The notes: generated by a model not told the origin, from the letters alone. Positions 1 through 64,000 are shown, numbered from the stretch's first letter. The stretch is DNA of 64,000 nt from IMGVR_UViG_3300022839_000006:1-64000, one strand, 5' to 3'. Numbers and translations: made by a program.

Positions 1-16
1 ACCCTGTTGCAACTTA

Positions 17-289
17 TTGCCGACGCACCAGTCGTGGGGTGGCAGCATGAACTGGCATGACAGCGGTGGGGCCGCGTTCCCGATCCCTCACTCTAACGAG
101 CCGCACGCCCCTTGTGCAGAGCACGGCATGACGCTGCGCGACTGGTTTGCTGGTAAGGTGCTGGTTGGCGTCATTGATGCCTGCAAGGCCGACACGCGCG
201 AGCCGGGAGAAACCGCCGCCCAGATGTTCGCGCGAAAGTCTTTCGCCGTTGCCGACGCGATGCTTGCCTGCCGCGAGGTGAAGCCATGA
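17..289 (+). CDS. Hypothetical phage protein (GMTLRDWFAGK motif family) in a GC-rich patch
   Basis: GGAAFP...GMTLRDWFAGK...ADAML pattern, typical of a small protein family in temperate/siphoviral genomes. Confidence 0.55.
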   Translation: MPTHQSWGGSMNWHDSGGAAFPIPHSNEPHAPCAEHGMTLRDWFAGKVLVGVIDACKADTREPGETAAQMFARKSFAVADAMLACREVKP

Positions 290-405
290 TGACCCCCAAG
301 GAATACAACGCCGAAGTTTACACCGCTGTCATAGATGGCGCGCTGTGCATCATGGGCTGCATCGTTGTGTTTGCGCTTGCCATAGCCGCCACGGTGCTGT
401 TGTGA
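286..405 (+). CDS. Small membrane protein (39 aa, not in ORF track)
   Basis: ATGA overlap with the previous stop; MMTPKEYNAEVYTAVIDGALCIMGCIVVFALAIAATVLL has a hydrophobic C-terminus. Confidence 0.4.
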   Translation: MMTPKEYNAEVYTAVIDGALCIMGCIVVFALAIAATVLL

Positions 406-427
406 GCGGCCCGCCCGACGTCGAGGT

Positions 428-640
428 GTGGCAGATTACAGAAGCGGGGAGAGCACCACGAGACAGCACAACCACCCGTATGACAGCGCGATCGGATACG
501 CCACCATCGTGCTCCTGTGCGGCCTGTTCTGGTACTTCTTCACGGTCGGCGTGGCTGTGACCTACGACAAGGCACAGTGCAACCTCGCGAATATCGGCGA
601 GACCTGCGTCGTCATGGCGCGACCAGAGCCGCTGTTATAA
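428..640 (+). CDS. Small membrane protein
   Basis: One predicted TM segment (IGYATIVLLCGLFWYFFTVGVAV). Confidence 0.35.
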   Translation: MADYRSGESTTRQHNHPYDSAIGYATIVLLCGLFWYFFTVGVAVTYDKAQCNLANIGETCVVMARPEPLL

Positions 641-715
641 GGCGACACGGAGCAGCCCTTTAAAAAGATAGAACAGACCAAACCATAAAAACGGCCATGT
701 TCTAGGGAGTATAAT

Positions 716-1351
716 ATGAACGACGACGACAGTAAAGCATATCGTGAACATCCCAACCTCGTACACTTATTCAATAAGCTGTGGCTTGCAGAGAATCTCA
801 ATTACCATTGCGGACCTGGTGGTGTAGGACCTGAAACGCCAGGATGGTTTGTTTCGAGGCCCATCATGAACTTGCGTGGAATGGGGATAGGTGCAGAGAA
901 AATCTGGATGGACAAGGACGAGTTGTGCAAAGTGCCACCAGGTCACTTCTGGTGCGAATGGTTTGAAGGACCACATTGTTCTGTTTCATATGCTGTGAAT
1001 GGTGGTGTTGTAGTTCAGACATCGTGCTATCAAGGGTTCAATAGCCCGACAGATCTGTCCACGTTCACGTCCTGGAAAAAGATCGAACGTGACAATTTTG
1101 AGATACCGTCGTTTCTGTATAACGACTTGGTAAAGGTTCCTTCGTTCAATGTGGAGTTTATAGGCGACAAAATAATTGAAGTTCACCTTCGTGACAGTCC
1201 TGATCCTCAATATAATTTTTTAATCCCTCTGTGGGAAAAGAACGAAGAAGTTGTTGATATACTACAGAAAAACGGGTATACTTATATCAATGCCCCCGAC
1301 GATGCAGATGGTTTCTTGTTGAAACCAAGGATTGGATTCTTCGTTAAATGA
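716..1351 (+). CDS. Conserved hypothetical protein of T4-like aquatic phages (possibly ATP-grasp-like)
   Basis: RBS agggag; LFNKLWLAE..YHCGP.G...PGWFVSRPIMNL.GMG pattern recalled from T4-like cyanophage hypotheticals. Confidence 0.55.
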   Translation: MNDDDSKAYREHPNLVHLFNKLWLAENLNYHCGPGGVGPETPGWFVSRPIMNLRGMGIGAEKIWMDKDELCKVPPGHFWCEWFEGPHCSVSYAVNGGVVVQTSCYQGFNSPTDLSTFTSWKKIERDNFEIPSFLYNDLVKVPSFNVEFIGDKIIEVHLRDSPDPQYNFLIPLWEKNEEVVDILQKNGYTYINAPDDADGFLLKPRIGFFVK

Positions 1352-1462
1352 AGATGTACAGTCGTATCCTGAACATCGACCATCTCGGTGTAAGATGTCC
1401 TTGATCTAGTTTCACGTAACACAGTTCAGTATAAGCTGAGCGACAGGAAGGAAAAACTTTTT

Positions 1463-1666
1463 ATGGCAATTGTAAAGACGCACATGAAAGAAGCAGATAA
1501 TGTGTCCTTCGAGGCACAGATACACCATACCGACACAATGTTTTCTATAAAATACTTTGTCAACGGCAATCAAGTCAACAGCGAAGATTACCCTGATAAG
1601 ACTGCGAAATTTGTGGAAAGCGCAGCAGCGAGTTGGTTAGCAGCGATTAACGTGTTGAATGGTTGA
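1463..1666 (+). CDS. Hypothetical protein
   Basis: RBS aggaagga; plausible composition; overlaps the next ORF. Confidence 0.5.
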   Translation: MAIVKTHMKEADNVSFEAQIHHTDTMFSIKYFVNGNQVNSEDYPDKTAKFVESAAASWLAAINVLNG

Positions 1667-1868
1667 AAAATATGGCAACTATGAAGTAGATTTTACAGAA
1701 TTGTTTGTCCGTCTAAAGTTGAGTGAAGGTCATTATGAATATGTCATATTTGCAGACATGTATTCTTCAAGACAAGATGCGAGCCGTGCATGCAGGGCAT
1801 TTCAAATTGGTTTTACAGGCGCACAGGAACATACGTGCAGAAAGTTGCAAAATTTATTATGGACATGA
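1659..1868 (+). CDS. Hypothetical protein
   Basis: Fills the gap between upstream ORF and gp33 with short overlaps. Confidence 0.4.
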   Translation: MVEKYGNYEVDFTELFVRLKLSEGHYEYVIFADMYSSRQDASRACRAFQIGFTGAQEHTCRKLQNLLWT

Positions 1869-2107
1869 CAACCTTAGATACTCAAACACCCGAACGCATT
1901 CACCTCGCGATTGAAAAGCGATTGGCGATTGGAGCGTCCTACATAGACGCTTTGGTGGAATATGCTGAGGAGCACAACCTCGAAATAGAAGCTGTGGCTG
2001 ATATCATCAAGAAGTCACCTACCATCAAGGAAAAGATCAGGGTTGAGGCAAAGAATAGGAGACTACTAAAGAACAATGATACTACTTCAACACACTTCTT
2101 TGAATGA
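1859..2107 (+). CDS. 33: Late transcription coactivator gp33
   Basis: YIDALVEYAEEHNLEIEAVADIIKKSPTIKEKIRVEA..RRLLK; canonical 33-59-32 gene order; start moved to ATG 1859. Confidence 0.85.
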   Translation: MDMTTLDTQTPERIHLAIEKRLAIGASYIDALVEYAEEHNLEIEAVADIIKKSPTIKEKIRVEAKNRRLLKNNDTTSTHFFE

Positions 2108-2678
2108 AACAGGCTTCAAAGCATACACAACTTATCTTGCTCTGAAGCGACACTTTACTACTCCATCTTACGACTATCACAAGTACAACGGAAAAGTCAA
2201 TGCATCTTTTGAAAGTTTTGTCCACAGAAAAGACGCCTTTACATTTCAACGGATGGGCAAACAAAAAGATTACGAAGGTTTGATCTTATCAAATGTCATA
2301 CTCAATCCCAAGATCTGGGCAGGTCAATTGTTAGACGAATCAGCACGTGCGGTTCATACAGATTGGGCCAAAAAACAAAGCGCAATCACTCACCACGTAA
2401 AAGAAGGATTGAGCGATCTGGACGACGATCTGCAATCAAACTTCAAAGTGGACAACGGACAATATCCACACATAGTCAATCTTTATCTTCAAAAGCGGAT
2501 CACACTTGAACTACTTACGATAATTACAAAGATGACTAACAGCCAAACATATTGGAACAAGACAGTAACGGACAAAGTTCTGTTTCCTGATATAACACTG
2601 AAGATCGACAAGTATCACCCATTTCTTGTATACTCAAAAGAAAAAGTAACAAAAGTGATAAAAGATCGATTCTTCTAA
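2100..2678 (+). CDS. 59: Helicase loader gp59
   Basis: AYTTYLALKRHFTTPSYDYHKYNGKV...RKDAFTF; lies between 33 and 32; TTG start assumed. Confidence 0.9.
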   Translation: MNETGFKAYTTYLALKRHFTTPSYDYHKYNGKVNASFESFVHRKDAFTFQRMGKQKDYEGLILSNVILNPKIWAGQLLDESARAVHTDWAKKQSAITHHVKEGLSDLDDDLQSNFKVDNGQYPHIVNLYLQKRITLELLTIITKMTNSQTYWNKTVTDKVLFPDITLKIDKYHPFLVYSKEKVTKVIKDRFF

Positions 2679-2776
2679 CTAAACTCTCCAAAAACCACAT
2701 AAATACATTCGTAGCTGCAGAAGGTTACGCAAAACTGTCATATCAAATTCATACATCGCAAAACAAGGAGATATTA

Positions 2777-3700
2777 ATGTCTTTTGCAAATTTAAAGAAG
2801 AACCGTTCAAGCTCACTGGACAAACTTTCGTCACAGCTTGACAAGATGGCCTCAAAAGGCTTCGCAGATCCCCTCAAAGAAAAATACTGGACCCCTACTC
2901 GCGACACTGCAGGTAATGGATTCGCAATCATTCGCTTTCTGCCTGCTGCAGAGGGTGATGACGTTCCTTTCGTTCGTGTGTGGGATCACGCATTTAAGAG
3001 TACAGGTGGATGGTACATCGAGAAGTCTTTGTCCACTATTGGACAAGATGATCCGTTGGGCAAATTCAACGCAAAGCTGTGGAATACAGGGAACGAAGCT
3101 GACAAAGAGCAAGCTCGCAAGCAGAAGCGTCGTCTGAAGTACCATTCAAACATTCTCGTCGTCAAAGATTCAGCTGAACCTGAAAACGAAGGCAAGGTCT
3201 TTCTTTACGCGTACGGTAAAAAGATCTTTGACAAGCTGAACGACATGATGAAGCCACAGTTCGAAGACGAAACGCCAATCAACCCATTCGACTTCTGGGA
3301 AGGTGCTAACTTCAAACTGAAGATTCGTCAATATGAAGGCTATCCAAACTATGATCGTTCAGAGTGGGAAGAAGCGTCTCAACTGTACGATGGTGACGAA
3401 GTCAAGCTTGAAGAGACGTACAAGCAGCTGAATTCTCTTGCAGAATTGATTGCACCTTCACAGTTCAAAACATACGATGATCTGCAGGCACGTCTCCACA
3501 AAGTGCTTGGCGTTTCAGGCAACCTCGGTGAAAGTAGCAATACAACTGCAGAGAATATGGTTGACGAGGACCTCGACATGAGTAAACTCAGCAACGTTTC
3601 AGAAGAACCTGAAAAGAAGAGCTCTACTTCTGACACGTCCCCGTCCGCTGATACAGACGACGACGATTTGGCATTCTTCCGCAATCTCGCCGACAATTAA
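2777..3700 (+). CDS. 32: Single-stranded DNA-binding protein gp32
   Basis: GNGFAIIRFLP, WYIEKSLST, GKKIFDK, NPFDFWEGANFKLKIR motifs; acidic C-tail DDDDLAFFRNLADN. Confidence 0.97.
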   Translation: MSFANLKKNRSSSLDKLSSQLDKMASKGFADPLKEKYWTPTRDTAGNGFAIIRFLPAAEGDDVPFVRVWDHAFKSTGGWYIEKSLSTIGQDDPLGKFNAKLWNTGNEADKEQARKQKRRLKYHSNILVVKDSAEPENEGKVFLYAYGKKIFDKLNDMMKPQFEDETPINPFDFWEGANFKLKIRQYEGYPNYDRSEWEEASQLYDGDEVKLEETYKQLNSLAELIAPSQFKTYDDLQARLHKVLGVSGNLGESSNTTAENMVDEDLDMSKLSNVSEEPEKKSSTSDTSPSADTDDDDLAFFRNLADN

Positions 3701-3707
3701 GATGTAG

Positions 3708-3743
3708 AGGCGAGGCTGCTGTTTCGAAACAGCAGCCTCGCCT
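3708..3743 (+). terminator. Perfect 36-bp palindrome after gene 32
   Basis: aggcgaggctgctgtttcgaaacagcagcctcgcct is its own reverse complement. Confidence 0.75.
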
Positions 3744-3767
3744 ATTATCATTTAGAAAAATCACATT

Positions 3768-4046
3768 ATGACAAAAAAGACAGACTCAGATGTTGAGTTT
3801 GACTTCGGATTTTCGTTCGTTGACGAGAATGTTGAAGCCAAACTCAAAGAACATTCATCACACAAAGAAGAGATGGAAGAATTGCAATCACGTGTAGATC
3901 TTCTATATGATACCATCACTCCGTTTCTTGACAACTTATGCAGAAACCCAAGCAGGTCTACTATTCTTTGGCCTGATAGAGTGGAAAAGATTACTGAATT
4001 TAAGACACGTTTGAAAATGATCACAGAAGGGAAACATAAAAAATGA
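3768..4046 (+). CDS. Conserved hypothetical protein upstream of uvsX
   Basis: FDFGFSFVDE...FLDNLCRNP....ILWPDR pattern typical of T4-like aquatic phages; overlaps uvsX start. Confidence 0.65.
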   Translation: MTKKTDSDVEFDFGFSFVDENVEAKLKEHSSHKEEMEELQSRVDLLYDTITPFLDNLCRNPSRSTILWPDRVEKITEFKTRLKMITEGKHKK

Positions 4047-4951
4047 GTACACTACTTGAAAAGATGCTAAGCACGGGGAGTACCAAATCTTCTGCTGTTC
4101 TATCCTCATCGCCCTTTTTCAATGCAAAGGAAGCAATTCCTACCGACCTCCCAATTCTCAACATTGCATTTAGTGGATCTATTGATGGTGGGCTTCTACC
4201 AGGATTGACTGTTGTTGCAGGTGTATCAAAGAGCTTCAAAACTCTACTGAGCCTCTACTGCATGAAGGCATATTTGGACAAGTACCCTGAGGGCATTGCG
4301 CTACTATATGATTCTGAGTTTGGTATTACACCAGAGTACATTGAGAGCATCGACATCGACATCGATCGCGTTGTTCACATTCCCGTTAAGGATGTGGAGG
4401 AGCTCAAGTTCGATATGGTTCAAAAGTTAGATGCGATTGGCAAAAAAGACAAAGTGTTTATCATGATTGACTCGGTCGGCAACCTTGCATCTAAGAAAGA
4501 GCTAGAAGATGCACAAAACGAAAAGTCTGTCGCGGACATGTCACGTGCCAAGAGCTTGAAGTCGTTGTTTCGTATCATCACGCCATACCTGACAACTAAA
4601 GGAATTCCGTGCCTTGCAGTGAATCACGTATATTCAGAAATCGGCCTATATCCGAAGGCTATTGTTAGTGGTGGGTGTGTAACTGCAGGTACTAATATTC
4701 AGACCCCAACTGGTCTCAAGTCAATCGAGGATTTCAATGTTGGAGAAAGAGTCATTACGCAGTACGGAGACATGGAAGTATCGCATGTCTGGAATCCTGA
4801 TACACTTGATGATGGCAACCCTGAATGTTTTGAAATTGAATTTGAGGATGGTTACATTGTCACGTGTTCTGATGAACATAGGTTCATTGTTGATGGAGAA
4901 TGGGTCGCAGCTAAAGACCTTAAACTTGGTGCCGAATGTCAAGTCGTTTAA
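4043..4951 (+). CDS. uvsX: UvsX recombinase N-extein fused to split-intein N-half
   Basis: Walker A variant GVSKSFKT, YDSEFG, IDSVGNLAS, DMSRAK; sequence switches at SGG|C to a Hint domain and stops. Confidence 0.95.
   Translation: MSTLLEKMLSTGSTKSSAVLSSSPFFNAKEAIPTDLPILNIAFSGSIDGGLLPGLTVVAGVSKSFKTLLSLYCMKAYLDKYPEGIALLYDSEFGITPEYIESIDIDIDRVVHIPVKDVEELKFDMVQKLDAIGKKDKVFIMIDSVGNLASKKELEDAQNEKSVADMSRAKSLKSLFRIITPYLTTKGIPCLAVNHVYSEIGLYPKAIVSGGCVTAGTNIQTPTGLKSIEDFNVGERVITQYGDMEVSHVWNPDTLDDGNPECFEIEFEDGYIVTCSDEHRFIVDGEWVAAKDLKLGAECQVV
4676..4948 (+). mobile_element. Split intein N-fragment (91 aa) in uvsX
   Basis: Block A C1-VTAGTNIQT; block B VTCSDEHRF; ends W.AAKDLKLG as in IntN halves; followed by a stop codon. 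Confidence 0.92.
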
Positions 4952-4970
4952 AATAATGTTATGAGCAGAG

Positions 4971-5026
4971 TAAGAGAGTCCTTAGTTATTATAAATGATG
5001 ATGACAACAATCAAAGGACTCTCTTA
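4971..5026 (+). promoter_or_regulatory. RBS-sequestering hairpin with a late-promoter-like element in its loop
   Basis: taagagagtcctt (4971-4983) pairs perfectly with aaggactctctta (5014-5026), covering AAGGA and the A of the ATG; TATAAATG at 4990-4997. Confidence 0.75.
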
Positions 5027-5895
5027 TGAACATCATTTACAAGATCACATTTCAACACCGTCTGGCTCAGAACATTCAGCCTTATTATTACATAGGATCA
5101 AAAACTAATTGTACTGTAGTCGAAGGTGTTATATTAAACTCTAAAGGTAAACCATATTACGGCAGTTCAACATGGAAAAACTATTATGATATAGTAGAAT
5201 CTGACACTTGCACAGTAGAAATATTACAAGAAGGATTCACGGACCACAAAGAATTGTTAACGGCTGAATGTGCTGTACAGGAAGAGTTAGAGGTAGTAGT
5301 ATCACCAGAATATTTTAATAGATCATTAGCATCAGTCAGCAATTTCAATAACCCTCTATATGCTTCATATAAGCATGCAACGACTGGCAAAATGGTTAGA
5401 TTAGAAAGGACTCACGAAAAGGTTCTTGACGGAACTTATGTGGGTGTATCTAAAGGTGTAAAGTTTACTGAAGAACAACGTAATAGTCGTGGCAGATCAG
5501 GCAAAGAAAACAAGTTTTACGGAAAAACCCACACTGATGAAACCAAAGCTAAAATATCTGCTGCTAATACCGGAAAGGTACGTACTGAAGAGTTTAAGCA
5601 AGCTGTTTCGGACCGTTGTAAGGGTGTACCAAAATCTCCTGAACATCGAGCAAAGATTGGACGCCCTGGTTTGATTATGCTTAAAAATATCAATACTTTA
5701 CAAACAATTAGAATATCAATAGATGATGCTCTATTACTAGATAATACTACGTGGCTTAACCCACAAAAGGTTAATACAAAAGTTAAAAAGCCTTGTAAAT
5801 ATTGTGGTCGTCTGTTCACAAAAGGAAATATGAACAGATGGCATGGTGAAAAATGCAAAAGTAAGAGTTTACATCCAGATGATAGTTTATTATAA
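5026..5895 (+). CDS. Free-standing GIY-YIG (Seg-like) homing endonuclease with NUMOD3 repeats
   Basis: IIYKIT...YYIGSK, YYGSS, conserved E and YFN; NUMOD3-like NKFYGKTHTDETKAKIS and KSPEHRAKIG; C-terminal CKYC...RWHGEKC. Confidence 0.88.
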   Translation: MNIIYKITFQHRLAQNIQPYYYIGSKTNCTVVEGVILNSKGKPYYGSSTWKNYYDIVESDTCTVEILQEGFTDHKELLTAECAVQEELEVVVSPEYFNRSLASVSNFNNPLYASYKHATTGKMVRLERTHEKVLDGTYVGVSKGVKFTEEQRNSRGRSGKENKFYGKTHTDETKAKISAANTGKVRTEEFKQAVSDRCKGVPKSPEHRAKIGRPGLIMLKNINTLQTIRISIDDALLLDNTTWLNPQKVNTKVKKPCKYCGRLFTKGNMNRWHGEKCKSKSLHPDDSLL

Positions 5896-5926
5896 TTGAC
5901 CAATCCAACACACAAAAGGAAACAAT

Positions 5927-6499
5927 ATGAAAATACGCTCTATTAGATCAGTAGGTAAGTTACCTGTATATGATCTATCAGTAAACAGTGACAATTATGA
6001 TGAGCAGCAATATGTGCTGGAAAATGGTGTAGTTACTCACAATACGGGAATCATGTATTCAGCAAATACTGTGTTCATCATCAGCAAGTCACAAGAGAAA
6101 GACGGAACTGAGCTTGCAGGATGGAAGTTCACAATCAACATCGAGAAGTCACGGTACGTCAAAGAGAAATCTAAACTACCATTCACTGTAATGTATGAGG
6201 ATGGTATACAAAAGTGGACTGCAATCTTCGACATTGCGATGGAATCTGGCTTCATCACGAAACCGAAGGTTGGTTGGTACAATCTTGTTGATCCTGAGAC
6301 AGGCGAAGTAGACGAGAAGAACTATCGTCAGGCAGATGTGGTTACTAACAATGCTTTTTTTGAAAAACTTGTTAAAAACGTGGATTTCAAAGAGTTTGTA
6401 GAGCGCAAGTTCAAACTGTCTGCAACTCAAAAGAAGTCGGACGACAGCCACGGAGAAGATGATGCAGATGTGGAAATGGACATGGACACATACGAATAA
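5927..6499 (+). CDS. uvsX: Split-intein C-half (39 aa, 5927-6043) fused to UvsX C-extein
   Basis: Own RBS aaagga; block F VYDLSV; block G VVTHN|T; then TGIMYSANTVFII..KSRYVKEKSK matching T4 UvsX after GG. Confidence 0.95.
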   Translation: MKIRSIRSVGKLPVYDLSVNSDNYDEQQYVLENGVVTHNTGIMYSANTVFIISKSQEKDGTELAGWKFTINIEKSRYVKEKSKLPFTVMYEDGIQKWTAIFDIAMESGFITKPKVGWYNLVDPETGEVDEKNYRQADVVTNNAFFEKLVKNVDFKEFVERKFKLSATQKKSDDSHGEDDADVEMDMDTYE

Positions 6500-6516
6500 A
6501 CAGTGTACAATTGAAT

Positions 6517-6543
6517 GATGGGCAGAGTGATACTCTGCCCATC
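6517..6543 (+). terminator. 12-bp stem hairpin between uvsX and 41
   Basis: gatgggcagagt-gat-actctgcccatc. Confidence 0.55.
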
Positions 6544-6570
6544 CCATTTCCATTATAACAAGAGGTCCTG

Positions 6571-7956
6571 ATGATAGAGCAAACTATTCTTGCTAATCTA
6601 CTTTACAATGGGGAGTTTTGTCGCAAAGTCATCCCATACATCAAAGAAGAGTATTTTGATGATGTTGCTACCAAAAAGATATTTGCATCTTTCTCTGAAT
6701 ATGTCAGTACATACAAAGAACCACCTTCAATTGAGGCTCTCAAGATTACGCTGGAGGCGCGTAAAGATCTCAACGAGGATTTGTTTAAAGCTGTTAATAC
6801 AGCCGTCGACGAGTTGAAGATTGATGCAGCAACTAATCAAGATTGGCTTTTAGGCGAGACAGAGAAGTTCTGCCAAGACAAGGATCTGTTCAATTCAATT
6901 AGAAAAGCAATTTTGATTCTTGATGGGCAAGACAAAGAGTTTGACAAGGGTGCTATTCCTAAGCTGTTGTCTGATTCGCTTGGAATCAACTTTGATAGTC
7001 ACATTGGGCATGATTATATTGAAGATGCAGACAGTCGTTATGATTTCTATCATCGCACAGAAGAGCGAATTCCTTTTGACATTGATCTGTTGAACCAAAT
7101 CACTAAGGGTGGACTGCCCCGCAAATCCTTGACGTTGATTTTAGCGACCACAGGTGGTGGCAAAAGTTTGATGAAATGTCACATGGCTGCAGCTTCTCTT
7201 ATGCATGCCAAGAACGTCCTCTACATAACAGCTGAGATGGCTGAGGAGAGAATTGCAGAACGCATTGATGCTAATCTATTAGACGTCACAATTGATCAGC
7301 TACGAGAAATGCCCAGAGAAATGTTCAATACAAGAATTGCCAAGGTTAAAAGCAGAACGCCCGGAAAACTTGTAGTCAAAGAATACCCTACAGGGTCTGC
7401 TCACGCAGGACACTTTAGACATCTTCTCAATGAGCTGAAACTAAAGAAGGGGTTTGTTCCTGATATTATCTTCATTGATTATCTCAACATCTGTGCATCT
7501 TCTCGTGTGAAGGGTGCAGCAGCCGCAAACTCATACACACTGGTCAAGTCAATCGCTGAGGAAATACGTGGTTTAGCAATGGAGTTTGATTGTCCTATTG
7601 TATCGTCAAGTCAGTACAACCGCGGAGCATACGATTCGAGCGACGTTGACCTCACAAACACGTCTGAATGTATCTACGTTAAAGAAACAGTTACCATGAG
7701 TGACGGAACGTCGAGATGCATATCTGACCTGAAACCAGGCGACAAAATTAAAAGCGAAGACAGTACAAAGCTAGTCACGATGGTCCACCATCCTAAGATG
7801 AAGGATTGTGTCAAGATTAAAATGAACAGCGGCAAGTCAATCACTGTCAGTAAGGATCACGTATTTCCATCTATGTCAAACGACGGTGTTGTGTCGCGAC
7901 TATCTGTCAGTCAGGGACTAAATGTAGGTTACAGTCTTAATGTGGTAGAGGATTAA
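6571..7956 (+). CDS. 41: Replicative helicase gp41 N-extein fused to split-intein N-half (7669-7953, 95 aa)
   Basis: Walker A ATTGGGKS, AEMAEERIAERIDAN, IFIDYLN, SIAEEIRGLA; switches at NTSE|C to Hint (block B ITVSKDHVF). Confidence 0.95.
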   Translation: MIEQTILANLLYNGEFCRKVIPYIKEEYFDDVATKKIFASFSEYVSTYKEPPSIEALKITLEARKDLNEDLFKAVNTAVDELKIDAATNQDWLLGETEKFCQDKDLFNSIRKAILILDGQDKEFDKGAIPKLLSDSLGINFDSHIGHDYIEDADSRYDFYHRTEERIPFDIDLLNQITKGGLPRKSLTLILATTGGGKSLMKCHMAAASLMHAKNVLYITAEMAEERIAERIDANLLDVTIDQLREMPREMFNTRIAKVKSRTPGKLVVKEYPTGSAHAGHFRHLLNELKLKKGFVPDIIFIDYLNICASSRVKGAAAANSYTLVKSIAEEIRGLAMEFDCPIVSSSQYNRGAYDSSDVDLTNTSECIYVKETVTMSDGTSRCISDLKPGDKIKSEDSTKLVTMVHHPKMKDCVKIKMNSGKSITVSKDHVFPSMSNDGVVSRLSVSQGLNVGYSLNVVED

Positions 7957-7959
7957 CAT

Positions 7960-8574
7960 ATGAATGACAGCCAAATGGAAAAGATGCAGAACGATTGTTT
8001 TGTTAAAGCTCATCATATGATCGCCAATAACATGACCAAAGAGATGGACTTGTTTGACCTGACAGATCTGCTGATAAGCATGGAGATGGAGAAGGAGGAG
8101 AAGCAACAGGTTGAAGACAGTAAAATTGATTATAATGATACCATTGTAGAAATTGAGAATGTCGGCATGGTGGAAACGGTAGATATATCTGTAACAGGTA
8201 GTCAATTGTTCTACTGCAACAACATCTTGACAAAAAACAGCATGGGGATTGCTCACACTGCAGATTGTATCCTCGGCTTGATCTCTTCAGAAGAATTGGA
8301 GGCGATGGGCCAAATCATGATCAAGCAGTTAAAAAACAGATGGGGCGATCTTGGATTCTATAGACGGTTTGTTGTTGGAATAGACAGATCAAAAATGAAG
8401 CTGTATGACTTGGAAGAAGGTGCGCAGAGCGATGTTCAAAACGAGACAAGGAAAAAACAACAACCACGAGAGGATGAGGATAAGCCTACGTTCGATACCT
8501 CTAACTTCGGACAAGAGGAATCATTTAGAATGAAACCTTCTTGGAAGAAAACTAAGGCAGACGGATTCATATGA
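7960..8574 (+). CDS. 41: Split-intein C-half (7960-8238) fused to gp41 C-extein
   Basis: RBS GAGGA at 7948-7952; block F TVDISV; block G ILTKN|S; then SMGIAHTAD...KQLKNRWGD..RFVVGIDRSKMKLYD. Confidence 0.93.
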   Translation: MNDSQMEKMQNDCFVKAHHMIANNMTKEMDLFDLTDLLISMEMEKEEKQQVEDSKIDYNDTIVEIENVGMVETVDISVTGSQLFYCNNILTKNSMGIAHTADCILGLISSEELEAMGQIMIKQLKNRWGDLGFYRRFVVGIDRSKMKLYDLEEGAQSDVQNETRKKQQPREDEDKPTFDTSNFGQEESFRMKPSWKKTKADGFI

Positions 8575-8663
8575 TAAGATAGTTGCCTTTTGTGTAGAGG
8601 CGCGCTATGATTAGGTAACAGCTCAACGCGTTGAGTTATAAATACAAACACAGCCGAAAGGAA

Positions 8664-9197
8664 ATGAAGATGATTGACTATGATGTACTGAAGAAGCAGA
8701 TTGACGCGATCAAAGGAACCACGTTTGCTGGTCTGACTACAAAGACCTCTGTCAAGCTCAAGGGTGGCAAGAAGAACCTGCAGCAAGGTCGTGTTACCAA
8801 AACTACAGAGAAGGCAAACATCATGTTGTTTTCCAACTCGTCTGTTAATGGATATGAAGGCATGGTCAAGCGTCGTATGGTTGCAGAAGGCAAAGATCCA
8901 GAGACATTTGTACTCAAGCCAAGGCCATGGGGCAAGCGTATTGACAATAGCCCGTTCATTGAACACAACGGTAAGTATTACCTCGAGTGTTTTTTCATTA
9001 ATGCAGGGACATCTTCATACTTCCTTGACGATGAGCCTATTGACAGGAAAGACGTTGAAGGTTTGGACGATCCGAAAGAGAAGACCGAAACACAAGTGGA
9101 ATCTCAGGGTGGAATTGACGACAAGGTTATACTGAGAACATTTGCTCTCGAGTCTATCCTTTCTATTAAAATCAAGAGTGAGGAGTACACAGCGTAA
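8664..9197 (+). CDS. Conserved hypothetical phage protein
   Basis: RBS aaagga; YEGMVKRRMVAEGKDP..F.LKPRPWG.R..NSPFIEHNGKYYLE pattern. Confidence 0.65.
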   Translation: MKMIDYDVLKKQIDAIKGTTFAGLTTKTSVKLKGGKKNLQQGRVTKTTEKANIMLFSNSSVNGYEGMVKRRMVAEGKDPETFVLKPRPWGKRIDNSPFIEHNGKYYLECFFINAGTSSYFLDDEPIDRKDVEGLDDPKEKTETQVESQGGIDDKVILRTFALESILSIKIKSEEYTA

Positions 9198-10765
9198 TGG
9201 ATACAGATGAGAACCTTGTTGGGTTATATTTGAAAATTGTTGAGACAAAGAAAGATCTCCCTGTCTACAACGATTTTCTTGCACTTGATGTTTCGAGAAG
9301 TACTATCAGACACCACTTTGGTGGCATCGAAAATCTACACGCACAGATGAGAGAAACACACGAAGAGGAGCTCAAGGTGCACTTCTCTACAGTGGAAAGC
9401 ATTTTTGATCCTAATCGATCAATTGACGTATCAACCACCAAGTTTGTGATTACGACAGCAGTTGCTGACTCACCTGCCGATAAAAATTTCCTTGCTGCTT
9501 TAAAGCTATATTGCGATACGAACAGTGCACAGCTCGTAATCATGCCTTGCGAAAGTGTTACCAACAGTTTCGAGAAAAAGACTGCAACATTTGATCCAAT
9601 CTTCAACGAAGCACACTTTAGAGTTGTCAATAGCGATGTTCAGCTCAACAGCAATTTTTCTTTGTGTAGCATTCAGGTATCTGCAAAACAGATCAAATCA
9701 ATCACAGGCCTTTCACGTCTTGGAAATCGTGAAGGTTCGTATGTGTTCGCAAGCCCAAAACAGTTCCTTGAGTATGTTCCATCAGGTAACAACCGTGGTA
9801 AGAACTATGCTATCATGACGCCCGGTGCGTGTACAAAATCATCATACTATACAGACACGTTTGTATCAAAGCGTCTTTCATATATTGCAGAATCAGACCA
9901 CACAATCGGTGCAATCATTGTTGATATTGAAAACGAAACCAAGTTTGATTTTAGACAGATTCAAGCTGCATCAGACGGATCCTTTATTGATGTGGGGACA
10001 CAATACAACTCTGATGGTACTATGTTGCAAGTTCCTGTCAACGTCATTCTTGGCGATCTACACTCGACGTTTATTGATAAGGAGGCTCTTGATTATTTCA
10101 TAGAAAAATTCAAGAGCCTGAAGGTTGATTGCATTTTTCTCCATGATGTCTTTGACGCATATTCAATAAATCATCACGTTAAAGACATTGCCGAGAAGGC
10201 TGCTAGATCAAATAAAGGGGCAGATTCACTAGAAGAAGAGGTGCTTTTGACATTTGACACAGTCAAGTACGTTGCGGACAAATTAAATCCAACGACCGTG
10301 AACATCGTCAAATCAAACCACGATGAGTTTCTCGATCGTTATCTTGCAGCAGGCACGTATGTTGAGGATCCTAAGAACCATCTATTCAGCTTGAGAATAG
10401 CACCGACGCTTTTTGACGAGGGTGAAGATGTGCTAAAGGCTGCTATGAATCTCGTTGAGACTGTTCCTAACAACTGGAGATTTCTTTCACGTGAAGATTC
10501 TCTGAGGATTGGCGGTGTCGAATGCGCCGCGCACGGTGATCTTGGCATGAACGGAGCCAAGTGTTCTCTGAACTCGTTGGAGAAGATTTACGGTGATAGT
10601 GTCACGGGACATACACACTCTGCAGCAATACAAAGATCAATCTTTAGAGTCGGAACCCTTTCTGATCTTAACATGAGATACAACAGAGGTCCGTCTTCAT
10701 GGACCCAGACTTGTTGTTTACTATACAACAACGGTCAGAAACAACTGATCAATTTCATACGCTAA
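9197..10765 (+). CDS. Large calcineurin-like metallophosphoesterase-domain protein
   Basis: GDLHS, LHDVFD, SNHDE, HGD, GHTHS motifs in the expected order. Confidence 0.75.
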   Translation: MDTDENLVGLYLKIVETKKDLPVYNDFLALDVSRSTIRHHFGGIENLHAQMRETHEEELKVHFSTVESIFDPNRSIDVSTTKFVITTAVADSPADKNFLAALKLYCDTNSAQLVIMPCESVTNSFEKKTATFDPIFNEAHFRVVNSDVQLNSNFSLCSIQVSAKQIKSITGLSRLGNREGSYVFASPKQFLEYVPSGNNRGKNYAIMTPGACTKSSYYTDTFVSKRLSYIAESDHTIGAIIVDIENETKFDFRQIQAASDGSFIDVGTQYNSDGTMLQVPVNVILGDLHSTFIDKEALDYFIEKFKSLKVDCIFLHDVFDAYSINHHVKDIAEKAARSNKGADSLEEEVLLTFDTVKYVADKLNPTTVNIVKSNHDEFLDRYLAAGTYVEDPKNHLFSLRIAPTLFDEGEDVLKAAMNLVETVPNNWRFLSREDSLRIGGVECAAHGDLGMNGAKCSLNSLEKIYGDSVTGHTHSAAIQRSIFRVGTLSDLNMRYNRGPSSWTQTCCLLYNNGQKQLINFIR

Positions 10766-10816
10766 AAACAAGGGAGCTGTAATGGCTCCTTCACATGCAA
10801 AAGTGGGTGAAGTATC

Positions 10817-11026
10817 ATGTTCAACAAAACGATCAGAAAAATCCATCTGATCTTAAACCGACTCCAGCTTATTATTATTATACATCTGATGGAGAGATAC
10901 GACACCTCGAGCAGGGCATTAGACAGCGACACAAATCCTGACTCTGTTTGGCAAGGTGTGCAGAGTTCAGAAGACGTTTCTATTAAACAAGCACACAGAA
11001 TATTTAAAAGACGCTTAGGCAAATAG
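10817..11026 (+). CDS. Hypothetical protein
   Basis: Short ORF only; no recognised motif. Confidence 0.3.
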   Translation: MFNKTIRKIHLILNRLQLIIIIHLMERYDTSSRALDSDTNPDSVWQGVQSSEDVSIKQAHRIFKRRLGK

Positions 11027-11459
11027 GAAAGAGTCACCCCTGTAGGGTATGGCTGATGTTCCTATAAAGCCTAGGCTTTTTCCGTTTCTCTGGAATAAAT
11101 ATCGCCATACACGTGCAAAAGGGAAACGACGATGTTCAAAACGATACGCGATTACTTTACATACTTACGAGTGGTTCAAGATCTGTCACAAATGACAGAC
11201 AACCAGTTGAAGGACATAGGAATCACACGAGGCGATATAAGAAATGTAGCAATGTCGTGTCCGCCTTTATCTGGTCAAGAATCGCGATGAAGTACATAAA
11301 AAACTTCTTTGTATCATACGTTAAAGCAAGAGAACGGAGTGTTGCGCGTCAGCTGTTAACACATTATAACCACCTTCTGGATGATGAAGTCAGAAGAAAC
11401 ATTCAAGAACAGCTTAGGGATAAATAGTCGCGTCCGAATGGCCACTGTATTCTTGGAGA

Positions 11460-12677
11460 GTGAACATGAACTACGAATCGGGACTTGATGTTGCCTTGAA
11501 CCTTCTACGTTCAGAGGGACGTTACAGGACGTTTGTTGATATTGAGCGCAAAAGGGGTGCATATCCTACCGCTACGTGGTACGATATAGATGGAGAACGT
11601 CGAGACATTGTTGTGTGGTGTGGCAACGATTATCTCGGCATGGGTCAACATCCTGTAGTTTTAGAGGCAATGGCTGTTGCACTTGAGGCAACAGGAGCGG
11701 GTTCAGGCGGCACGAGAAACATATCAGGAACCACAGTATACCACGGCAGACTTGAAGCGGAACTGTCTGATTTGCATCAGACAGAGGCTGCTCTTGTATT
11801 CACCTCAGCATACAATGCCAACGATGCTACATTGTCAACGTTGCCCAAGCTCTTTCCAGGCCTCATCATATATTCCGATGCGCTGAATCACGCTTCGATG
11901 ATTGAGGGCATGAGACGTAATGGTGGCGCAAAGCGTATCTTTAGGCACAACGATGTTGACCATCTACGTGATCTACTTGCTGCTGACGATCCATCTGCTC
12001 CAAAGTTAATTGCATTCGAATCTATATACTCGATGGATGGTGATTTTGCACCGATAGAAAGAATATGTGATCTTGCGGATGAATTTAACGCTCTTACGTA
12101 CATTGACGAGGTACATGCTGTCGGCATGTACGGGCCACGTGGAGCAGGCGTATGTGAGCGTGACGGTCTGATGGGTAGAATTGATATTATCAACGGTACA
12201 TTGGCCAAAGCCTACGGCGTGGCAGGTGGCTACATCGCTGGATCAGCCAAGATGTGCGACGCAATACGATCTTATGCGCCAGGATTTATATTTACGTCCT
12301 CTATGCCTCCTGCCGTTGCTGCTGGGGCAGCAGCATCAGTACGTTATTTGAAAACCGCGCAACATATGCGCGACACGCACCTACTTCGTGTCAACATGTT
12401 GAAAGGACACTTTAAAAGGATTGGACTACCTTTGATTGATAACGGCAGTCACATTGTTCCTGTACATGTAGGCAACCCCATCCACTGTAAGGCATTGTCT
12501 GACATGTTACTAGAACAACATGGAATTTATGTGCAGCCTATCAACTTTCCTACGGTCCCACGTGGAACTGAGAGACTTCGGTTCACGCCTTCTCCTGTTC
12601 ACAGCATTGGCCAAATAGACCATTTGGTTCAGGCGATGGACGAACTTTGGCATAGGTGCACACTCGGCCGCTCTTAG
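11460..12677 (+). CDS. hemA: 5-aminolevulinate synthase (PLP-dependent, Shemin pathway)
   Basis: [60 protein letters not shown] (PLP lysine), [18 protein letters not shown]. Confidence 0.96.
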
Positions 12678-13009
12678 AAGCTATCGTTGTTATTGGAGCC
12701 TTTTCGTATGCTCATATATGCTTCTTTGCCATAGAACGCAGCCACAATACCTGCCACAGATATAAAATACAAGTCGGCCATCGATGCTAAAATAGAAGCG
12801 TCGAAACTCGTCACAGTCAAACCTATCACAAGCAGCGGATAGGTAACCATCCCGCCAATAGCAACCCACGCCATCTTCCGCTGAGCATCCTCCTTTTTGT
12901 CTGCATTTTCGATTGATGTGAGCTTTTCCATGTTTTTTATTTCTTCGCTATCAATGTTTCCATCACCGTTTGCATCGTGTTCAGAGTTTGTACCTGTGCG
13001 CTTCGACAT
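12674..13009 (-). CDS. Two-TM membrane protein with an EF-hand-like loop
   Basis: [12 protein letters not shown] then AQRKMAW and two hydrophobic helices ending [14 protein letters not shown]; start placed at ATG 13009. Confidence 0.65.
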
Positions 13010-13097
13010 GTTAATACTTCCTATTAAAATTGCCATAACAAAAGATCATCCATAACTTATTTATACTAACAATCTATTACACACGAGTCTAATTTTA

Positions 13098-13105
13098 TAT
13101 AAATA
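13098..13105 (+). promoter_or_regulatory. T4-type late promoter
   Basis: TATAAATA about 35 nt upstream of ORF 13140. Confidence 0.65.
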
Positions 13106-13139
13106 CCTTCAGAACCCATTATTTACTCGAGGATTTGCT

Positions 13140-14696
13140 GTGACAAAAGAACCTGTCGATGTTATTAACAAGGCTGTAGAGAAGATCGACGACGTCGACA
13201 AGGCCGTAAAGAAGAGAAAAACAGACAATTCAAAATTTGTAGAATTGGACCCAACCACAGCTGATGGCGGCGATCCTATTACAGAAGTGTCAATTCTTGA
13301 CGAGAGAGCCCCACTGTCTATCCAACAGCGACGTGCACGTGGAAGGACGATGAGACGGTATAAAGGGCGCATTGCAATGGCACGTAAACGCGCTGCAAAG
13401 CGTAAGGCTTCACCTGAAAAGTTAAAGACACGTGCACGTAAAAAAGCAAGAGAGATTATTAAGAATAGACTTGCAGCGGGAAAGAAATACTCAGAGATGT
13501 CCTCGTCCGAAAAAATACAACTCGATAAGAGACTTCTTAGAATATCACCCACAGCAATTAATCGGATTGCCACAAGGCAGTTGCCAACCGTTCGAAAAGC
13601 GGAAATGGAGAGACTGGCAAGGGTCCGCAGTACCGACGCATCGCCAACCACAAAAGAGAGCATTGATACGCAGTTTGACAATTTCATAAACGAAATGCGT
13701 GAGTGTCCCCCAAAGGTACATCACCGTGCATTCACTAAAGAGGGTCGGGTCAAATTTGACAGAAGATTTAAAATGTACCGTAGCAAAGAAGATAAATTGG
13801 ACGAACTGTTTGCTCAAAATTTTATTGAAGATGCTGCAGATCTGATGAACATCACAGAGAGCAAGTTGCAAAAAGACAAAGACGATCCTTGCTGGGATGG
13901 CCATGTTCAGCTTGGCACTAAAATGAAAAACGGCAAGGAGGTCCCCAACTGCGTCCCGACCGAATCTACTGATCCATATGACCGCGAACAAGGAACTGAT
14001 AGCCTTGTCAGAATATATAAGGGCGATACACCAGGTCAAAACGAAAACTATTACCAAACAGATCTCGGCTCAGATTTCACAAACCTTACAAGAGGCGATC
14101 GTGTAAGGTTTACACAACATACAATGGACGTAGTGACAGATGGTGAAAAACAGGGAACAGTTGTTGGAAGTACTGTAGAACACCTACGCGTACGCGATTC
14201 GGAAGGATTTCTATACCTTGTGCGTCACCGCGACGCACAATTAATTGAGGATTTGAATTCCATTTTTGAATCGCGTTTTAATGAGAATGTGGTAGAATAC
14301 ACCCTAATGGAAGACGATGAAGTATGTGGTGTATTTACTCAGAGCCAGATGGCCTCTTTCGAAAAGGTTGTCGACAAACTTTTTGCAAAATTTGGGATAA
14401 ACTTTGACTTTACACGACACTTCCGCGACCGGATGTCTGATATAAGAAACAACCCCTGTATCAACGTCAAAGAGCTCGCACTGATGATTAACAAAATTTA
14501 CAAAAAGAAGGTTGCAGGGGTTGACCTGTTGTCTAAACATGTGAATACTGAAGTGGTAATTAAAGACATGCAGACGGATCTTAATATGCCAATAGCAATT
14601 GAATATGATAGGTCGAGAGATGAATTGCGTGTAGTTTCAAAAACAATCATGCGCAAAAAGAACTTCCGTACACCAAATCCTGAGGTCAAAGTGTGA
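13140..14696 (+). CDS. Modular probable virion/head-associated protein
   Basis: Late promoter; very basic segment RRARGRTMRRYKG...; CWDGHVQLGTKMKNGKEVPNCVP motif typical of cyanophage-like head proteins; distinct C-terminal domain. Confidence 0.6.
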   Translation: MTKEPVDVINKAVEKIDDVDKAVKKRKTDNSKFVELDPTTADGGDPITEVSILDERAPLSIQQRRARGRTMRRYKGRIAMARKRAAKRKASPEKLKTRARKKAREIIKNRLAAGKKYSEMSSSEKIQLDKRLLRISPTAINRIATRQLPTVRKAEMERLARVRSTDASPTTKESIDTQFDNFINEMRECPPKVHHRAFTKEGRVKFDRRFKMYRSKEDKLDELFAQNFIEDAADLMNITESKLQKDKDDPCWDGHVQLGTKMKNGKEVPNCVPTESTDPYDREQGTDSLVRIYKGDTPGQNENYYQTDLGSDFTNLTRGDRVRFTQHTMDVVTDGEKQGTVVGSTVEHLRVRDSEGFLYLVRHRDAQLIEDLNSIFESRFNENVVEYTLMEDDEVCGVFTQSQMASFEKVVDKLFAKFGINFDFTRHFRDRMSDIRNNPCINVKELALMINKIYKKKVAGVDLLSKHVNTEVVIKDMQTDLNMPIAIEYDRSRDELRVVSKTIMRKKNFRTPNPEVKV

Positions 14697-15748
14697 TACG
14701 TTTCAAACAATATCTTTCTGAGAGCGCTCAAGCAGCTTCTACATTTAAAGATGCGCGAAGTATTGTATCTTATATCAAGAGCGAAAGGACCAAACAAAAT
14801 TATATTGACGCTCTGGCAGCTCTTGAAATGGCAGCAGAGCAAAAAGAGATATACAACGCAAGGTTCTCTGATCACAAATCGGCCATAACACGTGGAATAG
14901 AATATGCGTACAGGACGTTGTTCGACGAAATAAAGGCTGATGTAATCAGATCAGGCCAAGAAACACATGACCTTTGGAGCATGACATCTGCAGGCGACAT
15001 CAAGAGAATAACGAAGATATTTAATAGCATGTCCCCAAAGATTTCTACAGCAGTTGCGTTCACAGATGCTGTTTCAGGAATACACGATGGTTTCAAGATC
15101 TTAAAGGGCTACGTCAAATCGGGGAAGCCACCTGCTCAGCCGAAACCAGGACAGTTCTACAAGCCTATAGCTTCTGTAGACGCAACAAAATTAGCGTTGA
15201 AGTTTATGAGAGAAGCCTCAGGCTCGTTTTCAAAAGAGTTGAAAGTAAGTGTCACTAATCAAATGATGGGCGCGTATGAAAAAATTCTTACCATTACCGA
15301 TCCAAAAAACTTGCCAAAAGATCCTAACACTCAACAAGTTGCTAATACAATCTTTATTGTAAGAGGTACTCGTAGAGATGCTACACTAGAGCTAATAGAC
15401 GGGCACAAGGCAAGAGTAACAAAATTAATTGATGATAGTGTTGCAATGGTCGTTGATAGATTCGTTGCTAAAAACTCTTCGAAGCTTGCGCTCATACTTC
15501 AGAAAAAAGACACGCCAAAGACACACAAAATTATAAAGACAAATATAAACAACGGCATGGTAGAAAATACTATGGTGTTTGAATTTAATGACGGCAGCAG
15601 TTTTGTCATTACGAGCAGTGTGTTGTTCAAGCGGAGTACAAACGGAAAGCTCTTTTTTCAATATCCAACACGTTTCCGAGACGTGAAGATGGCTGATGGA
15701 TCAGCAATGAAAGGCCCATCTGAAGAAAAAATGATTAAAGAATTTTAG
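14693..15748 (+). CDS. Putative internal head protein
   Basis: N-terminus MIRFKQYLSE resembles the T4 capsid-targeting sequence. Confidence 0.55.
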   Translation: MIRFKQYLSESAQAASTFKDARSIVSYIKSERTKQNYIDALAALEMAAEQKEIYNARFSDHKSAITRGIEYAYRTLFDEIKADVIRSGQETHDLWSMTSAGDIKRITKIFNSMSPKISTAVAFTDAVSGIHDGFKILKGYVKSGKPPAQPKPGQFYKPIASVDATKLALKFMREASGSFSKELKVSVTNQMMGAYEKILTITDPKNLPKDPNTQQVANTIFIVRGTRRDATLELIDGHKARVTKLIDDSVAMVVDRFVAKNSSKLALILQKKDTPKTHKIIKTNINNGMVENTMVFEFNDGSSFVITSSVLFKRSTNGKLFFQYPTRFRDVKMADGSAMKGPSEEKMIKEF

Positions 15749-15772
15749 AAATACATAAAAAGGACAATCCTG

Positions 15773-16306
15773 ATGATTAGATATAAGGCATACACACAAA
15801 GAACAGTTACAGATCCAACGTCCCAGTGGAAAAATACAGCTCCTGTGAAATATGCCAGACATCTCAGTATGTTTTTTGGACAACCTGAAGAATTGACCGA
15901 AAAAAGAGCTGTGTGGTACAACAAAGACGGTTTCATAAGAATAGAAGTGTTGGACGAGTTTGTTCTACACGCCTCACCAACCCCACACCACGATTATGTG
16001 TATTGCTATGTCAATTTAAAAATTCCACACGAAATGGCTGATGACCTAGCAATGAGCAGTGAAAGCATTCTTATCGACAATCTCAAGAGTGAGCTTGGTG
16101 CACGGTGTTCAAGTCTGAGCGCAAATGCAACAACAATACAATACGTAATGGATGTCGTCGAAAAAAGAGTCGTTCCATCCAAAGCAGAGTATGAAAAAAG
16201 AATTAAGTCTATGAGTAAAATGTTCGTGGATGGTGTAAAGTTCGAACTTGATTGGTGGCCCGATAAATCAGGCGACACTGATCCTGATAACCCATATTAT
16301 AAATAA
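15773..16306 (+). CDS. Hypothetical protein, possible internal protein
   Basis: N-terminus MIRYKAY; PTPHHDYVY and ELGARC motifs resemble a bacterial family of unknown function. Confidence 0.55.
   Translation: MIRYKAYTQRTVTDPTSQWKNTAPVKYARHLSMFFGQPEELTEKRAVWYNKDGFIRIEVLDEFVLHASPTPHHDYVYCYVNLKIPHEMADDLAMSSESILIDNLKSELGARCSSLSANATTIQYVMDVVEKRVVPSKAEYEKRIKSMSKMFVDGVKFELDWWPDKSGDTDPDNPYYK
16298..16305 (+). promoter_or_regulatory. T4-type late promoter
   Basis: TATAAATA about 30 nt upstream of ORF 16337 and its RBS aagagga. Confidence 0.7.
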
Positions 16307-16336
16307 CCACAAACAACATTTAAAAAGAGGACTACA

Positions 16337-17089
16337 ATGAAAAGTTTCAAGGAATTCAACGTTACAGAGGGTCACGATCGTTACCCTGGCGATGACATGA
16401 CGCAAAAAGAACTTCGGATTGCTATTAACTCTGCAAGCAACATACTTGAAATGATCGACAACGGTGCCACAATCATGCGGTGGCAGATCAGCGCAATTGT
16501 AAAGGCATCAGACGAACTCGCATCTGTTTACACATCAATGAGTGCTGACATGGGTGATTATGACATGGGTGACGACTCTGACGAGATGGAATATGAGTAC
16601 TCCACCATGTATGGCGAAGGGTACGAGGAAGATGACATTGCGCTCGGTGGAACTATAATATACAAGCAAAACGGAATGTACAACCTTGCAAAGGCGACGA
16701 GGAAAGGTCGTGGCGTGGTTCACACGTCAACAAAAGATACAGTGCCCCTACATAACATTGTATCAACAGACCTGTCAGATTGGAATTCCTTTAAGAACAA
16801 GCCGATCAAAGAATCTACAAACGAGGCAAATAGCCCATACAGAAAAGCTGCCACTGCTTTGTGGAATGCAGCACAACCTTTTAAAGGTAGAGACCGTGAG
16901 GATCTTATGATGCATCATAAGCTTCTGCGTAGTGTAGATCCTGCCGATCACAAATCTTCTTCTGAATTCCTAAGGAATCTTGACACAGCAATGGGGGATA
17001 TTGTTAGCGACGCTGTTCATAGAAATAGCAGCAAAGCAAATTCCTTGAAATGGCACAAGGCTGCAAAAACGACGCGCATCAAGGACTGA
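16337..17089 (+). CDS. Putative internal head protein
   Basis: MKSFKEFNVTE closely resembles T4 IPI MKTFKEF; late promoter; MTQKELR...WQISAIVKASDELASVY module. Confidence 0.6.
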   Translation: MKSFKEFNVTEGHDRYPGDDMTQKELRIAINSASNILEMIDNGATIMRWQISAIVKASDELASVYTSMSADMGDYDMGDDSDEMEYEYSTMYGEGYEEDDIALGGTIIYKQNGMYNLAKATRKGRGVVHTSTKDTVPLHNIVSTDLSDWNSFKNKPIKESTNEANSPYRKAATALWNAAQPFKGRDREDLMMHHKLLRSVDPADHKSSSEFLRNLDTAMGDIVSDAVHRNSSKANSLKWHKAAKTTRIKD

Positions 17090-17099
17090 TGTGCAACAA

Positions 17100-17810
17100 A
17101 TGAAGAAGTTCAGCGAATTTCAAAAAGAATGTAAATATGGCCTCTATTTAGAGGCCATATTTCTACACGAAAAAGGTACACTGGACGAGTTTGAAATTGT
17201 AGGGAGACTAAAAAGGTACTACAATTTTATCAAAGACTTTGCCCAATACGCAAAGGTGAGCATCAAGGACGTTGCTGAACTATTAAAAAACAAGAAGGTG
17301 TTTGATTTTTTCAGCAAGATTAAATTCTCTGTGGGCAATATATTCAAGAGGGTTCAATCAGGATTCAAACACTTTCAGGATCTTAAAAAAGCAATCGCAG
17401 ATTATCTCGCATCAACGAAGGTAGTAAAGTGGACCGAAGAAAAACTCAAAGATCTTGACACATTTCTGTCTAAGCATCCTAAAACGAAAAGAATGGCAGG
17501 CATCGCAGTTGGCGCAATTCTACTATACATCTGGCTGAATATGAGTTTCACAGGCGACTTTGATTATGACTTCGATCAGTCAGCATTGCTAGATGCATTG
17601 TTAGGCAAGTTTACGTTAAGTTCTATTTTTGCAGGTCCTGAAGGTGTTAAGCTGATTTCGCTATTCGTAACAGGTACGTTGTTTAGTTTTCCGTGGCCTG
17701 GTCCACAAGCTGCACTGTTCGTAATTTCCTTGTTGTACGGCCTCGCAAAAACATACAAAGTAAGAGATGTTATGGCCAAACTACAAGTAGCGAGACGAAA
17801 CGTAGTATAA
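17100..17810 (+). CDS. Putative internal protein with C-terminal hydrophobic segments
   Basis: MKKFSEFQKE N-terminus; TM-like MAGIAVGAILLYIWL and LISLFVTG...LFVISLLYGL. Confidence 0.6.
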   Translation: MKKFSEFQKECKYGLYLEAIFLHEKGTLDEFEIVGRLKRYYNFIKDFAQYAKVSIKDVAELLKNKKVFDFFSKIKFSVGNIFKRVQSGFKHFQDLKKAIADYLASTKVVKWTEEKLKDLDTFLSKHPKTKRMAGIAVGAILLYIWLNMSFTGDFDYDFDQSALLDALLGKFTLSSIFAGPEGVKLISLFVTGTLFSFPWPGPQAALFVISLLYGLAKTYKVRDVMAKLQVARRNVV

Positions 17811-17883
17811 CAATCCTCGAAATGCGAACTAATATTTGTGATAAATAGTGGTAACGCATACACAATAACAGAGAAGGTTACAC

Positions 17884-18018
17884 ATGTCCTACAAGAATTT
17901 TAAGATTAGGCAGGAGCGGAAAAAGAGTTCTGTTATTGAAGCGGTTGAGCCTATTATTGAAGCGGTTGAGCCTATTATTGAAGCCAAAAAAAATAAAAAA
18001 ACAAAGGGAGTAGAATAA
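17884..18018 (+). CDS. 44-aa microprotein with IEAVEPI repeats (not in ORF track)
   Basis: MSYKNFKIRQERKKSSVIEAVEPIIEAVEPIIEAKKNKKTKGVE; RBS agaagg; 21-nt tandem repeat. Confidence 0.55.
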   Translation: MSYKNFKIRQERKKSSVIEAVEPIIEAVEPIIEAKKNKKTKGVE

Positions 18019-18019
18019 T

Positions 18020-18433
18020 ATGGCTAGTTGGAGTAGAGTTGACGGTCTTGCACTTACAGGTACAGGTTCCATAACAGTAGACACAAACATCGTAACGGGT
18101 ACAGGCACAGCATTCTTAACAGAAGTTGAGCTGAATAGCCTTATTACACTTGACACAAGCGTTTTCATGGTTAAAGCAATCAACAGCGACGTTGAAATAG
18201 AAGTTCTTCCTATTGCTGAAGTCGGCCTTGCGGCACAAGCTGTACTGCTTTCACAGGCACCAAAGTACTTGCCAGTGACACAGATTGACAATGTACTGTA
18301 CGTTGAAGTGGATGAGATTAGTGCTCTCACGCGTGCCGATGGCATTAAGACACCTGGTTGGACGTTGTATGAGGAATATGGAGACGGACGCAAACGCGTT
18401 GAAACTCTAGTTGCGATGAAGTCGACCACGTAA
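18020..18433 (+). CDS. Probable virion structural protein
   Basis: VTGTGTAF beta module and TPGWTLYEEY...KRVETLVAM C-terminus typical of T4-like aquatic phage virion proteins. Confidence 0.6.
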   Translation: MASWSRVDGLALTGTGSITVDTNIVTGTGTAFLTEVELNSLITLDTSVFMVKAINSDVEIEVLPIAEVGLAAQAVLLSQAPKYLPVTQIDNVLYVEVDEISALTRADGIKTPGWTLYEEYGDGRKRVETLVAMKSTT

Positions 18434-18439
18434 TACAAC

Positions 18440-18814
18440 ATGATCTTAAATGATGGAACCTTTCTAATATACGCAATGAACTGTTATGACAATCCTTCGT
18501 GTCATGACATAGCTGAGTTTGAAGAAGACCTGAAACGCTTTCAGTACCTTCGCAAGTTATTTAATCGCTACAAACAATTTGGCGAGTTGCGTGAAAGGCT
18601 TATCCTAAACCACTTGATCGTTTTGTATAACGTGTTTGGTCCAAAGACTACGGATATGTTGTTCATGAAACTCGAAGGATATCATGAACATTTAAACCCT
18701 TTTGTTGATTACTTGAACTACACCACACATCAAGTAGTATACAACGGCAAAGTAATAGACATAGAGAAGATTGAAAACAATCTTCTAATTGAAAACACGT
18801 TGCGGAGAATATAA
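18440..18814 (+). CDS. Conserved T4-like (cyanophage-type) hypothetical protein
   Basis: YDNPSC....EFEEDLKRFQYLRKLF.RY...GELRERLILNHLIVLYNVFG. Confidence 0.75.
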   Translation: MILNDGTFLIYAMNCYDNPSCHDIAEFEEDLKRFQYLRKLFNRYKQFGELRERLILNHLIVLYNVFGPKTTDMLFMKLEGYHEHLNPFVDYLNYTTHQVVYNGKVIDIEKIENNLLIENTLRRI

Positions 18815-18938
18815 AAATGGACATTAAGAGACAGATAGAAAACGCCCTTGACAAAAAACTGAACGACCAAATCTTTCAATTTCAAAAACAGATCACAAGA
18901 TTTGGTCGTTCAAAATTCGTCCTAGATTGTAATATCTG

Positions 18939-19520
18939 ATGGTTGATCTTTTCCTTGTATATTCATTTATTCGTAGACTGTCCACACCTTTTGATGAGTG
19001 GACAGCATATGACCTTGGCATAATAGACGCTGATGGCAAAGTATTAATCAAACGAAAAGATCTCAGGCGACAAGAAGAGCGCAACGCTTTTGGCGTGTTT
19101 GATCTTATGGTTTTAAACTTGAAAAAGCTCCTGGAAAAGGTTCCAGGAGGTAAGACACGTCTTGCATCTTACGCTGCAGCTTTGTTTCTACTTCGCGAAT
19201 GGAACCACTTCACAAAAAATTCGCTCCTAAACGAATCTGTATCAGACGCACAACTGCTAAAGTCCTTAGACTTCTTCATTCTAGAGCATAACTCTATTAT
19301 CCACATGCTCGACAACGATGACAACAGCATAAATGAGGATCTGAACACTTTTTTTGAGCAAAGATTCAAAGAAGAGGGAATGACTGCAGGATCAGGTGCG
19401 ATCGCAGGAATAGGTGTGGGTGCTCAAGGGGAACCAGGATTAACAAAGGCACAACAAACACACTACAAGAGCGGAAACAAAAAAAAGAAAAATCTTAGAG
19501 ACATTATAGGTATCACATGA
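18939..19520 (+). CDS. Conserved T4-like (cyanophage-type) hypothetical/structural protein
   Basis: VDLFLVYSFIRRLSTPFDEW.AY.LGIIDADG...LKKLLEKVPGG...LASYAAALFLLRE. Confidence 0.7.
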   Translation: MVDLFLVYSFIRRLSTPFDEWTAYDLGIIDADGKVLIKRKDLRRQEERNAFGVFDLMVLNLKKLLEKVPGGKTRLASYAAALFLLREWNHFTKNSLLNESVSDAQLLKSLDFFILEHNSIIHMLDNDDNSINEDLNTFFEQRFKEEGMTAGSGAIAGIGVGAQGEPGLTKAQQTHYKSGNKKKKNLRDIIGIT

Positions 19521-20365
19521 TAACATTGCAACAATTCAAAAAAACCATTCCAACCAACAAAGAACCAGAGTTGTGGTTCCCTATAGTGGTTGATTTTTTT
19601 AATAGGTACGATATTAACACTCCTAACAGGATTGCCGGATTCATGGCACAATGTGGTCACGAATCATGTGATTTTACAGCACTTGAAGAAAATCTTAATT
19701 ATTCAACAGGTGCTCTCAACCGTGTGTTTGGTAGATACTTTGGGGCGGGCAAGCGGAATGCTTCTGAATATGCACGCAACCCTGAAAAAATTGCAAACTA
19801 TGTTTACATGGACGAATTTAGAACTACAAGAGGAGCTCTTGGAAACACACGGCCAGGCGATGGATGGAGATTTCGTGGTGGTGGGATCAAACAACTGACA
19901 GGCAGAAGTAACTATTCTGTTTTTGCTAAAGATGTAGGAATGTCTCCTGAAGAGGCTGCTGATTACGTTAGAACAAAACAAGGCGCTCTTGAATCGGCGT
20001 GTTGGTTCTGGAAGAAAAACAACATTGCACGGTTTGCTGATAGAGATGATATTGATGGAATGAGCAAAGCGATTAATGGCGGATCGATAGGTATTGATGA
20101 TCGTCGTAAGCGTTATGCACGTGCTAAATTGACCATGGAATCCAATTCACAACCGTCTACAACGACAAGTGATTCCACAACGATTTCCAAAGGATCAAAG
20201 GGAGATCTTGTAAGGAGTATTCAGGCAGCCTTGAAAATTGGTGCTGATGGGGATTTCGGACCACAGACAGTACGTGCTGTTGAGTCCTGGCAACGTATAA
20301 ATAGATACACATCAAATGGTATTTTGAACCAAAAACAAATCAATCAAATATTAGGGAGAACATAA
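19517..20365 (+). CDS. GH19 (chitinase/lysozyme-like) endolysin with C-terminal peptidoglycan-binding domain
   Basis: AQCGHES, EENLNYS, DGWRFRGGGIKQLTGRSNY, SACWFW, INGG; C-terminal VRSIQAALKIGADGDFGPQT..AV..WQ. Confidence 0.9.
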   Translation: MITLQQFKKTIPTNKEPELWFPIVVDFFNRYDINTPNRIAGFMAQCGHESCDFTALEENLNYSTGALNRVFGRYFGAGKRNASEYARNPEKIANYVYMDEFRTTRGALGNTRPGDGWRFRGGGIKQLTGRSNYSVFAKDVGMSPEEAADYVRTKQGALESACWFWKKNNIARFADRDDIDGMSKAINGGSIGIDDRRKRYARAKLTMESNSQPSTTTSDSTTISKGSKGDLVRSIQAALKIGADGDFGPQTVRAVESWQRINRYTSNGILNQKQINQILGRT

Positions 20366-20367
20366 TA

Positions 20368-20922
20368 ATGTCAATCAAACAGATAATCAAAGAAGCGATG
20401 GATAGAAATCCCCTTGCTCTTAAAGAAGCACTGGAAGCAGAACTGAACGCACGTGTCGCTGTCGTCATTGAAGCAAAAATGCAGAAAATGGAAGACGATC
20501 ATGATGACGATGATGACGATGATGATGATGATGATGATGATGACGACGATGATGATGACGATGATGATGATGACGATGATGACGACGATGACAGTATGGA
20601 CGAAGCTGTTAAGGTAATGAAGGATCTGGGCGGAAATACCAAAGCTGTTTTTGACACCGATGGCAGCATGACTCTTTTCAGTAAAGATTCGTCCGGAAAG
20701 GACATGGTAATTCTCGAGCCGAAGCAAGTGGAAATGGTACATAGTCAGCTAATGAAAAAAGACAAATCCAAGAAGGTAATAAAGGATCTGGGCGGAAACA
20801 CCAAGGCCGTTTTTGACACTGATGGCAGCATGACTCTTGTCAGCAAAGACTCGTCCGGAAAGGACATGGTAATTCTCGAGCCGAAGCAAGTGGAAATGAT
20901 ACATAGTCAGCTAATGAAATAG
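20368..20922 (+). CDS. gp67-like acidic prohead core protein with a duplicated 49-aa module
   Basis: N-terminal helix resembles T4 gp67; 30 consecutive Asp; tandem repeat of a 49-aa unit. Confidence 0.45.
   Translation: MSIKQIIKEAMDRNPLALKEALEAELNARVAVVIEAKMQKMEDDHDDDDDDDDDDDDDDDDDDDDDDDDDDDDDDSMDEAVKVMKDLGGNTKAVFDTDGSMTLFSKDSSGKDMVILEPKQVEMVHSQLMKKDKSKKVIKDLGGNTKAVFDTDGSMTLVSKDSSGKDMVILEPKQVEMIHSQLMK
20503..20592 (+). repeat. GAT/GAC trinucleotide tract encoding 30 Asp
   Basis: Read directly from the sequence. Confidence 0.95.
20611..20919 (+). repeat. Direct repeat, 2 x 147 bp (20611-20757 and 20773-20919)
   Basis: KV(M/I)KDLGGNTKAVFDTDGSMTL(F/V)SKDSSGKDMVILEPKQVEM(V/I)HSQLMK occurs twice. 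Confidence 0.95.
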
Positions 20923-21011
20923 TCCATTAGTCTTGATGAATTTGAGATGGGCGATTCAGAAGTCCTAAACGCTGTTTGCTGCTAATGGTAACTAAAGAAA
21001 GAATAAAGTAA

Positions 21012-21485
21012 ATGAAATTGTGGGTCTTCATAGGACTGCTAGTCGCTTTGATGAGTGGTGCTGTATATTTTTACTACAGCACCACTCAAACTCGTATTGC
21101 AGACCTGACTACTAACAATGCCACGTTAAAAACTAACATTCAGACAATCACAGATGCAAACATCCAAAACGTAAAGGTGGTTGATGAGCTGCAAAACTCA
21201 TACAACACTGTTCAGGACAACTTTTCAGAATTGCAATCGCAATTTCAAATCGCAAGGTTGCAAAACAATGAACTGAAGCAGCGTCTTGGCAGACACGAAT
21301 TAGGTACTTTGGCTGCAGCCAAACCTGTTCTTGTTGAGCGGACTATTAACAACGCATCGGCAAATGTACAGAGGTGTTTCGAACTGATGTCAGGTGCACC
21401 CATTAACAAAAAAGAGCGCGATGCTCAAACTGAGGGTCAGTTCAACTCAGAGTGTCCGTGGATGTGGGAGGAACTGGTCCAATGA
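21012..21485 (+). CDS. Inner-membrane spanin (Rz-like)
   Basis: N-terminal TM, long coiled coil, two C-terminal Cys; overlaps the following lipoprotein gene. Confidence 0.7.
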   Translation: MKLWVFIGLLVALMSGAVYFYYSTTQTRIADLTTNNATLKTNIQTITDANIQNVKVVDELQNSYNTVQDNFSELQSQFQIARLQNNELKQRLGRHELGTLAAAKPVLVERTINNASANVQRCFELMSGAPINKKERDAQTEGQFNSECPWMWEELVQ

Positions 21486-21826
21486 GAAACTTTTTGCTTG
21501 TAATTGTGATGTTTCTAGTGGGTGCGTGCAGTGTTCCTGAACACGTTGAACAAGCCAGGCCGATTGAAGTTAGAACGGTGCAGATATCCAAGCCTGCACC
21601 GATCGTCCCTCTCGTCGATCAGCTTAGACTCAAACCAGTTACGTGGGTCGTCATAACACCTGAAAACGTCGACGCCAAGTTTGCTGAAATACTATCAGGT
21701 GAGTTGGTACTGTTTGCATTGACGTCAGAGGGATATGAGGCACTTGCGCTGAATCTGTCAGACCTTCAAACCCTAATAAGACAACAAAAAGAAATAATAA
21801 TCGTGTATAAATCAAGCTACAAATGA
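21482..21826 (+). CDS. Outer-membrane spanin lipoprotein (Rz1-like)
   Basis: MRNFLLVIVMFLVGA-C lipobox; Pro-rich segment; ATGA overlap with the i-spanin. Confidence 0.7.
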   Translation: MRNFLLVIVMFLVGACSVPEHVEQARPIEVRTVQISKPAPIVPLVDQLRLKPVTWVVITPENVDAKFAEILSGELVLFALTSEGYEALALNLSDLQTLIRQQKEIIIVYKSSYK

Positions 21827-21831
21827 AAAGA

Positions 21832-21839
21832 TATAAATA
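21832..21839 (+). promoter_or_regulatory. T4-type late promoter
   Basis: TATAAATA upstream of ORF 21895. Confidence 0.6.
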
Positions 21840-21894
21840 GACTGTGCAGTTGCTGATTTGGCGTGTATAACATACCAATAGAGGGCCAATTCCA

Positions 21895-22413
21895 ATGGAC
21901 AACAAAGAAGAAGTAGGCGATTTGAAAACAGATATTGCTGTTTTGCGTGTAAATCTACAAAACATTGAGCGTTATTTCAGTTCCATAGAAAAGAACGTGT
22001 TAAAGGTTGAACGCGTGTCTGATCAAATTCTATTGGCCACATCGCGTCTCGATAAAATTCAAGAAGACCTGAAATCTGTAAGAGTTGATGCGGACTTGAG
22101 AAGACGTGAGTCTGAGAATTCTGTTCGCGAGATAAAGCAACAGATGACTTCTATGTCCTCATCCAACGAAAAAGCATTCACAGACAATATTAATTCTGTT
22201 CTCGATGAAGTCAAGATTCTCAAAAATGCTACAGCAATATCTTTTGAAAAGGTATACACAGCAATAGCAAAAAACAGAGACGAATTAGACGATGAGATTC
22301 GAACTCTTGAAAGCAGGGTGTCTAAGTTAGAGCAGTGGAAGTGGTGGGTGATGGGAGCCGGTGCTGTTCTAATCACGTTATCGACGCAGGTCTGGAGCTT
22401 GTTTGTCGGTTGA
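21895..22413 (+). CDS. Coiled-coil protein with C-terminal TM (XhlA-like holin candidate)
   Basis: RVSKLEQWKWWVMGAGAVL ending; next to the spanins. Confidence 0.5.
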   Translation: MDNKEEVGDLKTDIAVLRVNLQNIERYFSSIEKNVLKVERVSDQILLATSRLDKIQEDLKSVRVDADLRRRESENSVREIKQQMTSMSSSNEKAFTDNINSVLDEVKILKNATAISFEKVYTAIAKNRDELDDEIRTLESRVSKLEQWKWWVMGAGAVLITLSTQVWSLFVG

Positions 22414-22468
22414 CGTCAAGCGTTGTCCGTGTTATGGTGGGCAATATTTACAATGAAAGTGACACGCT

Positions 22469-23491
22469 ATGGCAGATTTTGTCGACGTGCAATATGTCAG
22501 CCTTCTGGCAGGACAGTTGCAAAAATATGTGGTAAAACATCGGAACCCATTCAAGGCAAATTTCAGATGTGTGATATGTGGAGACTCGCAAAAATCTCAA
22601 ACAAAAGCACGTGCATGGATCATCGAGAGTCCCAAGACAGGCGCATTTCAATATCACTGTTTCAATTGTGGTGCAAGTCAAGGATTCGGAAGTTTTCTCA
22701 AAGCGAACTTCCTTCCAATGTATGCAAACTACATTGCAGAAAAATACATCAGCAAAAGTAAGGACAAGCCTTCTACACACTCGATCGACGAGTGTGCAAA
22801 AACACCTAAACCCAAGTTCAATAGAAACCCCTTGTCCTCTATCAAAAAAGTCAGCCAACTGAAGTCTGATCATCCTGTCAAACTATACATTCAAAAGAGA
22901 CAGATACCATCACATCAACATCACAGGCTGTATTACGCTCCCAAGTTTAAAACGTGGATCAACACAATTCTTCCAAACAAATTTGAACACGTTGACAAAG
23001 ACGAGCCGAGATTGGTCATGCCTTTGTTTAGCAAGGAAGGAAAGGTGTTTGGCGTCTCTGCACGTAGTTTTGATCCAAAAAGCAATTTAAGATACATTAC
23101 CATCATGTTTGAAGAAGTGCCAAAGATATTCGGTCTTGATAAGGTGAACTTCAACAAGAATTACTTCATAACTGAAGGAGCTCTTGACTCCATGTTTCTG
23201 ACAAACGCTCTTGCTATGGTAGGTGCAGATACAAACGTGTATGGGCTGGAACAAATAGAGAATGCAACTTTTGTCCACGATGCTGAGCCAAGGAACCTTC
23301 AAATTTGTAACAGAATGGAAAAGCTTTTGACGATGGGTCACAAGGTCTGTATATGGCCATCTTCTGTTCCCGCTAAAGACATTAACGATATGCATCTAAA
23401 TGGTATGCAGGACATTGAAGGTGTGATCAAATCAAACACGTACAGCGGTCTTGAGGGACAGTTGAGATTTCGCACGTGGAAGAAGTGTTGA
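22469..23491 (+). CDS. 61: DNA primase gp61
   Basis: Zn-finger RCVICGDS...YHCFNCG; TEGALDSMFL; DAEPRN; KDINDM. Confidence 0.95.
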   Translation: MADFVDVQYVSLLAGQLQKYVVKHRNPFKANFRCVICGDSQKSQTKARAWIIESPKTGAFQYHCFNCGASQGFGSFLKANFLPMYANYIAEKYISKSKDKPSTHSIDECAKTPKPKFNRNPLSSIKKVSQLKSDHPVKLYIQKRQIPSHQHHRLYYAPKFKTWINTILPNKFEHVDKDEPRLVMPLFSKEGKVFGVSARSFDPKSNLRYITIMFEEVPKIFGLDKVNFNKNYFITEGALDSMFLTNALAMVGADTNVYGLEQIENATFVHDAEPRNLQICNRMEKLLTMGHKVCIWPSSVPAKDINDMHLNGMQDIEGVIKSNTYSGLEGQLRFRTWKKC

Positions 23492-23516
23492 CATCCTGAT
23501 GAAAAGGGCGCATGCT
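23488..23516 (+). promoter_or_regulatory. Sigma70-type early promoter
   Basis: TTGACA-17 nt-CATGCT. Confidence 0.45.
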
Positions 23517-24699
23517 TTCTTTAGAGACGTACACAAAGGTAGATCCGATGAAACTTGCAACTTTTACGATTCCACTTTTCTCCAAAGTACAAATTGAAAA
23601 GCGTCTTCAGAAGCTGGTTAAAAAAGCTTTGAAGTACGGGAACGAGGATATTGTATATTCGTTCGGCAGCGTGACAACAGAAACCGTTAACACAGAAAAC
23701 GGGCCGCGCGAATGTGAATATGTTGAGATTACTGTTTCAGGTGAGGCCCCACAAATAGGCGGCTATAATCTTCTTGCACGGATTGAGCTGCTTGAAGGTG
23801 GTGAGAATCTCGTCCATTGTGTTCCAGGCGTTGATGTTTCCTTAGATACGTCCTTTCGCACACATAACGGTCACTGTGACCACTGCAACACAGATCGTCG
23901 TCGTAACGATGTATATGTTCTTACAGACGGGACACAGCAGATTGCTGTTGGTCGGACATGTCTGCGTGACTTTCTCGGAATTGATGATCCTAAGTCGATC
24001 GTTGAACGTGCTCAGTTCTTTGAGGAAATCCAAAACATCAGAGACGAAGATTTCTCTAATTTGTTTGGTAGTTTTGGCTATGTCGATCTTCGTAGCGTCC
24101 TGGTGATCGCAGCAGGATTGATCCGCACTGTAGGATATGTTTCAAATGCCAAGCAGGCCGAGACGGGTGATGTGGCTACAGGTGAAAGTGTGTTGTTTGT
24201 GATGGATGGTGTACCAGGATTCGATGTAGAGACCACTAACGAGGATACAACATGGACCAACAAAGCCATTGAGCTTTTTCGGTCAACAGACTCATTTGGC
24301 AATGATTATATGGACAATCTTCGCGTGTTGTTTAAGCAAGATTTTATAAAGCGCGGTCACGTAGCGCTGGTTTCAAGTGGCGTTCTGGCTGCTCAAAGGC
24401 GCCTAGCACCAAAAGACAAGACACATGATGTGACAAGCGACTTTGTGGGCGTTGTTAAAGAGCGAATCAGAGGGATGGAATTGGTTTTGGAAAAAATCAT
24501 CTTTCTCGGTTCAGGAGCCTATGGTCCAACTTATCTTCACACAATGAAGGACATTCAAGGCAATGTATTCACATGGGTTACGGGGAACAAAATGGAAGCG
24601 GATGGGGGATCGGTGGTCAAACTTGACGCCTCAATCAAAGAACATAAAGTATACAACGGTGCGAAGCAAACAGTGCTGACACGTGCAAAACTAGTTTAA
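23512..24699 (+). CDS. Conserved phage protein with Zn-binding CxxC and C-terminal OB-fold-like domain
   Basis: CDHCNTDRRRN...VGRTCLRDFLG; C-terminal LDASIKEHKVYNGAKQTVLTRAK; true start may be a few codons downstream. Confidence 0.65.
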   Translation: MLSLETYTKVDPMKLATFTIPLFSKVQIEKRLQKLVKKALKYGNEDIVYSFGSVTTETVNTENGPRECEYVEITVSGEAPQIGGYNLLARIELLEGGENLVHCVPGVDVSLDTSFRTHNGHCDHCNTDRRRNDVYVLTDGTQQIAVGRTCLRDFLGIDDPKSIVERAQFFEEIQNIRDEDFSNLFGSFGYVDLRSVLVIAAGLIRTVGYVSNAKQAETGDVATGESVLFVMDGVPGFDVETTNEDTTWTNKAIELFRSTDSFGNDYMDNLRVLFKQDFIKRGHVALVSSGVLAAQRRLAPKDKTHDVTSDFVGVVKERIRGMELVLEKIIFLGSGAYGPTYLHTMKDIQGNVFTWVTGNKMEADGGSVVKLDASIKEHKVYNGAKQTVLTRAKLV

Positions 24700-24721
24700 T
24701 CAAACAGCTTGTATGAAGAAT

Positions 24722-24742
24722 GGGGCCTTCGTGGGCCCCTTT
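24722..24742 (+). terminator. Rho-independent terminator candidate
   Basis: ggggcc-ttcgtg-ggcccc-ttt. Confidence 0.55.
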
Positions 24743-24763
24743 AACCAATTGTAGAGGGACATT

Positions 24764-25246
24764 ATGAGCATAAAGGCAATATTAGCATGTGATGCACATT
24801 GGGGCATTGGTAAGAACAACACCTTGCCTTGGCCAAAAAACAGCGAAGATTTAGAGTGGTTCAAGCAATGTACTGTCAACGGTACGGTTGTAATGGGTAG
24901 GAAAACATGGGATAGTCTTCCTTTCAAGCCCCTCCGTAAACGCCACAACATCGTTATATCTAACACAATGAAGGCCTCACGCGACGTTGAAGTCATCACA
25001 TCAGAGAACCTTGTAGGAAAGCTGAAATCGATCGAAGATCAAAACGTGTGGATCATCGGAGGTGCGAGTCTTCTCACAAGTTGCATCGACATTGTGGACG
25101 AGCTGTGGCTAAATAACGTTGGAGGAGATTACAAGTGTGACGTCTTTCTTCCAAAGAAAGCAATAACAGCAGGGTTTGAAGCTTCAACCACAGATATCAG
25201 GTCTTTCGGAATCATCACCAAATGGAAAAGGAAAAGTGCTGTATGA
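24764..25246 (+). CDS. frd: Dihydrofolate reductase
   Basis: GIGKNNTLPW..NSEDLEWFK, VVMGRKTWDSLP..PL..RHNIVIS, WIIGG. Confidence 0.96.
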   Translation: MSIKAILACDAHWGIGKNNTLPWPKNSEDLEWFKQCTVNGTVVMGRKTWDSLPFKPLRKRHNIVISNTMKASRDVEVITSENLVGKLKSIEDQNVWIIGGASLLTSCIDIVDELWLNNVGGDYKCDVFLPKKAITAGFEASTTDIRSFGIITKWKRKSAV

Positions 25247-26133
25247 GGCAATATCATGACTTGTTGGAAGACATTTTAGAGCGTGGGGAAGATGTAAAAA
25301 ACCGTACAGGAATAGATACACGGTCATTGTTTGGCTGTCAAATGAGATTTAACCTTTCTGAAGGGTTTCCTGCTATTACTACAAAAAGGCTTGCGTGGCG
25401 ATCTGTAGTAGGTGAGCTACTTTGGATGCTTGAAGGTAGTACTGATGAAAGGAGACTTGCAGAGCTGACCTATGGGAAACCAAGAACAGATCTTATTGGA
25501 AAAACTACAATATGGACATCAAATGCAGATAACCAAGGTGTTCAACTAGCATACACTAACAATGACACCACAAAAGAACTGGGACCAATTTATGGATCTA
25601 GCTGGAGAGACTTTGGTGGCTTCTTCGATTTGGAGCCTGGGACCGATCAGATAGAATATATCATCGAACAAATCAAAACGGCACCTAACTCTAGAAGAAT
25701 CTTACTGTCTGCATGGAATCCAACATTGCTATCTGAGATGGCTTTACCACCATGTCACTTCGCAGTCCAATTTCGCGTGTATGGTGACAAGCTAAGCTGC
25801 ATGATGACACAAAGATCTGGGGATTTCTTCTTGGGAGTTCCTTTCAACATCGCATCGTATTCTCTACTGACTCATATTATTGCTCGTGAATGTAGCTTGG
25901 AAGTTGGAGATTTTATACATTCTATTGGCGATGCACACGTATATAATGACCACTTCGATCAAGTTAGCGAGCAACTGAGTAGAAAAGAATATCCGCTGCC
26001 TACGCTAATGATTGACGAATCCTTTGATCTGATGGATAGGCTCAAGAACGGCTTCCGGTTGAACGACGTTGACCTGTTTACTTTGGATGGATACCAATAC
26101 CACCCAACTATAAAAGCACCGATGGCAACGTAA
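25243..26133 (+). CDS. td: Thymidylate synthase (ThyA type)
   Basis: ELGPIYG..WR, SRRILLSAWNP, MALPPCH, QRSGDFFLGVPFNIASY, GDAHVY; Asn of PFN conserved. Confidence 0.97.
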   Translation: MRQYHDLLEDILERGEDVKNRTGIDTRSLFGCQMRFNLSEGFPAITTKRLAWRSVVGELLWMLEGSTDERRLAELTYGKPRTDLIGKTTIWTSNADNQGVQLAYTNNDTTKELGPIYGSSWRDFGGFFDLEPGTDQIEYIIEQIKTAPNSRRILLSAWNPTLLSEMALPPCHFAVQFRVYGDKLSCMMTQRSGDFFLGVPFNIASYSLLTHIIARECSLEVGDFIHSIGDAHVYNDHFDQVSEQLSRKEYPLPTLMIDESFDLMDRLKNGFRLNDVDLFTLDGYQYHPTIKAPMAT

Positions 26134-26182
26134 ATATATTTATTTTTTTGTTTAAACACAAGCTAGTTTAAACACGTTCAAT

Positions 26183-26190
26183 TATAAATA
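26183..26190 (+). promoter_or_regulatory. T4-type late promoter
   Basis: TATAAATA upstream of nrdB. Confidence 0.5.
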
Positions 26191-26294
26191 CCGCACTGTG
26201 TCGCAAAAACATTTGTGACACAACGGACATCATATCATTTGTGACAGTGGACACCTAGCGTTCAGTTACATCAACAACAACAAGGAAAGACAAG

Positions 26295-27533
26295 ATGCAG
26301 GTAAGAAAAAGAAACGGAACGCTAGAAGAATTCGGTTCCGTTAAAATAGAGAACGCTGTGTCAAAAGCGATGAAATCTATTGGGATAAAGAGTAAGTCTA
26401 TTCCTGTGGAAGTCGCAACAGACGTCACAGATAAAATAATGAAAGAGTATGATGGATTGAGTGTCGAGGTTGATGTTGTTCACCTTGCTGTTGAAAATGT
26501 GTTGATGGATATGGGGCTGCATGACCTTGCACGTGAATATATTCTTTATCGTCACAAAAATATGCCTGACATCTTTCGGAAGCGTACAAATCTAAAACCT
26601 TACGAATATCCACAACTTATAGAATATGTTGATGCAATTCGCCACAGCTATTGGACCCACACAGAATTTAATTTCACGTCTGATATCCAAGACATGAAAG
26701 TTAAGATGACACCATCTGAGGTAGAAATTGTGAAAAGATCTATGCTTGCTATTTCGCAGATTGAGGTACAGGTGAAAACTTTTTGGGCTAAGATTGGTGA
26801 CAAGATGCCAAAGCCGGAAGTTCAAGCTGTTGGCATAACTTTTGGCGAATCAGAAGTTCGACATGCAGATGCGTATTCGAATTTAATTGAAATAATGGGG
26901 CTGAACGAAGAATTTGAAAAAATTGTTGAAGTTCCTGCCATCAGAAAACGCATTGCATATCTTGAACAATCAATACAAGCGCCAATAGACGATAAAGATT
27001 ATTTTTATAAAATAATTCTATTTTCAATGTTTGTGGAAAACGTATCTTTGTTTTCCCAGTTCCTAATTATCATGGCTTTCAACAAACACAAGAACATCTT
27101 GAAGGGTATTTCCAACGCCGTAGAAGCAACGTCGAAAGAAGAAGATGTCCACGCACGATTTGGGTTTGAAATTGTAAACATCATCAAGGCCGAAAACCCA
27201 GAATGGTGGACCAAGGACACGACGACAGAAATTAACCGACTTGCACGTGACGCATTCAAGGCAGAATCTGCAATTGTTGATTGGATATACGGCGACGTAG
27301 ATCTTGATTTCATGCCAAAAGACACTGTAAAAGAGTTTCTCAAGTACAGGTTCAACCAGTCTTTGGTTGCAATTGACATGAAGCCATTGTATGATGTAGA
27401 CGAAGAGAAGGTACGAACAACAGACTGGTTCGTAGAAGAAATTCTTAGCACAAAAAATTCCGACTTTTTTGTTAAAAAATCCACTAGTTATAACAAAAAA
27501 TCTAAATCTTTTTCAGAAGATGACCTGTTCTAG
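26295..27533 (+). CDS. nrdB: Ribonucleotide reductase beta subunit with N-terminal ATP-cone (NrdBi / class Id-like)
   Basis: ATP-cone MQVRKRNG...LAREYILYR; ligand motifs SQIEVQVKTFW, ESEVRHADAY, VENVSLFSQF, KEEDVH. Confidence 0.93.
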   Translation: MQVRKRNGTLEEFGSVKIENAVSKAMKSIGIKSKSIPVEVATDVTDKIMKEYDGLSVEVDVVHLAVENVLMDMGLHDLAREYILYRHKNMPDIFRKRTNLKPYEYPQLIEYVDAIRHSYWTHTEFNFTSDIQDMKVKMTPSEVEIVKRSMLAISQIEVQVKTFWAKIGDKMPKPEVQAVGITFGESEVRHADAYSNLIEIMGLNEEFEKIVEVPAIRKRIAYLEQSIQAPIDDKDYFYKIILFSMFVENVSLFSQFLIIMAFNKHKNILKGISNAVEATSKEEDVHARFGFEIVNIIKAENPEWWTKDTTTEINRLARDAFKAESAIVDWIYGDVDLDFMPKDTVKEFLKYRFNQSLVAIDMKPLYDVDEEKVRTTDWFVEEILSTKNSDFFVKKSTSYNKKSKSFSEDDLF

Positions 27534-27539
27534 ATCCCA

Positions 27540-27577
27540 AAAGATGTTGGCGAAATTCAGATCTCGCCAACATCTTT
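27540..27577 (+). other. 14-bp stem hairpin between nrdB and nrdA
   Basis: aaagatgttggcga-10 nt-tcgccaacatcttt. Confidence 0.6.
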
Positions 27578-27627
27578 CTACACCCATCATCAACACACAC
27601 CCCAACATTTAAACCAAAGAGGATCCT

Positions 27628-29724
27628 ATGGATAGACGAGAACCATTTTATTGGCTAAACGAAGACTCGCGCAAATTCTTGTCACGAGGATATTTGAGCG
27701 AATCGGAAACACCTGAAAGTCGCATTCGCGACATTGCAAACACTGCAGAAAAATACCTTAACGAACCAGGATTTGCAGATAAATTCTACGAATATATGAG
27801 TCGTGGATATTATTCATTGGCTTCGCCTGTGTGGGCTAACTACGGCAAAGCGCGTGGTTTACCTGTTTCGTGCTTTGGATCATACATTGACGATCACATG
27901 GAATCGATTATGTACGGTGTTGCTGAAAACGGCATGCTAATGAAAAACGGTGGCGGGTGCTCTGGTTACTTCGGTGCAGTACGTCCACGTGGTTCCCATA
28001 TTAAGGATTCAGGCGAGTCCTCAGGATCTGTTCACTTTATGCAGCTATATGATACACTGTCGTCTGTAATATCGCAAGGGTCTGTTCGCAGAGGGTTCTT
28101 CACAGCATATCAAGACATCGATCACAAAGATGCGGACGAGTTCCTTGATATCGGTTCAGAAGGCAATCCGATTCAAGGTCTGACAACAGGAATTGTTGTA
28201 TCGGACGATTTTATTCGTCAGGTCAAGGCAGGTGATGCAGAGAAGCGTCGTCTTTGGGCTAAGGTTCTTCAACGTAGATCAGAGATGGGATATCCATACA
28301 TCCTATTTGGCGATAATGTAAACAATAACAAGCCACAGGTTTATAAAGACAAGGATATGCGTGTTCATGCTAGTAACATGTGCCTTCGTGGGGACAGTGT
28401 TATTACAATACAACTTCCTTCCAACACGCTTCCTGAAGTCGTTGAAATTGAAACATTCTGTAAGTTGTGGGCTATTGGCGGTATCCCATCTGATACAAAG
28501 GTTAAAACAGAACATGGTTTTCAAGTGGTGACTGCTGCTGCTCAAACAGGGTCCACTAAAGATATGATTCGAATCACAGACGATGTTACAGGAAAAGTTG
28601 TTGAGTGTACGCCCAACCACAAGCTATTCACTCAAAATAGAGGTTGGGTCGAGGCTCAAGATCTTACAGAAGAAGATCAATTGCTGATTGATGGTTCGTC
28701 GAGCAAAACAATCAAAACAGAAAGAATTACGTACGAAGAAGAAATCCCTGTGTACGACATCACAGTGCCAGAAACGCAATCATTTTTTGCTAATGATGTA
28801 TTAGTACACAACTGTGCAGAAATTTCCCTACCATCTTCTGTCGATGAGACGTTTACGTGTGTGCTTTCCTCAATTAACGTACTCTTTTGGGACGAACTCG
28901 CTCAAACAGATGCAATTGAAGTGATGACTAAATTTCTTGATACGGTATGCGAAGAATTTATCATCAAGACAGAGGGCCAAGAGTATCTCAAACGTGCACG
29001 AAACTTTGCAATTAATCACCGTGCATTGGGCGTAGGCATTCTTGGTTGGCACTCGTATCTTCAATCAAACATGATTCCTTTTGAATCGAAGGCAGCCTCC
29101 AAAAAGAATCTTGAGATTGCTAAGACGCTTCAGGAAAGATCGCATGCAGCCTCACGCGAGCTCGCTGTGTCGCTGGGCGAGCCTCCACTGCTTGAAGGCT
29201 ATGGAATGCGTAACGCAACTACCATGGCAATTGCGCCGACGCGGTCTAGTTCGTTTATTTTAGGACAAGTCAGCCAGTCCATTGAACCTGAATTCTCCAA
29301 CTGTTACGTCAAAGATCTTGCTAAGATTAAAGTAACAATCAAAAACCCCTACCTTGACAAACTACTTAGTGAAAAAGACAAAAATACGTATGATGTGTGG
29401 GAGTCGATTAAGACAAACGACGGATCAGTACAACACCTTACGTTTTTGACTGATGAAGAGAAGGAAGTGTTCAAGACGTTCTCGGAGATAAATGCATATG
29501 CAGTAATTGATCACGCTGCAATCAGACAACAATACATCGACCAAGGACAGAGCTTGAATCTTATGCTAGATCCTGACATGTCTGTAAAGGAAATCAACGC
29601 ACTGTATCTGTATGCACACGAGATGGGTGTAAAGAGTCTGTATTACAGCTTCTCAATGTCTGCTGCACAAGCGTTGACACGTAAGCGTGTACAATCGATG
29701 GACTGTGCTGCTTGCGAAGCCTAA
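27628..29724 (+). CDS. nrdA: Ribonucleotide reductase alpha subunit lacking an ATP-cone, with a cis mini-intein
   Basis: SPVWANYG..RGLPVSCF, GGGCSG, VRRG, SNM|C..HN|CAEI, RALGVGILG, AIAPT, QGQSLN, KSLYY, C-terminal CAAC. Confidence 0.95.
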   Translation: MDRREPFYWLNEDSRKFLSRGYLSESETPESRIRDIANTAEKYLNEPGFADKFYEYMSRGYYSLASPVWANYGKARGLPVSCFGSYIDDHMESIMYGVAENGMLMKNGGGCSGYFGAVRPRGSHIKDSGESSGSVHFMQLYDTLSSVISQGSVRRGFFTAYQDIDHKDADEFLDIGSEGNPIQGLTTGIVVSDDFIRQVKAGDAEKRRLWAKVLQRRSEMGYPYILFGDNVNNNKPQVYKDKDMRVHASNMCLRGDSVITIQLPSNTLPEVVEIETFCKLWAIGGIPSDTKVKTEHGFQVVTAAAQTGSTKDMIRITDDVTGKVVECTPNHKLFTQNRGWVEAQDLTEEDQLLIDGSSSKTIKTERITYEEEIPVYDITVPETQSFFANDVLVHNCAEISLPSSVDETFTCVLSSINVLFWDELAQTDAIEVMTKFLDTVCEEFIIKTEGQEYLKRARNFAINHRALGVGILGWHSYLQSNMIPFESKAASKKNLEIAKTLQERSHAASRELAVSLGEPPLLEGYGMRNATTMAIAPTRSSSFILGQVSQSIEPEFSNCYVKDLAKIKVTIKNPYLDKLLSEKDKNTYDVWESIKTNDGSVQHLTFLTDEEKEVFKTFSEINAYAVIDHAAIRQQYIDQGQSLNLMLDPDMSVKEINALYLYAHEMGVKSLYYSFSMSAAQALTRKRVQSMDCAACEA
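28381..28812 (+). mobile_element. 144-aa mini-intein without endonuclease at the catalytic cysteine of NrdA
   Basis: C1-LRGDSVI; block B ECTPNHKLF; block F VYDITV; block G VLVHN|C; excision restores SNMCAEI. Confidence 0.95.
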
Positions 29725-29744
29725 AGCGACGGCGAATAAAAATT

Positions 29745-29771
29745 AAAAACGGGCTTCACAGCCCGTTTTTT
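29745..29771 (+). terminator. Rho-independent terminator after nrdA
   Basis: aaaaacgggct-tcac-agcccgtttttt. Confidence 0.8.
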
Positions 29772-29772
29772 G

Positions 29773-29801
29773 TTGACACGAGATTGTCTGTTCTGTACAA
29801 T
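29773..29801 (+). promoter_or_regulatory. Sigma70-type early promoter
   Basis: TTGACA-17 nt-TACAAT. Confidence 0.7.
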
Positions 29802-29830
29802 AATAAATATCAACAAAGGAAGAATGTAAT

Positions 29831-30352
29831 ATGCTTATTGGACTTGTTACAACTGCCGCCAAGATTGTCAATGTGCTTGTTGTTGCAAGCATGGTTGGGA
29901 TCGGTGTTCACTCTTACAACGACGTCAAAATCTCCAATTTACTGAGACAAATATCTGATGAACAAGCATTGTGTCTTCAACAGAATGTGTATTTTGAAGC
30001 GCGCAACCAGAGTAGTCTCGGGCAACGTGCTGTTGCATGGGTTACTCTGAACCGTGTCAAACACACAAGATATCCTGATACCATTTGTGATGTTGTGTGG
30101 CAAACAAAACAGTTCAGCTGGACACATGACGGCAAACCAGATCGGCCATCAACGGGTGTAGTTGAACAGCGCGCATGGGAAAAGGCAAAAACAGTTGCCA
30201 ACAAGGCACTGATTCGTTGGCTCCAAGACGAAGAGGGTCCTGTCGAAAGTGCAACAATGTTCCACGCTGACTACGTGACGCCCTTTTGGACAAGCAGCTA
30301 CGATCGTGTAGCCCAGATCGACGCACACATTTTTTATAGTTCCGACCGTTGA
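29831..30352 (+). CDS. SleB/Hydrolase_2 cell wall hydrolase
   Basis: CLQQNVYFEARNQ...AVAWVTLNRV...YPDTICDVV.Q..QFSW; FHADYV.P.W; IDAHIFY. Confidence 0.9.
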   Translation: MLIGLVTTAAKIVNVLVVASMVGIGVHSYNDVKISNLLRQISDEQALCLQQNVYFEARNQSSLGQRAVAWVTLNRVKHTRYPDTICDVVWQTKQFSWTHDGKPDRPSTGVVEQRAWEKAKTVANKALIRWLQDEEGPVESATMFHADYVTPFWTSSYDRVAQIDAHIFYSSDR

Positions 30353-30398
30353 TTGACCACTCACTACATAATGTGATATACTGGAGCTCTATGACACC

Positions 30399-30677
30399 AT
30401 GAGAATAACGATAGACGACATCACATACGAATCTGTATACTATCCATATTACCGCCTAGAAAAGAATGACGATTTCTCTGTTTATGGGATCAGATATCCG
30501 TCAGGGTTTAATGAGACAGTGTTGGTGTTTGGTGTGGACGAACCCTTGAAAGAACTCCACGTATATTCTGAATTTCTCATAAGGGAATATGCTTTGGAAG
30601 ATGATGATGCTTTGACACCGCGTGCAATGAGATTAAAGCAAGATGTAAAAGACTTGTTTGTAGTCGTGGTGCCATGA
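30399..30677 (+). CDS. Hypothetical protein
   Basis: RBS ggag; EFLIREYALEDD..LTPRA..LK pattern. Confidence 0.55.
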   Translation: MRITIDDITYESVYYPYYRLEKNDDFSVYGIRYPSGFNETVLVFGVDEPLKELHVYSEFLIREYALEDDDALTPRAMRLKQDVKDLFVVVVP

Positions 30678-31027
30678 TTGAATTTAGAATTCTTGTCTGT
30701 GGTGGTAGATACTATGGTGACAGATATAAGGTTTGTAGTGTGTTGGACAGTGCAACAAAAGCTGTTGGTGACGTAATTATTATACACGGCGCTGCGACAG
30801 GAGCAGACACACTTGCAGCAGAATGGGCCAAAGATCGTGGTTTTGAGGCCGAGGCCTACCCTGCTGATTGGGCCAAATACAAAAAATCTGCAGGATTTGT
30901 ACGAAACACGTTGATGCTCAAACAAGGTAGACCTAAATTGGTGATAGCATTCCCTGGCGGAATTGGCACAAAAATGATGATCGGTCTTGCCGAAAAAGCT
31001 AATGTTCCTACAAGGATATACACATGA
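30674..31027 (+). CDS. DUF2493 / YspA-like SLOG-family protein
   Basis: RILVCGGR.Y, IIHGAATGADTLA..WA, PADW..Y.KSAG.VRN..ML, AFPGG.GT..M. Confidence 0.85.
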   Translation: MIEFRILVCGGRYYGDRYKVCSVLDSATKAVGDVIIIHGAATGADTLAAEWAKDRGFEAEAYPADWAKYKKSAGFVRNTLMLKQGRPKLVIAFPGGIGTKMMIGLAEKANVPTRIYT

Positions 31028-31308
31028 TAGATACTTATACTAAGATAGCATGCATTGTGTGCTCAAAAGAGCTTCACAATTTGAACCGCAATACTAGAGA
31101 TGGAATACCGATTGAAGTGCATCCTATGTCTGGATTGCACTTCTCGACAAGTGGACATTACGGATCAGGAATATTCGATCCAATGGGCACACGAGAAACA
31201 CTTGATGTTGCTATTTGTGACAAATGTGTGATGGAAAACCTTGATAAAGTTCGTGGTACAGGTAAAGCAGGCTTGTTAGATGTCGACACGGACGATTTGG
31301 ATCTTTAA
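31024..31308 (+). CDS. Hypothetical Zn-binding protein
   Basis: CIVC...GHYGS..FDP...ICDKC. Confidence 0.55.
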   Translation: MIDTYTKIACIVCSKELHNLNRNTRDGIPIEVHPMSGLHFSTSGHYGSGIFDPMGTRETLDVAICDKCVMENLDKVRGTGKAGLLDVDTDDLDL

Positions 31309-31412
31309 CCAAATCGTCCTCGCTTGTATTATGTATAAGTGTTGATGTACAATTAAACTAATAGAATACAGGACCGTAAACCCAGGTTTGATAATACAAA
31401 GGCGTTAAAATA

Positions 31413-31787
31413 ATGTTCGATATAGAAAAACTCAAAGTTGGTGATGTCTTCTTTTCCATAGACGAAGATAACAATATCATACGTCGTAAAAAAATCCACA
31501 AAGTGATTGATGGCCAAGATTGGTGGAGATATGATATCCATATAAGAACATATTCAATCGCCACGCACGAGGTACTTGGAATTGTGAGATCCACGCTGCA
31601 GGGTGTGTGGATCGAAGGCGGTGCGTGGGATCTACTCGCGAAACATCATGTTAAAACCGAAAGTCGTGGTGAAACCTCGTCCTATTTTATAACAGATGAT
31701 GAACCGGAACATGGATATTTCCATCGCAAATCAGACGCGACGGAAGCAATGAAACTTCTAGAATTTGAGGCGAGGGGCGCGGCGTAA
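31413..31787 (+). CDS. Hypothetical protein
   Basis: ORF with upstream aaagg; no recognised family. Confidence 0.5.
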   Translation: MFDIEKLKVGDVFFSIDEDNNIIRRKKIHKVIDGQDWWRYDIHIRTYSIATHEVLGIVRSTLQGVWIEGGAWDLLAKHHVKTESRGETSSYFITDDEPEHGYFHRKSDATEAMKLLEFEARGAA

Positions 31788-31945
31788 GTGTTTGTTTTTG
31801 AACAGGTTCGCAAAGCTACCAAGTAAAACGAAAAGTCCTACGTACGACGAGTATCGTAGTCTGACACAGTTAGGCGAGCTTTCAAGCACCAAGGTGCTTG
31901 AGCTACATATAGGCACTATTAAGAAATCCAAACGGAGACAAACAA

Positions 31946-32671
31946 GTGAAAGTGAAAATAGGAAAATATACATCTTGGTTCGGTCCATATCAACTTGCAA
32001 GTGCACTTTGTTTTTGGGCCAAACCTGTCAAAGATGAACATGACATGATGGGCGAACCTGATTGGGTTCATAAGTTTGGTGAAATGCTCGCTTATGGAAG
32101 CGCTGCGCCTGAATCAGATGATCTTGTCTGGGAGGATAAACGTCGTAAAACGTGGCTGTATAGATTTCTCGATTGGATCCAATCAAAAAAGAAACGCAAG
32201 GTGATTGTGAAGCTTGAGCCTTATGATACGTGGTCAATGGACAATACACTTGCTCTAATCATCTTGCCTATGTTGAAACAGATTTTGGACCAGAAACATG
32301 GTTCACCGTTTGTAGATCATGAAGACGTCCCTTTGGAAATGAGACCAACAAAGGAACAATATGATGGGCACATGGAAACAGGAGACACAGATCTAGACCC
32401 ACTGTTTCACGACCGTTGGACCCATGTAATATCTGAAATGATTTTTGCTTTTGAAACAGAGGCAGGGTCCACACAAAACTGGGAAGAAGGTTTTGTCACT
32501 GGGCACAACGACGCGAGATTCGAAAAGATTGATGAAGAAGGTACACTAGAGCTTGTATACGGACCTGATCATACAGAAGTGATAGATCAAGAGTCCCGGG
32601 ACCAATACCAACAACGGATTCAAAACGGATTCAGACTTTTTGGCAAGTATTATTCGAATCTTTGGTCATGA
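31946..32671 (+). CDS. Conserved T4-like hypothetical protein
   Basis: WFGPYQLA...YDTWSMDNTLALIILPMLKQ...KHGSP.VD.EDVP...RW..V..EMIFAFE...NGFRLFGKYY. Confidence 0.75.
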   Translation: MKVKIGKYTSWFGPYQLASALCFWAKPVKDEHDMMGEPDWVHKFGEMLAYGSAAPESDDLVWEDKRRKTWLYRFLDWIQSKKKRKVIVKLEPYDTWSMDNTLALIILPMLKQILDQKHGSPFVDHEDVPLEMRPTKEQYDGHMETGDTDLDPLFHDRWTHVISEMIFAFETEAGSTQNWEEGFVTGHNDARFEKIDEEGTLELVYGPDHTEVIDQESRDQYQQRIQNGFRLFGKYYSNLWS

Positions 32672-32888
32672 AAAGAAAATTTCCCATCCTAATTAAAAGC
32701 AAAGGCTGTTCATCTTCTGGAAAGCTGACTGTTAAATGTGTGTCTTCAAGTTGCATCACGTAGTTATACAGTTTCAAAGAGCTCCTTAAAGGACTAAATA
32801 TGTGCAGAAGAGGCAAAGCATACACGGTGGAGTTTTAGTATGAAAACCACGACTACCTCTCGTGAATGTGTGTACTGTAAAAGGGTAG

Positions 32889-33305
32889 ATGGAAATGGTT
32901 AAAGTGATTTGGTTTGTGTTGGGGATTCTGCTTCTCGGTGTTGCATATCTTGGCGTAGTCCTACCAGGAATCCCATGGAGCACACCTGCTGTGGGTGCTG
33001 CTTATTGTTTTGCAAAATCCAGCACAAGGATGCACAAATGGATATACAGTCACAAATTGTTTGGTCCTTTCTTGGTTGGTTGGCAAGAAAAAAGAATATT
33101 TCCACTAAGATTCAAGTTTTTTATGGTAGCAACAATGTCAACTTCACTAATATCTCTGTGGTTCACTACAGGTAACATACTTGCAGTGATGTGGTCTGGT
33201 GGGTTTATGTTGTTGGTTGGGATTTGGGGTTGGAGATACCCAAGTTCGGACGACGAACACCAAAAAAGAGTAAAAAATCAAAAACGTATAGGGTGGTTAA
33301 AATAG
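32889..33305 (+). CDS. YbaN / DUF454 membrane protein
   Basis: LGVVLPGIPWSTP.V.AAYCFAKSS.R.HKW...H.LFGP. Confidence 0.8.
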   Translation: MEMVKVIWFVLGILLLGVAYLGVVLPGIPWSTPAVGAAYCFAKSSTRMHKWIYSHKLFGPFLVGWQEKRIFPLRFKFFMVATMSTSLISLWFTTGNILAVMWSGGFMLLVGIWGWRYPSSDDEHQKRVKNQKRIGWLK

Positions 33306-33429
33306 ATGGAAATGGTGCGCTAAATATGTTATATACTGCATCGAACCACCTTCAATTTCGATGCAGTATATAACGTTGGCTATTAATAATCAGTGGACTG
33401 TGTGTCCGCGTACAATTGAAGGAAAAACA

Positions 33430-34038
33430 ATGAGTAAAAAAGCATCAAATTTCGACTTGGCTGATATTTTTGGCAAGCAGACAAAACAAGACGACAAAAG
33501 TTTCTGTAAGCCTATTGTGCACATACACGAATTTTATCTGAGCGGTGTGATAGAATCCGCTGATGCTTATATCCAGTGGTTTGACACAATTCGCCATGCT
33601 GGGTCCAACGACGCAATAAAAATATACATAAATTCGTATGGTGGAGATATAAATACTGCAATTCAAATGTTGAGAATTCTTAACGATACAGAAGCGACCG
33701 TAATTGTATCTATCGAAGGTGCGTGTATGTCGGCAGCTACTATGGTGTTGATGGTAGCGGACAGTGTTGAAGTTTCACCACATTCGCAAATTATGTTCCA
33801 CAACTATTCAGGTGGTACTATCGGAAAGGGCAGTGATATGCATTCGCAGATAGAATTCGAAAGAATGTGGTCTATCAAACTGATGAACGGTGTGTATGAA
33901 GACTTTCTGTCGAAAGAAGAAATCCAAAAACTTTTAGATGGTAGTGATTTGTGGATGGATGGCGACGAAGTTGTTAAGCGATTGGAAGCAAAAAACAAGA
34001 AAGATAAACCTAAGTCCAAGTCCAAGAAAAAATCATAA
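33430..34038 (+). CDS. clpP: ClpP-like serine protease
   Basis: IYINSYGG, EGACMSAAT (catalytic Ser), IMFHNYS (His), DLWMD. Confidence 0.85.
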   Translation: MSKKASNFDLADIFGKQTKQDDKSFCKPIVHIHEFYLSGVIESADAYIQWFDTIRHAGSNDAIKIYINSYGGDINTAIQMLRILNDTEATVIVSIEGACMSAATMVLMVADSVEVSPHSQIMFHNYSGGTIGKGSDMHSQIEFERMWSIKLMNGVYEDFLSKEEIQKLLDGSDLWMDGDEVVKRLEAKNKKDKPKSKSKKKS

Positions 34039-34065
34039 GAACAAACTAAAATATGCACATGCCTG

Positions 34066-34094
34066 TTGACAAGCCCCACGAATTATCATATAAA
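34066..34094 (+). promoter_or_regulatory. Sigma70-type early promoter
   Basis: TTGACA-17 nt-TATAAA. Confidence 0.65.
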
Positions 34095-34112
34095 ATAGAT
34101 AAAGAAAAGGGG

Positions 34113-34373
34113 ATGTCAATGCGTATCACTGCTGAAAATATCACTTCTATCGCAATCGGAACCAGAGTTGTTATGAACTGGGGTGCATACTACCCAACAG
34201 AAGAAGGTCTTGTAGTTGATTATAAAATTGTACCTCCTTCGAAATTCTTTCCAGCCAAATACGTGGTTGTTGTAGAAGGTTCTAACGGTCGAATCCACGA
34301 CACGTCAGAATTTATAAATTCCGGAGTGGGTGTTTATCTTGAGAGTGTTTTTATGCAACCGAAAAGCTACTAA
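34113..34373 (+). CDS. Hypothetical protein
   Basis: Follows the early promoter and RBS aagggg. Confidence 0.55.
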   Translation: MSMRITAENITSIAIGTRVVMNWGAYYPTEEGLVVDYKIVPPSKFFPAKYVVVVEGSNGRIHDTSEFINSGVGVYLESVFMQPKSY

Positions 34374-34502
34374 GAAATAGCGTAACCCACTGCGCAGAAA
34401 GAAAAGATAACGATTTTGGATTTAATTTGGATGCTATCCCAGCGCTCACTGACCTGCAACAACAACACTGTATCAAGATCTGTGCCATTAGGAGGATAAA
34501 AG

Positions 34503-34712
34503 ATGACAAATAATCGCAGTCGCATTGCTACTCTCATGCAGGTTAGTTCGGCAATAACAGTTGATGAAATTTCTGAGATAACAGGAATTTCTACTCTGGA
34601 AGCGCAGGAAATACTGATAACAATGGACGATGATGGAGACGTGTTGATGCGTAACGGATTTTACCGCGCATCTGAATTACTCAAGACCAAGAGAATACAA
34701 CAAGGAAAATAA
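34503..34712 (+). CDS. Small winged-HTH-like protein
   Basis: RBS aggagg; ITVDEISEITGIS...AQEIL..M...G.V. Confidence 0.5.
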   Translation: MTNNRSRIATLMQVSSAITVDEISEITGISTLEAQEILITMDDDGDVLMRNGFYRASELLKTKRIQQGK

Positions 34713-34716
34713 TCAG

Positions 34717-34899
34717 ATGAGACTTTTTTTTACTGAGCACACAATAATCAATTTAAATTCGATTTGCTCTGTTGACATCAAAAATAACATCGTCAACACC
34801 GTGGACGGTAACCATACAGTAATGCTGAGTCTACAAGAAACAAAAAATCTCGTTTCTGCCCTGAGAGAGATCCACAATCAAAACTATCGAAGAACATGA
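34717..34899 (+). CDS. Hypothetical protein
   Basis: Short ORF adjacent to the previous one. Confidence 0.4.
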   Translation: MRLFFTEHTIINLNSICSVDIKNNIVNTVDGNHTVMLSLQETKNLVSALREIHNQNYRRT

Positions 34900-35079
34900 T
34901 CGAATTCGTACCGTGATGGTCGGCATGCCTGTTGCATGAAAAATATCCCATTAACAAGCATGTATTGCCCCACATGTTAATGAAGGGCTCGGTAATTATG
35001 CCTCTGTTGGTAATTATGGTAGATGTGGGCGATTAATACGCACACAAAAGAATTTTGATGTAAAACAAAGGAACGCACC

Positions 35080-35244
35080 TTGATACACTTTCTAATTGTA
35101 CTTGCCGCACCTATTATCGCACTTGCGGTAGGTTATTTGTATGGCTGCAATAATATCGAACCAGATTTCGATTGGAAAAATGACGATGCTCTTGAAAATA
35201 AAACTACTGAAGAAATTCAGGCAGAAATTGAAGCACTAGCATAA
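35080..35244 (+). CDS. 54-aa membrane-anchored protein sharing its C-tail with ORF 52778 (not in ORF track)
   Basis: RBS aaagga with TTG start; TM followed by KNDDALENKTTEEIQAEIEALA. Confidence 0.5.
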   Translation: MIHFLIVLAAPIIALAVGYLYGCNNIEPDFDWKNDDALENKTTEEIQAEIEALA

Positions 35245-35252
35245 TACAAAGC

Positions 35253-35285
35253 CAAATGGCAACAGTGTGATGTTGTTGCCATTTG
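35253..35285 (+). terminator. 12-bp stem hairpin
   Basis: caaatggcaaca...tgttgccatttg. Confidence 0.55.
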
Positions 35286-35348
35286 AAAATCCAAGAAACA
35301 AAAAATGTTTTTATTTTGGCATGACGCCAGTGTAAGGATTGGAGCAAA

Positions 35349-36032
35349 ATGAGTAAAACAAGATATATAGGCGATGTGCACGGCCACGTTCATGAACTAC
35401 AACTGGTCCTAAACAATCTTCCTGAGGACGTCACGTCTGTTGTTCAAGTTGGTGACATGGGCGTGGGGTTTGGCAAAGGCGAATATTGGCACACGTCTCT
35501 TGATGAAATGATGGTCCACAACAATGCAAAATTCATTCGAGGAAATCACGACTCGCCCGATGAATGCAAGAAGATGGAATCGTGGATTCCTGATTCAACA
35601 GTTATTAATGATGTAATGTATGTGGGAGGCGCGTGGTCAATTGACCACCATTGGAGGACTATGGGGATTAATATTTGGGAGGATGAAGAGCTCTCTTATA
35701 CTGATCTAGACATTGCTATCGACACGTTTAAATTTGCACGGCCAAGAGTAATGGTTACACACGATTGTCCTGAAGAGATCTCTCTCGAACTGTTTATCAA
35801 AACGGGAAACAGTATAGGCGGCGGAATCCAATTCAAAACTAGGACCGCATCTGCACTACAAACCATGTTCAAACATCACCAGCCTGATTTGCACATTTTT
35901 GGTCATTGGCACACGGATGTTGATGAAGTTGTAAATGGGACAAGATTCATTTGTCTTGGCGAACTCAGTTATTGTGATGTGGACGACGACACTCTCGAAA
36001 TTGTGTGGCAAAAAACGATCAGATCGTTTTAG
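35349..36032 (+). CDS. Metallophosphoesterase
   Basis: IGDVHG, QVGDMG, RGNHD, VTHDCP, FGHWH. Confidence 0.88.
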   Translation: MSKTRYIGDVHGHVHELQLVLNNLPEDVTSVVQVGDMGVGFGKGEYWHTSLDEMMVHNNAKFIRGNHDSPDECKKMESWIPDSTVINDVMYVGGAWSIDHHWRTMGINIWEDEELSYTDLDIAIDTFKFARPRVMVTHDCPEEISLELFIKTGNSIGGGIQFKTRTASALQTMFKHHQPDLHIFGHWHTDVDEVVNGTRFICLGELSYCDVDDDTLEIVWQKTIRSF

Positions 36033-36047
36033 AATTAAGGAGCAGGT

Positions 36048-36413
36048 ATGAGCAGTTACAGATTTGAGAATTGGGTCATTATAAAATTTAATAGTGCGGA
36101 CCCACACTACAGAGTTCTTGGCGGAAGATCAGGCAGCTACCTTGATGGTAGCAGTTGGCGCATGAACAGCGGCGTCACAAGTGTTGAAAGTAGAATTGAC
36201 CATTACGTGAGTCAAGGCAAAAGGAAAGAATTCCTTTTGTATGAATTCTATGGTGCGAGCGGATCTTGTTACACATGCAACAAAGAATCTTACGGTCTCA
36301 AAATGAACAACGCACATGTTTGGAACGAGTTGGAAGAAATCTACGGCGATAAAGTCGAACTAATGGACGAAGATACAGATTGGCTGAACATGGATTGGCT
36401 GATCAAAGCGTAG
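36048..36413 (+). CDS. Conserved hypothetical phage protein
   Basis: YRVLGG.SGSYLDGSSWRMNSG...F.G.SGS.Y.C.K..YG. Confidence 0.7.
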   Translation: MSSYRFENWVIIKFNSADPHYRVLGGRSGSYLDGSSWRMNSGVTSVESRIDHYVSQGKRKEFLLYEFYGASGSCYTCNKESYGLKMNNAHVWNELEEIYGDKVELMDEDTDWLNMDWLIKA

Positions 36414-36418
36414 TATTA

Positions 36419-36802
36419 TTATGGGTTCCAGTATCCCATTTCTCCAGTTGTCGGATTGTAAACAGTGTAGAAGAAACCTGTAGGCAATGTGCTAGTTGGT
36501 GCTGTACCTGTGGTGTTTTCTCTAACTGGTTTGACAATTAGTGTATTTGCTACTACGTTGTCCAATTGGATGTTGGTTGCATTAATAACAATACTATTCG
36601 CTGCTTGACTGGCCAACCCAGCTCTAGCACCAATTGCTATTGCAGCCGTGCCTTGATTGTTTCTGCCCGCTTCGATGCCTATTGCTATTGCTAACGTGCC
36701 TTGGGATTGTGTTGCTGCATAATTACCAATCGCCACTGAACTCACCAGTTGTTGTACTTGACCAGCACTGTGGCCGATAGCAATGGCGTTTTCGTTTTGG
36801 TT
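36419..36802 (-). pseudogene. 5'-deleted tail-fibre-like fragment with AIAIG (YadA-head-like) repeats
   Basis: Frame NQNENAIAIGHSAG...AIAIGIEAG...AIAIGARAG is open upstream of the GTG at 36745 but has no ATG; an in-frame TAA lies just 5'. Confidence 0.6.
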
Positions 36803-36817
36803 GTCCTCTATGTATTT

Positions 36818-36839
36818 TTAAGATACTTTTATACTATTT
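36818..36839. repeat. 22-bp element identical to 38929-38950, part of a duplicated leader
   Basis: ttaagatacttttatactattt at both sites, each next to a near-identical RBS segment (minus strand catagagga(c/t)aaccaa). Confidence 0.9.
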
Positions 36840-36855
36840 CTTCTATGAGTTTGCT

Positions 36856-37755
36856 TTACCAAAACTTTAGTTTCTTGGCTGCTTTTTTAGCTGCATTTGC
36901 CGTGGCTTTGGCTGCATCTTCTGCTGCTCTACCTGCCTCTGCCGCTGCTTTATCAGCTGCACGTTTTGCACCTGCGGCAGCTTTAGCGGCTGCATCTGCT
37001 CGTCGCTGTGCTTCTTCAGCGGCTGCGTGTTCTGCGTCTGCCGCGGCTTTAGCAGCCCGCGAGGCTTCAGCAGCCCGCGAGGCTGCCGCCACTGCTGGCT
37101 TTGTATCTACGCTGACACTTAGGTCAACATCAACACCTGCTAGCACAGCAACTTCGCCACTTACTCCTATAGTAGCAACACCGTCGTCCATAGTTGCTCC
37201 GCCGCCAACTTCAGCACCTGCTTGAACACCGATACTTGTACCACCAGTTGCAGCACCACCATTGCCAGAGCTGTCATAAGCACTAGAAGTATTGTCAACA
37301 CCTACACTTGCTCCAGCAGTTGCACCTGCATGGCCTTCTGCACCGTCTTTGCCGATTTGTGCAGATGCACCGGCACTTGCTCCTGCTTCTGCATGTACTG
37401 AGGTTTCATTCTTAACTTGAACACCCCCAACTTGTTGGCTTACACCAGCAGTTGCTTCTGCACTTGCACCAACTTCTGCACCAACTTCTGCATAAGCATT
37501 ACCACCACTCACGCCTGCACTTGCACCAGCCTCAGCATGGGCCTCTGCACTAGCACCTGCTTCTACTGTTGTGTCCCCATATGATGTACTAGCACCCGCC
37601 TCTACACTGACTCCAGCTCCTGCTGTCGCGGATGCTGTAGTGTCAGTTACTTCAGTGCTAGTTCCAGCATGTGCTTCTGTGCCGGCATGTGCTTCTAAGT
37701 TAACACCGCCTACATTTGTTTCTGCGCTTGTACCTGCTTCTACTTCTTTATTCAT
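36856..37755 (-). CDS. Ala/Gly-rich repetitive protein with an Ala/Lys helical C-tail
   Basis: RBS gagga; GASAEA/GAEVG repeats; start ATG 37755 overlaps the holin stop. Confidence 0.7.
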   Translation of the reverse strand: MNKEVEAGTSAETNVGGVNLEAHAGTEAHAGTSTEVTDTTASATAGAGVSVEAGASTSYGDTTVEAGASAEAHAEAGASAGVSGGNAYAEVGAEVGASAEATAGVSQQVGGVQVKNETSVHAEAGASAGASAQIGKDGAEGHAGATAGASVGVDNTSSAYDSSGNGGAATGGTSIGVQAGAEVGGGATMDDGVATIGVSGEVAVLAGVDVDLSVSVDTKPAVAAASRAAEASRAAKAAADAEHAAAEEAQRRADAAAKAAAGAKRAADKAAAEAGRAAEDAAKATANAAKKAAKKLKFW

Positions 37756-38068
37756 TGTAATTGTCCTCTTCTTTTCTTTTTGCCAAAGCACTGCCTGTTA
37801 ACAACGCACCAAACGCCAGATGAAACATACCAGCGCCTTTAAGTGTAAGTGGTTCATAAGGCGCCCACACTAATTCTATTAATTGCATTTGGATGTCATG
37901 ATCTACTTCTGATTGTCCAAATACAGATGTATCTAATTGATCTCTGGTTGCTACAATCCAAGTAGGAATAATTACAAAATCAAATACACATATTAATGCA
38001 TATATGAGAGCAAGAAGAGGTTTCCAACCTTCATTTTTTTGTAGCCATACGAAAAATCTTTTCATCAC
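37748..38068 (-). CDS. Holin-like membrane protein (3TM GTA-holin family-like)
   Basis: WKPLLALIYALICVFDFVIIP...PLTLKGAGMFHLAFGALL. Confidence 0.65.
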   Translation of the reverse strand: MMKRFFVWLQKNEGWKPLLALIYALICVFDFVIIPTWIVATRDQLDTSVFGQSEVDHDIQMQLIELVWAPYEPLTLKGAGMFHLAFGALLTGSALAKRKEEDNYNE

Positions 38069-38178
38069 TATTCCTTATCATGTAATATTGATAGATTTTT
38101 TATAATGATGAATCATTATCATTCTATCTCTCTTTGTTTAATTCTAATATATTGATGATACGTTATATAAACTGAATG

Positions 38179-38904
38179 TTAGATTCTAAAATCTGTGTAC
38201 AAATCCGCAGTTGTTGTGCCAAAACTAGTAACGATCAATTGGCCTGTTGCATTGTTTTTTATGCTACCAGTCCCAAATCCACCTGTCGAATTAATGTCGC
38301 TCACACCACTGTCTACGTCTAGATCAGTACCACTAGCATTTTTAAACATCACCACTACCTTCTTACCAAGAACAATGTTTGTATATGCCACGGTAACAGT
38401 TTCTCCTGTTATTGTGGCCAATACGTAATTGTCAGTAGCGAAGTCAATTGTAAGTGTTGAATCAGCACCAAACGAACCTGCGTTGCGCGTCCCGCCTTTA
38501 TACGTTGTTGCTGCAATCATTGCATTTGCGTCACGTGCAACAATTTTGTTAGCAGTTGGTGTAGCTGTCGCATCGACAGCTAGTGTCCCTGATGCAGTTA
38601 TGGTACCATCTGAACTAATGTTGACACCTGGGCCTACTTTGATCCCGCCAATTCTATTCTCTGTTCCAGGAAGCAAATTCATGATGCTGCCGTCCATGTT
38701 GAATTCAGGGCCTGGCTGGACAGAACCAAGCGTTGCTGCTGTTGCTGCTGCTATGGTCTGTGGTATGCCACCAACTGTTTCACCATCGGAAAGCCTTAAC
38801 AGCCCTACGTCTAAATCGAAGAACATTTCACCCTTCACACCAATATAACTTGCAGCATCAGTGCCACCCATATTATCAGTAAAAATCTTTGATGTTGTGG
38901 TCAT
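38179..38904 (-). CDS. Tail-fibre/structural accessory protein
   Basis: N-terminal YIGVKGEMFFD....LRLSDG.TVGG module; fibre repeats ATLGSVQPG and NRIGGIKVG. Confidence 0.6.
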   Translation of the reverse strand: MTTTSKIFTDNMGGTDAASYIGVKGEMFFDLDVGLLRLSDGETVGGIPQTIAAATAATLGSVQPGPEFNMDGSIMNLLPGTENRIGGIKVGPGVNISSDGTITASGTLAVDATATPTANKIVARDANAMIAATTYKGGTRNAGSFGADSTLTIDFATDNYVLATITGETVTVAYTNIVLGKKVVVMFKNASGTDLDVDSGVSDINSTGGFGTGSIKNNATGQLIVTSFGTTTADLYTDFRI

Positions 38905-39002
38905 CTTGGTTATCCTCTATGCATCTTATTAAGATACTTTTATACTATTTATGTGTTTTGTAAATTTGATCGAATTGACATTAAGCTAAGTAGCCATGTA
39001 TT

Positions 39003-39320
39003 GTGAATGACACAAACAGGAGAATTACAATGCCGTCTAATAAACATCTAAAGCATTCCTTAGATATAGCTTATGAAGATATCATGGCTTCTGAACAGCT
39101 TGTCAAAATGGTCAGACAAGGTGGAAAATCAGAGCAACTAGCTCAATACATCAACTTTATTTTGTCTGAAAATGTAGAACATGTCAGACCCTTTTACGAT
39201 AATGTAAACACCAAGGGCTGGGAGTCAGTTGTCCCAGATCCAGATCCTTTTGTGAGACCTGTATCGAACCCATCAAAGAAAAAACGCAATCAACTACGTG
39301 CAAAGCGAAAGAAAAAATAA
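39003..39320 (+). CDS. Hypothetical protein
   Basis: Basic C-tail; RBS aggag suggests a start near 39030. Confidence 0.5.
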   Translation: MNDTNRRITMPSNKHLKHSLDIAYEDIMASEQLVKMVRQGGKSEQLAQYINFILSENVEHVRPFYDNVNTKGWESVVPDPDPFVRPVSNPSKKKRNQLRAKRKKK

Positions 39321-39616
39321 AAATGTCTGTCACTGTCTTGTTTAAAAGGAATTTGAAAAATGTTCTACCGCTTTAATTCTGGAAATTTTGTAGAAGCTGA
39401 CAGCTTCCAAGAAGCTCAAGAGATTGCTATCCACTTGATACAGCAAGAAACAGAAGAGCCTAGAAAATGGCACAAATGCACGTGCTTAGGCTTTCAACAT
39501 CGAATTGGTTGTCCGGAACACAATTGGGTCGATTGAACAGCCAAAACCGCTGCACAAGAAATGATTGAGCATCTTGATGAAGTGTGGATTTGTTTGATGC
39601 TCTGCTAAATTGGTGG

Positions 39617-39645
39617 TTGACTTCGCCCTTTGCAAACGGTACAAC
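39617..39645 (+). promoter_or_regulatory. Sigma70-type early promoter
   Basis: TTGACT-17 nt-TACAAC. Confidence 0.55.
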
Positions 39646-39675
39646 TAAGGCATAGGCAAACAAGAGGACAATGAG

Positions 39676-39867
39676 ATGAACGGTTACAAAGCTTTCTGGA
39701 AAGACAAAGAATGTGAAGTTTATGCAGACACTTCATATGCTGCACAAACCCAGGCAGTGGTTCAATTCCAGAAAATGGCTGGGCGCAAGAAAGTCAAATC
39801 ATACGACGTCACAGTTGTGATCTGCGAGAAGAACGACTCACTAATCACGCATACTTTTTCGGAATGA
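39676..39867 (+). CDS. Small early hypothetical protein
   Basis: Promoter and RBS gagga; MNGYKAFWKDKECEVYADTSYAAQ. Confidence 0.6.
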   Translation: MNGYKAFWKDKECEVYADTSYAAQTQAVVQFQKMAGRKKVKSYDVTVVICEKNDSLITHTFSE

Positions 39868-39969
39868 TGGCTGACACTGAAGTGTCCAAGTTAATGTGCT
39901 GACAGATCAAGGAGAAATGAGATGATTATCTGGAAAGATGTTCCAATTGAAATTGTCGAAAAGGGCACG

Positions 39970-39998
39970 TTGACACCTGACCATCCATCTGCTATAAC
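39970..39998 (+). promoter_or_regulatory. Sigma70-type early promoter
   Basis: TTGACA-17 nt-TATAAC. Confidence 0.7.
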
Positions 39999-40031
39999 TG
40001 ATGTATAGAGCAAGTCAAAAAGGACAATGAC

Positions 40032-40319
40032 ATGGGTCGTGGAAAATATAGTGTTTCAGGTTACAAAAAATGGCCAGAAGGTTACGAGTTCAGTTACAAT
40101 CGTTACGGACAAGAATGTGCTCCTTGGACCGCTGAAATGATTAAGGACCCAGACCAAACCTATGACTCCAAGACAATGTTTGGCAATTATGATGAAGATG
40201 GATATGATAGCTATGGTTATTCATGTTTCGATGAAAATGGAACTGATGTTGGCTGTGGAAATGGGATCGACCGAGAAGGCTACACAGAACACGATTACCT
40301 GTCAGAACAAGACTGCTGA
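40032..40319 (+). CDS. Hypothetical protein with YDxxGY motifs
   Basis: YDEDGYDSYGY...GIDREGY. Confidence 0.6.
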   Translation: MGRGKYSVSGYKKWPEGYEFSYNRYGQECAPWTAEMIKDPDQTYDSKTMFGNYDEDGYDSYGYSCFDENGTDVGCGNGIDREGYTEHDYLSEQDC

Positions 40320-40390
40320 CACGGCCTAACGACTTCACTATAGTCTTCCTATATGTAATTCACTCCCTCTGCACGAAAGGCACCGTCCAC

Positions 40391-40738
40391 ATGAGTAATG
40401 ACACAACACGTGATAAGATTGCATTGATTCACGCACACGAGCGCCGCTCTGAATGGCCTGACGCACAAGACTTTTATGCAGCAGATGCTATCATCGCGGC
40501 TTTGTCAAGTGTGATTAAGCCACTGGCATGGGAGAAATCCGAATGTTATAAAGCCTTCGTTTCAGGTGATATGGTTGTACAGCATGAACACGACGAAAAA
40601 GGCAAAGGGACATGGACATTCGGACTCATGGACAATCAACTAATATCCGAGCACCCAACATCAGACGAAGCCAAAGCCGCAGCCAACAACCACTATTGCG
40701 CTGCATGTCTGTTGCCGTTTGGTATAGTGTTGTCATGA
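40391..40738 (+). CDS. Hypothetical protein
   Basis: ADAIIAAL...KPLAWE...SDEAKAAANNHY resembles alphaproteobacterial phage small proteins. Confidence 0.5.
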   Translation: MSNDTTRDKIALIHAHERRSEWPDAQDFYAADAIIAALSSVIKPLAWEKSECYKAFVSGDMVVQHEHDEKGKGTWTFGLMDNQLISEHPTSDEAKAAANNHYCAACLLPFGIVLS

Positions 40739-40848
40739 CCGAGTGCCGAGCGTGATGTGTTCTGCTATTACATTGTGACTCTATCAGTCAAAGACAGTAG
40801 AGGATCGTAATAATTATGCATGTCCATACAACTCAAAAGGATAATCTA

Positions 40849-41121
40849 ATGAACATTGATTACAGCAAACTTCCCTTTCACATGCAAGACGGAACAGGCG
40901 TTACATCGAGAATGGTATCCCACCAGGAGGATTCCTGTCAGCAGTAATTTGCAACGACTTGAGCGGGTGCATACGGTAAAGCAGACCACCACAATCGCAG
41001 TGTAATTGAAGACTGGATTAGGTTCTTCCACAATGATGCTCCAGCAGATTGTTCGGGAAGCGTAGTCGCATTTAACGATTGGTGCAGGTCAGGCGGAACG
41101 ATGAAAGGTGTTATGACATGA
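40849..41121 (+). pseudogene. Doubly frameshifted small phage gene (YIE.GIPPG.FL family)
   Basis: Joining three frames gives MNIDYSKLPFHMQDGT..YIENGIPPGGFLSAVICNDL.GAYGKAD..N...IEDWIRFFHNDAP..C.GS. Confidence 0.6.
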
Positions 41122-41690
41122 AAGTTTACATTTACTTAAATAACTGGCACATTGATTAGGAGACGTTTGGGACTGATATCGTCTGGGTGTCAGATCAACT
41201 ACATCCACCATATTCCAGATCTGAAATTAATGCATGACCAAGTGGAGTTTTGGGAAGATGGGACCAAACAATGGTCCAAGGAACATGACGGAAAAATGTC
41301 ACTAAATTGGATCTGATAAATAGAAGACAACCCAATGTCTAAACTTGCATTCATGGATGCAGAAACAAAAGAATACTTTGTCAACGAGAAATTTGACAAG
41401 TTTAATTTCTCGTTGGACATCAACAGGGCAAAACTTTACTTTAGAACTCCTGGGGTTTTGAGTGGGTCAAACTCAAAACAAAAAGACAGTTGACATTGGT
41501 TGAAGTTAAAATTGATAATAGAGGCACATCACTATTTCTCGATGAATTACATGATGGTCGACTCAAAGAGTTCCAGCGTCTAGATCTATTGGCAACAAAG
41601 AACTTGGAAGAAATGGAGACATCGTCATATTATCGGTGGCGAACACCAAGGAAAGAACTTACAACTTAATTAACCAAAGGAGTTTTGGTA

Positions 41691-42704
41691 ATGACTAAAG
41701 AATTTGATACACTTGTAACGGTAATGAGGATGCAACCATTCCACCTTGGTCACCAAGCAGTGATCGGCGCCGCATTGAAAAATGCACACGAAGTAATAGT
41801 GGTAATTGGATCTAGCTTCCAACCACGAACCACAAAAAACCCATTTACATTTGAAGAACGCAAAGCCATGGTGCTTGCATGTTATCCTGATCTACCAGTC
41901 CGAGTGGTTGGGGTTCGGGACTATCCTTATGACGACAATGCTTGGGTGTCTGCTGTTCAACATGTAGTGGATTCGGTTAAGACTGGTACTCGAACAGGGT
42001 TGATTGGGCACTCCAAAGATTCAAGTTCATACTACTTGAAAATCTTTCCGAATTGGCGGAAACATGTGGAAGTTGAGAATTATCAGGGCATTAACGCAAC
42101 TGATATCCGATCGGATTTATTCTCCAATGGAGTATATTTTACGAGTGGTGTTTTGATGCCGCGATCGGCGCTGGCCTCCATGTCGATGGCATTGTTGGAA
42201 GGAACGTGGTGGCCTGATCTCAAAGAAGAACATACGCAGATTAAAGCATACCACGAGAAATGGGAATCAGCACCATATGCACCAACCTTTGTGACAACGG
42301 ATGCAGTGATTGTGCAATCTGCTCATGTGTTGCTAATCAAACGTGGCAACTTCCCGTTCAAAGATTGTTGGGCATTGCCAGGTGGGTACCTCGAAAAAGA
42401 CAAGACAATTGAGGAAAACGTGATCAAAGAGCTCAGAGAAGAAACGTGCATCAAACTTCCTGCTAAGGTTCTTAAAGGTTCCATCAAGTCAACTCAAGTG
42501 TTTGATCACCCTGACCGTGATCCCAGAGGTCGTACCGTTACACACGCCTTTTATATTGATCTTGGATTTCCAGATGAGAAACTGCCCCGAGTAAAAGGTG
42601 CGGATGATGCAGTCCACGCAGAATGGGTTCCTCTCAGTCAAGTGTCAAGTGACATCATGGCGTTTGACCACTACTCTGTTATTTCACACTTTGTAAAAAT
42701 TTAA
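41691..42704 (+). CDS. nadM: Bifunctional NMN adenylyltransferase / ADP-ribose pyrophosphatase (NadM-Nudix, NatV-like)
   Basis: RMQPFHLGH, IGSS, KNPFTFEERKAM, NATDIR; Nudix box LPGGYLE..KTIEENVIKELREET; DPRGRTVTHA, GADDA. Confidence 0.95.
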   Translation: MTKEFDTLVTVMRMQPFHLGHQAVIGAALKNAHEVIVVIGSSFQPRTTKNPFTFEERKAMVLACYPDLPVRVVGVRDYPYDDNAWVSAVQHVVDSVKTGTRTGLIGHSKDSSSYYLKIFPNWRKHVEVENYQGINATDIRSDLFSNGVYFTSGVLMPRSALASMSMALLEGTWWPDLKEEHTQIKAYHEKWESAPYAPTFVTTDAVIVQSAHVLLIKRGNFPFKDCWALPGGYLEKDKTIEENVIKELREETCIKLPAKVLKGSIKSTQVFDHPDRDPRGRTVTHAFYIDLGFPDEKLPRVKGADDAVHAEWVPLSQVSSDIMAFDHYSVISHFVKI

Positions 42705-43068
42705 ACAAGTCACACAACGGAGAAAAATTATGGAAAATCTGATCGAGGCATATTGAGCGAGAAAACAAAAGGAAACAATAAATGACAGCTCAGCAGAAAT
42801 GAAATCAATTGACGACAATCTTTATTCTGGCCATGGAAGATACCGTGGTGTGTATATTGAATTATATGAGGGATAAAATGAAACGAACAGTTAGAATTGC
42901 ATTGAGAATTATTGGTTAACTATTACATGGAATGGGCATGTGACGCGGGACTGGCCGGTGGGGAACAATATACTCGATATTGCCAAGACATTACTGTTCT
43001 ATATTTCCAGAAGATGTACTTTATGAAGATGTAACAAAAGAATACAGTTGACAACCAACACACTATAA

Positions 43069-43076
43069 TATAAATA
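43069..43076 (+). promoter_or_regulatory. T4-type late promoter upstream of nadV
   Basis: TATAAATA about 30 nt before the start; a TTGACA hexamer lies upstream at non-canonical spacing. Confidence 0.5.
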
Positions 43077-43105
43077 ACAATATCATTAACTAGAGGAGTT
43101 CTATA

Positions 43106-44605
43106 ATGAAAAATATTCTAAGCCTGCTTACTTCCATCATGCGTACCGATGGATACAAGACTTCACAATTCTTACAATACCCAGCTGACACGCAATACAT
43201 CAGCTCATATATTGAATCGCGCGGCGGCGCTGACACCAGTGTATTCTTTGGTCTACAAGCATTCATCAAAGACTATATGCAAACCCCCATTACTCAATCC
43301 GATATCAACTTTGCAGAAGCAGTTTTTACAAAGTACGGTACTCCCTTCAACCGAGAAGGTTGGGAGATCATCGTCAACGAGTTTGATGGGTATCTGCCAC
43401 TGGAGATTGAAGCGGTTCCAGAAGGTACTGTTATGACAACCAGAAACATCCAAGTTCAAGTTGTAAACACTGATCCCAGAATGGGATGGTTGACATCATA
43501 CGTTGAAACTGCTCTGCTACGTGGGGTATGGTATCCTTCAACAGTGGCAACCAAATCTCGCGAGATGAAGGTGATGATTGCACAGGCACTGTTCAAAACC
43601 AGTGACATCCCACTTGATATTCTAATGGGGCCTGTGTTGAATTTCACTCTCAATGACTTTGGTGCTCGTGGTGCGTCATCCACAGAGACTGCCGTTCTTG
43701 GTGGGATGAGTCACCTTGTAAATTTCTGGGGCAGTGACACAATTGAGGGCATGATTGGCACACATGTTTACTATTCTGCTGATATTACAGACGTGTCTAC
43801 ACCTGTTGTTGCAGGGTCAATCGCGGCAAGTGAGCATAGTAGTATTACCAGCTGGGGCAAGGAAAACGAAGGTAAAGCATATGCCAATATGATTGACCAG
43901 TTCTCTGCGCCTGGTAAAATTTACGCCTGTGTCAGCGATTCATACGACATCTACAATGCAACCAAAAACATTTGGGGATATGAACTCAAGGTTCAAGTAA
44001 TTGAATCGGGAGGCACTCTGGTTGTACGTCCAGACTCAGGTGATCCCGTTACTGTGCCAATCGAAATCCTTGACATTCTGGCAGAGCAGTTTGGATACAC
44101 TGTAAACAGCAAGGGATTCAAGGTTCTTGCGCAGCGTGAAGATGGGTCCGCCATTGTGAAAGTCATCCAAGGTGATGGTCTTGATGTGGTCACCATGAAA
44201 CAATTACTGGACAATGTGATTGAGGCTGGATACAGTGTGGAAAACATTGCGCTGGGCATGGGCGGCGGACTCTTGCAAAAAGTAGACCGTGACACTCTGA
44301 AATATGCCATGAAGGCTTCTGCCAGATGCGATTCAGATGGAGTATGGCATGATGTGTTCAAAGATCCTATTGCAGATCCTGGCAAGACTTCCAAGAAAGG
44401 TCGGCTGGGACTGATCTACGAATGTGGAGTTGGTTCATGTGGTTACCGGACACTGCCCAAGGAATTTGCAGATGAAAAAGGCAATATCCTGCGTACAGTG
44501 TACCGGAATGGCGTGCAATTAATTGACGATGATTTTGAAACTGTTCGAACACGGGCAGGTCTGAAAGAATCAGAATACAATCCACAACCAATTGAACGAT
44601 TCTAA
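43106..44605 (+). CDS. nadV: Nicotinamide phosphoribosyltransferase
   Basis: TDGYKTSQ..QYP, FFGLQAFIK, LNDFGARG, AASEHS, VSDSYD, VRPDSGDP, IQGDG, GMGGGLLQKVDRDT.KYAMK, KTSKKGRL. Confidence 0.97.
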   Translation: MKNILSLLTSIMRTDGYKTSQFLQYPADTQYISSYIESRGGADTSVFFGLQAFIKDYMQTPITQSDINFAEAVFTKYGTPFNREGWEIIVNEFDGYLPLEIEAVPEGTVMTTRNIQVQVVNTDPRMGWLTSYVETALLRGVWYPSTVATKSREMKVMIAQALFKTSDIPLDILMGPVLNFTLNDFGARGASSTETAVLGGMSHLVNFWGSDTIEGMIGTHVYYSADITDVSTPVVAGSIAASEHSSITSWGKENEGKAYANMIDQFSAPGKIYACVSDSYDIYNATKNIWGYELKVQVIESGGTLVVRPDSGDPVTVPIEILDILAEQFGYTVNSKGFKVLAQREDGSAIVKVIQGDGLDVVTMKQLLDNVIEAGYSVENIALGMGGGLLQKVDRDTLKYAMKASARCDSDGVWHDVFKDPIADPGKTSKKGRLGLIYECGVGSCGYRTLPKEFADEKGNILRTVYRNGVQLIDDDFETVRTRAGLKESEYNPQPIERF

Positions 44606-44614
44606 ACAAAACCT

Positions 44615-44646
44615 AATAGTCCAAGTGGGTGTCTACTTGGACTATT
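44615..44646 (+). terminator. Terminator after nadV
   Basis: aatagtccaagtgg-gtgt-ctacttggactatt followed by tt. Confidence 0.7.
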
Positions 44647-44662
44647 TTCGTGACAATAACAG

Positions 44663-44691
44663 TTGACATCATGCTTTGTAGACTGTAAAAT
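44663..44691 (+). promoter_or_regulatory. Sigma70-type early promoter
   Basis: TTGACA-17 nt-TAAAAT. Confidence 0.65.
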
Positions 44692-45195
44692 TATATTAAC
44701 AGCAACAAAGGAATGTGTAACATGAAGATCTTAGCAACAAACAAAGATTTCAGAGTTGAGTTTAACCAGTCCTCAACATATTTCGTTATAGACAACAACG
44801 GAGATTGCTGGAAAACCTACAAGAGTGAAAAAGCCGCAATCAAATATATGGACAGCGTCGCATAACAGTTTTCATGTGGCACCAAAGGAAATTACACCAC
44901 GATCTATTATTTTCGTTGATAATGAAATGAATGAATATGATCAAGGTCGAAAAGACGTTCTTCTGGAACTGCTGACAAAGTTCAAGCCCTCACGAACTTT
45001 ACGGACATGCGTAATTACCCAGTGTGATTGTTGTGGGCGACAGCTTCACCCATTGAACACTTCAGGATATGGCACGTGTGATGCTTGTAAAATTTCACAC
45101 AACTATGGTCAGGATTCGTTTGACATTCGATTGGCATATATGCTAATAAAGCGCGCAAACAGTATAACCAATTTGGAAACTGATAATAGATAAAG

Positions 45196-45399
45196 GTGAC
45201 TGACATGACGAAAAAACTGCACCCACACTCGGAACTAGAATATGTCAAGTGGCAGGCTGAAGTATTCAAACAGAATGACCGAAATAACAAGGAGAAGATA
45301 AAGAATGAAATGGAAGACCAAATCCAAAATCAAAGCTGGCTCACGAGACAACATGCATCCCTGGTTCGTTCGTGTAAAAAGCTATACTATATCTTTTAA
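45196..45399 (+). CDS. Hypothetical protein
   Basis: Short ORF with RBS aaaggt. Confidence 0.4.
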   Translation: MTDMTKKLHPHSELEYVKWQAEVFKQNDRNNKEKIKNEMEDQIQNQSWLTRQHASLVRSCKKLYYIF

Positions 45400-45502
45400 G
45401 TAATTGCTTTGATGATGTACTGTGATAACTCGTTATGTCCACACTAAGCGCTTAGTGACGCTAAAGGACTGACTCAGTACATCTTCTAAGCATTGCCCAA
45501 GT

Positions 45503-45578
45503 ACTCAAGTAGCTGATGTGGTCTTAGCGCCGAGTTGAAGCCTCGGAGATGTCTGTTCGATTCGGACCTTGGGCCCCA
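45503..45578 (+). tRNA. tRNA-Phe(GAA) with an atypical acceptor stem
   Basis: D stem GCTG/TAGC, anticodon stem CCGAG/CTCGG with loop TTGAAGC, T arm GTCTG-TTCGATT-CGGAC, 3' CTTGGGC-C-CCA; 76 nt from 45503. Confidence 0.75.
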
Positions 45579-45621
45579 TATTACAACTGTCCTATAACTT
45601 ATGTACTAAAGGAGAAATAAG

Positions 45622-46068
45622 ATGATTGAGTATACAGTTAAAGTTAATGACACCGGAACTAAGTCTTGGTATCTCAACGGTAAGCTACACCGAGAAGACG
45701 GTCCTGCTGTTGAGTTGGTCAACGGTAATAAGTTCTGGTACCTTAACGATAAGCAACACCGAGAAGATGGTCCTGCTATTGAGTATGGCAATGGTGATAA
45801 GTGGTGGTACCTTAACGATGAGCAACACCGAGAAGATGGACCTGCTGTTGAGTACATCAATGGTTATAAGTCTTGGTACCTTAACGGTAGGCGACACCGA
45901 GAAGATGGTCCTGCTATTCAGTATAGCAATGGTAATAAGTCTTGGTACCTTAACGGTAGGGGCCTAACGGAGGCAGAACATAAAGCTGCTACTTCACCTA
46001 AGGATACTTGTAATGGTAAAGAAGTAGTAATTGATGGTATTACTTATGTATTAAAGGAGAGTAAATAA
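45622..46068 (+). CDS. HREDGPA beta-hairpin (MORN-related) repeat protein, paralog 1
   Basis: Four 22-aa units WYLN...HREDGPA.E..NG.K. Confidence 0.85.
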   Translation: MIEYTVKVNDTGTKSWYLNGKLHREDGPAVELVNGNKFWYLNDKQHREDGPAIEYGNGDKWWYLNDEQHREDGPAVEYINGYKSWYLNGRRHREDGPAIQYSNGNKSWYLNGRGLTEAEHKAATSPKDTCNGKEVVIDGITYVLKESK

Positions 46069-46069
46069 G

Positions 46070-46450
46070 ATGATTGAACATACAGTTAAAGTTTATGACA
46101 ATGGCACTAAGCAGTGTTACCTTAACGGTAAGCTACACCGAGAAGATGGCCCTGCTATTGAGTGGGCCAATGGTTCTAAGTGGTGGTACCTTAACGATGA
46201 GCAACACCGAGAAGATGGACCTGCTGTTGAGTACATCAATGGTTATAAGTCTTGGTATCTCAACGGTAAGCTACACCGAGAAGGGGGACCAGCTATTGAG
46301 CATAGCAATGGCGATAAGTATTGGTATCTTAACGGTAAGCTACTAACGGAGGCAGAACATAAAGCTGCTACTTCACCCAAGAAGAAGCCTAGTTGTAGTG
46401 GTAAAGAAGTAGTAATTGATGGTATTACTTACACCCTAAAGGAGAAGTAA
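46070..46450 (+). CDS. HREDGPA repeat protein, paralog 2
   Basis: Three units; same N- and C-termini as paralog 1. Confidence 0.85.
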   Translation: MIEHTVKVYDNGTKQCYLNGKLHREDGPAIEWANGSKWWYLNDEQHREDGPAVEYINGYKSWYLNGKLHREGGPAIEHSNGDKYWYLNGKLLTEAEHKAATSPKKKPSCSGKEVVIDGITYTLKEK

Positions 46451-46451
46451 G

Positions 46452-46508
46452 ATGATTGAGTATACAGTTGAAGTTAGTGGCAGCGGTGCCATTGGAAGTT
46501 ATAATTGA
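46452..46508 (+). pseudogene. Truncated third paralog
   Basis: Same leader and start (aaggagaagtaagATGATTGAGTATACAGTT), then stops after 18 codons. Confidence 0.6.
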
Positions 46509-46901
46509 TACCATGAAACAGGCGCATTTGACGTAGAGGGCACAAATTAATTCGTTTCGCATGCCGATTATGCTTGTGGTCTGTGTCGCGTCACGCTATA
46601 AGTAATGCATAGCAAAGAAGCACACACCGGAGAATGACAATGACAAACCCAGCACACACAAAAGAGCAGATCGCAGCAGCAGCCGATTGTGAAAAAACAT
46701 TCTTGCGCTTGATGAAAAAAGCAGGAAAGCCGGTGCGCAAATGAGCGCCGCACAGGACTACATCAACGATGCCCAAAACCGAATGGAAAGGTTGCATCGT
46801 ATCTCGGAAATGTACGCAGGCACGGAACGAGCGTTTGCGGCCATCCGATGTATTGAAAAGCGAAAAGCGCGAATGGAACCCACTACCACAGGAGACAGAA
46901 A

Positions 46902-47459
46902 ATGAGTGACATCCCAAACAGCCGCCGCAGTCCGATGGAGCACGAACGGGACATGCCGGACGCGCCGACGAACCGCATTGGGCTGCATGCGGACATAATT
47001 AACATCCCGATTAAAGAGATCAACGGCCCGTTTTACGGACAGTGCGAGTTGGCATACAAGAATGGCCACCGCGATGCGCGACACGCGGCGGCTGAATTGG
47101 CGCTATCGTTTGAACGCGAAGCCACCGCCGCGCAGGCCGAGATTGCTAGGCTGCGGGAAACTAACCGCTCACTTAACCGCAGAACGCAACAAGCCGAGAG
47201 TGTCGCATACAACAACGCGGGTCGATGGAAGCGAAAGCTAGAACGAGTGAAGGCATTTGCTGATCATATGCTTACCACCAACATGCGAGTCAATAAGCGG
47301 GAACGCGAGGCAAAGGCTGAGGTTGCCGCACTGCGCAAGCGAGTGCAGGCGGCGGATGCAATGGCGGATTCGTGCGAAACATACTTCGAAAGCGCATGTG
47401 ACATGACCTTTGTACTTGAAAAGCTAAAAGCCTACTGCGACACGGACGCCAAGCCATGA
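46902..47459 (+). CDS. Hypothetical coiled-coil protein in a GC-rich patch
   Basis: RBS aggag; YKNGHRDARHAAAELA motif typical of alphaproteobacterial phage proteins. Confidence 0.55.
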   Translation: MSDIPNSRRSPMEHERDMPDAPTNRIGLHADIINIPIKEINGPFYGQCELAYKNGHRDARHAAAELALSFEREATAAQAEIARLRETNRSLNRRTQQAESVAYNNAGRWKRKLERVKAFADHMLTTNMRVNKREREAKAEVAALRKRVQAADAMADSCETYFESACDMTFVLEKLKAYCDTDAKP

Positions 47460-47607
47460 CCGCAGCAGAGCGCAACCGCCGCAAGCGCCGCAGGGTTTAA
47501 AGCGCTACCTGCGGGGTGGATGCCAGTGGTGTACGCTGCAAAGGTCGAGGCATACGCCACTGGGGCGACCGAAGGCAAAATCGAACAATTCATAAGGGAA
47601 AAAAGAC

Positions 47608-47856
47608 ATGGCCAAATATTTAACCGACGAACAACTTTCCGAAATGGTGCGCCCAGCGACTGAGGCCGTTCCGACAGGTTCGCGATGGCGGCACAGCAAA
47701 AGCGGCGGTGTCTACATCGCGATGCAAGTTGCTCTGTCTGAGGGCGGGCATGAACCTGTTGTTATTTACCGTGAGGATCGCAAGGACGCACCTATTTGGG
47801 TGCGCGTGGCACGTGACTTCTTGGACGGGCGTTTTATTCGCGCTGACCTTACTTAA
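47608..47856 (+). CDS. DUF1653-like protein
   Basis: WRHSKSGGVY...ALSE...PVVIYR......WVR...DFLDGRF. Confidence 0.75.
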   Translation: MAKYLTDEQLSEMVRPATEAVPTGSRWRHSKSGGVYIAMQVALSEGGHEPVVIYREDRKDAPIWVRVARDFLDGRFIRADLT

Positions 47857-48134
47857 TAGGAGCAAGCGCAGCCAATGACTTGCCGCTGGGGCGATTAATT
47901 TAATAATGGAGTATGACAGAATGCAGCACACACTACAGACTGACCTTAACCACGAGATTAACGATCTCATCGAGGAGTGGATTGCCGAAAACCCCGATGC
48001 GACAGTGGCCACAGTTGAAAACGCGATTGTTGACGCCGGTAATGACTATTCTGCCCGTGTGTACCAGAAGTTGACGACGTGAACAGACACCTCTTCGTGC
48101 CGGGTATTACCACAGTCTAATACAAGGAGCAAGT

Positions 48135-48530
48135 GTGAGACTTGCATTTTGTGACGTCGAAACTAATGCTATTGATAACCCAGATAGTATTTGGCTCGTT
48201 GGTGGCAAGATGGCGTGTACTGGTGAGGCATTCAAGTTCGATAATATCCACACTGACTTGGTTGCCCGTAAGGCAGCTACACAGTGGCATCTATCACTAG
48301 ATAAGATGGTTGGTCATAACTTCATTTCGTATGGTCTTCCCCTCTTAAACAAGTGGCTAGACACCAAGCTGGACCCTCAGAAGGTCCTTGATACCCTTGT
48401 CCTATCACGTACCATCAACTTCAACATCGAGACGCCACACCACCAGGCTAAATTCAGGCACACTATTTTAAGGGCTACATTTGCCATGATCCATCAACAA
48501 AATGCTCTTAGATGTGCAAATAACACTTGA
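48135..48530 (+). pseudogene. N-terminal 3'-5' exonuclease fragment of a T7-like family A DNA polymerase
   Basis: ExoI CDVET; ExoII VGHNFISYGLP (Asp changed to Gly); LDTLVLSR; homology ends after about 100 aa. Confidence 0.7.
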
Positions 48531-48586
48531 CATGTAGATGCGAATAACATAAAAAGGTGTTATCAACAAAGCATAGGATATGCAAA

Positions 48587-49396
48587 ATGACAGATGTGAT
48601 TGAAATTCAAAAAACAGATGCTCGTACCAAGATGCTTCAACGTGTTCTGAATCTGCGAGCAAGAGCAGAAGATTCTGGTTCGTCCGAAGCAGAAATGAAC
48701 ACAGCATTTGTTATGTGTGAGAAGCTAATGGATTCGTACAACATCGAGGAAGCAGAGCTCGCGATTGCAGAGGCCTCAGGCGAAATCAAGCTAGATGTGA
48801 TCACAAAAGAAGTTGACACTTCCATTCGCAAAGGCAAGAAACAGCTTCACAAAGTCCTCAACTGTCTAACTGGAATTGCAGCCTTCACTGAGACGCAAGC
48901 GGTATATTCTAAATGGGCAGGAACAGCGACGTTCACAGGTCACCGTCCAGATGTTGCGCTTGCAGATTTTCTTGTTGCGGTGATTAAAGAGGCCCTTGAC
49001 CGCGAGTACGATTCATATCGGCGGAATACACCTGCAGTAGGATATGGAGCAAAAACATCGTTTACCAACGCCATGTCATACCGTGTCAATTGTCGACTTA
49101 AAGAAATGGTAGCAGAGCGCACTGCGACTCGCGAATCAAATAAAGTAAAAGCAAAACAGCAGATGATCGAGAACGAGGCAACAGCAACATCTACAGCACT
49201 TGTAGTCTCAGAGATTGCGGAACAAAAAGCAAAAGAAGTTTCGTCTGAATTCGCTAAAGCACATCCCCGAGTCCGTTCTGTGTATACGCACTCCCGCTCA
49301 TCAAACGGCACTGCACATGGTGCAGGTCGAACAGCAGGTGATAGGGTCAATCTGGGCCGTGCAATTGGTCAAGGGACAACAAAGTCTCTTGCATAA
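48587..49396 (+). CDS. DUF2786-domain protein
   Basis: KMLQRVLNLRARAED..SSEAE...A....EKLM..YNI; C-terminal AHGAGRTAG.RVNL. Confidence 0.75.
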   Translation: MTDVIEIQKTDARTKMLQRVLNLRARAEDSGSSEAEMNTAFVMCEKLMDSYNIEEAELAIAEASGEIKLDVITKEVDTSIRKGKKQLHKVLNCLTGIAAFTETQAVYSKWAGTATFTGHRPDVALADFLVAVIKEALDREYDSYRRNTPAVGYGAKTSFTNAMSYRVNCRLKEMVAERTATRESNKVKAKQQMIENEATATSTALVVSEIAEQKAKEVSSEFAKAHPRVRSVYTHSRSSNGTAHGAGRTAGDRVNLGRAIGQGTTKSLA

Positions 49397-49398
49397 GG

Positions 49399-49427
49399 TT
49401 GACACCAAACGGTAGGTGATGTATAGC
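49399..49427 (+). promoter_or_regulatory. Sigma70-type early promoter
   Basis: TTGACA-17 nt-TATAGC. Confidence 0.7.
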
Positions 49428-49457
49428 TTGTAGTGTAGAAGCGGTGGAGAAATTGAC

Positions 49458-49907
49458 ATGCTACATACGATTGATTCGACAGGTTGGGACACACTCACAT
49501 CTTGGTGTGTCCCAACCGCGATCAGTTTTCTTTCTGGGATTCCTCTGATCCATTCTCACTCTCGTGCCGCGTTTATTCAAGACAAGGCCTTGAAAGAGGT
49601 TAAGGGCGTGTACGCTGCAGAGGCGCTGTTGATGCTCAGAGAACAGGGATATAAAGGCGAGAGGGTCGATCTCAGCAGCCGATACAATGATGCCCCCAGG
49701 CTCAAGAAATTTCTCGAAGGTCGTACATCATGGGAGAAGGGCATGCCTCTCATGATTCAAGTTGAGGATTCCAAAGATTTCTGCCATATGATTGCAAGTC
49801 ATTATGGATATGCCGCTGACAATCATACAATGAAGCCTGTTGCAATTGACAAATTCCCTCACCTTAACAAATATGTGACATCAGCTTGGGTTGTGTCAAA
49901 ACTTTAA
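49458..49907 (+). CDS. Early hypothetical protein
   Basis: Follows the promoter and RBS ggag. Confidence 0.6.
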   Translation: MLHTIDSTGWDTLTSWCVPTAISFLSGIPLIHSHSRAAFIQDKALKEVKGVYAAEALLMLREQGYKGERVDLSSRYNDAPRLKKFLEGRTSWEKGMPLMIQVEDSKDFCHMIASHYGYAADNHTMKPVAIDKFPHLNKYVTSAWVVSKL

Positions 49908-49918
49908 TGGAGAATAAT

Positions 49919-50092
49919 ATGAAACTACTTTTAGGACTACTGTTTGTTCTTATGGTTACGTTCGTGCCGTTTGTACTGATCTGGGCAGTGAACATTCTAT
50001 TTCCGATTGCTGCCATCCCGTTTACATTAGAGACTTGGTTGGCTGCATTTGTGATCGGCTCTCTGTTTACTAAAACCACTTACACGAAATGA
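49919..50092 (+). CDS. Small membrane protein
   Basis: Two hydrophobic segments; RBS ggag. Confidence 0.55.
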   Translation: MKLLLGLLFVLMVTFVPFVLIWAVNILFPIAAIPFTLETWLAAFVIGSLFTKTTYTK

Positions 50093-50343
50093 TGGAGAAC
50101 ACTGTGAATGGACACAAATTGGACGGCAATGCGATAGCTGTAGATGCGTATTACAATCAAAATATAGTGACAGACAATGCAATGAACATTCTTGAAGCGT
50201 TGTCAAATTCGGAGTTTGAAGATATTGCACAGGAGCTGTCTGATTGTGACGACAATTTTGATTATGCTGCACCAGAAGATGCAGTACTTGATTATATCGT
50301 TGCCAATATTGGGTTGTTTAACCCAGACCTCGAAGAAAGATGA
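50089..50343 (+). CDS. Small acidic protein
   Basis: ATGA overlap with the previous gene. Confidence 0.45.
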   Translation: MMENTVNGHKLDGNAIAVDAYYNQNIVTDNAMNILEALSNSEFEDIAQELSDCDDNFDYAAPEDAVLDYIVANIGLFNPDLEER

Positions 50344-50421
50344 ATCACATGGACAGCAAACCAACCGTAACGGAAGTAAAGCTAAGCGAAAATACAATTA
50401 CTGAGATGTTTACTGTACTAG

Positions 50422-50691
50422 GTGCACACGTTTCTGGAACCACGCCTCTTGATTATTTTGATCAATGGGGTGATGAGGATGAATAAAGTATTGGAGTTTC
50501 TAAAACTGTGGATGTCATCTGTTGCTGTCATAACTGCCATAATCCTGGTGCTCCTTATCTTCATTTCAATAGTAGTGTGGAGCTTTCCTATAGCAAATCC
50601 GTTCACCTGGTTGTTGCTGCGACTCGTCCTATCAATTGGTTTTATTTTTGCATGTATCCTCACACTTTTCGACATTTTTGAGGGATTGTAG
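50422..50691 (+). CDS. Small membrane protein
   Basis: Two TM segments. Confidence 0.45.
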   Translation: MHTFLEPRLLIILINGVMRMNKVLEFLKLWMSSVAVITAIILVLLIFISIVVWSFPIANPFTWLLLRLVLSIGFIFACILTLFDIFEGL

Positions 50692-50747
50692 TTCACATTA
50701 CACGTCTAGTCAGCTATGTTGTATGAGCAGCAACCTGCGTTTTAATT

Positions 50748-52766
50748 ATGAAAACAATGAGGAACTTAATGACAAACTTTTTAATCTTTTCGAGGCTTGT
50801 ACGTGACCAATTCGATAAAATGTCGGAGGGTGAACTACACGTCACAGACATCTCCACAGACGTTCTGTGGGACACGTACATGTCGTCGTTCCCAGAAGGA
50901 ACGGATCCGATGTACAAAGAACGGACCGAACACGATTGTAATTGCTGCAAGCAATTTATTCGTAACATCGCAAACGTGGTTTCTATTAAAGATCTAGCAG
51001 TCACAACTGTTTGGGACGTTGCGGTGCGTGACGCTCCATATCCATACAACAAAGTTGCACAAGCAATGTTTGAGATGGTACAGGCAAGTAATGTCCATAC
51101 GATTTTCCACAAGTCTGAATCGCATTATGGTCAAGAAACAAATTTTCAACAGCTTGAAGACAAACAGGTGATCGAGTGGCATCACTTCGAAGCTAAGTTG
51201 AAGCCAAGATTTGTGTCTGATGATGGTCCCACCTTGATCTCTGAAGCAAATTCGAACGCTCAGGTGTTCCGTCGTGGTCTTGACGAGCTAAGACTGTCGG
51301 CAGTCGAATCGGTTTTGGATCTGATCAATTCCAACAGCATTTATCGTGGTGAAGAATTCACATCAATCGTGTCTGAGTTCAAAAAACTGAAAGCTGCATA
51401 CAGCAAATTGAACTCTGACAATGCAAGAGCAACGTTCATCTGGGAAAACTTGTCCAGCTTTGCATCGCGTTTTCGCAACACTGCTATTGGAACTTTGGTT
51501 CAAGACCTATCCAACGATGTCGAACTGGAGTCGGCAGTCCGGATGTTCGAATCCAAAGTCGCGCCGGACAATTACAAACGGACGACATCACTCATTACAC
51601 CTAACATGATTAAAGATGCAATGAAGACGGTTGATGATTTGGGAATTGCAGACAGTCTACAGCGCCGCTTCGCAATCCTTGCTGATGTAAGTGTGAATGA
51701 TGTGCTTTTTGTCGATAATCAATCGCGAAGTCTGATGAAAGACAGTGGTCTCACTCAATTGCTTATGGAGGAGGTAAAACCAAAGCAGGTGTCGACAGAC
51801 CGTGCAACCAAGATCACCATTGAAGACTTCCTTGAGACTGTTCTCCCCCGTACAGAATCTGTAGAACTTCAGATGAAAAACACAATGTCAGGCAATTTGA
51901 TGAGTCTGACTGCTCCAATTAACGAAGATGCCCCCAAACTGTTTAAATGGAACAACGGTTTTTCATGGTCCTATAACGGCAATGTGGCCGACTCCATGAA
52001 AGAAAAGGTAAAGCGTGCAGGTGGCAATGTTGATGCCCAACTACGTGTAAGTCTCAATTGGTTCAATACGGACGACTTGGACATTCATGTAAGAGAGCCT
52101 GATGGTAACACCATCAACTTTAGTAACAAGTCTGGCAAACTTGATGTAGACATGAATGTTAGCCAGCCTGTTCGTGATGCTGTAGAAAATGTTCGCTGGC
52201 TGTCAAAGCCTGCAGACGGGACATATACTGTTTCGGTGAAGAATTACACAGTTCGCGAACGTGTAGATGTTGGCTTCAATCTTGAAGTAGAGTCGGATGG
52301 GATACTGTATGAATTCTCTTATGCTAAACCTGTCCATGGGATGGTGCAAACTATCGAAATTGATGTTCGAGACGGCAAAGTGATGAAAATCGAAAAGCTC
52401 GCTGGTGTAGTAGAAAACTCTTCGGCCAAGGACATCTGGAACCTCAAAACAGAAGCGTTCGTCAAAGTCAACACCATCGTTACAAGTCCAAACTACATGG
52501 AAGACGATGGTGTAGGGAACAAGCATTGGTTCTTTGTACTTGATCAGTGTGTAAACCCTGACGCAACACGCGGATTCTACAACGAGCAGCTCCGTGGCGA
52601 TCTTACAAAGCACCGAAAGGTATTCGAGATCCTTGCAGACAAATTAAAATGTGAGCACACGACGGATCAGATGAGCGGAGTGGGATTCTCGTCTACAAAG
52701 AAAGATGCTGTTGTCGTTCACGCTAAAGGTAGTACACTTAACCAACTATATGAAATCAACTTTTAA
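50748..52766 (+). CDS. Large conserved phage protein of unknown function
   Basis: HDCNCCKQFIRN, FRNTAIGTL, LQRRFA, LFKWNNGFSWSYNG, DDLDIHV.EP, NKHWFFVL, RGFYNE. Confidence 0.8.
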   Translation: MKTMRNLMTNFLIFSRLVRDQFDKMSEGELHVTDISTDVLWDTYMSSFPEGTDPMYKERTEHDCNCCKQFIRNIANVVSIKDLAVTTVWDVAVRDAPYPYNKVAQAMFEMVQASNVHTIFHKSESHYGQETNFQQLEDKQVIEWHHFEAKLKPRFVSDDGPTLISEANSNAQVFRRGLDELRLSAVESVLDLINSNSIYRGEEFTSIVSEFKKLKAAYSKLNSDNARATFIWENLSSFASRFRNTAIGTLVQDLSNDVELESAVRMFESKVAPDNYKRTTSLITPNMIKDAMKTVDDLGIADSLQRRFAILADVSVNDVLFVDNQSRSLMKDSGLTQLLMEEVKPKQVSTDRATKITIEDFLETVLPRTESVELQMKNTMSGNLMSLTAPINEDAPKLFKWNNGFSWSYNGNVADSMKEKVKRAGGNVDAQLRVSLNWFNTDDLDIHVREPDGNTINFSNKSGKLDVDMNVSQPVRDAVENVRWLSKPADGTYTVSVKNYTVRERVDVGFNLEVESDGILYEFSYAKPVHGMVQTIEIDVRDGKVMKIEKLAGVVENSSAKDIWNLKTEAFVKVNTIVTSPNYMEDDGVGNKHWFFVLDQCVNPDATRGFYNEQLRGDLTKHRKVFEILADKLKCEHTTDQMSGVGFSSTKKDAVVVHAKGSTLNQLYEINF

Positions 52767-52777
52767 GGATAAAAAAT

Positions 52778-53176
52778 ATGAATATGTTTGAACGTGCAAC
52801 ACGTAGTAAATATACTTTTGCGACAAGTGTTGGCCTCATCGGTGTAACAGATCTTTGGGACCTGCCACTGACCTCACAGCGTGGTGCAAACCTGAACGAC
52901 GTAGCGAAAGAAATCAATCGTGTTTTGAAATCGCAAGACGAAGATGACTTTGTGTCCATGTCTATCAATGTGAAAAAGACACAAAACGAGTTCAAGCTCG
53001 AACTGGTTAAGTACATCATCTCCGTAAAGCAGGCAGAGAATTCAGCAAGCCTCGAGAAAAAGACCAATGCAATGCGCAAAGAGAAGTTACTTGCGTTGTT
53101 GGCTAAGAAAAACGACGATGCTCTTGAAAGCAAAACCATCGAAGAAATTCAACGGGAAATCGAAGCTCTGGCATAA
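52778..53176 (+). CDS. Conserved partner protein of ORF 50748
   Basis: MFERATRSKYTF...TDLWDLPL...LNDVA...EDDFV...KLELVKYII..K. Confidence 0.8.
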   Translation: MNMFERATRSKYTFATSVGLIGVTDLWDLPLTSQRGANLNDVAKEINRVLKSQDEDDFVSMSINVKKTQNEFKLELVKYIISVKQAENSASLEKKTNAMRKEKLLALLAKKNDDALESKTIEEIQREIEALA

Positions 53177-53259
53177 GAAAAAGAGTGGTGATGGCAAACA
53201 CTATCACCACTCCATCTACTGACACGCTTTCCACACAAAAAACAAATCGGAGAAAAGTA

Positions 53260-53553
53260 ATGGAAGATCAAACACAAAACGTCGAAGATTGCTCGGGACA
53301 GAGCGAGTACGCCACTGAAGAGGATGCGCGCGCTGATCTGATCAATACCAACGCAGGAACTGTCCTCGAGGAGATTATGAACTTGCTCGAAAACGGCACA
53401 TTGGACGAAGATACACTTTTGGCTGACACCTATGGGAGAATGGCTGCTCTTGAAATGATTGGGTTTTCTACTCTTGAATTGGCAGAATCTGCTATGGAAA
53501 CATCAGAATTTATGATTGATGTAAATAGCGAACCTGTTGATGGGGAGGAATGA
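53260..53553 (+). CDS. Small acidic protein
   Basis: RBS ggag; resembles the next ORF (LLADTYGRM / FLSETYARV). Confidence 0.55.
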   Translation: MEDQTQNVEDCSGQSEYATEEDARADLINTNAGTVLEEIMNLLENGTLDEDTLLADTYGRMAALEMIGFSTLELAESAMETSEFMIDVNSEPVDGEE

Positions 53554-53557
53554 AAAC

Positions 53558-53791
53558 ATGACCAAAGAATTGCAGAAGCCTGAGACGTTTGTCACTCAGA
53601 TGGTGATGGATATCCTCGCGCGGATTGACAGCGGATCCTTAGATCATGCTACATTTTTGTCTGAGACATACGCACGTGTGGTGTGTGCGGAGATCTTAGG
53701 ATATTCGACAGACAGCATGCAGACAGATGCAAAAATGGCTGCCAAGGAACTAAGTGACATCGCCTACGAAAAAGAGCCGAAAGATTTCTGA
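53558..53791 (+). CDS. Small acidic protein, likely paralog of the previous ORF
   Basis: RBS ggagga; GSLDHATFLSETYARV..AEILGYS aligns with GTLDEDTLLADTYGRM..LEMIGFS. Confidence 0.55.
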   Translation: MTKELQKPETFVTQMVMDILARIDSGSLDHATFLSETYARVVCAEILGYSTDSMQTDAKMAAKELSDIAYEKEPKDF

Positions 53792-53839
53792 TTTGATGTG
53801 GTATAATCACAATTGATAAAGTAATTATGTGTGTAACAC

Positions 53840-53871
53840 AACACACCTCTACTTATAAGTAGAGGTGTGTT
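53840..53871. other. Perfect 32-bp palindrome upstream of dda
   Basis: aacacacctctacttataagtagaggtgtgtt. Confidence 0.85.
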
Positions 53872-53898
53872 CAAACTGAAAAAATGTGAAAGAGTATT

Positions 53899-55014
53899 AT
53901 GTGGAATGATCAACAAAAAGCAGCGCTCGTTGATGTAAATAGGTGGTTCATGGAATACAAATCGGCCCCAAATAAAAGATCAGTAAAACCTTGGTTTTCT
54001 CTGCAAGGTTTTGCGGGAACGGGAAAAACGACACTGGCAAGGCACTTTGCTGAAGGGATTGATACGCCTGTTTTCGCAGCCTTTACAGGGAAAGCAGCTC
54101 TTGTCATGCGTAAAGCAGGGTGTGAAGGTGCGAGGACAATACACAGTCTGATCTACATTGCAGAACAGCATAAGACGACAGGTGCACTCACGTTCAGGCT
54201 AAACAAGCAGAGTGCGTTGGCTGATGCGGACCTGTTAATCATTGACGAATGTTCGATGGTCAACGAGGAGATTGGCAAGGATCTGCTGTCTTTTGGAGTT
54301 CCGATTCTTGTTCTCGGCGATCCAGAGCAGTTGCCTCCTGTCGATGGAGCAGGCTTCTTCACATCACGTAAACCTGATGTTATGTTGACAGAGATCCACA
54401 GGCAGGCTAAGGACAGTCCTATTATTCATCTTGCTACAATTGCAAGGTCAGGGCAGATGCCTGACATCGGAACATATGGCGATTGCAGAGTCGTCTCAAA
54501 GATCTCGTCCTCTGATGCACTTGATGCTGATCAGATCCTTGTTGGGCGAAATGTTACACGAGAAGATTTGAATCGCAAGATGAGAAAAATGTTGAAGTTT
54601 ACGTCTGACATGCCTTCTGCTAAAGAAAAACTGATCTGCCTAAAAAATGATCGCGATCTTGCCATTTTCAACGGTGGAATGTTTACAGTGCTCGAGCCAA
54701 TTCAGAACAAATACAAGACCCAATTCAGCTCCTATATGGTGAATTCAGAGGACGATGAGGATCGTCAGCCATTCACTATCAAAGTCCACAACAGTTTCTT
54801 CGTATCAGACGTCCCTGTACCAAACTGGAAACTACTCAAAGGATCGCAAAGTATGGACTACGCATACTGCATTACGACACACAGAGCTCAAGGTAGCCAA
54901 TGGGGCAACGTCCTTGTGTATGGGTCTGAATCGTACGTGTTTCGTGACGATCAATACAGATGGCTTTACACAGGGATTACACGTGCACAAGAAAAATTAA
55001 CTCTTGTGGTGTGA
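53899..55014 (+). CDS. dda: Dda/RecD-like SF1 DNA helicase
   Basis: GFAGTGKT, AAFTGKAA, TIHSLIY, IIDECSMV, GDPEQLPPV, LTEIHRQA, CITTHRAQGSQW, WLYTGITRA. Confidence 0.9.
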   Translation: MWNDQQKAALVDVNRWFMEYKSAPNKRSVKPWFSLQGFAGTGKTTLARHFAEGIDTPVFAAFTGKAALVMRKAGCEGARTIHSLIYIAEQHKTTGALTFRLNKQSALADADLLIIDECSMVNEEIGKDLLSFGVPILVLGDPEQLPPVDGAGFFTSRKPDVMLTEIHRQAKDSPIIHLATIARSGQMPDIGTYGDCRVVSKISSSDALDADQILVGRNVTREDLNRKMRKMLKFTSDMPSAKEKLICLKNDRDLAIFNGGMFTVLEPIQNKYKTQFSSYMVNSEDDEDRQPFTIKVHNSFFVSDVPVPNWKLLKGSQSMDYAYCITTHRAQGSQWGNVLVYGSESYVFRDDQYRWLYTGITRAQEKLTLVV

Positions 55015-55058
55015 AAGACAATAATGTAAAATGTTTTGAACACAGACAAGGAGAGATT

Positions 55059-55634
55059 ATGAGCAGGGACATTTGGTTCTTCAGCGACCACCATTTTGGA
55101 CAATCGAGTATTTTGAAGTTTACCGACAAGGACGGAAATCTTGTTCGTCCTGGCTTTGCTGATGTCGCTGAGATGGACAACTACATGATTGAAATGTGGA
55201 ACGCATCGATCAAACCAGGCGATATTGTATATCATCTTGGAGACATTGCATTTGACAAGCAAAAGTTCACTGATTCAATATTGAATCAGTTACAGGGAAG
55301 GATTCGATTGGTAGTCGGCAACCATGATGATATTAAGTTGATGTCATCGTTGCCTAAAATTCAAAAGATTTTAGAGAGTCGAAGGTTTGATGATCATATG
55401 TTCATTGCCAGTCATAGACCATTGCACCCTCACAATCTGTGGAACCATAGAAAGATGTGCCCGTTGATTAATCTGGTCGGACACATTCACAGTAACGATC
55501 CTCCACCTGACCAATACATAAACGTCTGTGTTGAGAGGACAGGATACAAGCCAATACACATCGACGACATTGCACAACAAGCACATATAATGATTCAAAA
55601 TTTAGAGGAGGCATACAATGAGCAAATTACCTAA
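55059..55634 (+). CDS. Calcineurin-like phosphoesterase
   Basis: FSDHHFG, YHLGDI, GNHD, SHRP, GHIH. Confidence 0.88.
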   Translation: MSRDIWFFSDHHFGQSSILKFTDKDGNLVRPGFADVAEMDNYMIEMWNASIKPGDIVYHLGDIAFDKQKFTDSILNQLQGRIRLVVGNHDDIKLMSSLPKIQKILESRRFDDHMFIASHRPLHPHNLWNHRKMCPLINLVGHIHSNDPPPDQYINVCVERTGYKPIHIDDIAQQAHIMIQNLEEAYNEQIT

Positions 55635-56769
55635 GAATCCGCTTCCGTTTTCGGTTCCTGGTTGCTACCTTGCGGGTGGGGCGATTCTTTCCACAGTAAC
55701 CAAAACAGAAATATCAGATTATGATCTTTACCCAAAGTCTAAAGAGGCGATGATCACGCTGTTCTACATTTTGCAAGAATCGAACTGCTTTGTGGTCAAT
55801 TATTCGGACCGAGCGGTGACATGGAAGTGCAATGACGTTGTAAAAGACAATGGCGAGCGCGGCATCATTCAGGTGATGACGTTTGACACATTTGAAAATC
55901 CCGAAAAGATTTTTGACTTTTTCGATTTCTCTGTTTGTATGGGCGCATTTGACACAGATACGCTTGAATACCATTTTCACAAAGACTTCTGGCCTTCTGT
56001 GGCAAGCAGAACACTGTACTTCAATCCTAAGACAAAATACCCATTAAATAGTCTGACACGCGTCAGTAAGTACACGTCCAAAGGATACCACTTACCTAAG
56101 ACACAGTCGATCAAAATGTCTCTTGCTGTGATCAACTCAGGGATGCCAACATCGTGGGAAGAACTTGAAGCAGCCATTGGCGGATCTTACGGCAGACAGA
56201 TCAAAATTATGGTTACGGATAAAGAATTCTCATACGAAGCTGCATTGGAAATTCTGGGCGATCTTGTTCTTGATATCGATGTAGTGACTGAATCGTACGA
56301 CAAGATTAAGGCCGAACACCTTGAGGTGAGCGTCACTGGCTCGACTGTTCCAATTCTAACAATTCCATACAGTAACAACAGCATGAATTCAAGCTCCAAA
56401 ACATATAAAATAGTTAATGGCGCTGCTGTTCCTATGGACGCTGCTGAAAAGACTGCTTTGACGTTGCTCGGCGTCAATATGGAGGAAATTGACCCTAACA
56501 CGATGTTTAACGGATACAAGTGGATGACACATGTAGATGGCAACACGTATGAAGGACTCTTCAACTTCAAAAGGGTTCAATACACAATGAAAGAAGAAAC
56601 CGGTGAGATCACAGGACTATACAACACTCCTGAAATGGCACTTCAGCCGCCAAGTTCAGCACAAACTTCACTGTGCATGTTTTCATTCGTTGCATCAGAC
56701 ATAACCAGTGCAACGTCGAGAGATTTTCACGTCAAGCGTTCCACATTTCAAGAGGTGGTCAAATGTTGA
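55618..56769 (+). CDS. Pol-beta-superfamily nucleotidyltransferase-like protein
   Basis: YLAGGAILS...ISDYDLY (GG..DxD), FDFSVC, R..KY..KGY. Confidence 0.7.
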   Translation: MSKLPKNPLPFSVPGCYLAGGAILSTVTKTEISDYDLYPKSKEAMITLFYILQESNCFVVNYSDRAVTWKCNDVVKDNGERGIIQVMTFDTFENPEKIFDFFDFSVCMGAFDTDTLEYHFHKDFWPSVASRTLYFNPKTKYPLNSLTRVSKYTSKGYHLPKTQSIKMSLAVINSGMPTSWEELEAAIGGSYGRQIKIMVTDKEFSYEAALEILGDLVLDIDVVTESYDKIKAEHLEVSVTGSTVPILTIPYSNNSMNSSSKTYKIVNGAAVPMDAAEKTALTLLGVNMEEIDPNTMFNGYKWMTHVDGNTYEGLFNFKRVQYTMKEETGEITGLYNTPEMALQPPSSAQTSLCMFSFVASDITSATSRDFHVKRSTFQEVVKC

Positions 56770-57053
56770 AACTCGTAGAAATAGTCCTCCATGTTGTTAG
56801 TTTTCTCACAATGGTCTTGATTAGTCTAGCATTGTGCGGTTTGACTATCTCTGTGTTGTTGGGGATCACAATGTTCTTGACATGGACCGTGCCTGCAGGA
56901 GCGCTGTTCCATTGGGGCATTCTTAGAGGGCTGGTTGTAATATCAATAGGAGTCTCGTTGTGTTGGGCCATTTCGTCTGAAAGCAAGGAATGGGTGGACG
57001 AATCACTTGAGACATTAAAAAACGGACCAATTCAATTTTCAAAGGGAGAATAA
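56763..57053 (+). CDS. Small membrane protein
   Basis: Two hydrophobic helices. Confidence 0.5.
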   Translation: MLKLVEIVLHVVSFLTMVLISLALCGLTISVLLGITMFLTWTVPAGALFHWGILRGLVVISIGVSLCWAISSESKEWVDESLETLKNGPIQFSKGE

Positions 57054-57055
57054 CA

Positions 57056-57223
57056 ATGGCTACAGCAGAACAATACGCAAACTGGTGCATGGGACTAATT
57101 CGAGGAGACGATCACATTGTTGATGATATATATTCAGCAATGTACGATGATGGTTTTATGGACGATGATCAAGAATGGACTATCGTCGATGCCGATGCCG
57201 ATGATGATGATGATGACAGCTAA
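57056..57223 (+). CDS. 55-aa acidic protein (not in ORF track)
   Basis: RBS ggag; MATAEQYANWCMGLIRGDD...DADADDDDDDS. Confidence 0.5.
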   Translation: MATAEQYANWCMGLIRGDDHIVDDIYSAMYDDGFMDDDQEWTIVDADADDDDDDS

Positions 57224-57228
57224 GTTAA

Positions 57229-57260
57229 AATGTGGAGTGTCATAAAAAGCACTCCACATT
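57229..57260 (+). terminator. 11-bp stem hairpin
   Basis: aatgtggagtg...cactccacatt. Confidence 0.55.
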
Positions 57261-57386
57261 ACTGTTGGTTATGTATACGGACGAAGAGCCCAAGTTTGAC
57301 TACAAGGAGCAAGGACTTCCTGTTGCAGATCGCACAGATCTGAAGTAAAGTCAGAGAATATAATTATTAGTTAAGGAACAAGGCAT

Positions 57387-58733
57387 ATGCACGATATTAT
57401 CAATGCTCTGTGTGAAAACAACAGTGCAAACTACAAGCTCGGCGTTCTGAAGGAACATAAGAGCAACGAACAGCTCAAGCGTGTTTTGATGATGACATAC
57501 GACAAGGTTGCATATCGTTACTACATTACGATGAACCATTGGAACAAACCTGAGACATCTCCGTTTGTTTCCAACTCAATCCCAACATTGTCTTTAGACG
57601 ATGCTCTCGACTTTCTGGAGACTAAGCTGTCCACAAGAGAGGTTACAGGCAACGCTGCGATTGAACAGATGGATGTGGTTTTTAGGTCTCTCTCTGATGA
57701 AGATCGCAGTGTAATGACGAAGGTGTTGAACCGCGATCTTCGGATTAATTGTGGACGAACACAGATTAATAAGGTGTTTCCGAGCCTGATTAATAGGCCC
57801 GTTTACATGCGCTGCGGAATCTACAACAAAGACACTGCAAAGAAGATTAATGTTGTAGGGGCCATTGTTCAGCTCAAAGCGGACGGCACGTATCGCGAGT
57901 TCGTGTGTGATGCAAGTGGCACGTCATCAAGCTCGCGATCGGGTGAAGAATATGAATATCCTGTGCACTTTGATCTAATGAAGGATTATCCAAACGGACA
58001 CTATTTTGGAGAATTGACAGTGATCAACGAAGACGGCACTGTGATGAATCGCGCTGAGGGCAATGGTCTTATCAACAGCAGTGCACCTCCTCATAGTCAA
58101 ATCGTGTTCGACGTTTGGGATTACGTCACTCCCGAAGAGTATGCGACAGCTACGAAGAAAGAGAAGTGCAAGACACCATACGCCACACGATTGGCAGAGT
58201 TGCGCAAAATTCTTATTGACAATACATCTCCACAAATCAGACTGATCGAAACGCATGTTGTAAACACCATGAGCGAAGCTCTTGGACACTGTATGAAATG
58301 GATGAACGATGGACTTGAGGGTGCAATTCTAAAGGACTCGAACTCTGTGTTCCGTGACGGCACCAACCCACAACAATTGAAGTTGAAGCTGGTCATTGAT
58401 CTTGATTTGAGGATTGTAGGATTCCAAGAAGGCACTGTTGGAACGTCACGCGAAAAAACATTCGGTGCAATTGTGTTTGAGTCTGACGATGGCAAGATTA
58501 AAGGTCGAACATCAGGGTTCACAGATGCACTATTGAAAGATTTCAATTCCCGTCGTGCAGAAATGATCGGCAAGATTATTACAGTCCAATGCAATGATAT
58601 TACAAAGGGACGAGACAACGATTTTTACGCTCTCTCCCACCCACGGTTTATTGAGGTTCGTGATGATAGAACAGATACAGACACGCTCCAACGTGCTCTC
58701 GAGACCAAGAGAATGGCAATGGATCTGTCTTGA
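57387..58733 (+). CDS. 30: ATP-dependent DNA ligase gp30
   Basis: QLKADG, YFGEL, FDVWD, LEGAILK, LKLK, FGAIVF, GRTSGF, SHPRF. Confidence 0.93.
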   Translation: MHDIINALCENNSANYKLGVLKEHKSNEQLKRVLMMTYDKVAYRYYITMNHWNKPETSPFVSNSIPTLSLDDALDFLETKLSTREVTGNAAIEQMDVVFRSLSDEDRSVMTKVLNRDLRINCGRTQINKVFPSLINRPVYMRCGIYNKDTAKKINVVGAIVQLKADGTYREFVCDASGTSSSSRSGEEYEYPVHFDLMKDYPNGHYFGELTVINEDGTVMNRAEGNGLINSSAPPHSQIVFDVWDYVTPEEYATATKKEKCKTPYATRLAELRKILIDNTSPQIRLIETHVVNTMSEALGHCMKWMNDGLEGAILKDSNSVFRDGTNPQQLKLKLVIDLDLRIVGFQEGTVGTSREKTFGAIVFESDDGKIKGRTSGFTDALLKDFNSRRAEMIGKIITVQCNDITKGRDNDFYALSHPRFIEVRDDRTDTDTLQRALETKRMAMDLS

Positions 58734-58776
58734 AAATGTCGTTGATTTACATCTTTAACTGGCGTAAGATGTAAGC

Positions 58777-58959
58777 ATGGAACAATACTTCTTGCTGTTA
58801 TCCCTTGCTGTTTTAATCGTGATCTTCGTCAGGGGGACATTTATCGTGTTCAGTCAAAACTTCTTGATGGCAACAATGTTGCTCTTCGTGCTCCCCCCAT
58901 TACTTTTTGTTTGGATCGTGTATGTGGGCATTTTCATGAGAACTCAAGATCCAACATAG
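58777..58959 (+). CDS. Small membrane protein
   Basis: Two TM segments, LPPLLFVW. Confidence 0.5.
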   Translation: MEQYFLLLSLAVLIVIFVRGTFIVFSQNFLMATMLLFVLPPLLFVWIVYVGIFMRTQDPT

Positions 58960-59586
58960 TAACAACATAAAGGACGAATAAAATGAACGATTTAGTATAT
59001 TACATTGTCGGAAACGTGGTTTTGTTTGGATCAGCGTATGCATTTGGCACTGGTCTGCAACGTTGGTACGACAAATATGCAGAGTCATGGATGGAGCGTG
59101 ACGAGAAAAATTGATCGTGTGGCGGACCTATCCGAGAACAGGCCACAGCAGACCACTTGTACAAAAAATGTACAAGTGGCCACCAAAATCGTTTTTGAGT
59201 GTGTGGCGTACCCATTAAAGTAGGAGATTGTGAACAATGACAAAAGATCTACCAACACTACCACGATGTGGGCATTTTCATGAGAATTCAAGATCCAACA
59301 ACGACGTGCAAAATACGCCACCAGAAGCATATCTTGAGGGAATAAAGGCTTTGGGTCGAGTGATAAACGATTATCGTGATTGTCTGGCATTTAAAGGCTA
59401 TATTCTACACGGCAGCGTCGAAAGTTCTGATCTGTACGCGAAGAAAGAGATCTTCGTACTGTGAAAGTCAACTGTTGACTTGGACGATCGAACCTTCATT
59501 GTGCGTTGAGAGCATGAAAGAATCACAGCTGGAACGCGGTCAAGAAACTACAAACACGTCCACAATTTTTAACAATGAGGTAAATT

Positions 59587-60051
59587 ATGAGACAACTATT
59601 TTTAGACTGCGATGGCGTTCTTGCTGATTTTGACAAGCAGTTTGTATTGCTTGCAGGGACAACAGGTCAAACATACGAAGACGAACACGGTTCTGGAACT
59701 TTTTGGAATCTGATACAAAATTCCAAAAAGTTCTTTGAGGACATGCCTCTTATGTCCGACGCTCTTGAGCTGTATGCTGCTGTAAAACATCATCGCCCTA
59801 TCATACTCACAGGATGTCCACGCGGGACCTGGTCTGTTCAGCAGAAGCTGATCTGGCGTGACAAACACTTCAAGGGCGTTCCAATGGTCACGTGCTTGTC
59901 TAGGGATAAGGTAGATTACTGTCAGCCAGGAGACGTCCTCGTCGATGATTTCTTGAAGCACAGCCAGAAGTGGATTGATGGCGGAGGAGTGTTTGTTCAC
60001 CACACCAATACACCTTCGACATTGCAACAATTGAGCCAAATTGACCTTTGA
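59587..60051 (+). CDS. HAD-family 5'(3')-deoxyribonucleotidase-like protein
   Basis: LFLDCDGVLADF, ILTGCP, QKLIW, LVDD, WIDGGG.FVHH. Confidence 0.85.
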   Translation: MRQLFLDCDGVLADFDKQFVLLAGTTGQTYEDEHGSGTFWNLIQNSKKFFEDMPLMSDALELYAAVKHHRPIILTGCPRGTWSVQQKLIWRDKHFKGVPMVTCLSRDKVDYCQPGDVLVDDFLKHSQKWIDGGGVFVHHTNTPSTLQQLSQIDL

Positions 60052-60288
60052 CATGGTAGGAGAACAAAAAATACTGATTGACACTCCTTGACAGATATGC
60101 TACGTTTAATGTATAAGGAAGGGGAATCACTATGTAAACCTTCTACAGAAACGATTTCTTTGTAGAAGGTAGGCATTATGAGCGGTTCAGTGGAAACAGT
60201 ATGATAGATGAAGTGTTTTACTTGAAGAGTATGGGTTATACAGTCGAGTGGTGAAAAACTTCTTTGTGAAACAGGTTTAGGAAAAACT

Positions 60289-60543
60289 ATGAAAATGGCT
60301 GAAAACGATTTCAACCAACTCAAAGAGATTATTATTGAAAATGATAATATCCACGGTCTAAAAACATCAGATTGGGTTGAACAAGCTAAAATTAATGGCT
60401 GGTCTGATAAACGTATGCGGTGGGATATGGTTTGGAGTGTAGGCCGTGAAAAGCGGCAAACTTGGTTCGACAAAGTTTACCAGTATCTTGATGACGATCA
60501 CATTGATACCGCGCTTCGTAAAATTGTACAGCAAATGACTTGA
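60289..60543 (+). CDS. Hypothetical protein
   Basis: RMRWDM.W...YQYLDDDHIDTALRKI pattern. Confidence 0.6.
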   Translation: MKMAENDFNQLKEIIIENDNIHGLKTSDWVEQAKINGWSDKRMRWDMVWSVGREKRQTWFDKVYQYLDDDHIDTALRKIVQQMT

Positions 60544-60870
60544 CACTATATGTTAAACGAGTTGAAAAGTTGATGATGTTATGATTCGTCCAGCAAACAA
60601 TTTTTTCAATATCAGTGAGCGTGAAGGATTGAAAAATGAGTAAATTATCCTATCCTGCAAATAAACCATATGTTGCTGGATATTATGGCGTTCTATACAA
60701 CAACCCTGAAAAAGACGGCCAGGAATATCCAAATGTTTGTGGTGGAACACACATCATTTCGTGTGGCATATTCCTGGCACGGACCAACATGTCACTGTGT
60801 TTTTCCTGAAACATGCCACAGATATTACACTACAAGTGTGCAATTATTAACAACATAAAGGACGAATAAA

Positions 60871-61350
60871 ATGAACAAATTGACATGGGCACGTGATGAA
60901 TTGCGACGTGCGGGATATAGCACAGACGATCCTGAAGACGGTCCAGACAAGTGGATCGCCGAGAATGTAATTCAACTGCTCCAAGTATTTTCGGAACAGG
61001 GACACAGTGGCTCTTCAGCACCGTTTGCAATTAGAATTTTTGAGCAGCTTGCATCATGGAAACCGCTTACACCGCTTACAGGCAATGATGAAGAGTGGCA
61101 ACATTTCGACAATGAAAGTATCAGCCAAAATATTCGCGATTCGTCAGTGTTCAAAAACATTGACGGTGTTGCATATTGGACTGAAGGTAAAGTGTTCTGG
61201 GAATGGTTTTCTTATGAAGGTGGTGAGCCCTACAAATCGTATTTTACAAATTCGGAGAGTAGTGTGGACGTTGCATTTCCGTGGTCGAGACCTGACTCCC
61301 CCCAGTACGTTTTCAAACCAAATAGCACTTACCCAAACGAAGAGCGCTAA
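60871..61350 (+). CDS. Conserved hypothetical phage protein
   Basis: FSEQGHSGSSAPFA...LASWKPLTPLTGNDEEW...QNIR.SSVFK. Confidence 0.75.
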   Translation: MNKLTWARDELRRAGYSTDDPEDGPDKWIAENVIQLLQVFSEQGHSGSSAPFAIRIFEQLASWKPLTPLTGNDEEWQHFDNESISQNIRDSSVFKNIDGVAYWTEGKVFWEWFSYEGGEPYKSYFTNSESSVDVAFPWSRPDSPQYVFKPNSTYPNEER

Positions 61351-61466
61351 TTAGAAAGAACAAAAGAAAATGGTGATACTTGCCTTACTTGGCGCTATTA
61401 TGGTTGGTTGTATTGTTGGATATGGAGTAATGACTCTTTCCTACAATCTCATGCTAAAGAACAAAA

Positions 61467-62336
61467 ATGGAAAAGGAACAAAAAACGATGATAATTAAAA
61501 TTGTCAGTGCAGTGTTTGCAGGGATTCTAGCTCTTACAGTCGTAGGTGGAAGTTGGTACACGGTCGATCAAGGTGAACTAGGTGTCCAGCTCCGCAACGG
61601 TGCTTTGGTTGGTGTGGCTGAGCCAGGGCTTGGTTTCAAAGTGCCCGTGATCGACAAAGTTGTTGACATTGACCTTCGCAGCCAAGTCAAAATCTACGAA
61701 AATGTTTTGACGTATAGCCGCGATCAGCAGACAGCAAGTCTTACTGTTAGCGTAAACTTTCGAGTGCCACCTGGCGAGGTCGTTAGCGTCTATCAAGATT
61801 ATGGAAGTGTGGAACGTCTTGCTGATAGACTACTCGATCGTCAAGTCATGGACGAAACTAAGAATGTTTTTGGTCGGTTTAATGCAGTGACTGCTATTCA
61901 AGAGCGGAGCAGACTTGTAGTGGAGATTCAACAGGCAATTCAAGAAAGTGTCGATGGCCCAATCACAATTGAGAGCGTACAAGTCGAAAACATTGATTTT
62001 GATGATAGCTATGAAAGAGCGATTGCTGCACGGATGGAAGCAGAGGTAGAAGTTCAAAGGATTGGCCAGAATGCAGAGCGCGAAAAGGTGCAGGCGCAAA
62101 TTAAAGTGATTCAAGCAGAGGCAGATGCAGCATCCCGTGTGGCACAAGCGACCGCAGAAGCACAGGCAATCACTCTTCTTGGCAATGCTGAGGCAGAGGC
62201 GATCAAAGCAAGGGGCAACGCACTTCGCGATAACCCAAATCTTGTCAGTCTTGTTCAAGCAGAGCGCTGGGACGGCAAGCTACCAACGACAATGTTGCCC
62301 GATATTACAGTACCATTCATGAACATGAGTAACTGA
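61467..62336 (+). CDS. SPFH/prohibitin (band 7) membrane protein
   Basis: N-terminal TM, GE.GV..R.G, PGLGFK.P..D.V, Ala/Glu coiled coil, ERWDGKLP. Confidence 0.9.
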   Translation: MEKEQKTMIIKIVSAVFAGILALTVVGGSWYTVDQGELGVQLRNGALVGVAEPGLGFKVPVIDKVVDIDLRSQVKIYENVLTYSRDQQTASLTVSVNFRVPPGEVVSVYQDYGSVERLADRLLDRQVMDETKNVFGRFNAVTAIQERSRLVVEIQQAIQESVDGPITIESVQVENIDFDDSYERAIAARMEAEVEVQRIGQNAEREKVQAQIKVIQAEADAASRVAQATAEAQAITLLGNAEAEAIKARGNALRDNPNLVSLVQAERWDGKLPTTMLPDITVPFMNMSN

Positions 62337-62682
62337 TCTTGAACCTTGGCATTGCAATGATTGTCGCGTATATTCCACTCTTCTATTGGATGATACACGA
62401 GGCTGTTAGGCAGAAAAAAGATTTGAAAAAGATTCGACGACAACCTCGTGTTGAGGTGATCACCTCGACATATTATTCCTGACGGAGATGCTAATTTGTG
62501 CTGTACAAACAACACAAAGAATATTACGATGCAATCTGATCGGCACGTTCTCTTATCTGGAAGATTTCACAACTGAAACATCTTGTGAAATCTTCCAGAC
62601 TGGCATCGACGATGTCGTTGTATTTGATTCTGTTGGACAGACTGCTTTTCGAACAAAAAAGACCACACAATAGAGGTGCAAA

Positions 62683-63291
62683 ATGAACTACAAATTTCCT
62701 GAAATTAAAACGCTATCTGATGTTCTCCCTCACGTTGAGGGGAGGTCAGAGTTTGTTGTGGCTGAACGTGTGTTTGGCACTGTAGTCAATTATATGGTTG
62801 CAAAGAAAGACACGTTCGATATGAGTGGTCCTGATGATGTGGGTGGTGCGATTCGTCGTGAATGTCGTGGCATCAAATTTGACTTGGATGGAAACATCAT
62901 AGCAAGACCCTTCCATAAGTTTTTCAACGTCGGCGAAAGAGAGGAGACACATCCTAACGTGCTGGACTTTTCCGTTGACCACACTGTCTATACAAAGGAA
63001 GACGGTAGCATGGCACATCCCATCATGTTCAACGGCACTGTACGGTGGTGCACCAAGATGGGACTGACAGACGTGTCTGCTTATATGGACACGTTCTGCG
63101 CGAAGAACCCCAAATACAATCAGTTTGCACGTGATTGCATTGCAGATGGCTACACGCCACTTTTTGAGTATGTGGGACCATTTAACAAAGTGGTAATTGA
63201 GCACAAAGAAGAGAATATGGTGTTGCTTGCTGTACGAAATACCATTACAGGCGAATTTGTCAACATAAACAAGGAGAATGCTAAATGGTGA
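62683..63291 (+). CDS. rnlA: RNA ligase 1 (Rnl1-like), 5' part
   Basis: RRECRGIKFD, RPFHKFFN, motif I KEDGS, motif III FEYVG, IIIa LLAVR; frame ends before motifs IV and V. Confidence 0.85.
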   Translation: MNYKFPEIKTLSDVLPHVEGRSEFVVAERVFGTVVNYMVAKKDTFDMSGPDDVGGAIRRECRGIKFDLDGNIIARPFHKFFNVGEREETHPNVLDFSVDHTVYTKEDGSMAHPIMFNGTVRWCTKMGLTDVSAYMDTFCAKNPKYNQFARDCIADGYTPLFEYVGPFNKVVIEHKEENMVLLAVRNTITGEFVNINKENAKW

Positions 63292-63667
63292 ATGTTGGAG
63301 CACAAGGTGAACTGCGGGGATTACACTCTATGGATATATTCGTCTCAAACATTCCTTGCACAACTTCCCGAGAGTGTGTACCAGCACCTACCAATTCGCA
63401 CATAAACCATAGAAGTTGATATACAGTGCGACGAGTCGTTAAAGAAAATCGTGTGAAGACTTATTTTGAACAAATTGCCAACAATCGTAAAAGAGCGTGT
63501 TCTTTGGTCTCGCAACTGTGGACAACACGTCCACAATCAGTTATCGTTACCCATCGGACAATAGGTTTATAGACAAATCCTACTCAACGTTCAACATCAG
63601 ATATCAGTCGTCAACTCAACTCAACTGATATCTGATGTAAGTTAATAGAATTATACATTTAAGAGGG
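63261..63667 (+). other. About 400-nt intervening sequence in the RNA ligase gene, group I intron-like (boundaries inferred)
   Basis: P-like GGTGAACTGCGGGGA 63306-63320, Q-like CCAATTCGCA 63391-63400, R-like GTGCGACGAGTC 63426-63437, S-like TACTC 63581-63585, 15-bp stem 63594-63638. Confidence 0.5.
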
Positions 63668-63671
63668 ACTC

Positions 63672-64000
63672 ATGGACATCATAGAAAAAATCAAAACGTA
63701 CGACATTCCTGTTGTAGTGTCACATGGTAGGTATACTTCTGCAGAAGCATTGCTCGAATTTACTCGTCCTCTTGAGGGCATCGAGGGGTTTGTCGTTGAC
63801 TTTGACGGCCACAAGGTGAAGGTCAAGGCTGATCAGTATGTCACGCTTCATAGGGTGAAGGACCAGATTCGAACCGAACGTCACATTCTTGAGATCATCA
63901 TTAATGGAAAACTCGACGATGTTCTCCCTATCCTAGACGCAACAGATCGAGTAACCGTTGAAGAATACCAACAGCGTTTTAACGTGGGGTTCGACGCAGT
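63672..64000 (+). CDS. rnlA: RNA ligase 1, 3' part (runs off the window; not in ORF track)
   Basis: MDIIEKIKTYDIPVV...motif IV EGFVV, motif V KVKADQYVTLHR...LDDV. Confidence 0.8.
   Translation, partial: MDIIEKIKTYDIPVVVSHGRYTSAEALLEFTRPLEGIEGFVVDFDGHKVKVKADQYVTLHRVKDQIRTERHILEIIINGKLDDVLPILDATDRVTVEEYQQRFNVGFDA

Follow-up and report, generated by a model that had tools for sequence, protein, structure and literature searches.

Fractured genes were described by Dassa, London, Stoddard, Schueler-Furman and Pietrokovski in 2009, with gp41-1 to gp41-9, NrdA, NrdJ, IMPDH, DnaE, ligase and terminase as examples (PMC2677866). In these loci one strand carries the host protein's N-terminal portion with an N-terminal intein half (IntN), a short spacer, a free-standing endonuclease gene (of the GIY-YIG or another type) with a 5' hairpin, and a C-terminal intein half (IntC) with the rest of the host protein. 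The hosts are phage DNA-metabolism genes, the IntN have 88-105 aa, the IntC have 33-54 aa, and one variant, gp41-7, has no endonuclease gene. UvsX is outside the eight fractured enzyme types of this set, where it is found only as the intact neighbour of fractured gp41 (PMC2677866).

Other related systems are known in recombinases. A survey lists 56 bacterial RecA inteins (PMC4760082). The contiguous inteins of Mycobacterium RecA and Pyrococcus RadA reside in conserved motifs of the same host superfamily; they splice in cis and are minimised or contain a nested LAGLIDADG endonuclease, whereas the intein considered here is split. We take their insertion sites to differ from ours: after Lys251 in Mtu RecA, in loop L2 in M. 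leprae (some 8 residues upstream of where our site would fall), and in the P-loop in RadA. Atypically split inteins with a very short N-fragment, VidaL UvsX-1 and UvsX-2, were reportedly seen in metagenomic UvsX genes (Thiel et al. in 2014; Bachmann and Mootz in 2015). Their split is reportedly atypical, whereas the one analysed here is canonical (91 + 39 aa). Finally, T4 has the GIY-YIG enzyme SegA, whose gene neighbours uvsX and which cleaves uvsX (PMC2988022). Like the endonuclease described below, the Seg and Mob enzymes are free-standing proteins with NUMOD modules; they are of the GIY-YIG or HNH type. Compared by description, segA lies beside uvsX and thus needs no intein, whereas the gene considered here lies inside uvsX.

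We analysed a window of 64,000 nucleotides (IMGVR_UViG_3300022839_000006:1-64000). The uvsX of this T4-like phage consists of two genes, each bearing half of an intein, with a free-standing endonuclease gene on the same strand between them. The element is thus a further case of the fractured-gene class, now in uvsX. As expected in the original prediction, the arrangement is that of the metagenomic gp41 and nucleotide reductase loci (PMC2677866); the host protein and the site are different. Three ORFs follow one another on the plus strand, 4043-4951 (302 aa), 5026-5895 (289 aa) and 5927-6499 (190 aa), and the order of the neighbourhood is gp59 - gp32 - uvsX - gp41. The halves of the intein belong to separate ORFs, the first closed by a TAA codon and the second opened by a new ATG with a Shine-Dalgarno sequence. 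The departure from UvsX at SGG, the 91-aa N-half with its stop, and the independently initiated 39-aa C-half ending in THN and followed by Thr were all predicted correctly, with exact coordinates and junctions. All features of the locus are listed in Table 1.

Table 1. Features of the fractured uvsX locus (positions are those of the window)
Feature	Position	Strand	Basis or remark
uvsX 5' part, N-extein residues 1-211, end ...KAIVSGG	4043..4675	+	gapless with T4 UvsX; Pfam RecA
IntN, 91 aa (Cys1-Val91), blocks A and B (..VTCSDEHRF..), stop TAA 4949-4951	4676..4951	+	gp41-1 intein 6QAZ; sub-threshold Pfam Hint
RNA hairpin, 14-bp stem (4970-4983 with 5014-5027)	4970..5027	+	predicted free energy -28.6 kcal/mol
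TATAAATG, putative promoter resembling the T4 late promoter (TATAAATA)	4990..4997	+	read from sequence; in the hairpin loop
Free-standing homing endonuclease gene, 289 aa	5026..5895	+	Pfam NUMOD3; PHROGs 7504 and 314; weak I-TevI fold match
C-terminal DNA-binding/zinc-finger-like module of the endonuclease, with NUMOD3 motifs after the nuclease domain	about 5470-5892	+	
Putative sigma-70-like promoter: TTTACA, 17-nt spacer, TATAAT	5868..5896	+	11/12 consensus matches; lies within the endonuclease gene's 3' end; the C-half ORF is downstream
Shine-Dalgarno sequence of the C-half ORF, AAGGA, 6 nt before ATG 5927	5916..5920	+	read from sequence
IntC, 39 aa (MKIRS...VYDLSV...ENGVVTHN), blocks F and G, His-Asn end	5927..6043	+	split homologues alike
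uvsX 3' part, C-extein from Thr+1 (TGIMYSANTVF...), 151 aa and stop	6044..6499	+	3IO5; Pfam T4_UVSX_C

Both exteins are readily aligned with T4 UvsX. The N-extein matches chain residues 5-186 of PDB 3IO5 (E 1.4e-63), and the C-extein is aligned from Thr187 onward (E 2.5e-31). The two matches therefore abut at residues 186/187, and with the intein taken out the protein runs collinear with T4 UvsX. The predicted spliced junction is SGG-TGIMYSA. Seventy of the 80 nearest UvsX genes have no intein and read SGG-TGI(M/Y)YSAN at this point, exactly the sequence that splicing had been predicted to restore. In at least one engineered split intein, which is unrelated, a glycine at -1 is strongly harmful (PMC13014065), and thus splicing could be slow here.

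By its motifs, the element belongs to the canonical class-1 HINT inteins; it is divided between blocks B and F, at the usual point of endonuclease insertion. Intein Cys1 is Cys212 of the N-terminal ORF and directly follows SGG; the combination GG/C occurs in all 120 homologous proteins listed (out of 192 clusters) and in all 83 loci. Cys1, Ser65 and His68, the last two from block B (..TCSDEHRF..), are invariant across 34 homologues. In 118 of the 120 homologues listed, the N-terminal ORF stops 91-107 aa into the intein. The IntC starts with M-K/Q-I/V in every split homologue, has either 35 or 39 aa, and always ends with HN. The C-terminal junction is VVTHN/T in the window, and among 78 readable junctions 76 are HN/T and two HN/S. 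The charges of the halves are complementary (net -14 for IntN, net +3 for the first 20 aa of IntC), a supportive rather than strictly defining feature. Conservation of Cys1, of the block B S-x-x-H, of the terminal His-Asn and of Thr+1, together with purifying selection on both halves, upholds the reading of the element as a split intein. Chance can be set aside by a wide margin, since 192 protein clusters and 165 viral contigs show the same N-half and C-half, divided at the same point and with the same residues at the junctions.

The closest solved structure is the gp41-1 intein (6QAZ/6RIZ), by sequence for the IntN of the window and by fold for a contiguous homologue. The IntN matches 6QAZ with E 2.4e-7, and its matches to Pfam Hint_2, PT-HINT and Intein_splicing are all under the gathering cut-offs. 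The fold was assessed on a natural contiguous homologue (P0013, about 70% identical; modelled from an alignment of four contiguous rows) rather than on the two pieces from the window. Its AlphaFold2 model is a HINT domain of only moderate quality (pLDDT 68), with the last 20 residues, including block G, modelled poorly. The best PDB match of this model is again gp41-1 (E 1.9e-8, TM 0.67/0.74); in total it matches 56 intein or HINT structures at E<=1e-3, among them the mini-inteins of Mtu RecA and Pho RadA, and the VidaL structure 6VGV is a distant match (rank 19, 14% identity). The gp41-1 intein and that of the window share the C-S-E-E-H type motif in block B and the canonical split point; the identity is about 22-24%, and the host of gp41-1 is a helicase. 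The residue at +1 is Thr here, and gp41-1 carries Ser+1. The window also contains a gp41 intein, and no significant similarity was observed between its halves and those of the UvsX intein, so the two are likely to be orthogonal within the same phage. In a mixed alignment of contiguous inteins and separate halves, MAFFT superposed C-halves on the N-half; the pseudo-symmetry within HINT domains may account for this.

The same intein occupies this uvsX site in 192 protein clusters and in 165 IMG/VR contigs; about 19 cultured phages carry it too, including E. coli phage HY03, Yersinia phage TG1 and Shewanella phage Thanatos-1. Thus the element is not rare, contrary to what the original prediction implied, and the search of phage genomes for the same insertion site that it called for shows the intein to be widespread. 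The cultured carriers form plaques on hosts from at least six genera; E. coli, Salmonella, Yersinia, Proteus, Shewanella and Vibrio are among these hosts. The UvsX family is therefore present also in finished genomes of cultured phages, whereas the set of 2009 came from metagenome reads. A megablast search with positions 4043-6499 against GenBank phages gave no match; the relatives are visible at the protein level. In GenBank the pieces are labelled only as DNA repair protein, homing endonuclease or recombinase. The open literature yielded no account of a split intein at this position of UvsX, and papers on carrier genomes (Thanatos; a Morganella-phage paper citing Proteus phage Pm5461) do not mention it. 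The original prediction named no characterised split intein from the RecA/UvsX family; as contiguous inteins, those of RecA-family proteins are well known.

Every stage of a homing cycle occurs at the uvsX site. In 62 of the 79 related loci, the halves are separated by a gap of 720-1440 nt with an endonuclease ORF. At least four kinds of full endonuclease genes occupy this gap; the nucleases are of GIY-YIG, HNH or other types and have a DNA-binding module in common. Deletion remnants of the endonuclease gene and empty split inteins are also present, as are two alleles with a contiguous mini-intein. In a sibling contig of the window (L005), about 677 nt of the endonuclease gene are gone and both intein halves are intact. 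Presence and absence of the intein can be compared in close relatives: the flanks of the intein-plus locus L106 are 99% identical to those of the intein-less loci L095-L097, and the 12 nt just ahead of the site contain three silent differences. By sequence, this pair supports a mobile element whose endonuclease targets empty alleles.

The endonuclease matches Pfam NUMOD3 in two stretches (E 5e-10) and the homing endonuclease families of PHROGs; HNH-type enzymes found at this site have the NUMOD-bearing module in common with it. The GC content of the gene is 31-39%, compared with 43-45% for uvsX. The N-terminal domain of about 105 aa is probably a divergent GIY-YIG nuclease domain, as judged from motifs and a structural model. 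Residues Y5, Y22-I23-G24, E81 and N98 are invariant in nine homologues; R12 is invariant as well, but it is away from the usual position of the arginine. The pLDDT of the AlphaFold2 model is 85, and its best Foldseek match is the catalytic domain of I-TevI, although this match is weak (E 0.26, probability 0.69, TM 0.54). Pairwise hhalign comparison with a Pfam-positive GIY-YIG endonuclease gave E 9e-4 at a probability of 22%. The Pfam GIY-YIG model itself did not match the protein at E<=0.05. A word-based search for homologues of the N-terminal domain gave one match only, and so the profile used for fold prediction was shallow (eight sequences). Hence, of the GIY-YIG/NUMOD3 gene initially proposed, NUMOD3 and the homing endonuclease families are matched, and GIY-YIG is probable rather than established for this copy.

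The regions upstream of the endonuclease gene and of the C-half ORF contain several candidate expression signals. In the hairpin upstream of the endonuclease gene, the stem would pair both the gene's Shine-Dalgarno box AAGGA (5014-5018) and the AU of its start codon AUG. The z-score of this structure is -5.0 relative to 200 shuffled sequences, none of which folded as well. The loop contains the box TATAAATG, and a transcript starting there would have no 5' arm of the hairpin. In T4 I-TevI, segB and Aeh1 mobE the ribosome-binding site is likewise buried in a hairpin with a late promoter inside (PMC2988022). In 27 of 39 distinct related loci, the spacer that separates the stop of IntN from the start of the endonuclease gene contains the motif TATAAAT. 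Structures sequestering the ribosome-binding site were found in related loci as well: the endonuclease gene's site reaches 70% pairing or more in 15 of the 39, that of IntC in none, and the IntC start regions are open in all 39. In the window, the fold of positions 5870-5960 is no better than that of shuffled sequences (z +1.65), and thus the leader of the C-half is unstructured. The sigma-70-like site in the 3' end of the endonuclease gene is the top-scoring promoter-like site in positions 3600-6700; embedding of promoters of downstream genes within endonuclease genes is known in T4 (PMC2988022). Both the late and the sigma-70-like boxes may be promoters, as far as matches to consensus can tell.

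We consider it very probable that this uvsX is a fractured gene, interrupted after Gly211 by a class-1 intein which an endonuclease gene has split at the canonical point, and which is trans-spliced and spreads by homing. Two polypeptides would be produced, UvsX(1-211)-IntN and IntC followed by the C-terminal part of UvsX. The acidic 91-aa IntN and the 39-aa IntC with its basic head would associate into a HINT fold. Ligation of the exteins would proceed via Cys1, Thr+1 and cyclisation of the terminal Asn, yielding an ordinary 362-aa UvsX with the sequence ...SGG-TGIMYSA.... The hairpin would keep the endonuclease silent on early and middle read-through mRNA by burying its ribosome-binding site; translation would probably occur late, from a transcript starting at the late-promoter-like box in the loop. 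In a mixed infection the endonuclease would cut intein-less uvsX near GG/TG, and recombinational repair would copy the whole cassette (IntN, the endonuclease gene and IntC) into the cut allele.

One possibility, which we put forward tentatively and regard as rather unlikely, goes further: the elements would form a large undescribed family of canonical split inteins in UvsX, with trans-splicing serving as a post-translational timer of recombination-dependent replication. The N half would then be made from early or middle transcripts, and some of the C half from a separate promoter within the endonuclease gene. The family as seen has the Cys1/Thr+1 pair, IntC of 35-39 aa, hundreds of natural variants, contiguous and re-fused forms, and carriers among cultured coliphages. 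If the timer exists, trans-splicing would be more than neutral repair of damage done by a parasite. There would also be a self-referential loop, as homing of the endonuclease would need the very recombinase that it interrupts.

The UvsX fragments might also work unligated, with the intein halves serving only as a high-affinity dimerisation handle. Since splicing is predicted here from sequence, and the nrdA gene of Aeromonas phage Aeh1, split around mobE, is a precedent for a split gene functioning without splicing (PMC2677866, PMC2988022), this reading deserves attention, but we find it improbable. The residues needed for chemistry alone (Cys1, block B Ser and His, His-Asn, Thr/Ser+1) are essentially invariant in hundreds of divergent copies. 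Moreover, the insertion site lies, as we presume, immediately after the region homologous to the RecA DNA-binding loop L2, and a 130-aa HINT domain retained there should disturb the filament.

Still less probable is a decaying uvsX pseudogene with functionless remnants of the intein and the endonuclease gene. It is true that endonuclease genes in the gap do decay, leaving remnants or empty gaps, and that some T4-like phages of Acinetobacter were reported to have no UvsX (PMC4177764). However, neither extein is truncated, each closely resembles T4 UvsX, and the layout is retained in plaque-forming phages of the host genera listed above. For dN/dS the medians are 0.22 (IntN) and 0.20-0.23 (IntC), and comparison of the IntN of the window with that of the sibling contig L005 gives dN 0.014 and dS 0.22. 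Ratios of about 0.06-0.2 point to purifying selection on both halves of the intein.

Joining by RNA splicing, joining by translational recoding (bypass or read-through), or an assembly artefact can practically be dismissed: although the N and C ORFs of the window share a frame across a gap of 975 nt, this gap carries an entire endonuclease ORF, which lies in another frame and has a Shine-Dalgarno box to itself, group I and group II intron models had no match in positions 3600-8700 even at E up to 1, which rules against RNA-level joining, and the split recurs in assemblies made independently and in cultured phages with finished genomes. Retention of a common frame by the two ORFs was itself ruled out, as it is observed in only 20 of 52 loci, approximately the chance level.

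A fractured and probably trans-spliced uvsX has several implications. Many GenBank phage records have no intein noted on halves annotated as DNA repair protein or recombinase, and these annotations can be corrected. The hundreds of natural variants of this canonical split intein, which has a short IntC and an uncommon pair of residues (Cys1/Thr+1) and is nearest in fold to the very fast gp41-1, form a ready-made panel for protein-ligation tools. The homing cycle is unusually complete for a single site, with empty alleles, contiguous mini-inteins, split inteins with varied nucleases, their remnants and empty split inteins. Finally, the carriers form plaques, unlike the original fractured genes known only from metagenomic reads, and thus genetics can address what trans-splicing does in nature, how fast it runs and what it costs, as well as how the split-intein cassette homes.

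The uvsX region at 4043-6499 holds three ORFs, all on the same strand, within a T4-type replication and recombination module (gp59, gp32, uvsX, gp41). The first ORF aligns without gaps with T4 UvsX (PDB 3IO5) through residue 211 (E 1.4e-63). Its last 91 residues, the N-half of an intein (IntN), match the gp41-1 intein (6QAZ, E 2.4e-7); the Pfam matches of this part (Hint_2, PT-HINT, Intein_splicing) are all sub-threshold. The UvsX part of the third ORF, which follows the intein C-half (IntC), aligns with T4 UvsX from chain residue 187 (E 2.5e-31), the next residue after the N-half endpoint, and matches Pfam T4_UVSX_C. These matches bear out the split-intein layout of the original prediction. 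The IMG/VR locus L004 is 100% identical to the window with coinciding coordinates; its contig, IMGVR_UViG_3300022839_000006, is 208 kb long, and the window is its first part, positions 1-64000. A terminator-like hairpin lies directly 3' of gene 32 and 5' of a small ORF that shares 4 nt with the uvsX start.

Features of the uvsX region and of the other intein loci in the window
Feature	Coordinates	Strand	Description
Gene 32	2777-3700
Terminator-like hairpin	3708-3743	+	strong; 16-bp stem, 10 G-C pairs, T-rich tail
Small ORF	3768-4046		92 aa
UvsX-N+IntN ORF	4043-4951	+	302 aa; UvsX through residue 211, ending ...KAIVSGG, then Cys and 90 residues
Stem	4970-4983/5014-5027	+	14 bp; -28.6 kcal/mol, z -5.0, no shuffle as stable; pairs endonuclease Shine-Dalgarno and first two bases of AUG
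Late-promoter-like box in hairpin loop	4990-4997	+	TATAAATG, one base off T4 late-promoter consensus
Endonuclease ORF	5026-5895	+	289 aa, between both uvsX ORFs; NUMOD3 motifs, PHROG homing-endonuclease families
Endonuclease C-terminal module	5470-5892
Sigma-70-like site	5868-5896	+	inside endonuclease 3' end; region's best, 11/12; consensus match
IntC+UvsX-C ORF	5927-6499	+	190 aa; 39 residues MKIRS...VYDLSV...VVTHN, then TGIMYSAN...
gp41 gene	6571-8574	+	next gene; intein-split
gp41 N ORF	6571-7956		Hint N-half of ~95 aa after ...TNTSE|C
gp41 junction	7954-7962		TAA, CAT, ATG in same frame, AGAGGA just upstream
gp41 C ORF	7960-8574		~92 intein residues ending ILTKN|SMGIAHTAD
Ribonucleotide reductase large subunit	27628-29724	+	698 aa; contiguous mini-intein at catalytic-Cys motif, ...HASNM|CLRGDS...NDVLVHN|CAEISLPS

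The UvsX intein arrangement is very common, and the rarity originally implied was an overestimate. When the intein part of the N ORF alone was scored against a 5.8-billion-protein collection, 192 protein clusters were found. All 120 listed homologues, in which junctions were read, have GG|C; in 118 of them the N ORF stops 91-107 aa into the intein, and the other two (P0013 and P0024, 492 and 472 aa) are contiguous mini-intein UvsX proteins. The intein is present in 165 IMG/VR contigs. The same IntN, 49-57% identical, occurs at the same place in 25 GenBank records of about 19 phages, infecting E. coli (HY03, ELT1, BYEP01, SYGD1, RPN226), Salmonella (pSe_SNUABM_01, SEA1, CF-SP2), Enterobacter, Klebsiella, Shigella, Yersinia (TG1), Proteus (PM2/Pm5461), Pseudomonas (PspYZU05), Shewanella (Thanatos-1) and Vibrio (VmeM-32, EniLVp02). 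The order UvsX-N+IntN, homing endonuclease, IntC+UvsX-C was observed in all three GenBank records examined. They are annotated as 'DNA repair protein' or 'recombination protein', 'homing endonuclease', and 'recombinase' or 'recombination protein', with no mention of an intein.

C1, the Ser and His of block B (..S-D-x-H..) and many structural positions do not vary across 34 IntN sequences. All split IntC have a uniform start position (M-K/Q-I/V...), a length of 35 or 39 aa and a C-terminal His-Asn. The +1 residue is Thr in 76 of 78 readable junctions and Ser in two. It is the conserved Thr that UvsX natively has in its GG-TG motif and, as originally remarked, an uncommon choice; Thr is recognised as a legitimate nucleophile, though one seen less often (PMC13014065). 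The window IntN carries a net charge of -14, against +3 over the first 20 IntC residues, the same electrostatic pairing of halves as described for other split inteins (PMC2677866). The fold was modelled on the natural contiguous homologue P0013, standing in for the two halves of the window. This model is of moderate quality (pLDDT 68, and poor in the final 20 residues), but its fold is clearly that of a HINT domain: the best PDB match is gp41-1 (E 1.9e-8, TM 0.67/0.74), followed by the DnaB, DnaE and RecA inteins. In one alignment (A7) MAFFT placed the separate 35-39-aa IntC onto the first 40 IntN residues (MKI..GK.PVYDLSV over TEIQ..GLK.VEDFNVG), possibly a consequence of the pseudo-two-fold symmetry within HINT domains. 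Purifying selection acts on both intein halves: the median dN/dS is 0.22 for IntN and 0.20-0.23 for IntC, with dS near saturation in most pairs; between the window and its sibling contig, IntN has dN 0.014 and dS 0.22.

Protein trans-splicing very probably restores an ordinary UvsX. Among the 80 IMG/VR UvsX genes nearest to the window N-extein, the intein is present in 10 and absent from 70. The intein-less genes encode ...SGG-TGI(M/Y)YSAN..., one having SGG-SGI, and the nearest of them (L086, 85% identical) has SGG-TGIMYSANTVFII, identical to the ligation product predicted here, in agreement with the SGGTGIMYSA originally proposed. One could suppose that the UvsX halves assemble non-covalently without splicing; this is contradicted by the invariance of residues required for the chemistry alone. 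That uvsX is a pseudogene is contradicted by the purifying selection and by the viability of the cultured carriers. Joining of the halves at the RNA level, which had been set against trans-splicing, or an artefactual split is contradicted too: the search of 3600-8700 for group I and group II intron models found none, and the split is seen in independent assemblies and finished genomes.

A late-expressed endonuclease would home the cassette into empty alleles, although the details of this step are less certain than trans-splicing. Intein-plus and intein-less alleles are interleaved at equal extein distance. The nucleotide flanks of one intein-plus locus (L106) and three intein-less ones (L095-L097) are 99% identical on either side; locally they differ only by three silent substitutions, all within the 12 nt that precede the insertion point. 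This is the signature of a mobile cassette recently gained or lost. Homing of T4 introns and endonucleases depends on UvsX (PMC2988022), so the element occupies, and would need restored, the recombinase that copies it. A UvsX N ORF from an ENA metagenome (P0002, 409 aa) contains two inteins: the usual split IntN after SGG and, 13 residues upstream, a complete mini-intein (NHTYQ|CGTKE...IISHN|TQEMF) at a second insertion site, at the start of the L2-equivalent region.

The endonuclease start is enclosed in a hairpin whose loop carries the late-promoter-like box. A transcript starting from this box would lack the 5' arm, exposing the ribosome site. The same arrangement was demonstrated by experiment for I-TevI, and I-TevII, I-TevIII, segB and Aeh1 mobE are described as having it too (PMC2988022); here the promoter box is a consensus match only. 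It recurs among 39 distinct endonuclease-bearing loci, where 95 nt (80 upstream and 15 within the gene) were folded. The median energy around the start is -18.9 kcal/mol for the endonuclease versus -8.9 kcal/mol for IntC, the ribosome-binding site is at least 70% paired in 15/39 versus 0/39 loci, and in 27/39 TATAAAT follows the IntN stop and precedes the start of the endonuclease gene. The C half has an open Shine-Dalgarno box AAGGA. The sigma-70-like site upstream of it resembles promoters embedded in T4 seg genes. There is no terminator between the three ORFs, and thus read-through transcription is also likely.

The intein gap is a hot spot of endonuclease-gene turnover. Among 83 loci (80 from IMG/VR and three cultured phages), the intein is contiguous in two. 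A gap of 27-142 nt, which leaves no room for a gene, is seen in 12, a remnant of 230-298 nt in five, and a gap of 720-1440 nt with an ORF in 62; in the remaining two the contig ends before the C half. The gap ORFs are of at least four kinds: the window's own type, classical Seg-like GIY-YIG (Thanatos-1, PF01541/PF19835), the commonest HNH + NUMOD3, and a further Seg-like type; there is also a 497-aa PHROG 3339 protein. GC content is 31-39% in the endonuclease gene versus 43-45% in uvsX. The intein-half tree requires at least 23 gap-state changes among 51 distinct rows, and well-supported sister pairs differ in state: L080/L083 (two nuclease types), L057/L054 (HNH versus remnant), L010 (contiguous)/L027, and the window with its full gene (L004) versus its closest relative L005 (IMGVR_UViG_3300022837_000097, 97-99% identical in uvsX). 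The latter has lost about 677 nt inside the endonuclease gene (4351-4575 versus window 5026-5927) but its two intein halves are intact, as are the regulatory hairpin and the start of the C half, a snapshot of endonuclease decay. The extended 'IntN' of L027 ends in a fossil of the endonuclease C-terminal zinc finger, and contiguous L010 (with L011, protein P0024), which the intein tree places within the split alleles, keeps Met-Lys-Ile in frame at the position where IntC usually begins. This hints that the contiguous form may be secondary, re-fused from a split intein after endonuclease-gene loss.

The C-terminal ~140 aa of the window enzyme contain NUMOD3, a KIGR...L.N motif, W.NP and a C..C...WH...C finger, a module that shares 39-45% identity with the HNH enzymes at their C-termini. 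In alignment A11 five loci (L006, L007, L028, L045, L063) have it in common with the window, with unrelated nuclease heads. Hence different heads sit on one DNA-binding module at one target, a natural swapping of nuclease domains between HNH-type and GIY-YIG-type enzymes. Of the original GIY-YIG/NUMOD3 assignment, NUMOD3 stands and GIY-YIG is probable: there is no Pfam GIY-YIG match, but Y5, Y22-I23-G24, E81 and N98 are invariant among homologues. The sole coherent PDB match set of the confident AF2 model (pLDDT 85) is the I-TevI catalytic domain, weakly matched (E 0.26, TM 0.54), and in the hhalign comparison the YIG and Glu positions line up with those of a Pfam-positive GIY-YIG enzyme (E 9e-4, probability 22%).

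The adjacent gp41 helicase gene is also intein-split, with no endonuclease gene, and resembles the gp41-7 locus of Dassa et al. 2009. Its TAA-CAT-ATG looks like a stop-restart junction; the arrangement in L005 is identical. No significant similarity was observed between the gp41 and UvsX intein halves. The reductase mini-intein scores 44.3 bits with Pfam Intein_splicing (gathering cut-off 35.8). Thus the 64-kb window contains three inteins of three architectures: one contiguous and two split, of which the first has an endonuclease gene between its halves and the second has none.

A search of the open literature found no description of this UvsX intein. The 'VidaL UvsX-1/-2' inteins of the protein-chemistry literature are atypically split and have a very short N fragment. 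Among the fold matches of the P0013 model, the solved VidaL intein is only a distant one. The contiguous inteins of RecA and RadA occupy other sites. Such inteins are well known (PMC4760082). The architecture is that of the 'fractured genes' reported in 2009 from ocean metagenomes, which comprise eight host enzyme types without UvsX, the latter appearing solely as an intact neighbour of fractured gp41 (PMC2677866). The element is real, well supported and mechanistically ordinary for its class; its host protein and site are new. What makes it valuable are its cultured carriers, the large panel of natural sequences, and a record of endonuclease turnover at a single site that is unusually complete.

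Follow-up and report, generated by a model that had tools for sequence, protein, structure and literature searches.

Two neighbouring genes in the 64,000-nucleotide window (the whole stretch of DNA analysed), uvsX and gp41, are each interrupted by a split intein, and the pairing strands of the two inteins have opposite charge polarity. They are very probably independent "fractured genes" standing in tandem, in which polarity is a lineage-fixed trait that predates the co-residence of the two inteins and not an adaptation to it. The presence of two genuine split-intein pairs in co-oriented adjacent genes (4676-8238) had been proposed in a sequence-only reading, and our analysis of ORFs and boundaries confirmed it. 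The same reading proposed that the inverted polarity had been selected to prevent cross-splicing between simultaneously expressed halves; the distribution of charges among relatives contradicts this second proposal.

The uvsX locus has three parts, all on the plus strand, as are the other features described here. The first ORF (4043-4951, with boundaries as first read) encodes a 211-aa UvsX N-extein containing the RecA-like core up to ...IVSGG (4043..4675; Pfam RecA, E=8.6e-9), followed by a 91-aa IntN (4676..4948) with Cys1 at 4676, the block B motif CSDEH and a stop codon at 4949-4951; its nearest PDB relative is the gp41-1 intein (6QAZ, E=4.9e-7). The second part is a free-standing Seg-like homing endonuclease of 289 aa with NUMOD3 motifs (5026..5895; Pfam NUMOD3, E=5.3e-10), which matches PHROG homing-endonuclease families (E=7.7e-24 and 9.8e-22), has an N-terminus (IYKI...YYIG) that is GIY-YIG-like as judged by eye, and corresponds to syntenic endonuclease ORFs in relatives. 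The third is an ORF (5927-6499) that encodes a 39-aa IntC (5927..6043), starting with MKIRSIRSVGK and ending in THN, and the C-extein (6044..6499; Pfam T4_UVSX_C, E=8.5e-10), whose first residue is the Thr+1 nucleophile.

Putative control signals flank the endonuclease gene. An RNA hairpin at 4970..5027 places its 3' arm over the AAGGA Shine-Dalgarno sequence and the initial bases of the endonuclease AUG; its folding energy (MFE -28.6 kcal/mol, z = -5.4) was equalled in none of 200 shuffles, and the example of T4 homing endonucleases suggests that it may limit translation of the enzyme. Just 5' of the ORF for IntC and the UvsX C-extein lies a sigma-70-like promoter match, TTTACA-17-TATAAT (5868..5896; 11/12), a consensus match only. 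Such a promoter would fit the model in which an invading endonuclease cassette carries control signals for the downstream half of the gene (PMC2677866).

The gp41 locus is more compact. An ORF at 6571-7956 encodes the 366-aa N-extein of this DnaB-like helicase (6571..7668; Pfam DnaB_C, E=3.7e-17), which is about 55% identical to Synechococcus phage gp41 and ends in ...DLTNTSE, followed by a 95-aa IntN (7669..7953) with Cys1 at 7669, the block B motif VSKDH and a TAA stop at 7954-7956; this IntN matches gp41-1 (6QAZ) at E=6.5e-4. After the stop come a single codon, CAT, and the ATG at 7960 that opens the ORF for the second half. This ORF begins with an acidic leader of 55 aa (7960..8124), conserved in at least 40 proteins and predicted to form a two-helix hairpin (residues 3-22 and 31-54; pLDDT 81-92). 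The leader has no match in Pfam or the PDB, and a search of 1.84 billion representatives with its profile returned matches confined to the gp41 intein family of the window. The 38-aa IntC core that follows (8125..8238) aligns to gp41-1 residues 97-128, has an acidic first strand and ends in TKN, with Lys at the usual position of the penultimate His; none of 28 relatives departs from K92 or N93, and S94, the +1 Ser, is likewise invariant in 28 members of the gp41 family. This Ser is the first residue of the C-extein (8239..8574; SMGIAHTAD...).

The N and C ORFs of gp41 are in one frame, separated by TAA and one codon, and the stop might therefore be read as a sequencing error or a site of read-through within one contiguous, cis-splicing intein of about 190 aa. 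We consider this extremely unlikely. The stop and the spacing recur unchanged in a sister contig (~92-95% identical), at least 40 relatives begin the IntC ORF at the leader Met, and a Shine-Dalgarno sequence, GAGGA, precedes the ATG by 8 nt. Moreover, an endonuclease ORF separates the gp41 halves in relatives (about 350 aa in L036, L039 and L041; two shorter ORFs in L038), and no contiguous version was found in the length range that would have held one.

The intein boundaries in both genes are real, since in about 50 related unsplit loci the match to the N-extein runs directly into that to the C-extein, with 0 nt between them. Both pairs have the following features of class 1 inteins: Cys1 is conserved in all relatives, block B has the form S-x-x-H, a Ser variant also present in the experimentally active gp41-1 (SEEH), and the C-terminal Asn is followed by a nucleophile (...THN then T in UvsX, ...TKN then S in gp41). 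In both, the split lies at the canonical endonuclease-insertion point, the halves are separate ORFs with their own stop and start, and relatives are split in the same way. For the UvsX family only, a natural cis-splicing mini-intein (L026) allowed the complete fold to be predicted: a HINT horseshoe (pLDDT 95.2) that superposes on the gp41-1 crystal structure (6QAZ/6RIZ) with a TM of 0.85-0.88 and an rmsd of 1.7-1.9 Å. In comparison with the sister contig, each of the four intein halves, and also the gp41 leader, shows a large excess of synonymous over non-synonymous codon changes (11 versus 3 in UvsX IntN, 23 versus 8 in gp41 IntN and 13 versus 3 in the leader), and both inteins are under purifying selection.

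The inteins differ in the penultimate residue (block G), which is His in UvsX and an invariant Lys in gp41. A penultimate His is common in active inteins but is not obligatory. Its replacement in gp41 could mean that splicing has been lost in one intein or in both, and that the enzyme halves function as non-covalent complexes joined through the intein halves. This is highly improbable: Cys1, S-x-x-H and the block-F Asp are conserved across families only 45-75% identical, as are the Asn at the C-terminus and the Thr or Ser at +1; purifying selection acts on both inteins; and Lys-Asn is an invariant of its family and not a sporadic change. From this conservation, we assume that the gp41 intein would be active in its natural form with no penultimate His.

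The charge counts made by hand in the sequence-only reading were exact. UvsX IntN contains 19 D/E and 5 K/R (net -14), and its pairing strand, PECFEIEFEDGY, has a charge of -5. As had been noted, the UvsX IntC opens with a basic strand (MKIRSIRSVGKL, charge +4), although it is basic in this first strand only and has a net charge of -1 over its entire length (5 D/E, 4 K/R). The gp41 IntN is weakly basic overall (13 K/R, 11 D/E; net +2) with a pairing strand, KMKDCVKIKMNSGK, of charge +4, and its partner, consisting of leader plus IntC (93 aa, ending in KN at 8238 ahead of Ser), has 19 D/E and 7 K/R (net -12) and a first strand, DTIVEIENVGMV, of charge -3. The polarity of the pairing strands is thus inverted between the two inteins (N/C -5/+4 in UvsX versus +4/-3 in gp41), and consequently both non-cognate N/C combinations are like-charged. 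An inversion of this kind is not beyond chance: PMC2677866 reports five polarities, N+/C- in two cases and N-/C+ in three, and at these frequencies a randomly drawn pair of split inteins would differ about 48% of the time.

The window also contains an unsplit intein, a contiguous mini-intein of 144 aa in nrdA (28381..28812; CLRGD...VLVHN, then Cys+1), detected as Pfam Intein_splicing within a Ribonuc_red_lgC protein. Being cis-splicing, it has no partner to choose. Its Cys+1 makes correct the earlier statement that the genome uses Thr (UvsX), Ser (gp41) and Cys (nrdA) as +1 nucleophiles.

The comparison with relatives bears directly on whether the inversion was selected, in this genome or lineage, against cross-splicing of the co-expressed split inteins. 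Single-intein genomes, as judged from the uvsX-gp41 neighbourhood of each contig, provided the same patterns at the same magnitude. The UvsX intein occurs beside an unsplit gp41 in 14 distinct split versions; these have an IntN of net -6 to -16, an N strand of -4 or -5, and +3 to +6 in the first 12 residues of IntC, ranges that include the window values (-14, -5 and +4). Two further UvsX versions are cis-splicing and likewise have an acidic N strand and a basic C strand, and the cultured phages HY03 and Thanatos-1 combine an intact gp41 with a UvsX intein of the same N-/C+ pattern. In the gp41 intein family, IntN ranges from +2 to +9 (11 members) and leader plus IntC from -8 to -16 (28 members). 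Where UvsX is intact (L036, L038 and L041), the gp41 IntN is +3 to +6 and IntC with its leader -12, and L057, whose intein is nearly a copy of the classic gp41-1 and likewise adjoins an intact UvsX, has N+/C- strands. The same charges in homologues from single-intein genomes had been named beforehand as the observation that would refute selection, and they were found in all of these: the 14 split UvsX versions, both cultured phages, L036, L038, L041 and L057.

The charge pattern is therefore neither specific to genomes with both split inteins nor stronger in them, and the window gp41 IntN is in fact the least basic of the 11 members of its family. Opposite charges are not evidence of an adaptation against mispairing, because each intein family inherits its own pattern, which phages with only one of the two inteins display as well. 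Selection in this lineage would be consistent with the like charges of the non-cognate combinations, with the creation of orthogonality within one intein scaffold by charge engineering (bioRxiv 10.1101/546465), and with the recurrence of the double-split arrangement and the same polarity combination in a second, independent lineage (L039/L040). We nevertheless regard it as very unlikely: patterns of equal magnitude are present in many genomes with an unsplit partner gene and in inteins that splice in cis, charge swaps in NpuDnaE did not abolish cross-reaction (10.1101/546465), unrelated split inteins are mostly orthogonal irrespective of charge (15 of 16 in PMC7090010), and chance alone would give opposite polarity in about half of all pairs.

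A related possibility is that polarity is fixed in each lineage and that two split inteins can become established together only if their polarities differ. In both independent double-split lineages, the UvsX intein is indeed N-/C+ and the gp41 intein N+/C-. However, polarity was invariant among all the inteins found, N-/C+ in UvsX and N+/C- in gp41, so that any co-occurrence of the two is necessarily of opposite polarity, and the independent cases number two. In L041, moreover, a VidaL-like intein and a gp41 intein share one protein, and their specificity evidently rests on very different architectures. Such a compatibility filter appears quite unlikely. It is also unlikely that polarity acts as a co-residence filter in combination with an acidic two-helix gp41 leader serving as an undescribed partner-capture or specificity module, the two pairs then forming a natural, tuned orthogonal set.

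The two inteins of the window lack significant similarity to each other: comparison of IntN with IntN gave E=0.57, and the IntC halves share a 17-residue strand only (E=0.006). In view of this divergence, the two pairs would most likely be orthogonal even apart from their charges. Opposite polarity probably helps to prevent mispairing of the two pairs, as a by-product rather than an adaptation.

These results are best explained by two unrelated mobile split-intein lineages, each of which invaded a conserved site of an essential replication or recombination gene in a T4-like (cyanophage-like) phage, with the opposite polarity already fixed in each lineage before both met in one genome. The uvsX cassette remains complete, with IntN, Seg-like homing endonuclease and IntC, and the gp41 cassette has lost its endonuclease gene, leaving only stop-CAT-ATG and a Shine-Dalgarno sequence between the halves, with an IntC that keeps its acidic two-helix leader. 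The half-proteins would be translated separately; IntN and IntC would then meet through a beta-strand zipper of complementary charges and fold into the HINT domain, and trans-splicing would yield full-length UvsX (through Thr+1) and gp41 (through Ser+1).

The closest known systems are the fractured genes described from phage-like metagenomic loci by Dassa et al. (2009; PMC2677866), in which a split intein and a free-standing homing endonuclease lie between the halves of a gene. Both charge polarities and the electrostatic steering of association were described there, and charge-based orthogonality has since been engineered (10.1101/546465); the suggestion that the window holds an undescribed system is not supported. 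The window uvsX shares with those loci the order of N half plus IntN, GIY-YIG-type endonuclease ORF, and IntC plus C half on one strand, and both window genes share the split at the canonical endonuclease-insertion point and the complementary charges on the pairing strands. The window gp41 locus, which has no endonuclease, parallels the endonuclease-less gp41-7 locus. Unlike the loci of Dassa et al., the window has two fractured genes in tandem. The fractured hosts in that study were gp41, NrdA, NrdJ, IMPDH, DnaE, ligase, terminase and one unknown protein; UvsX was present only as an intact upstream gene.

Other split inteins resemble one or the other pair. The gp41-1 intein (PDB 6QAZ/6RIZ, from a cyanophage-like gp41), the best PDB sequence match of both window IntN halves, has in common with the window gp41 intein the host protein, N+/C- polarity, S-x-x-H, Ser+1 and, presumably, the HINT fold; the UvsX IntN is nearer to it (33% identity to the L057 IntN), yet has the opposite polarity. 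Npu and Ssp DnaE resemble the UvsX intein in their acidic IntN and basic first IntC strand, and their association is thought to proceed by electrostatic steering followed by folding, but their two halves derive from widely separated loci that lack an endonuclease, they use Cys+1 and they occur in another host protein. In engineered sets (Pinto et al. 2020, PMC7090010; Beyer et al. 2019, 10.1101/546465), the idea of non-cross-reacting pairs distinguished in part by charge was already realised and tested. Those pairs were assembled by people from the inteins of different organisms, whereas the window pairs stand naturally side by side and are putatively orthogonal.

Against this background, two features are modestly new. 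One is the widespread fractured uvsX, of which we found no published description. The other is the position and make-up of the gp41 intein. The gp41-1 to gp41-7 inteins occupy a site equivalent to P-SSM2 gp41 residue 356 (...TRSGY/C ... HN/SSSDV), whereas comparison with the gp41-1-like L057 and L044/L049/L056 places the window intein 12 residues downstream, after ...SSDVDLTNTSE. It is only distantly related to gp41-1, has lost its endonuclease gene, ends in Lys-Asn instead of His-Asn, and carries a family-specific, acidic helical leader of 55 aa that is absent from gp41-1.

The plus-strand locus lies near the start of the 208-kb IMG/VR contig IMGVR_UViG_3300022839_000006, of which the window is the first 64 kb. 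It belongs to a T4-like phage, and its gp41 shares about 55% identity with that of Synechococcus myoviruses. A megablast of positions 4000-8600 against GenBank phages gave no match, and protein-level searches alone were informative. Downstream of gp32 (2777-3700), five plus-strand ORFs encode the N-part of the recombinase UvsX with its intein half IntN (4043-4951), a homing endonuclease (5026-5895), IntC with the UvsX C-part (5927-6499), the N-part of the DnaB-like helicase gp41 with its IntN (6571-7956), and a leader followed by IntC and the gp41 C-part (7960-8574). The span 4676-8238 fits the inteins exactly, running from Cys1 of the UvsX IntN to the Asn that closes the gp41 IntC. At +1, UvsX has Thr and gp41 has Ser, and the contiguous, 144-aa nrdA mini-intein (28381-28812) is followed by Cys, as originally read from the sequence. 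No convincing terminator was found between the five ORFs, which makes their co-expression plausible.

Downstream of the UvsX-N stop codon, a strong hairpin at 4970-5027 (-28.6 kcal/mol, z = -5.4) buries the AAGGA Shine-Dalgarno sequence and AUG of the endonuclease that follows. Translational control is known for T4 homing endonucleases, and this arrangement resembles it. A sigma-70-like promoter match (11/12) precedes the downstream UvsX half. At the level of consensus matches, hairpin and promoter would agree with a model in which a self-contained cassette invades.

Judged from sequence comparisons, both split-intein pairs are genuine and subject to selection. When viral contigs were searched with the alignment of the whole gp41 IntC ORF, most matches were ordinary unsplit gp41, and these loci served as the control for extein junctions and UvsX status. 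In about 50 related loci whose genes are uninterrupted, the N- and C-extein matches meet without a gap, which independently verifies the intein boundaries. Cys1, S-x-x-H, the block-F Asp, the terminal Asn and the +1 nucleophile are all kept in relatives 45-75% identical, and the predicted fold of a natural cis-splicing UvsX intein (L026; pLDDT 95) superposes on the gp41-1 crystal structure with a TM of 0.85-0.88. Relative to a sister contig (L002/L034), synonymous and non-synonymous codon changes numbered 11 and 3 in the UvsX IntN, 23 and 8 in the gp41 IntN, 13 and 3 in the gp41 leader, and 10 and 2 in the gp41 IntC core.

The TAA-CAT-ATG between the gp41 halves is identical in the sister contig, GAGGA lies 8 nt 5' of the IntC-ORF ATG, and the leader forms the ORF start in at least 40 relatives. 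The gp41 stop codon is thus genuine, since both it and the arrangement are corroborated by the independent sister contig and the wider family. In relatives, an ORF of about 350 aa that weakly resembles homing endonucleases separates the gp41 halves, indicating that the window has lost this gene. The sister contig, 92-98% identical at the protein level, keeps both split inteins; its uvsX endonuclease gene is internally deleted (L002:5477-5666, equal to L034:4040-4229), with residues 1-42 and 266-289 remaining. The endonuclease seems to have been caught in mid-decay, with the split intein still in place.

The sequence-only reading had described the two pairs as having opposite charge polarity, and its hand counts were exact: 19 D/E and 5 K/R in the UvsX IntN, 11 D/E and 13 K/R in the gp41 IntN, and 19 D/E and 7 K/R in the gp41 leader plus IntC, with MKIRSIRSVGK at the start of the UvsX IntC. 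As wholes, the UvsX IntC is approximately neutral (net -1) and the gp41 IntN weakly basic (net +2). The inversion is clear on the homologous pair of pairing strands, where UvsX (PECFEIEFEDGY / MKIRSIRSVGKL) has charges of -5/+4 versus +4/-3 in gp41 (KMKDCVKIKMNSGK / DTIVEIENVGMV).

The further proposal that this polarity was selected against cross-splicing was not borne out, as the same patterns occur in homologues from single-intein genomes. At one and the same site, the UvsX intein was found in 14 distinct split forms beside an unsplit gp41, and two cis versions were also recovered. Nearly all members have the N strand PECFEIEFEDG(Y/H/F/L), with a charge of -4 or -5; IntN net charge ranges from -6 to -16, and the first 12 IntC residues carry +3 to +6, so that the window intein (-14, -5, +4) is typical of its family. 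The cultured Escherichia phage HY03 and Shewanella phage Thanatos-1 share this UvsX charge pattern and have an intact gp41 of 475-476 aa. In the gp41 family, IntN is net +2 to +9 in 11/11 members, that of the window being the least basic, and IntC with leader is -8 to -16 in 28/28. UvsX is intact in three gp41-intein genomes (L036, L038 and L041), and a near-copy of the classic gp41-1 intein (L057), with a positive N strand and a negative C strand, also adjoins an intact UvsX.

The same polarity in single-intein genomes of both families indicates that polarity is a fixed property of each lineage that predates co-residence. From the frequencies in Dassa et al. (PMC2677866), the chance that two random split inteins differ in polarity is about 48%. 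In sequence, the window gp41 IntN is less close to gp41-1 than the UvsX IntN, yet it is the latter that has the opposite polarity. Related inteins can therefore differ by a polarity flip, a modestly new point, and this flip is not tied to co-residence. Of the original interpretation, the anatomy and polarity stand, whereas neither selection for orthogonality nor novelty as a system is supported.

The UvsX and gp41 pairs are probably orthogonal, but for no special reason. The two IntN halves of the window show no significant similarity to each other (E=0.57), and the two IntC halves have only one 17-residue strand in common. A systematic test found mutual orthogonality for 15 of 16 unrelated split inteins (PMC7090010). 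Charge can contribute to orthogonality: charge engineering was sufficient for it in an NpuDnaB-derived split intein, and cross-reaction persisted in NpuDnaE after its charges were swapped (10.1101/546465). We infer that inverted polarity would also render the two IntN halves mutually attractive, and likewise the two IntC halves, which is not obviously an advantage.

The gp41 intein is itself modestly new in its site, its invariant Lys-Asn and its conserved 55-aa leader. Its site is 12 residues downstream of that of gp41-1, and the Thr-Lys-Asn end (window 8227-8238) is invariant in 28/28 aligned members (alignment A1); the penultimate residue of inteins is usually His, and this family has Lys. 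The leader is confidently predicted to form a two-helix hairpin. A profile search of 1.84 billion representative proteins found it in its own family only, with no Pfam match in any of 28 members, no match in PHROG and no meaningful Foldseek match in the PDB (all E>1). An ESM Atlas feature search pointed weakly to LAGLIDADG-containing inteins (score 0.79), a lead at most towards a relic of an endonuclease domain. Our best guess, at low confidence, is an acidic module that captures the Lys-rich IntN or keeps it soluble; if the leader aids partner capture, it would represent a small new design principle.

In L041 (3294-7549 of that locus; IMGVR_UViG_3300042291_001899), gp41 is encoded in three pieces. 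Its P-loop holds a VidaL-like, atypically split intein (IntN about 18 aa, IntC about 123 aa; PDB 6VGV, E=4.5e-12), with an endonuclease gene on the opposite strand; a split intein of the window type, leader included, lies further downstream. The polypeptide in the middle consequently bears the IntC of the P-loop intein and the IntN of the window-type one. This gp41 would be ligated naturally from three fragments, and it would make a stronger natural case than the window for orthogonal split inteins. A P-loop insertion of about 142 aa in L058 lies inside a single continuous ORF and so appears to be in cis.

About 30 viral contigs contain a fractured uvsX, as do cultured T4-like phages of Escherichia, Salmonella, Yersinia, Proteus, Shewanella and Vibrio, in which it is annotated just as two 'recombination protein' genes around an endonuclease. 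In HY03 (L121; NC_031047.1, 99514-101999) and Thanatos-1 (L122; MT457552.1), the uvsX N half, homing endonuclease and C half follow one another, and the GenBank labels of the pieces ('DNA repair protein', 'recombinase', 'recombination protein') leave the intein unmentioned. The 2009 list of fractured hosts (PMC2677866) does not include UvsX. A full-text literature search for UvsX with intein or split intein yielded no paper describing a fractured uvsX. The atypical-split-intein literature may include Lake Vida metagenome inteins that take their name from UvsX. Fractured uvsX would thus be modestly new, yet widespread.

A second, independent genome (L039:2104-4264) also has both uvsX and gp41 split; its UvsX intein is of another lineage (36% identity) and is inserted about 10 residues further upstream, before SYGDPKTMSGGGG, and the endonuclease gene that goes with it runs on the opposite strand. 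In raw counts from the biased sampling of loci L036-L120, split uvsX occurred beside split gp41 in 2/5 independent lineages versus about 1/50 loci beside intact gp41, which suggests that some phage lineages accumulate mobile intein/endonuclease cassettes.

Elsewhere in the window, the nrdB ORF (ribonucleotide reductase small subunit; 26295-27533) has an N-terminal ATP-cone domain (Pfam E=3.3e-16), a domain more usual on the large subunit. Two genes look like auxiliary-metabolism genes: a class I/II aminotransferase (11460-12677; E=5.6e-69), which lies in a GC-richer stretch (0.47-0.49), and a nicotinamide/nicotinate phosphoribosyltransferase (43106-44605; NAMPT_N + NAPRTase). At the contig end (1-1000), the first 500 bases have a GC content of 0.62 and the following 500 one of 0.50, compared with about 0.40-0.45 elsewhere; this end may be foreign sequence, a terminal repeat or an artefact of assembly.

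Both inteins could serve as extra protein-ligation parts, with Thr+1 and Ser+1 junctions. Because charge tuning for orthogonality is unsupported, nothing changes conceptually: the locus contributes two further examples of phage 'fractured genes', a class already known, and the endonuclease loss at its gp41 parallels that reported for the gp41-7 locus by Dassa et al. (PMC2677866).

What the first reader, a model, noticed from the sequence alone, without database searches (positions are those of the whole stretch)
11460..12677. Phage-encoded 5-aminolevulinate synthase (hemA)
Seen: a full-length ALAS with all PLP and catalytic motifs and its own RBS, set among phage genes. Known: the Shemin route (glycine plus succinyl-CoA) is restricted to Alphaproteobacteria and non-plant eukaryotes, and it is the committed, regulated step for heme, B12 and bacteriochlorophyll. 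Inference: this auxiliary metabolic gene may bypass host control of tetrapyrrole flux to sustain respiration or anoxygenic photosynthesis during infection, and it points to a Rhodobacterales-like host. It is rarely discussed as a phage gene.
Basis: partly seen in the sequence, partly recalled or inferred. Interest (0 to 1): 0.65.

Follow-up and report, generated by a model that had tools for sequence, protein, structure and literature searches.

The report
Phage 5-aminolevulinate synthase, host-derived copy
A large T4-like phage from a salt lake carries an intact gene for the first enzyme of heme synthesis; such phage genes were described in 2024, but this copy was captured separately from a Rhodobacter-family bacterium and still has the residues that let heme switch the enzyme off.

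Summary
Window 11466-12677(+) encodes a 403-aa 5-aminolevulinate synthase (ALAS). It scores 643.7 bits on TIGR01821 (cut-off 338.6) and 677 bits against the R. capsulatus structure 2BWN. All PLP and substrate residues are intact.

It sits in a real T4-like myovirus of 208 kb. The gene is not contamination:
- its GC3 (0.42) matches the phage (0.40), not Rhodobacterales hemA (0.75);
- a contig from a second study spans both junctions;
- a 93%-identical relative is collinear, with dN/dS 0.12.

Phage ALAS is already published (valaS; Wegner et al. 2024, Nat Commun 15:8783), including complementation of E. coli. So "rarely discussed" is outdated.

Three points are new here:
- This copy, with three relatives, nests inside Pseudorhodobacter-type ALAS (83-84% identity). 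It lies apart from the published viral clade; one viral clade is rejected (p-AU 2e-11).
- Of 26 viral copies, only this one and its closest relative keep both heme-ligand residues.
- The phage also carries heme oxygenase and a bilin reductase elsewhere.

In passing: the classic viral ALAS is tightly linked to a DUF454 membrane-protein gene (61 of 80 loci). This was not found in that paper's main text.

Verdict: a new member of a known kind, of moderate interest.

The parts
11466..12677 (+). 5-aminolevulinate synthase CDS (403 aa plus stop). The ORF also opens at GTG 11460, but ATG 11466 is the likely start.
   Evidence: TIGR01821 643.7 bits vs cut-off 338.55. 2BWN 677 bits with all active-site residues. 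Gene callers give 403 aa. Only one ALAS in the genome.
11454..11459 (+). Shine-Dalgarno-like GGAGAG ending 6 nt before ATG 11466 (GGAG core 11454-11457, 8 nt upstream)
   Evidence: Read directly from the sequence. Conserved in relative L001.
11132..11290 (+). 52-aa DUF1127 small protein gene just upstream of ALAS
   Evidence: Pfam PF06568, 37 bits vs cut-off 23.3. The ORF is conserved in L001.
11287..11427 (+). 46-aa ORF of unknown function. Its ATG overlaps the DUF1127 stop (ATGA) and it ends 38 nt before the ALAS ATG.
   Evidence: ORF conserved in L001. No Pfam or PHROG match.
10817..11026 (+). 69-aa ORF of unknown function, followed by stem-loops at 11023-11095
   Evidence: ORF conserved in L001. 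No family match. The fold is weakly better than shuffles, z = -1.65.
11095..11101 (+). ATAAATA motif resembling the T4-type late promoter core, 31 nt upstream of the DUF1127 ORF (inferred, untested)
   Evidence: 17 copies in the window vs 9.8 expected; 1 of 100 shuffles reached 17. Most copies lie just upstream of genes. Conserved in L001.
11420..11426 (+). Second ATAAATA motif, 40 nt upstream of the ALAS ATG (inferred, untested)
12674..13036 (-). Convergent 120-aa ORF whose stop overlaps the ALAS stop by 4 nt. It has an EF-hand-like loop ([12 protein letters not shown]) and hydrophobic helices.
   Evidence: Weak PHROG 27150 match. Conserved in L001 and in two other assemblies.
32889..33305 (+). 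DUF454 (YbaN-like) membrane protein gene. In other phages it is the usual direct neighbour of viral ALAS; here it lies 20 kb away.
   Evidence: PF04304, 84.7 bits. Adjacent to ALAS in 10 of the 25 ALAS loci. ALAS lies within 6 kb in 61 of 80 viral DUF454 loci.

Best explanation
Window 11466-12677 is a functional auxiliary metabolic gene of a T4-like myovirus (208-kb record from a salt-lake metagenome). It encodes a PLP-dependent 5-aminolevulinate synthase, which condenses glycine and succinyl-CoA to 5-aminolevulinate. The phage has no ALA dehydratase or ferrochelatase, so the product must feed the host's own tetrapyrrole pathway. Expression from the phage genome keeps or raises ALA supply independently of host hemA transcription.

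The gene was captured from a Pseudorhodobacter-like member of the Paracoccaceae/Rhodobacteraceae, separately from the previously described viral alaS clade. It has been resident long enough for its synonymous sites to take on phage composition, and it is under purifying selection. It keeps both heme-ligand residues, so it is probably still heme-inhibitable. The phage's own heme oxygenase and bilin reductase would consume heme. Together the three genes could drive flux from glycine and succinyl-CoA through heme to a bilin.

Shown: identity, integrity, phage residence, origin and selection. Inferred: activity, timing of expression, heme sensitivity and physiological role.
For: Identity: TIGR01821 643.7 bits vs cut-off 338.55, with paralog families all below their cut-offs. 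2BWN gives 677 bits over the full length, and 14 of 14 known PLP or substrate residues are conserved.

Phage residence: gp23 capsid, gp20 portal, gp5/6/7-like baseplate, gp43, gp46 and topoisomerase II on the same contig, with CheckV completeness 100%.

Not contamination: ALAS GC3 is 0.423, against 0.397 +/- 0.062 for the phage's ORFs and 0.752 (minimum 0.536) for 61 Rhodobacterales ALAS genes. A 13.5-kb contig from a different study spans 9500-14500 with 28 substitutions and no gaps. A 263.8-kb JGI contig has the same gene order. L001 is collinear at 87-94% nt identity over about 21 kb, including the gene.

Selection: dN/dS is 0.12 against L001.

Origin: 83-84% identity to Pseudorhodobacter and Cypionkella ALAS. 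The copy sits in a starred clade of 4 viral and 9 Pseudorhodobacter-type sequences, separate from a 19-member viral clade. The AU test rejects one viral clade, p = 2.4e-11. The nearest bacterial relatives lie in ordinary chromosomal context.

Pathway: heme oxygenase at G000 203322-203894 and a bilin reductase at 189480-190166. No ALAD or ferrochelatase.

Precedent: a viral AlaS complements an E. coli ALA auxotroph (PMC11480375).
Against: No enzyme assay and no RNA data exist for this gene; no listed run is RNA. The sigma-70-type promoter scan is not above chance, and the late-promoter-like motifs are only a consensus match. Phage GC (42%) is far below that of known Pseudorhodobacter-type genomes, so the present host may not be the donor lineage. 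That H340 and C398 confer heme inhibition rests on work in other ALAS enzymes, as cited in PMC11480375, not on this protein. The AU-tested group was named after the tree had been seen.
Confidence: 0.82

Rival explanations
1. Physiological role differs. The ALAS mainly supplies precursor for phage-directed bilin synthesis (ALAS, then host heme pathway, then phage heme oxygenase, then phage bilin reductase), rather than sustaining respiration or photosynthesis.
For: The same genome encodes a heme oxygenase (76 bits) and a ferredoxin-dependent bilin reductase (58 bits). These three genes form cassettes in related viral contigs (L006 and L010; PMC11480375). Retained heme ligands would make ALAS activity respond to heme removal by the oxygenase.
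Against: In this genome the three genes are dispersed, at 11.5, 189.5 and 203.3 kb. No bilin-binding protein was identified. The purpose of viral hemO and pcyX in non-cyanobacterial hosts is still called enigmatic in the literature.
Confidence: 0.3
2. Assembly chimera or host contamination: a bacterial hemA was joined to phage DNA by the assembler.
For: The protein is unusually close (83-84%) to bacterial ALAS. High-GC ALAS fragments from bacteria are present in the same lake runs (loose ends).
Against: GC3 is 0.423, which is phage-like and lower than all 61 bacterial homologs. Three independent assemblies show identical junctions. A collinear relative carries the gene at 92% nt identity, within the range of its flanks (87-94%). 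No bacterial flanking genes are present.
Confidence: 0.02
3. It is an alpha-oxoamine synthase of another specificity (Kbl, BioF or serine palmitoyltransferase-like), not an ALAS.
For: These families are homologous and all match at E < 1e-50.
Against: Only TIGR01821 exceeds its curated cut-off. The nearest solved structures are ALAS, at 677 bits against at most 228 bits for Kbl/BioF. Succinyl-CoA and glycine contact residues are conserved.
Confidence: 0.02
4. It is a neutral passenger or decaying gene with no role in infection.
For: No expression data. Some related DUF454-bearing phages carry no ALAS at all.
Against: dN/dS is 0.12. The frame is intact in four lineages (window, L001, L002, L003), whose synonymous sites are saturated between them. 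All catalytic residues are kept in 26 of 26 viral copies. Acquisition is repeated and independent.
Confidence: 0.05

Closest known systems
Viral AlaS (valaS) of aquatic phages, Wegner et al. 2024, Nat Commun 15:8783 (PMC11480375)
   Same: It is an ALAS gene carried as an auxiliary metabolic gene by T4-like myoviruses of aquatic habitats. All catalytic residues are intact. The genome also holds hemO and an FDBR. This falls in their category of an individual valaS with hemO and pcyA/X elsewhere.
   Different: It is not in the monophyletic viral clade, which is about 50-55% identical to it. Instead it nests within Pseudorhodobacter-type bacterial ALAS at 83-84%. It keeps both heme-site residues, whereas all 19 classic-clade copies lack the His. 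It is not next to DUF454. The metagenome ids of this lineage were not found in the paper's supplementary files held as text.
Rhodobacter capsulatus HemA/ALAS (PDB 2BWN) and Pseudorhodobacter/Cypionkella ALAS
   Same: 403-407 aa with the same domain. The window protein scores 677 bits against 2BWN and is 83% identical to P. antarcticus ALAS. The active site is identical and the heme-ligand His and Cys are retained.
   Different: It is encoded in a 42%-GC phage with GC3 of 0.42 instead of about 0.75. It is flanked by small phage ORFs rather than the M20 peptidase, DUF4189 and RodZ chromosomal context. It lacks 2 residues in the loop after the position equivalent to residue 298 of the R. capsulatus enzyme.
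Cyanophage and pelagiphage tetrapyrrole AMGs (ho1, pebS, pcyA, pcyX)
   Same: These are phage genes acting on the heme/bilin branch. Homologs of ho1 and pcyX-type FDBR are present in this genome.
   Different: Those enzymes act downstream of heme, whereas ALAS is the entry step. tblastn found no ALAS in the 50,697 GenBank phage records; every match was a Kbl/BioF-type paralog of at most about 35% identity, and the window's own record may be left out of that collection.

Membership tests
5-aminolevulinate synthase (EC 2.3.1.37; NCBIfam TIGR01821) | Whole-protein score above the curated equivalog cut-off, with paralog models below theirs | tested here: met
   643.7 bits vs 338.55. BioF 318.5 vs 426.45, Kbl 303.3 vs 460, and the SPT models all below cut-off.
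5-aminolevulinate synthase (EC 2.3.1.37; NCBIfam TIGR01821) | Schiff-base lysine (K248) and PLP-binding residues H142, D214, H217, T245 | tested here: met
   All are present at identical positions in the alignment with 2BWN. They are invariant across 26 viral and 92 bacterial sequences.
5-aminolevulinate synthase (EC 2.3.1.37; NCBIfam TIGR01821) | Glycine and succinyl-CoA contact residues (R21, N54, T83, N85, S137, K156, R374 in R. capsulatus numbering) | tested here: met
   All conserved; R374 corresponds to R372 here. Residue roles are taken from established knowledge of the 2BWN/2BWO/2BWP structures.
5-aminolevulinate synthase (EC 2.3.1.37; NCBIfam TIGR01821) | Catalyses glycine + succinyl-CoA -> 5-ALA + CoA + CO2 | not testable with these tools
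   Needs complementation or an enzyme assay. A viral homolog from another clade was shown to be active (PMC11480375).
Published viral AlaS clade (Wegner et al. 2024) | Encoded on a bona fide phage genome | tested here: met
   T4-like structural and replication genes on the same 208-kb record. Independent assemblies agree.
Published viral AlaS clade (Wegner et al. 2024) | Clusters with the other viral sequences, apart from bacterial ALAS | tested here: not met
   It nests in Pseudorhodobacter-type ALAS (98% SH-aLRT for the 13-row set), while the classic viral clade of 19 is separate at 100%. The AU test rejects joint monophyly, p = 2.4e-11. The classic clade is equated with the paper's clade through its contig from metagenome 3300012953, the metagenome of L011.
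Published viral AlaS clade (Wegner et al. 2024) | Loss of one or both heme feedback residues (His342, Cys400) | tested here: not met
   H340 and C398 are both present in the window and L001. They are lost in L002 and L003 (N, Y). The His is absent in all 19 classic-clade copies.
Published viral AlaS clade (Wegner et al. 2024) | Co-occurrence with viral hemO and pcyA/X | tested here: met
   Heme oxygenase at G000 203322-203894 and FDBR at 189480-190166. They are dispersed, not a cassette.
Auxiliary metabolic gene (host-derived metabolic gene maintained by a phage) | Host homologs exist, the gene is flanked by phage genes, and it is maintained by selection | tested here: met
   Bacterial homologs at 83-84%, phage flanks, dN/dS of 0.12 and phage-like codon composition.

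The most novel reading that the evidence does not exclude
ALAS was lost and then regained in this phage lineage. The ancestral arrangement in these T4-like phages is a classic, heme-insensitive viral ALAS directly beside a DUF454 membrane-protein gene. The window's sub-lineage kept DUF454 but lost that ALAS, and later captured a fresh copy from a Pseudorhodobacter-like host.

The window and L001 copies still have both heme ligands. The sister branch (L002, L003) has already lost both, converging on the classic viral state. If so, these four sequences are a natural time series of how a captured host enzyme is stripped of feedback control. The phage-specific ALAS-DUF454 pairing would then mark an uncharacterised membrane partner of ALA or tetrapyrrole metabolism.
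Probability: 0.4. Interest if true: 0.55.

Novelty: new member of a known kind. Interest (0 to 1): 0.35.

Why it matters
Phage-encoded ALAS is an established but recently described auxiliary metabolic gene, so the bare finding adds little. This locus adds three things.

First, it shows that the function was acquired by phages at least twice, from different alphaproteobacterial sources. That argues for strong, recurrent selection for control of the committed step of tetrapyrrole synthesis during infection.

Second, it offers host-like and de-regulated versions of one acquisition side by side: the window and L001 against L002 and L003. This makes the published idea that viral ALAS escapes heme feedback directly testable with natural variants.

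Third, the close match to Pseudorhodobacter-type ALAS gives a concrete host hypothesis for an uncultured 208-kb salt-lake phage.

The ALAS-DUF454 linkage seen in passing may point to a function for a widespread protein family of unknown role.

Tried and rejected
- GenBank phage records (INPHARED): tblastn with the ALAS found only Kbl/BioF-type paralogs of at most about 35% identity (about 31% over full length), mostly in contaminated or transducing records. No ALAS appeared in any of the 50,697 records, though the window's own record may be left out. Megablast of 20 kb of the window found nothing.
- Sigma-70 promoter and intrinsic terminator scan of 10600-13300: counts were not above shuffles, and no convincing promoter lies directly upstream of ALAS.
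- RNA evidence: no RNA run holds the locus, so expression could not be addressed.
- Other heme-pathway genes in the phage: ALA dehydratase (PF00490) and ferrochelatase (PF00762) are absent.
- DUF454 beside bacterial hemA: none within 3 kb in 80 bacterial loci, by tblastn or by a profile built from the viral proteins. The linkage is therefore not inherited from bacteria.
- DUF454 in cultured phages: one weak hit in a 3.3-kb unannotated record only. Literature on DUF454/YbaN gave no function.
- ALAS elsewhere on five DUF454-bearing viral contigs that lack an adjacent ALAS: none found, including a 330-kb contig that is 93% complete.
- A 104/123-aa ORF (11113-11427) called upstream of ALAS by one pipeline was rejected. 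The region is better read as two small conserved ORFs, DUF1127 and a 46-aa ORF.
- One search was aimed at a slightly wrong stretch, the region just downstream of the capsid gene (scaffold-protein region). It only re-confirmed T4-like kinship.
- No structure prediction or complex prediction was run. Sequence identity to a solved ALAS made the first unnecessary, and no binding claim is made.

Full report
**Observation.** The ORF reported at 11460-12677(+) exists. ATG 11466 is preceded by GGAGAG at 11454-11459. It gives a 403-aa product, the same length called by two independent pipelines on near-identical contigs. NCBIfam TIGR01821 (5-aminolevulinate synthase) scores 643.7 bits against a cut-off of 338.55, while BioF, Kbl, serine palmitoyltransferase and CqsA models all stay under their cut-offs. 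Pfam sees one Aminotran_1_2 domain. The best solved structure is R. capsulatus ALAS 2BWN, at 677 bits over residues 1-398. The Schiff-base lysine K248, the PLP residues H142, D214, H217 and T245, and the substrate residues R21, N54, T83, N85, S137, K156, E185, S189 and R372 are all conserved. Residue roles come from established knowledge of the 2BWN/2BWO/2BWP structures.

**Is it really a phage gene?** The window carries the following:
- a DnaB-like helicase
- a T5 A1-like protein
- primase
- thymidylate synthase
- class I ribonucleotide reductase
- NadV/NatV
- a Dda-like helicase
- DNA ligase

The window is the first 64 kb of a 208,230-bp IMG/VR virus record, rated 100% complete by CheckV. 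That record also encodes a T4 gp23 capsid protein (488.7 bits), a gp20 portal (531.2 bits), gp5/gp6/gp7-like baseplate proteins, a split gp43 polymerase, gp46 and topoisomerase II. It has 12 tRNA genes. It is a T4-like myovirus.

Four lines of evidence exclude host contamination or a chimeric join:
1. ALAS GC3 is 0.423. The phage's own ORFs average 0.397 +/- 0.062. Sixty-one Rhodobacterales ALAS genes average 0.752, with a minimum of 0.536.
2. A single 13.5-kb contig from a different study of a salt-lake metagenome covers 9500-14500 with 28 substitutions and no gap.
3. A 263.8-kb JGI contig has the same gene order around a 99%-identical ALAS.
4. Viral contig L001 is collinear over about 21 kb at 87-94% nucleotide identity. 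Its ALAS is 92% identical at nucleotide level and 93% at protein level, with dN/dS of 0.12.

**What is already known.** Viral alaS was published by Wegner et al. 2024 (PMC11480375). They found it in marine, salt-pond, peat-bog and freshwater viral contigs, alone or with hemO and pcyA/X. It was about 55% identical to Pelagibacteraceae AlaS and clustered apart from bacterial sequences. Many copies lacked His342 and/or Cys400. One copy rescued an E. coli ALA auxotroph. ALAS was also listed in large freshwater phages in 2020. The experiments it proposed have been done for another member of the kind.

**What differs here.** The best database relatives, after the near-identical phage copy, are Pseudorhodobacter and Cypionkella ALAS at 80-84% identity. 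The two closest lie in ordinary bacterial chromosomal context: M20 peptidase, DUF4189, RodZ and IspG.

In a 118-sequence tree, the window, L001 and the pair L002/L003 form a group nested in a starred clade of Pseudorhodobacter-type sequences. Nineteen other IMG/VR copies form a separate viral clade with 100% support. That clade is the published one: its members come from, among others, metagenome 3300012953, the source of one of the paper's contigs. With a 45-sequence set, forcing all viral sequences together costs 89 log-likelihood units (p-AU 2.4e-11). The caveat is that the group was defined after seeing the tree, and this was a quick search. L004, L005 and L007 fall elsewhere. L004 and L007 have 65% GC and may be bacterial or prophage DNA.

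Phages have therefore acquired ALAS at least twice. L003 shares downstream neighbours with the window (homologs of 14693-15748 and 15773-16306), which fits one capture in their common ancestor. The metagenome ids of this lineage were not found in the paper's supplementary files held as text.

**Regulatory residues.** Of 26 viral copies, only the window and L001 keep both H340 and C398 (His342 and Cys400 of R. capsulatus). L002 and L003 have Asn and Tyr. All 19 classic-clade copies lack the His. Bacteria keep the His in 76 of 92 sequences and the Cys in 86 of 92. So the "bypass of host control" is plausible for transcription but cannot be assumed for heme feedback in this copy. The contrast with its sister branch fits the published idea that phage copies tend to shed feedback control.

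**Pathway context.** The genome has exactly one ALAS. It has no ALA dehydratase and no ferrochelatase. It does have a heme oxygenase (G000 203322-203894) and a ferredoxin-dependent bilin reductase (189480-190166).

The most likely mechanism is that phage ALAS raises ALA input into the host pathway. The phage oxygenase and reductase can then draw heme on to a bilin. If the enzyme is still heme-sensitive, heme removal by the oxygenase would keep it active (inference). Nothing ties it to bacteriochlorophyll.

**Local anatomy.** Three small ORFs lie between the A1-like gene and ALAS, and all are conserved in L001: 69 aa, a 52-aa DUF1127 protein and 46 aa. ATAAATA motifs resembling the T4 late-promoter core sit at 11095 and 11420. 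They are enriched in the window (17 against 9.8 expected), mostly just upstream of genes. This suggests, but does not show, late transcription. A convergent 120-aa membrane-type ORF overlaps the ALAS stop.

**Host.** The donor was a Pseudorhodobacter-like Paracoccaceae bacterium. DUF1127 proteins are, to my knowledge, typical of Alphaproteobacteria. The closest cultured-phage homologs of two neighbouring proteins come from Ochrobactrum and Ruegeria (DSS3) phages. High-GC ALAS fragments occur in the same lake runs. The present host is inferred, not shown, and the 42% GC of the phage is a caution.

**Seen in passing: the ALAS-DUF454 pairing.**
- In 10 of the 25 ALAS loci the gene directly downstream is a DUF454 (YbaN-like) membrane protein.
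- Searching IMG/VR with the DUF454 alignment gave at least 407 loci. Of the best 80, 61 have ALAS within 6 kb, mostly abutting.
- None of 80 bacterial hemA loci has DUF454 within 3 kb.
- GenBank phage records gave only one weak DUF454 hit, in a short unannotated record.
- The main text of the 2024 paper does not contain the terms DUF454 or YbaN.
- The window's DUF454 (32889-33305) is 20 kb from ALAS. It groups with that of L003's contig, in a weakly supported set of mostly ALAS-less DUF454 genes. Five such contigs have no ALAS at all.

This supports, without proving, loss of the classic ALAS followed by re-acquisition from a host.

**Verdict.** This is a real, intact and very probably active phage ALAS. 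It is a new member of a known kind, with an independent host-derived origin and retained heme-site residues. Interest is moderate (0.35).

Noticed in passing
window 32889-33305; loci L006, L008, L016, L017, L020-L025 and L121-L197: A DUF454 (YbaN-like) membrane-protein gene is the direct neighbour of classic viral ALAS. ALAS lies within 6 kb in 61 of 80 viral DUF454 loci. None of 80 bacterial hemA loci has DUF454 within 3 kb, and GenBank phage records gave only one weak hit. The terms DUF454 and YbaN were not found in the main text of the 2024 valaS paper. In this phage the two genes are 20 kb apart.
   Followed up: partly
window 6571-7956 and 7960-8574: The DnaB-like (gp41-type) helicase is in two same-frame ORFs separated by a TAA (7954-7956) and one codon. 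A Hint-module match lies at the end of the first ORF, and helicase homology resumes about 90 residues into the second. This looks like an intein interrupted by a stop, or a split intein. The arrangement is conserved in L001.
   Followed up: partly
window 28381-28812, inside NrdA 27628-29724: The ribonucleotide reductase large subunit carries a mini-intein of about 144 aa, running from CLRGDS to VHN followed by C (Pfam Intein_splicing, 44 bits).
   Followed up: partly
G000 203322-203894 and 189480-190166 (outside the window): Heme oxygenase and ferredoxin-dependent bilin reductase genes lie in the same phage genome, dispersed from ALAS. In L006 and L010 the two are adjacent and close to ALAS.
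   Followed up: yes
window 11132-11290: A 52-aa DUF1127 protein gene lies directly upstream of ALAS. To my knowledge this family of small proteins is typical of Alphaproteobacteria. No PHROG family matches it.
   Followed up: partly
window 41685-44605: An NAD salvage pair is present: a NadR/NatV-like cytidylyltransferase-Nudix protein and a NadV nicotinamide phosphoribosyltransferase. It is shared at 61-66% identity with L002/L003, where it lies a few kb upstream of ALAS.
   Followed up: no
window 12674-13036 (-): A convergent 120-aa ORF overlaps the ALAS stop codon. It has an EF-hand-like calcium-binding loop ([12 protein letters not shown]) followed by hydrophobic helices. Function unknown.
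   Followed up: no
runs X1, X3, X4 laid on window 11838-12572: The same salt-lake samples hold other ALAS contigs: an AT-rich (phage-like) one at higher depth, and GC-rich (Rhodobacteraceae-like) ones. Several ALAS-bearing phages and candidate hosts therefore co-occur.
   Followed up: no
JGI contig of 263,791 bp (L117) versus G000 of 208,230 bp: A contig with a 99%-identical ALAS and the same local gene order is 55 kb longer than the record rated 100% complete. The true genome size, or the relation between the two, is unresolved.
   Followed up: no
G000 157264-160117 and 151768-153480 (outside the window): The T4-type DNA polymerase (gp43) is encoded as two ORFs. A 570-aa homing or HNH endonuclease-like gene lies nearby.
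   Followed up: no
window 33361-34038: A ClpP-like serine protease gene follows DUF454 directly. A SleB-type cell-wall hydrolase (29831-30352) lies 2.5 kb upstream of DUF454. Homologs of the hydrolase sit near ALAS-DUF454 in L020 and L022-L024.
   Followed up: no
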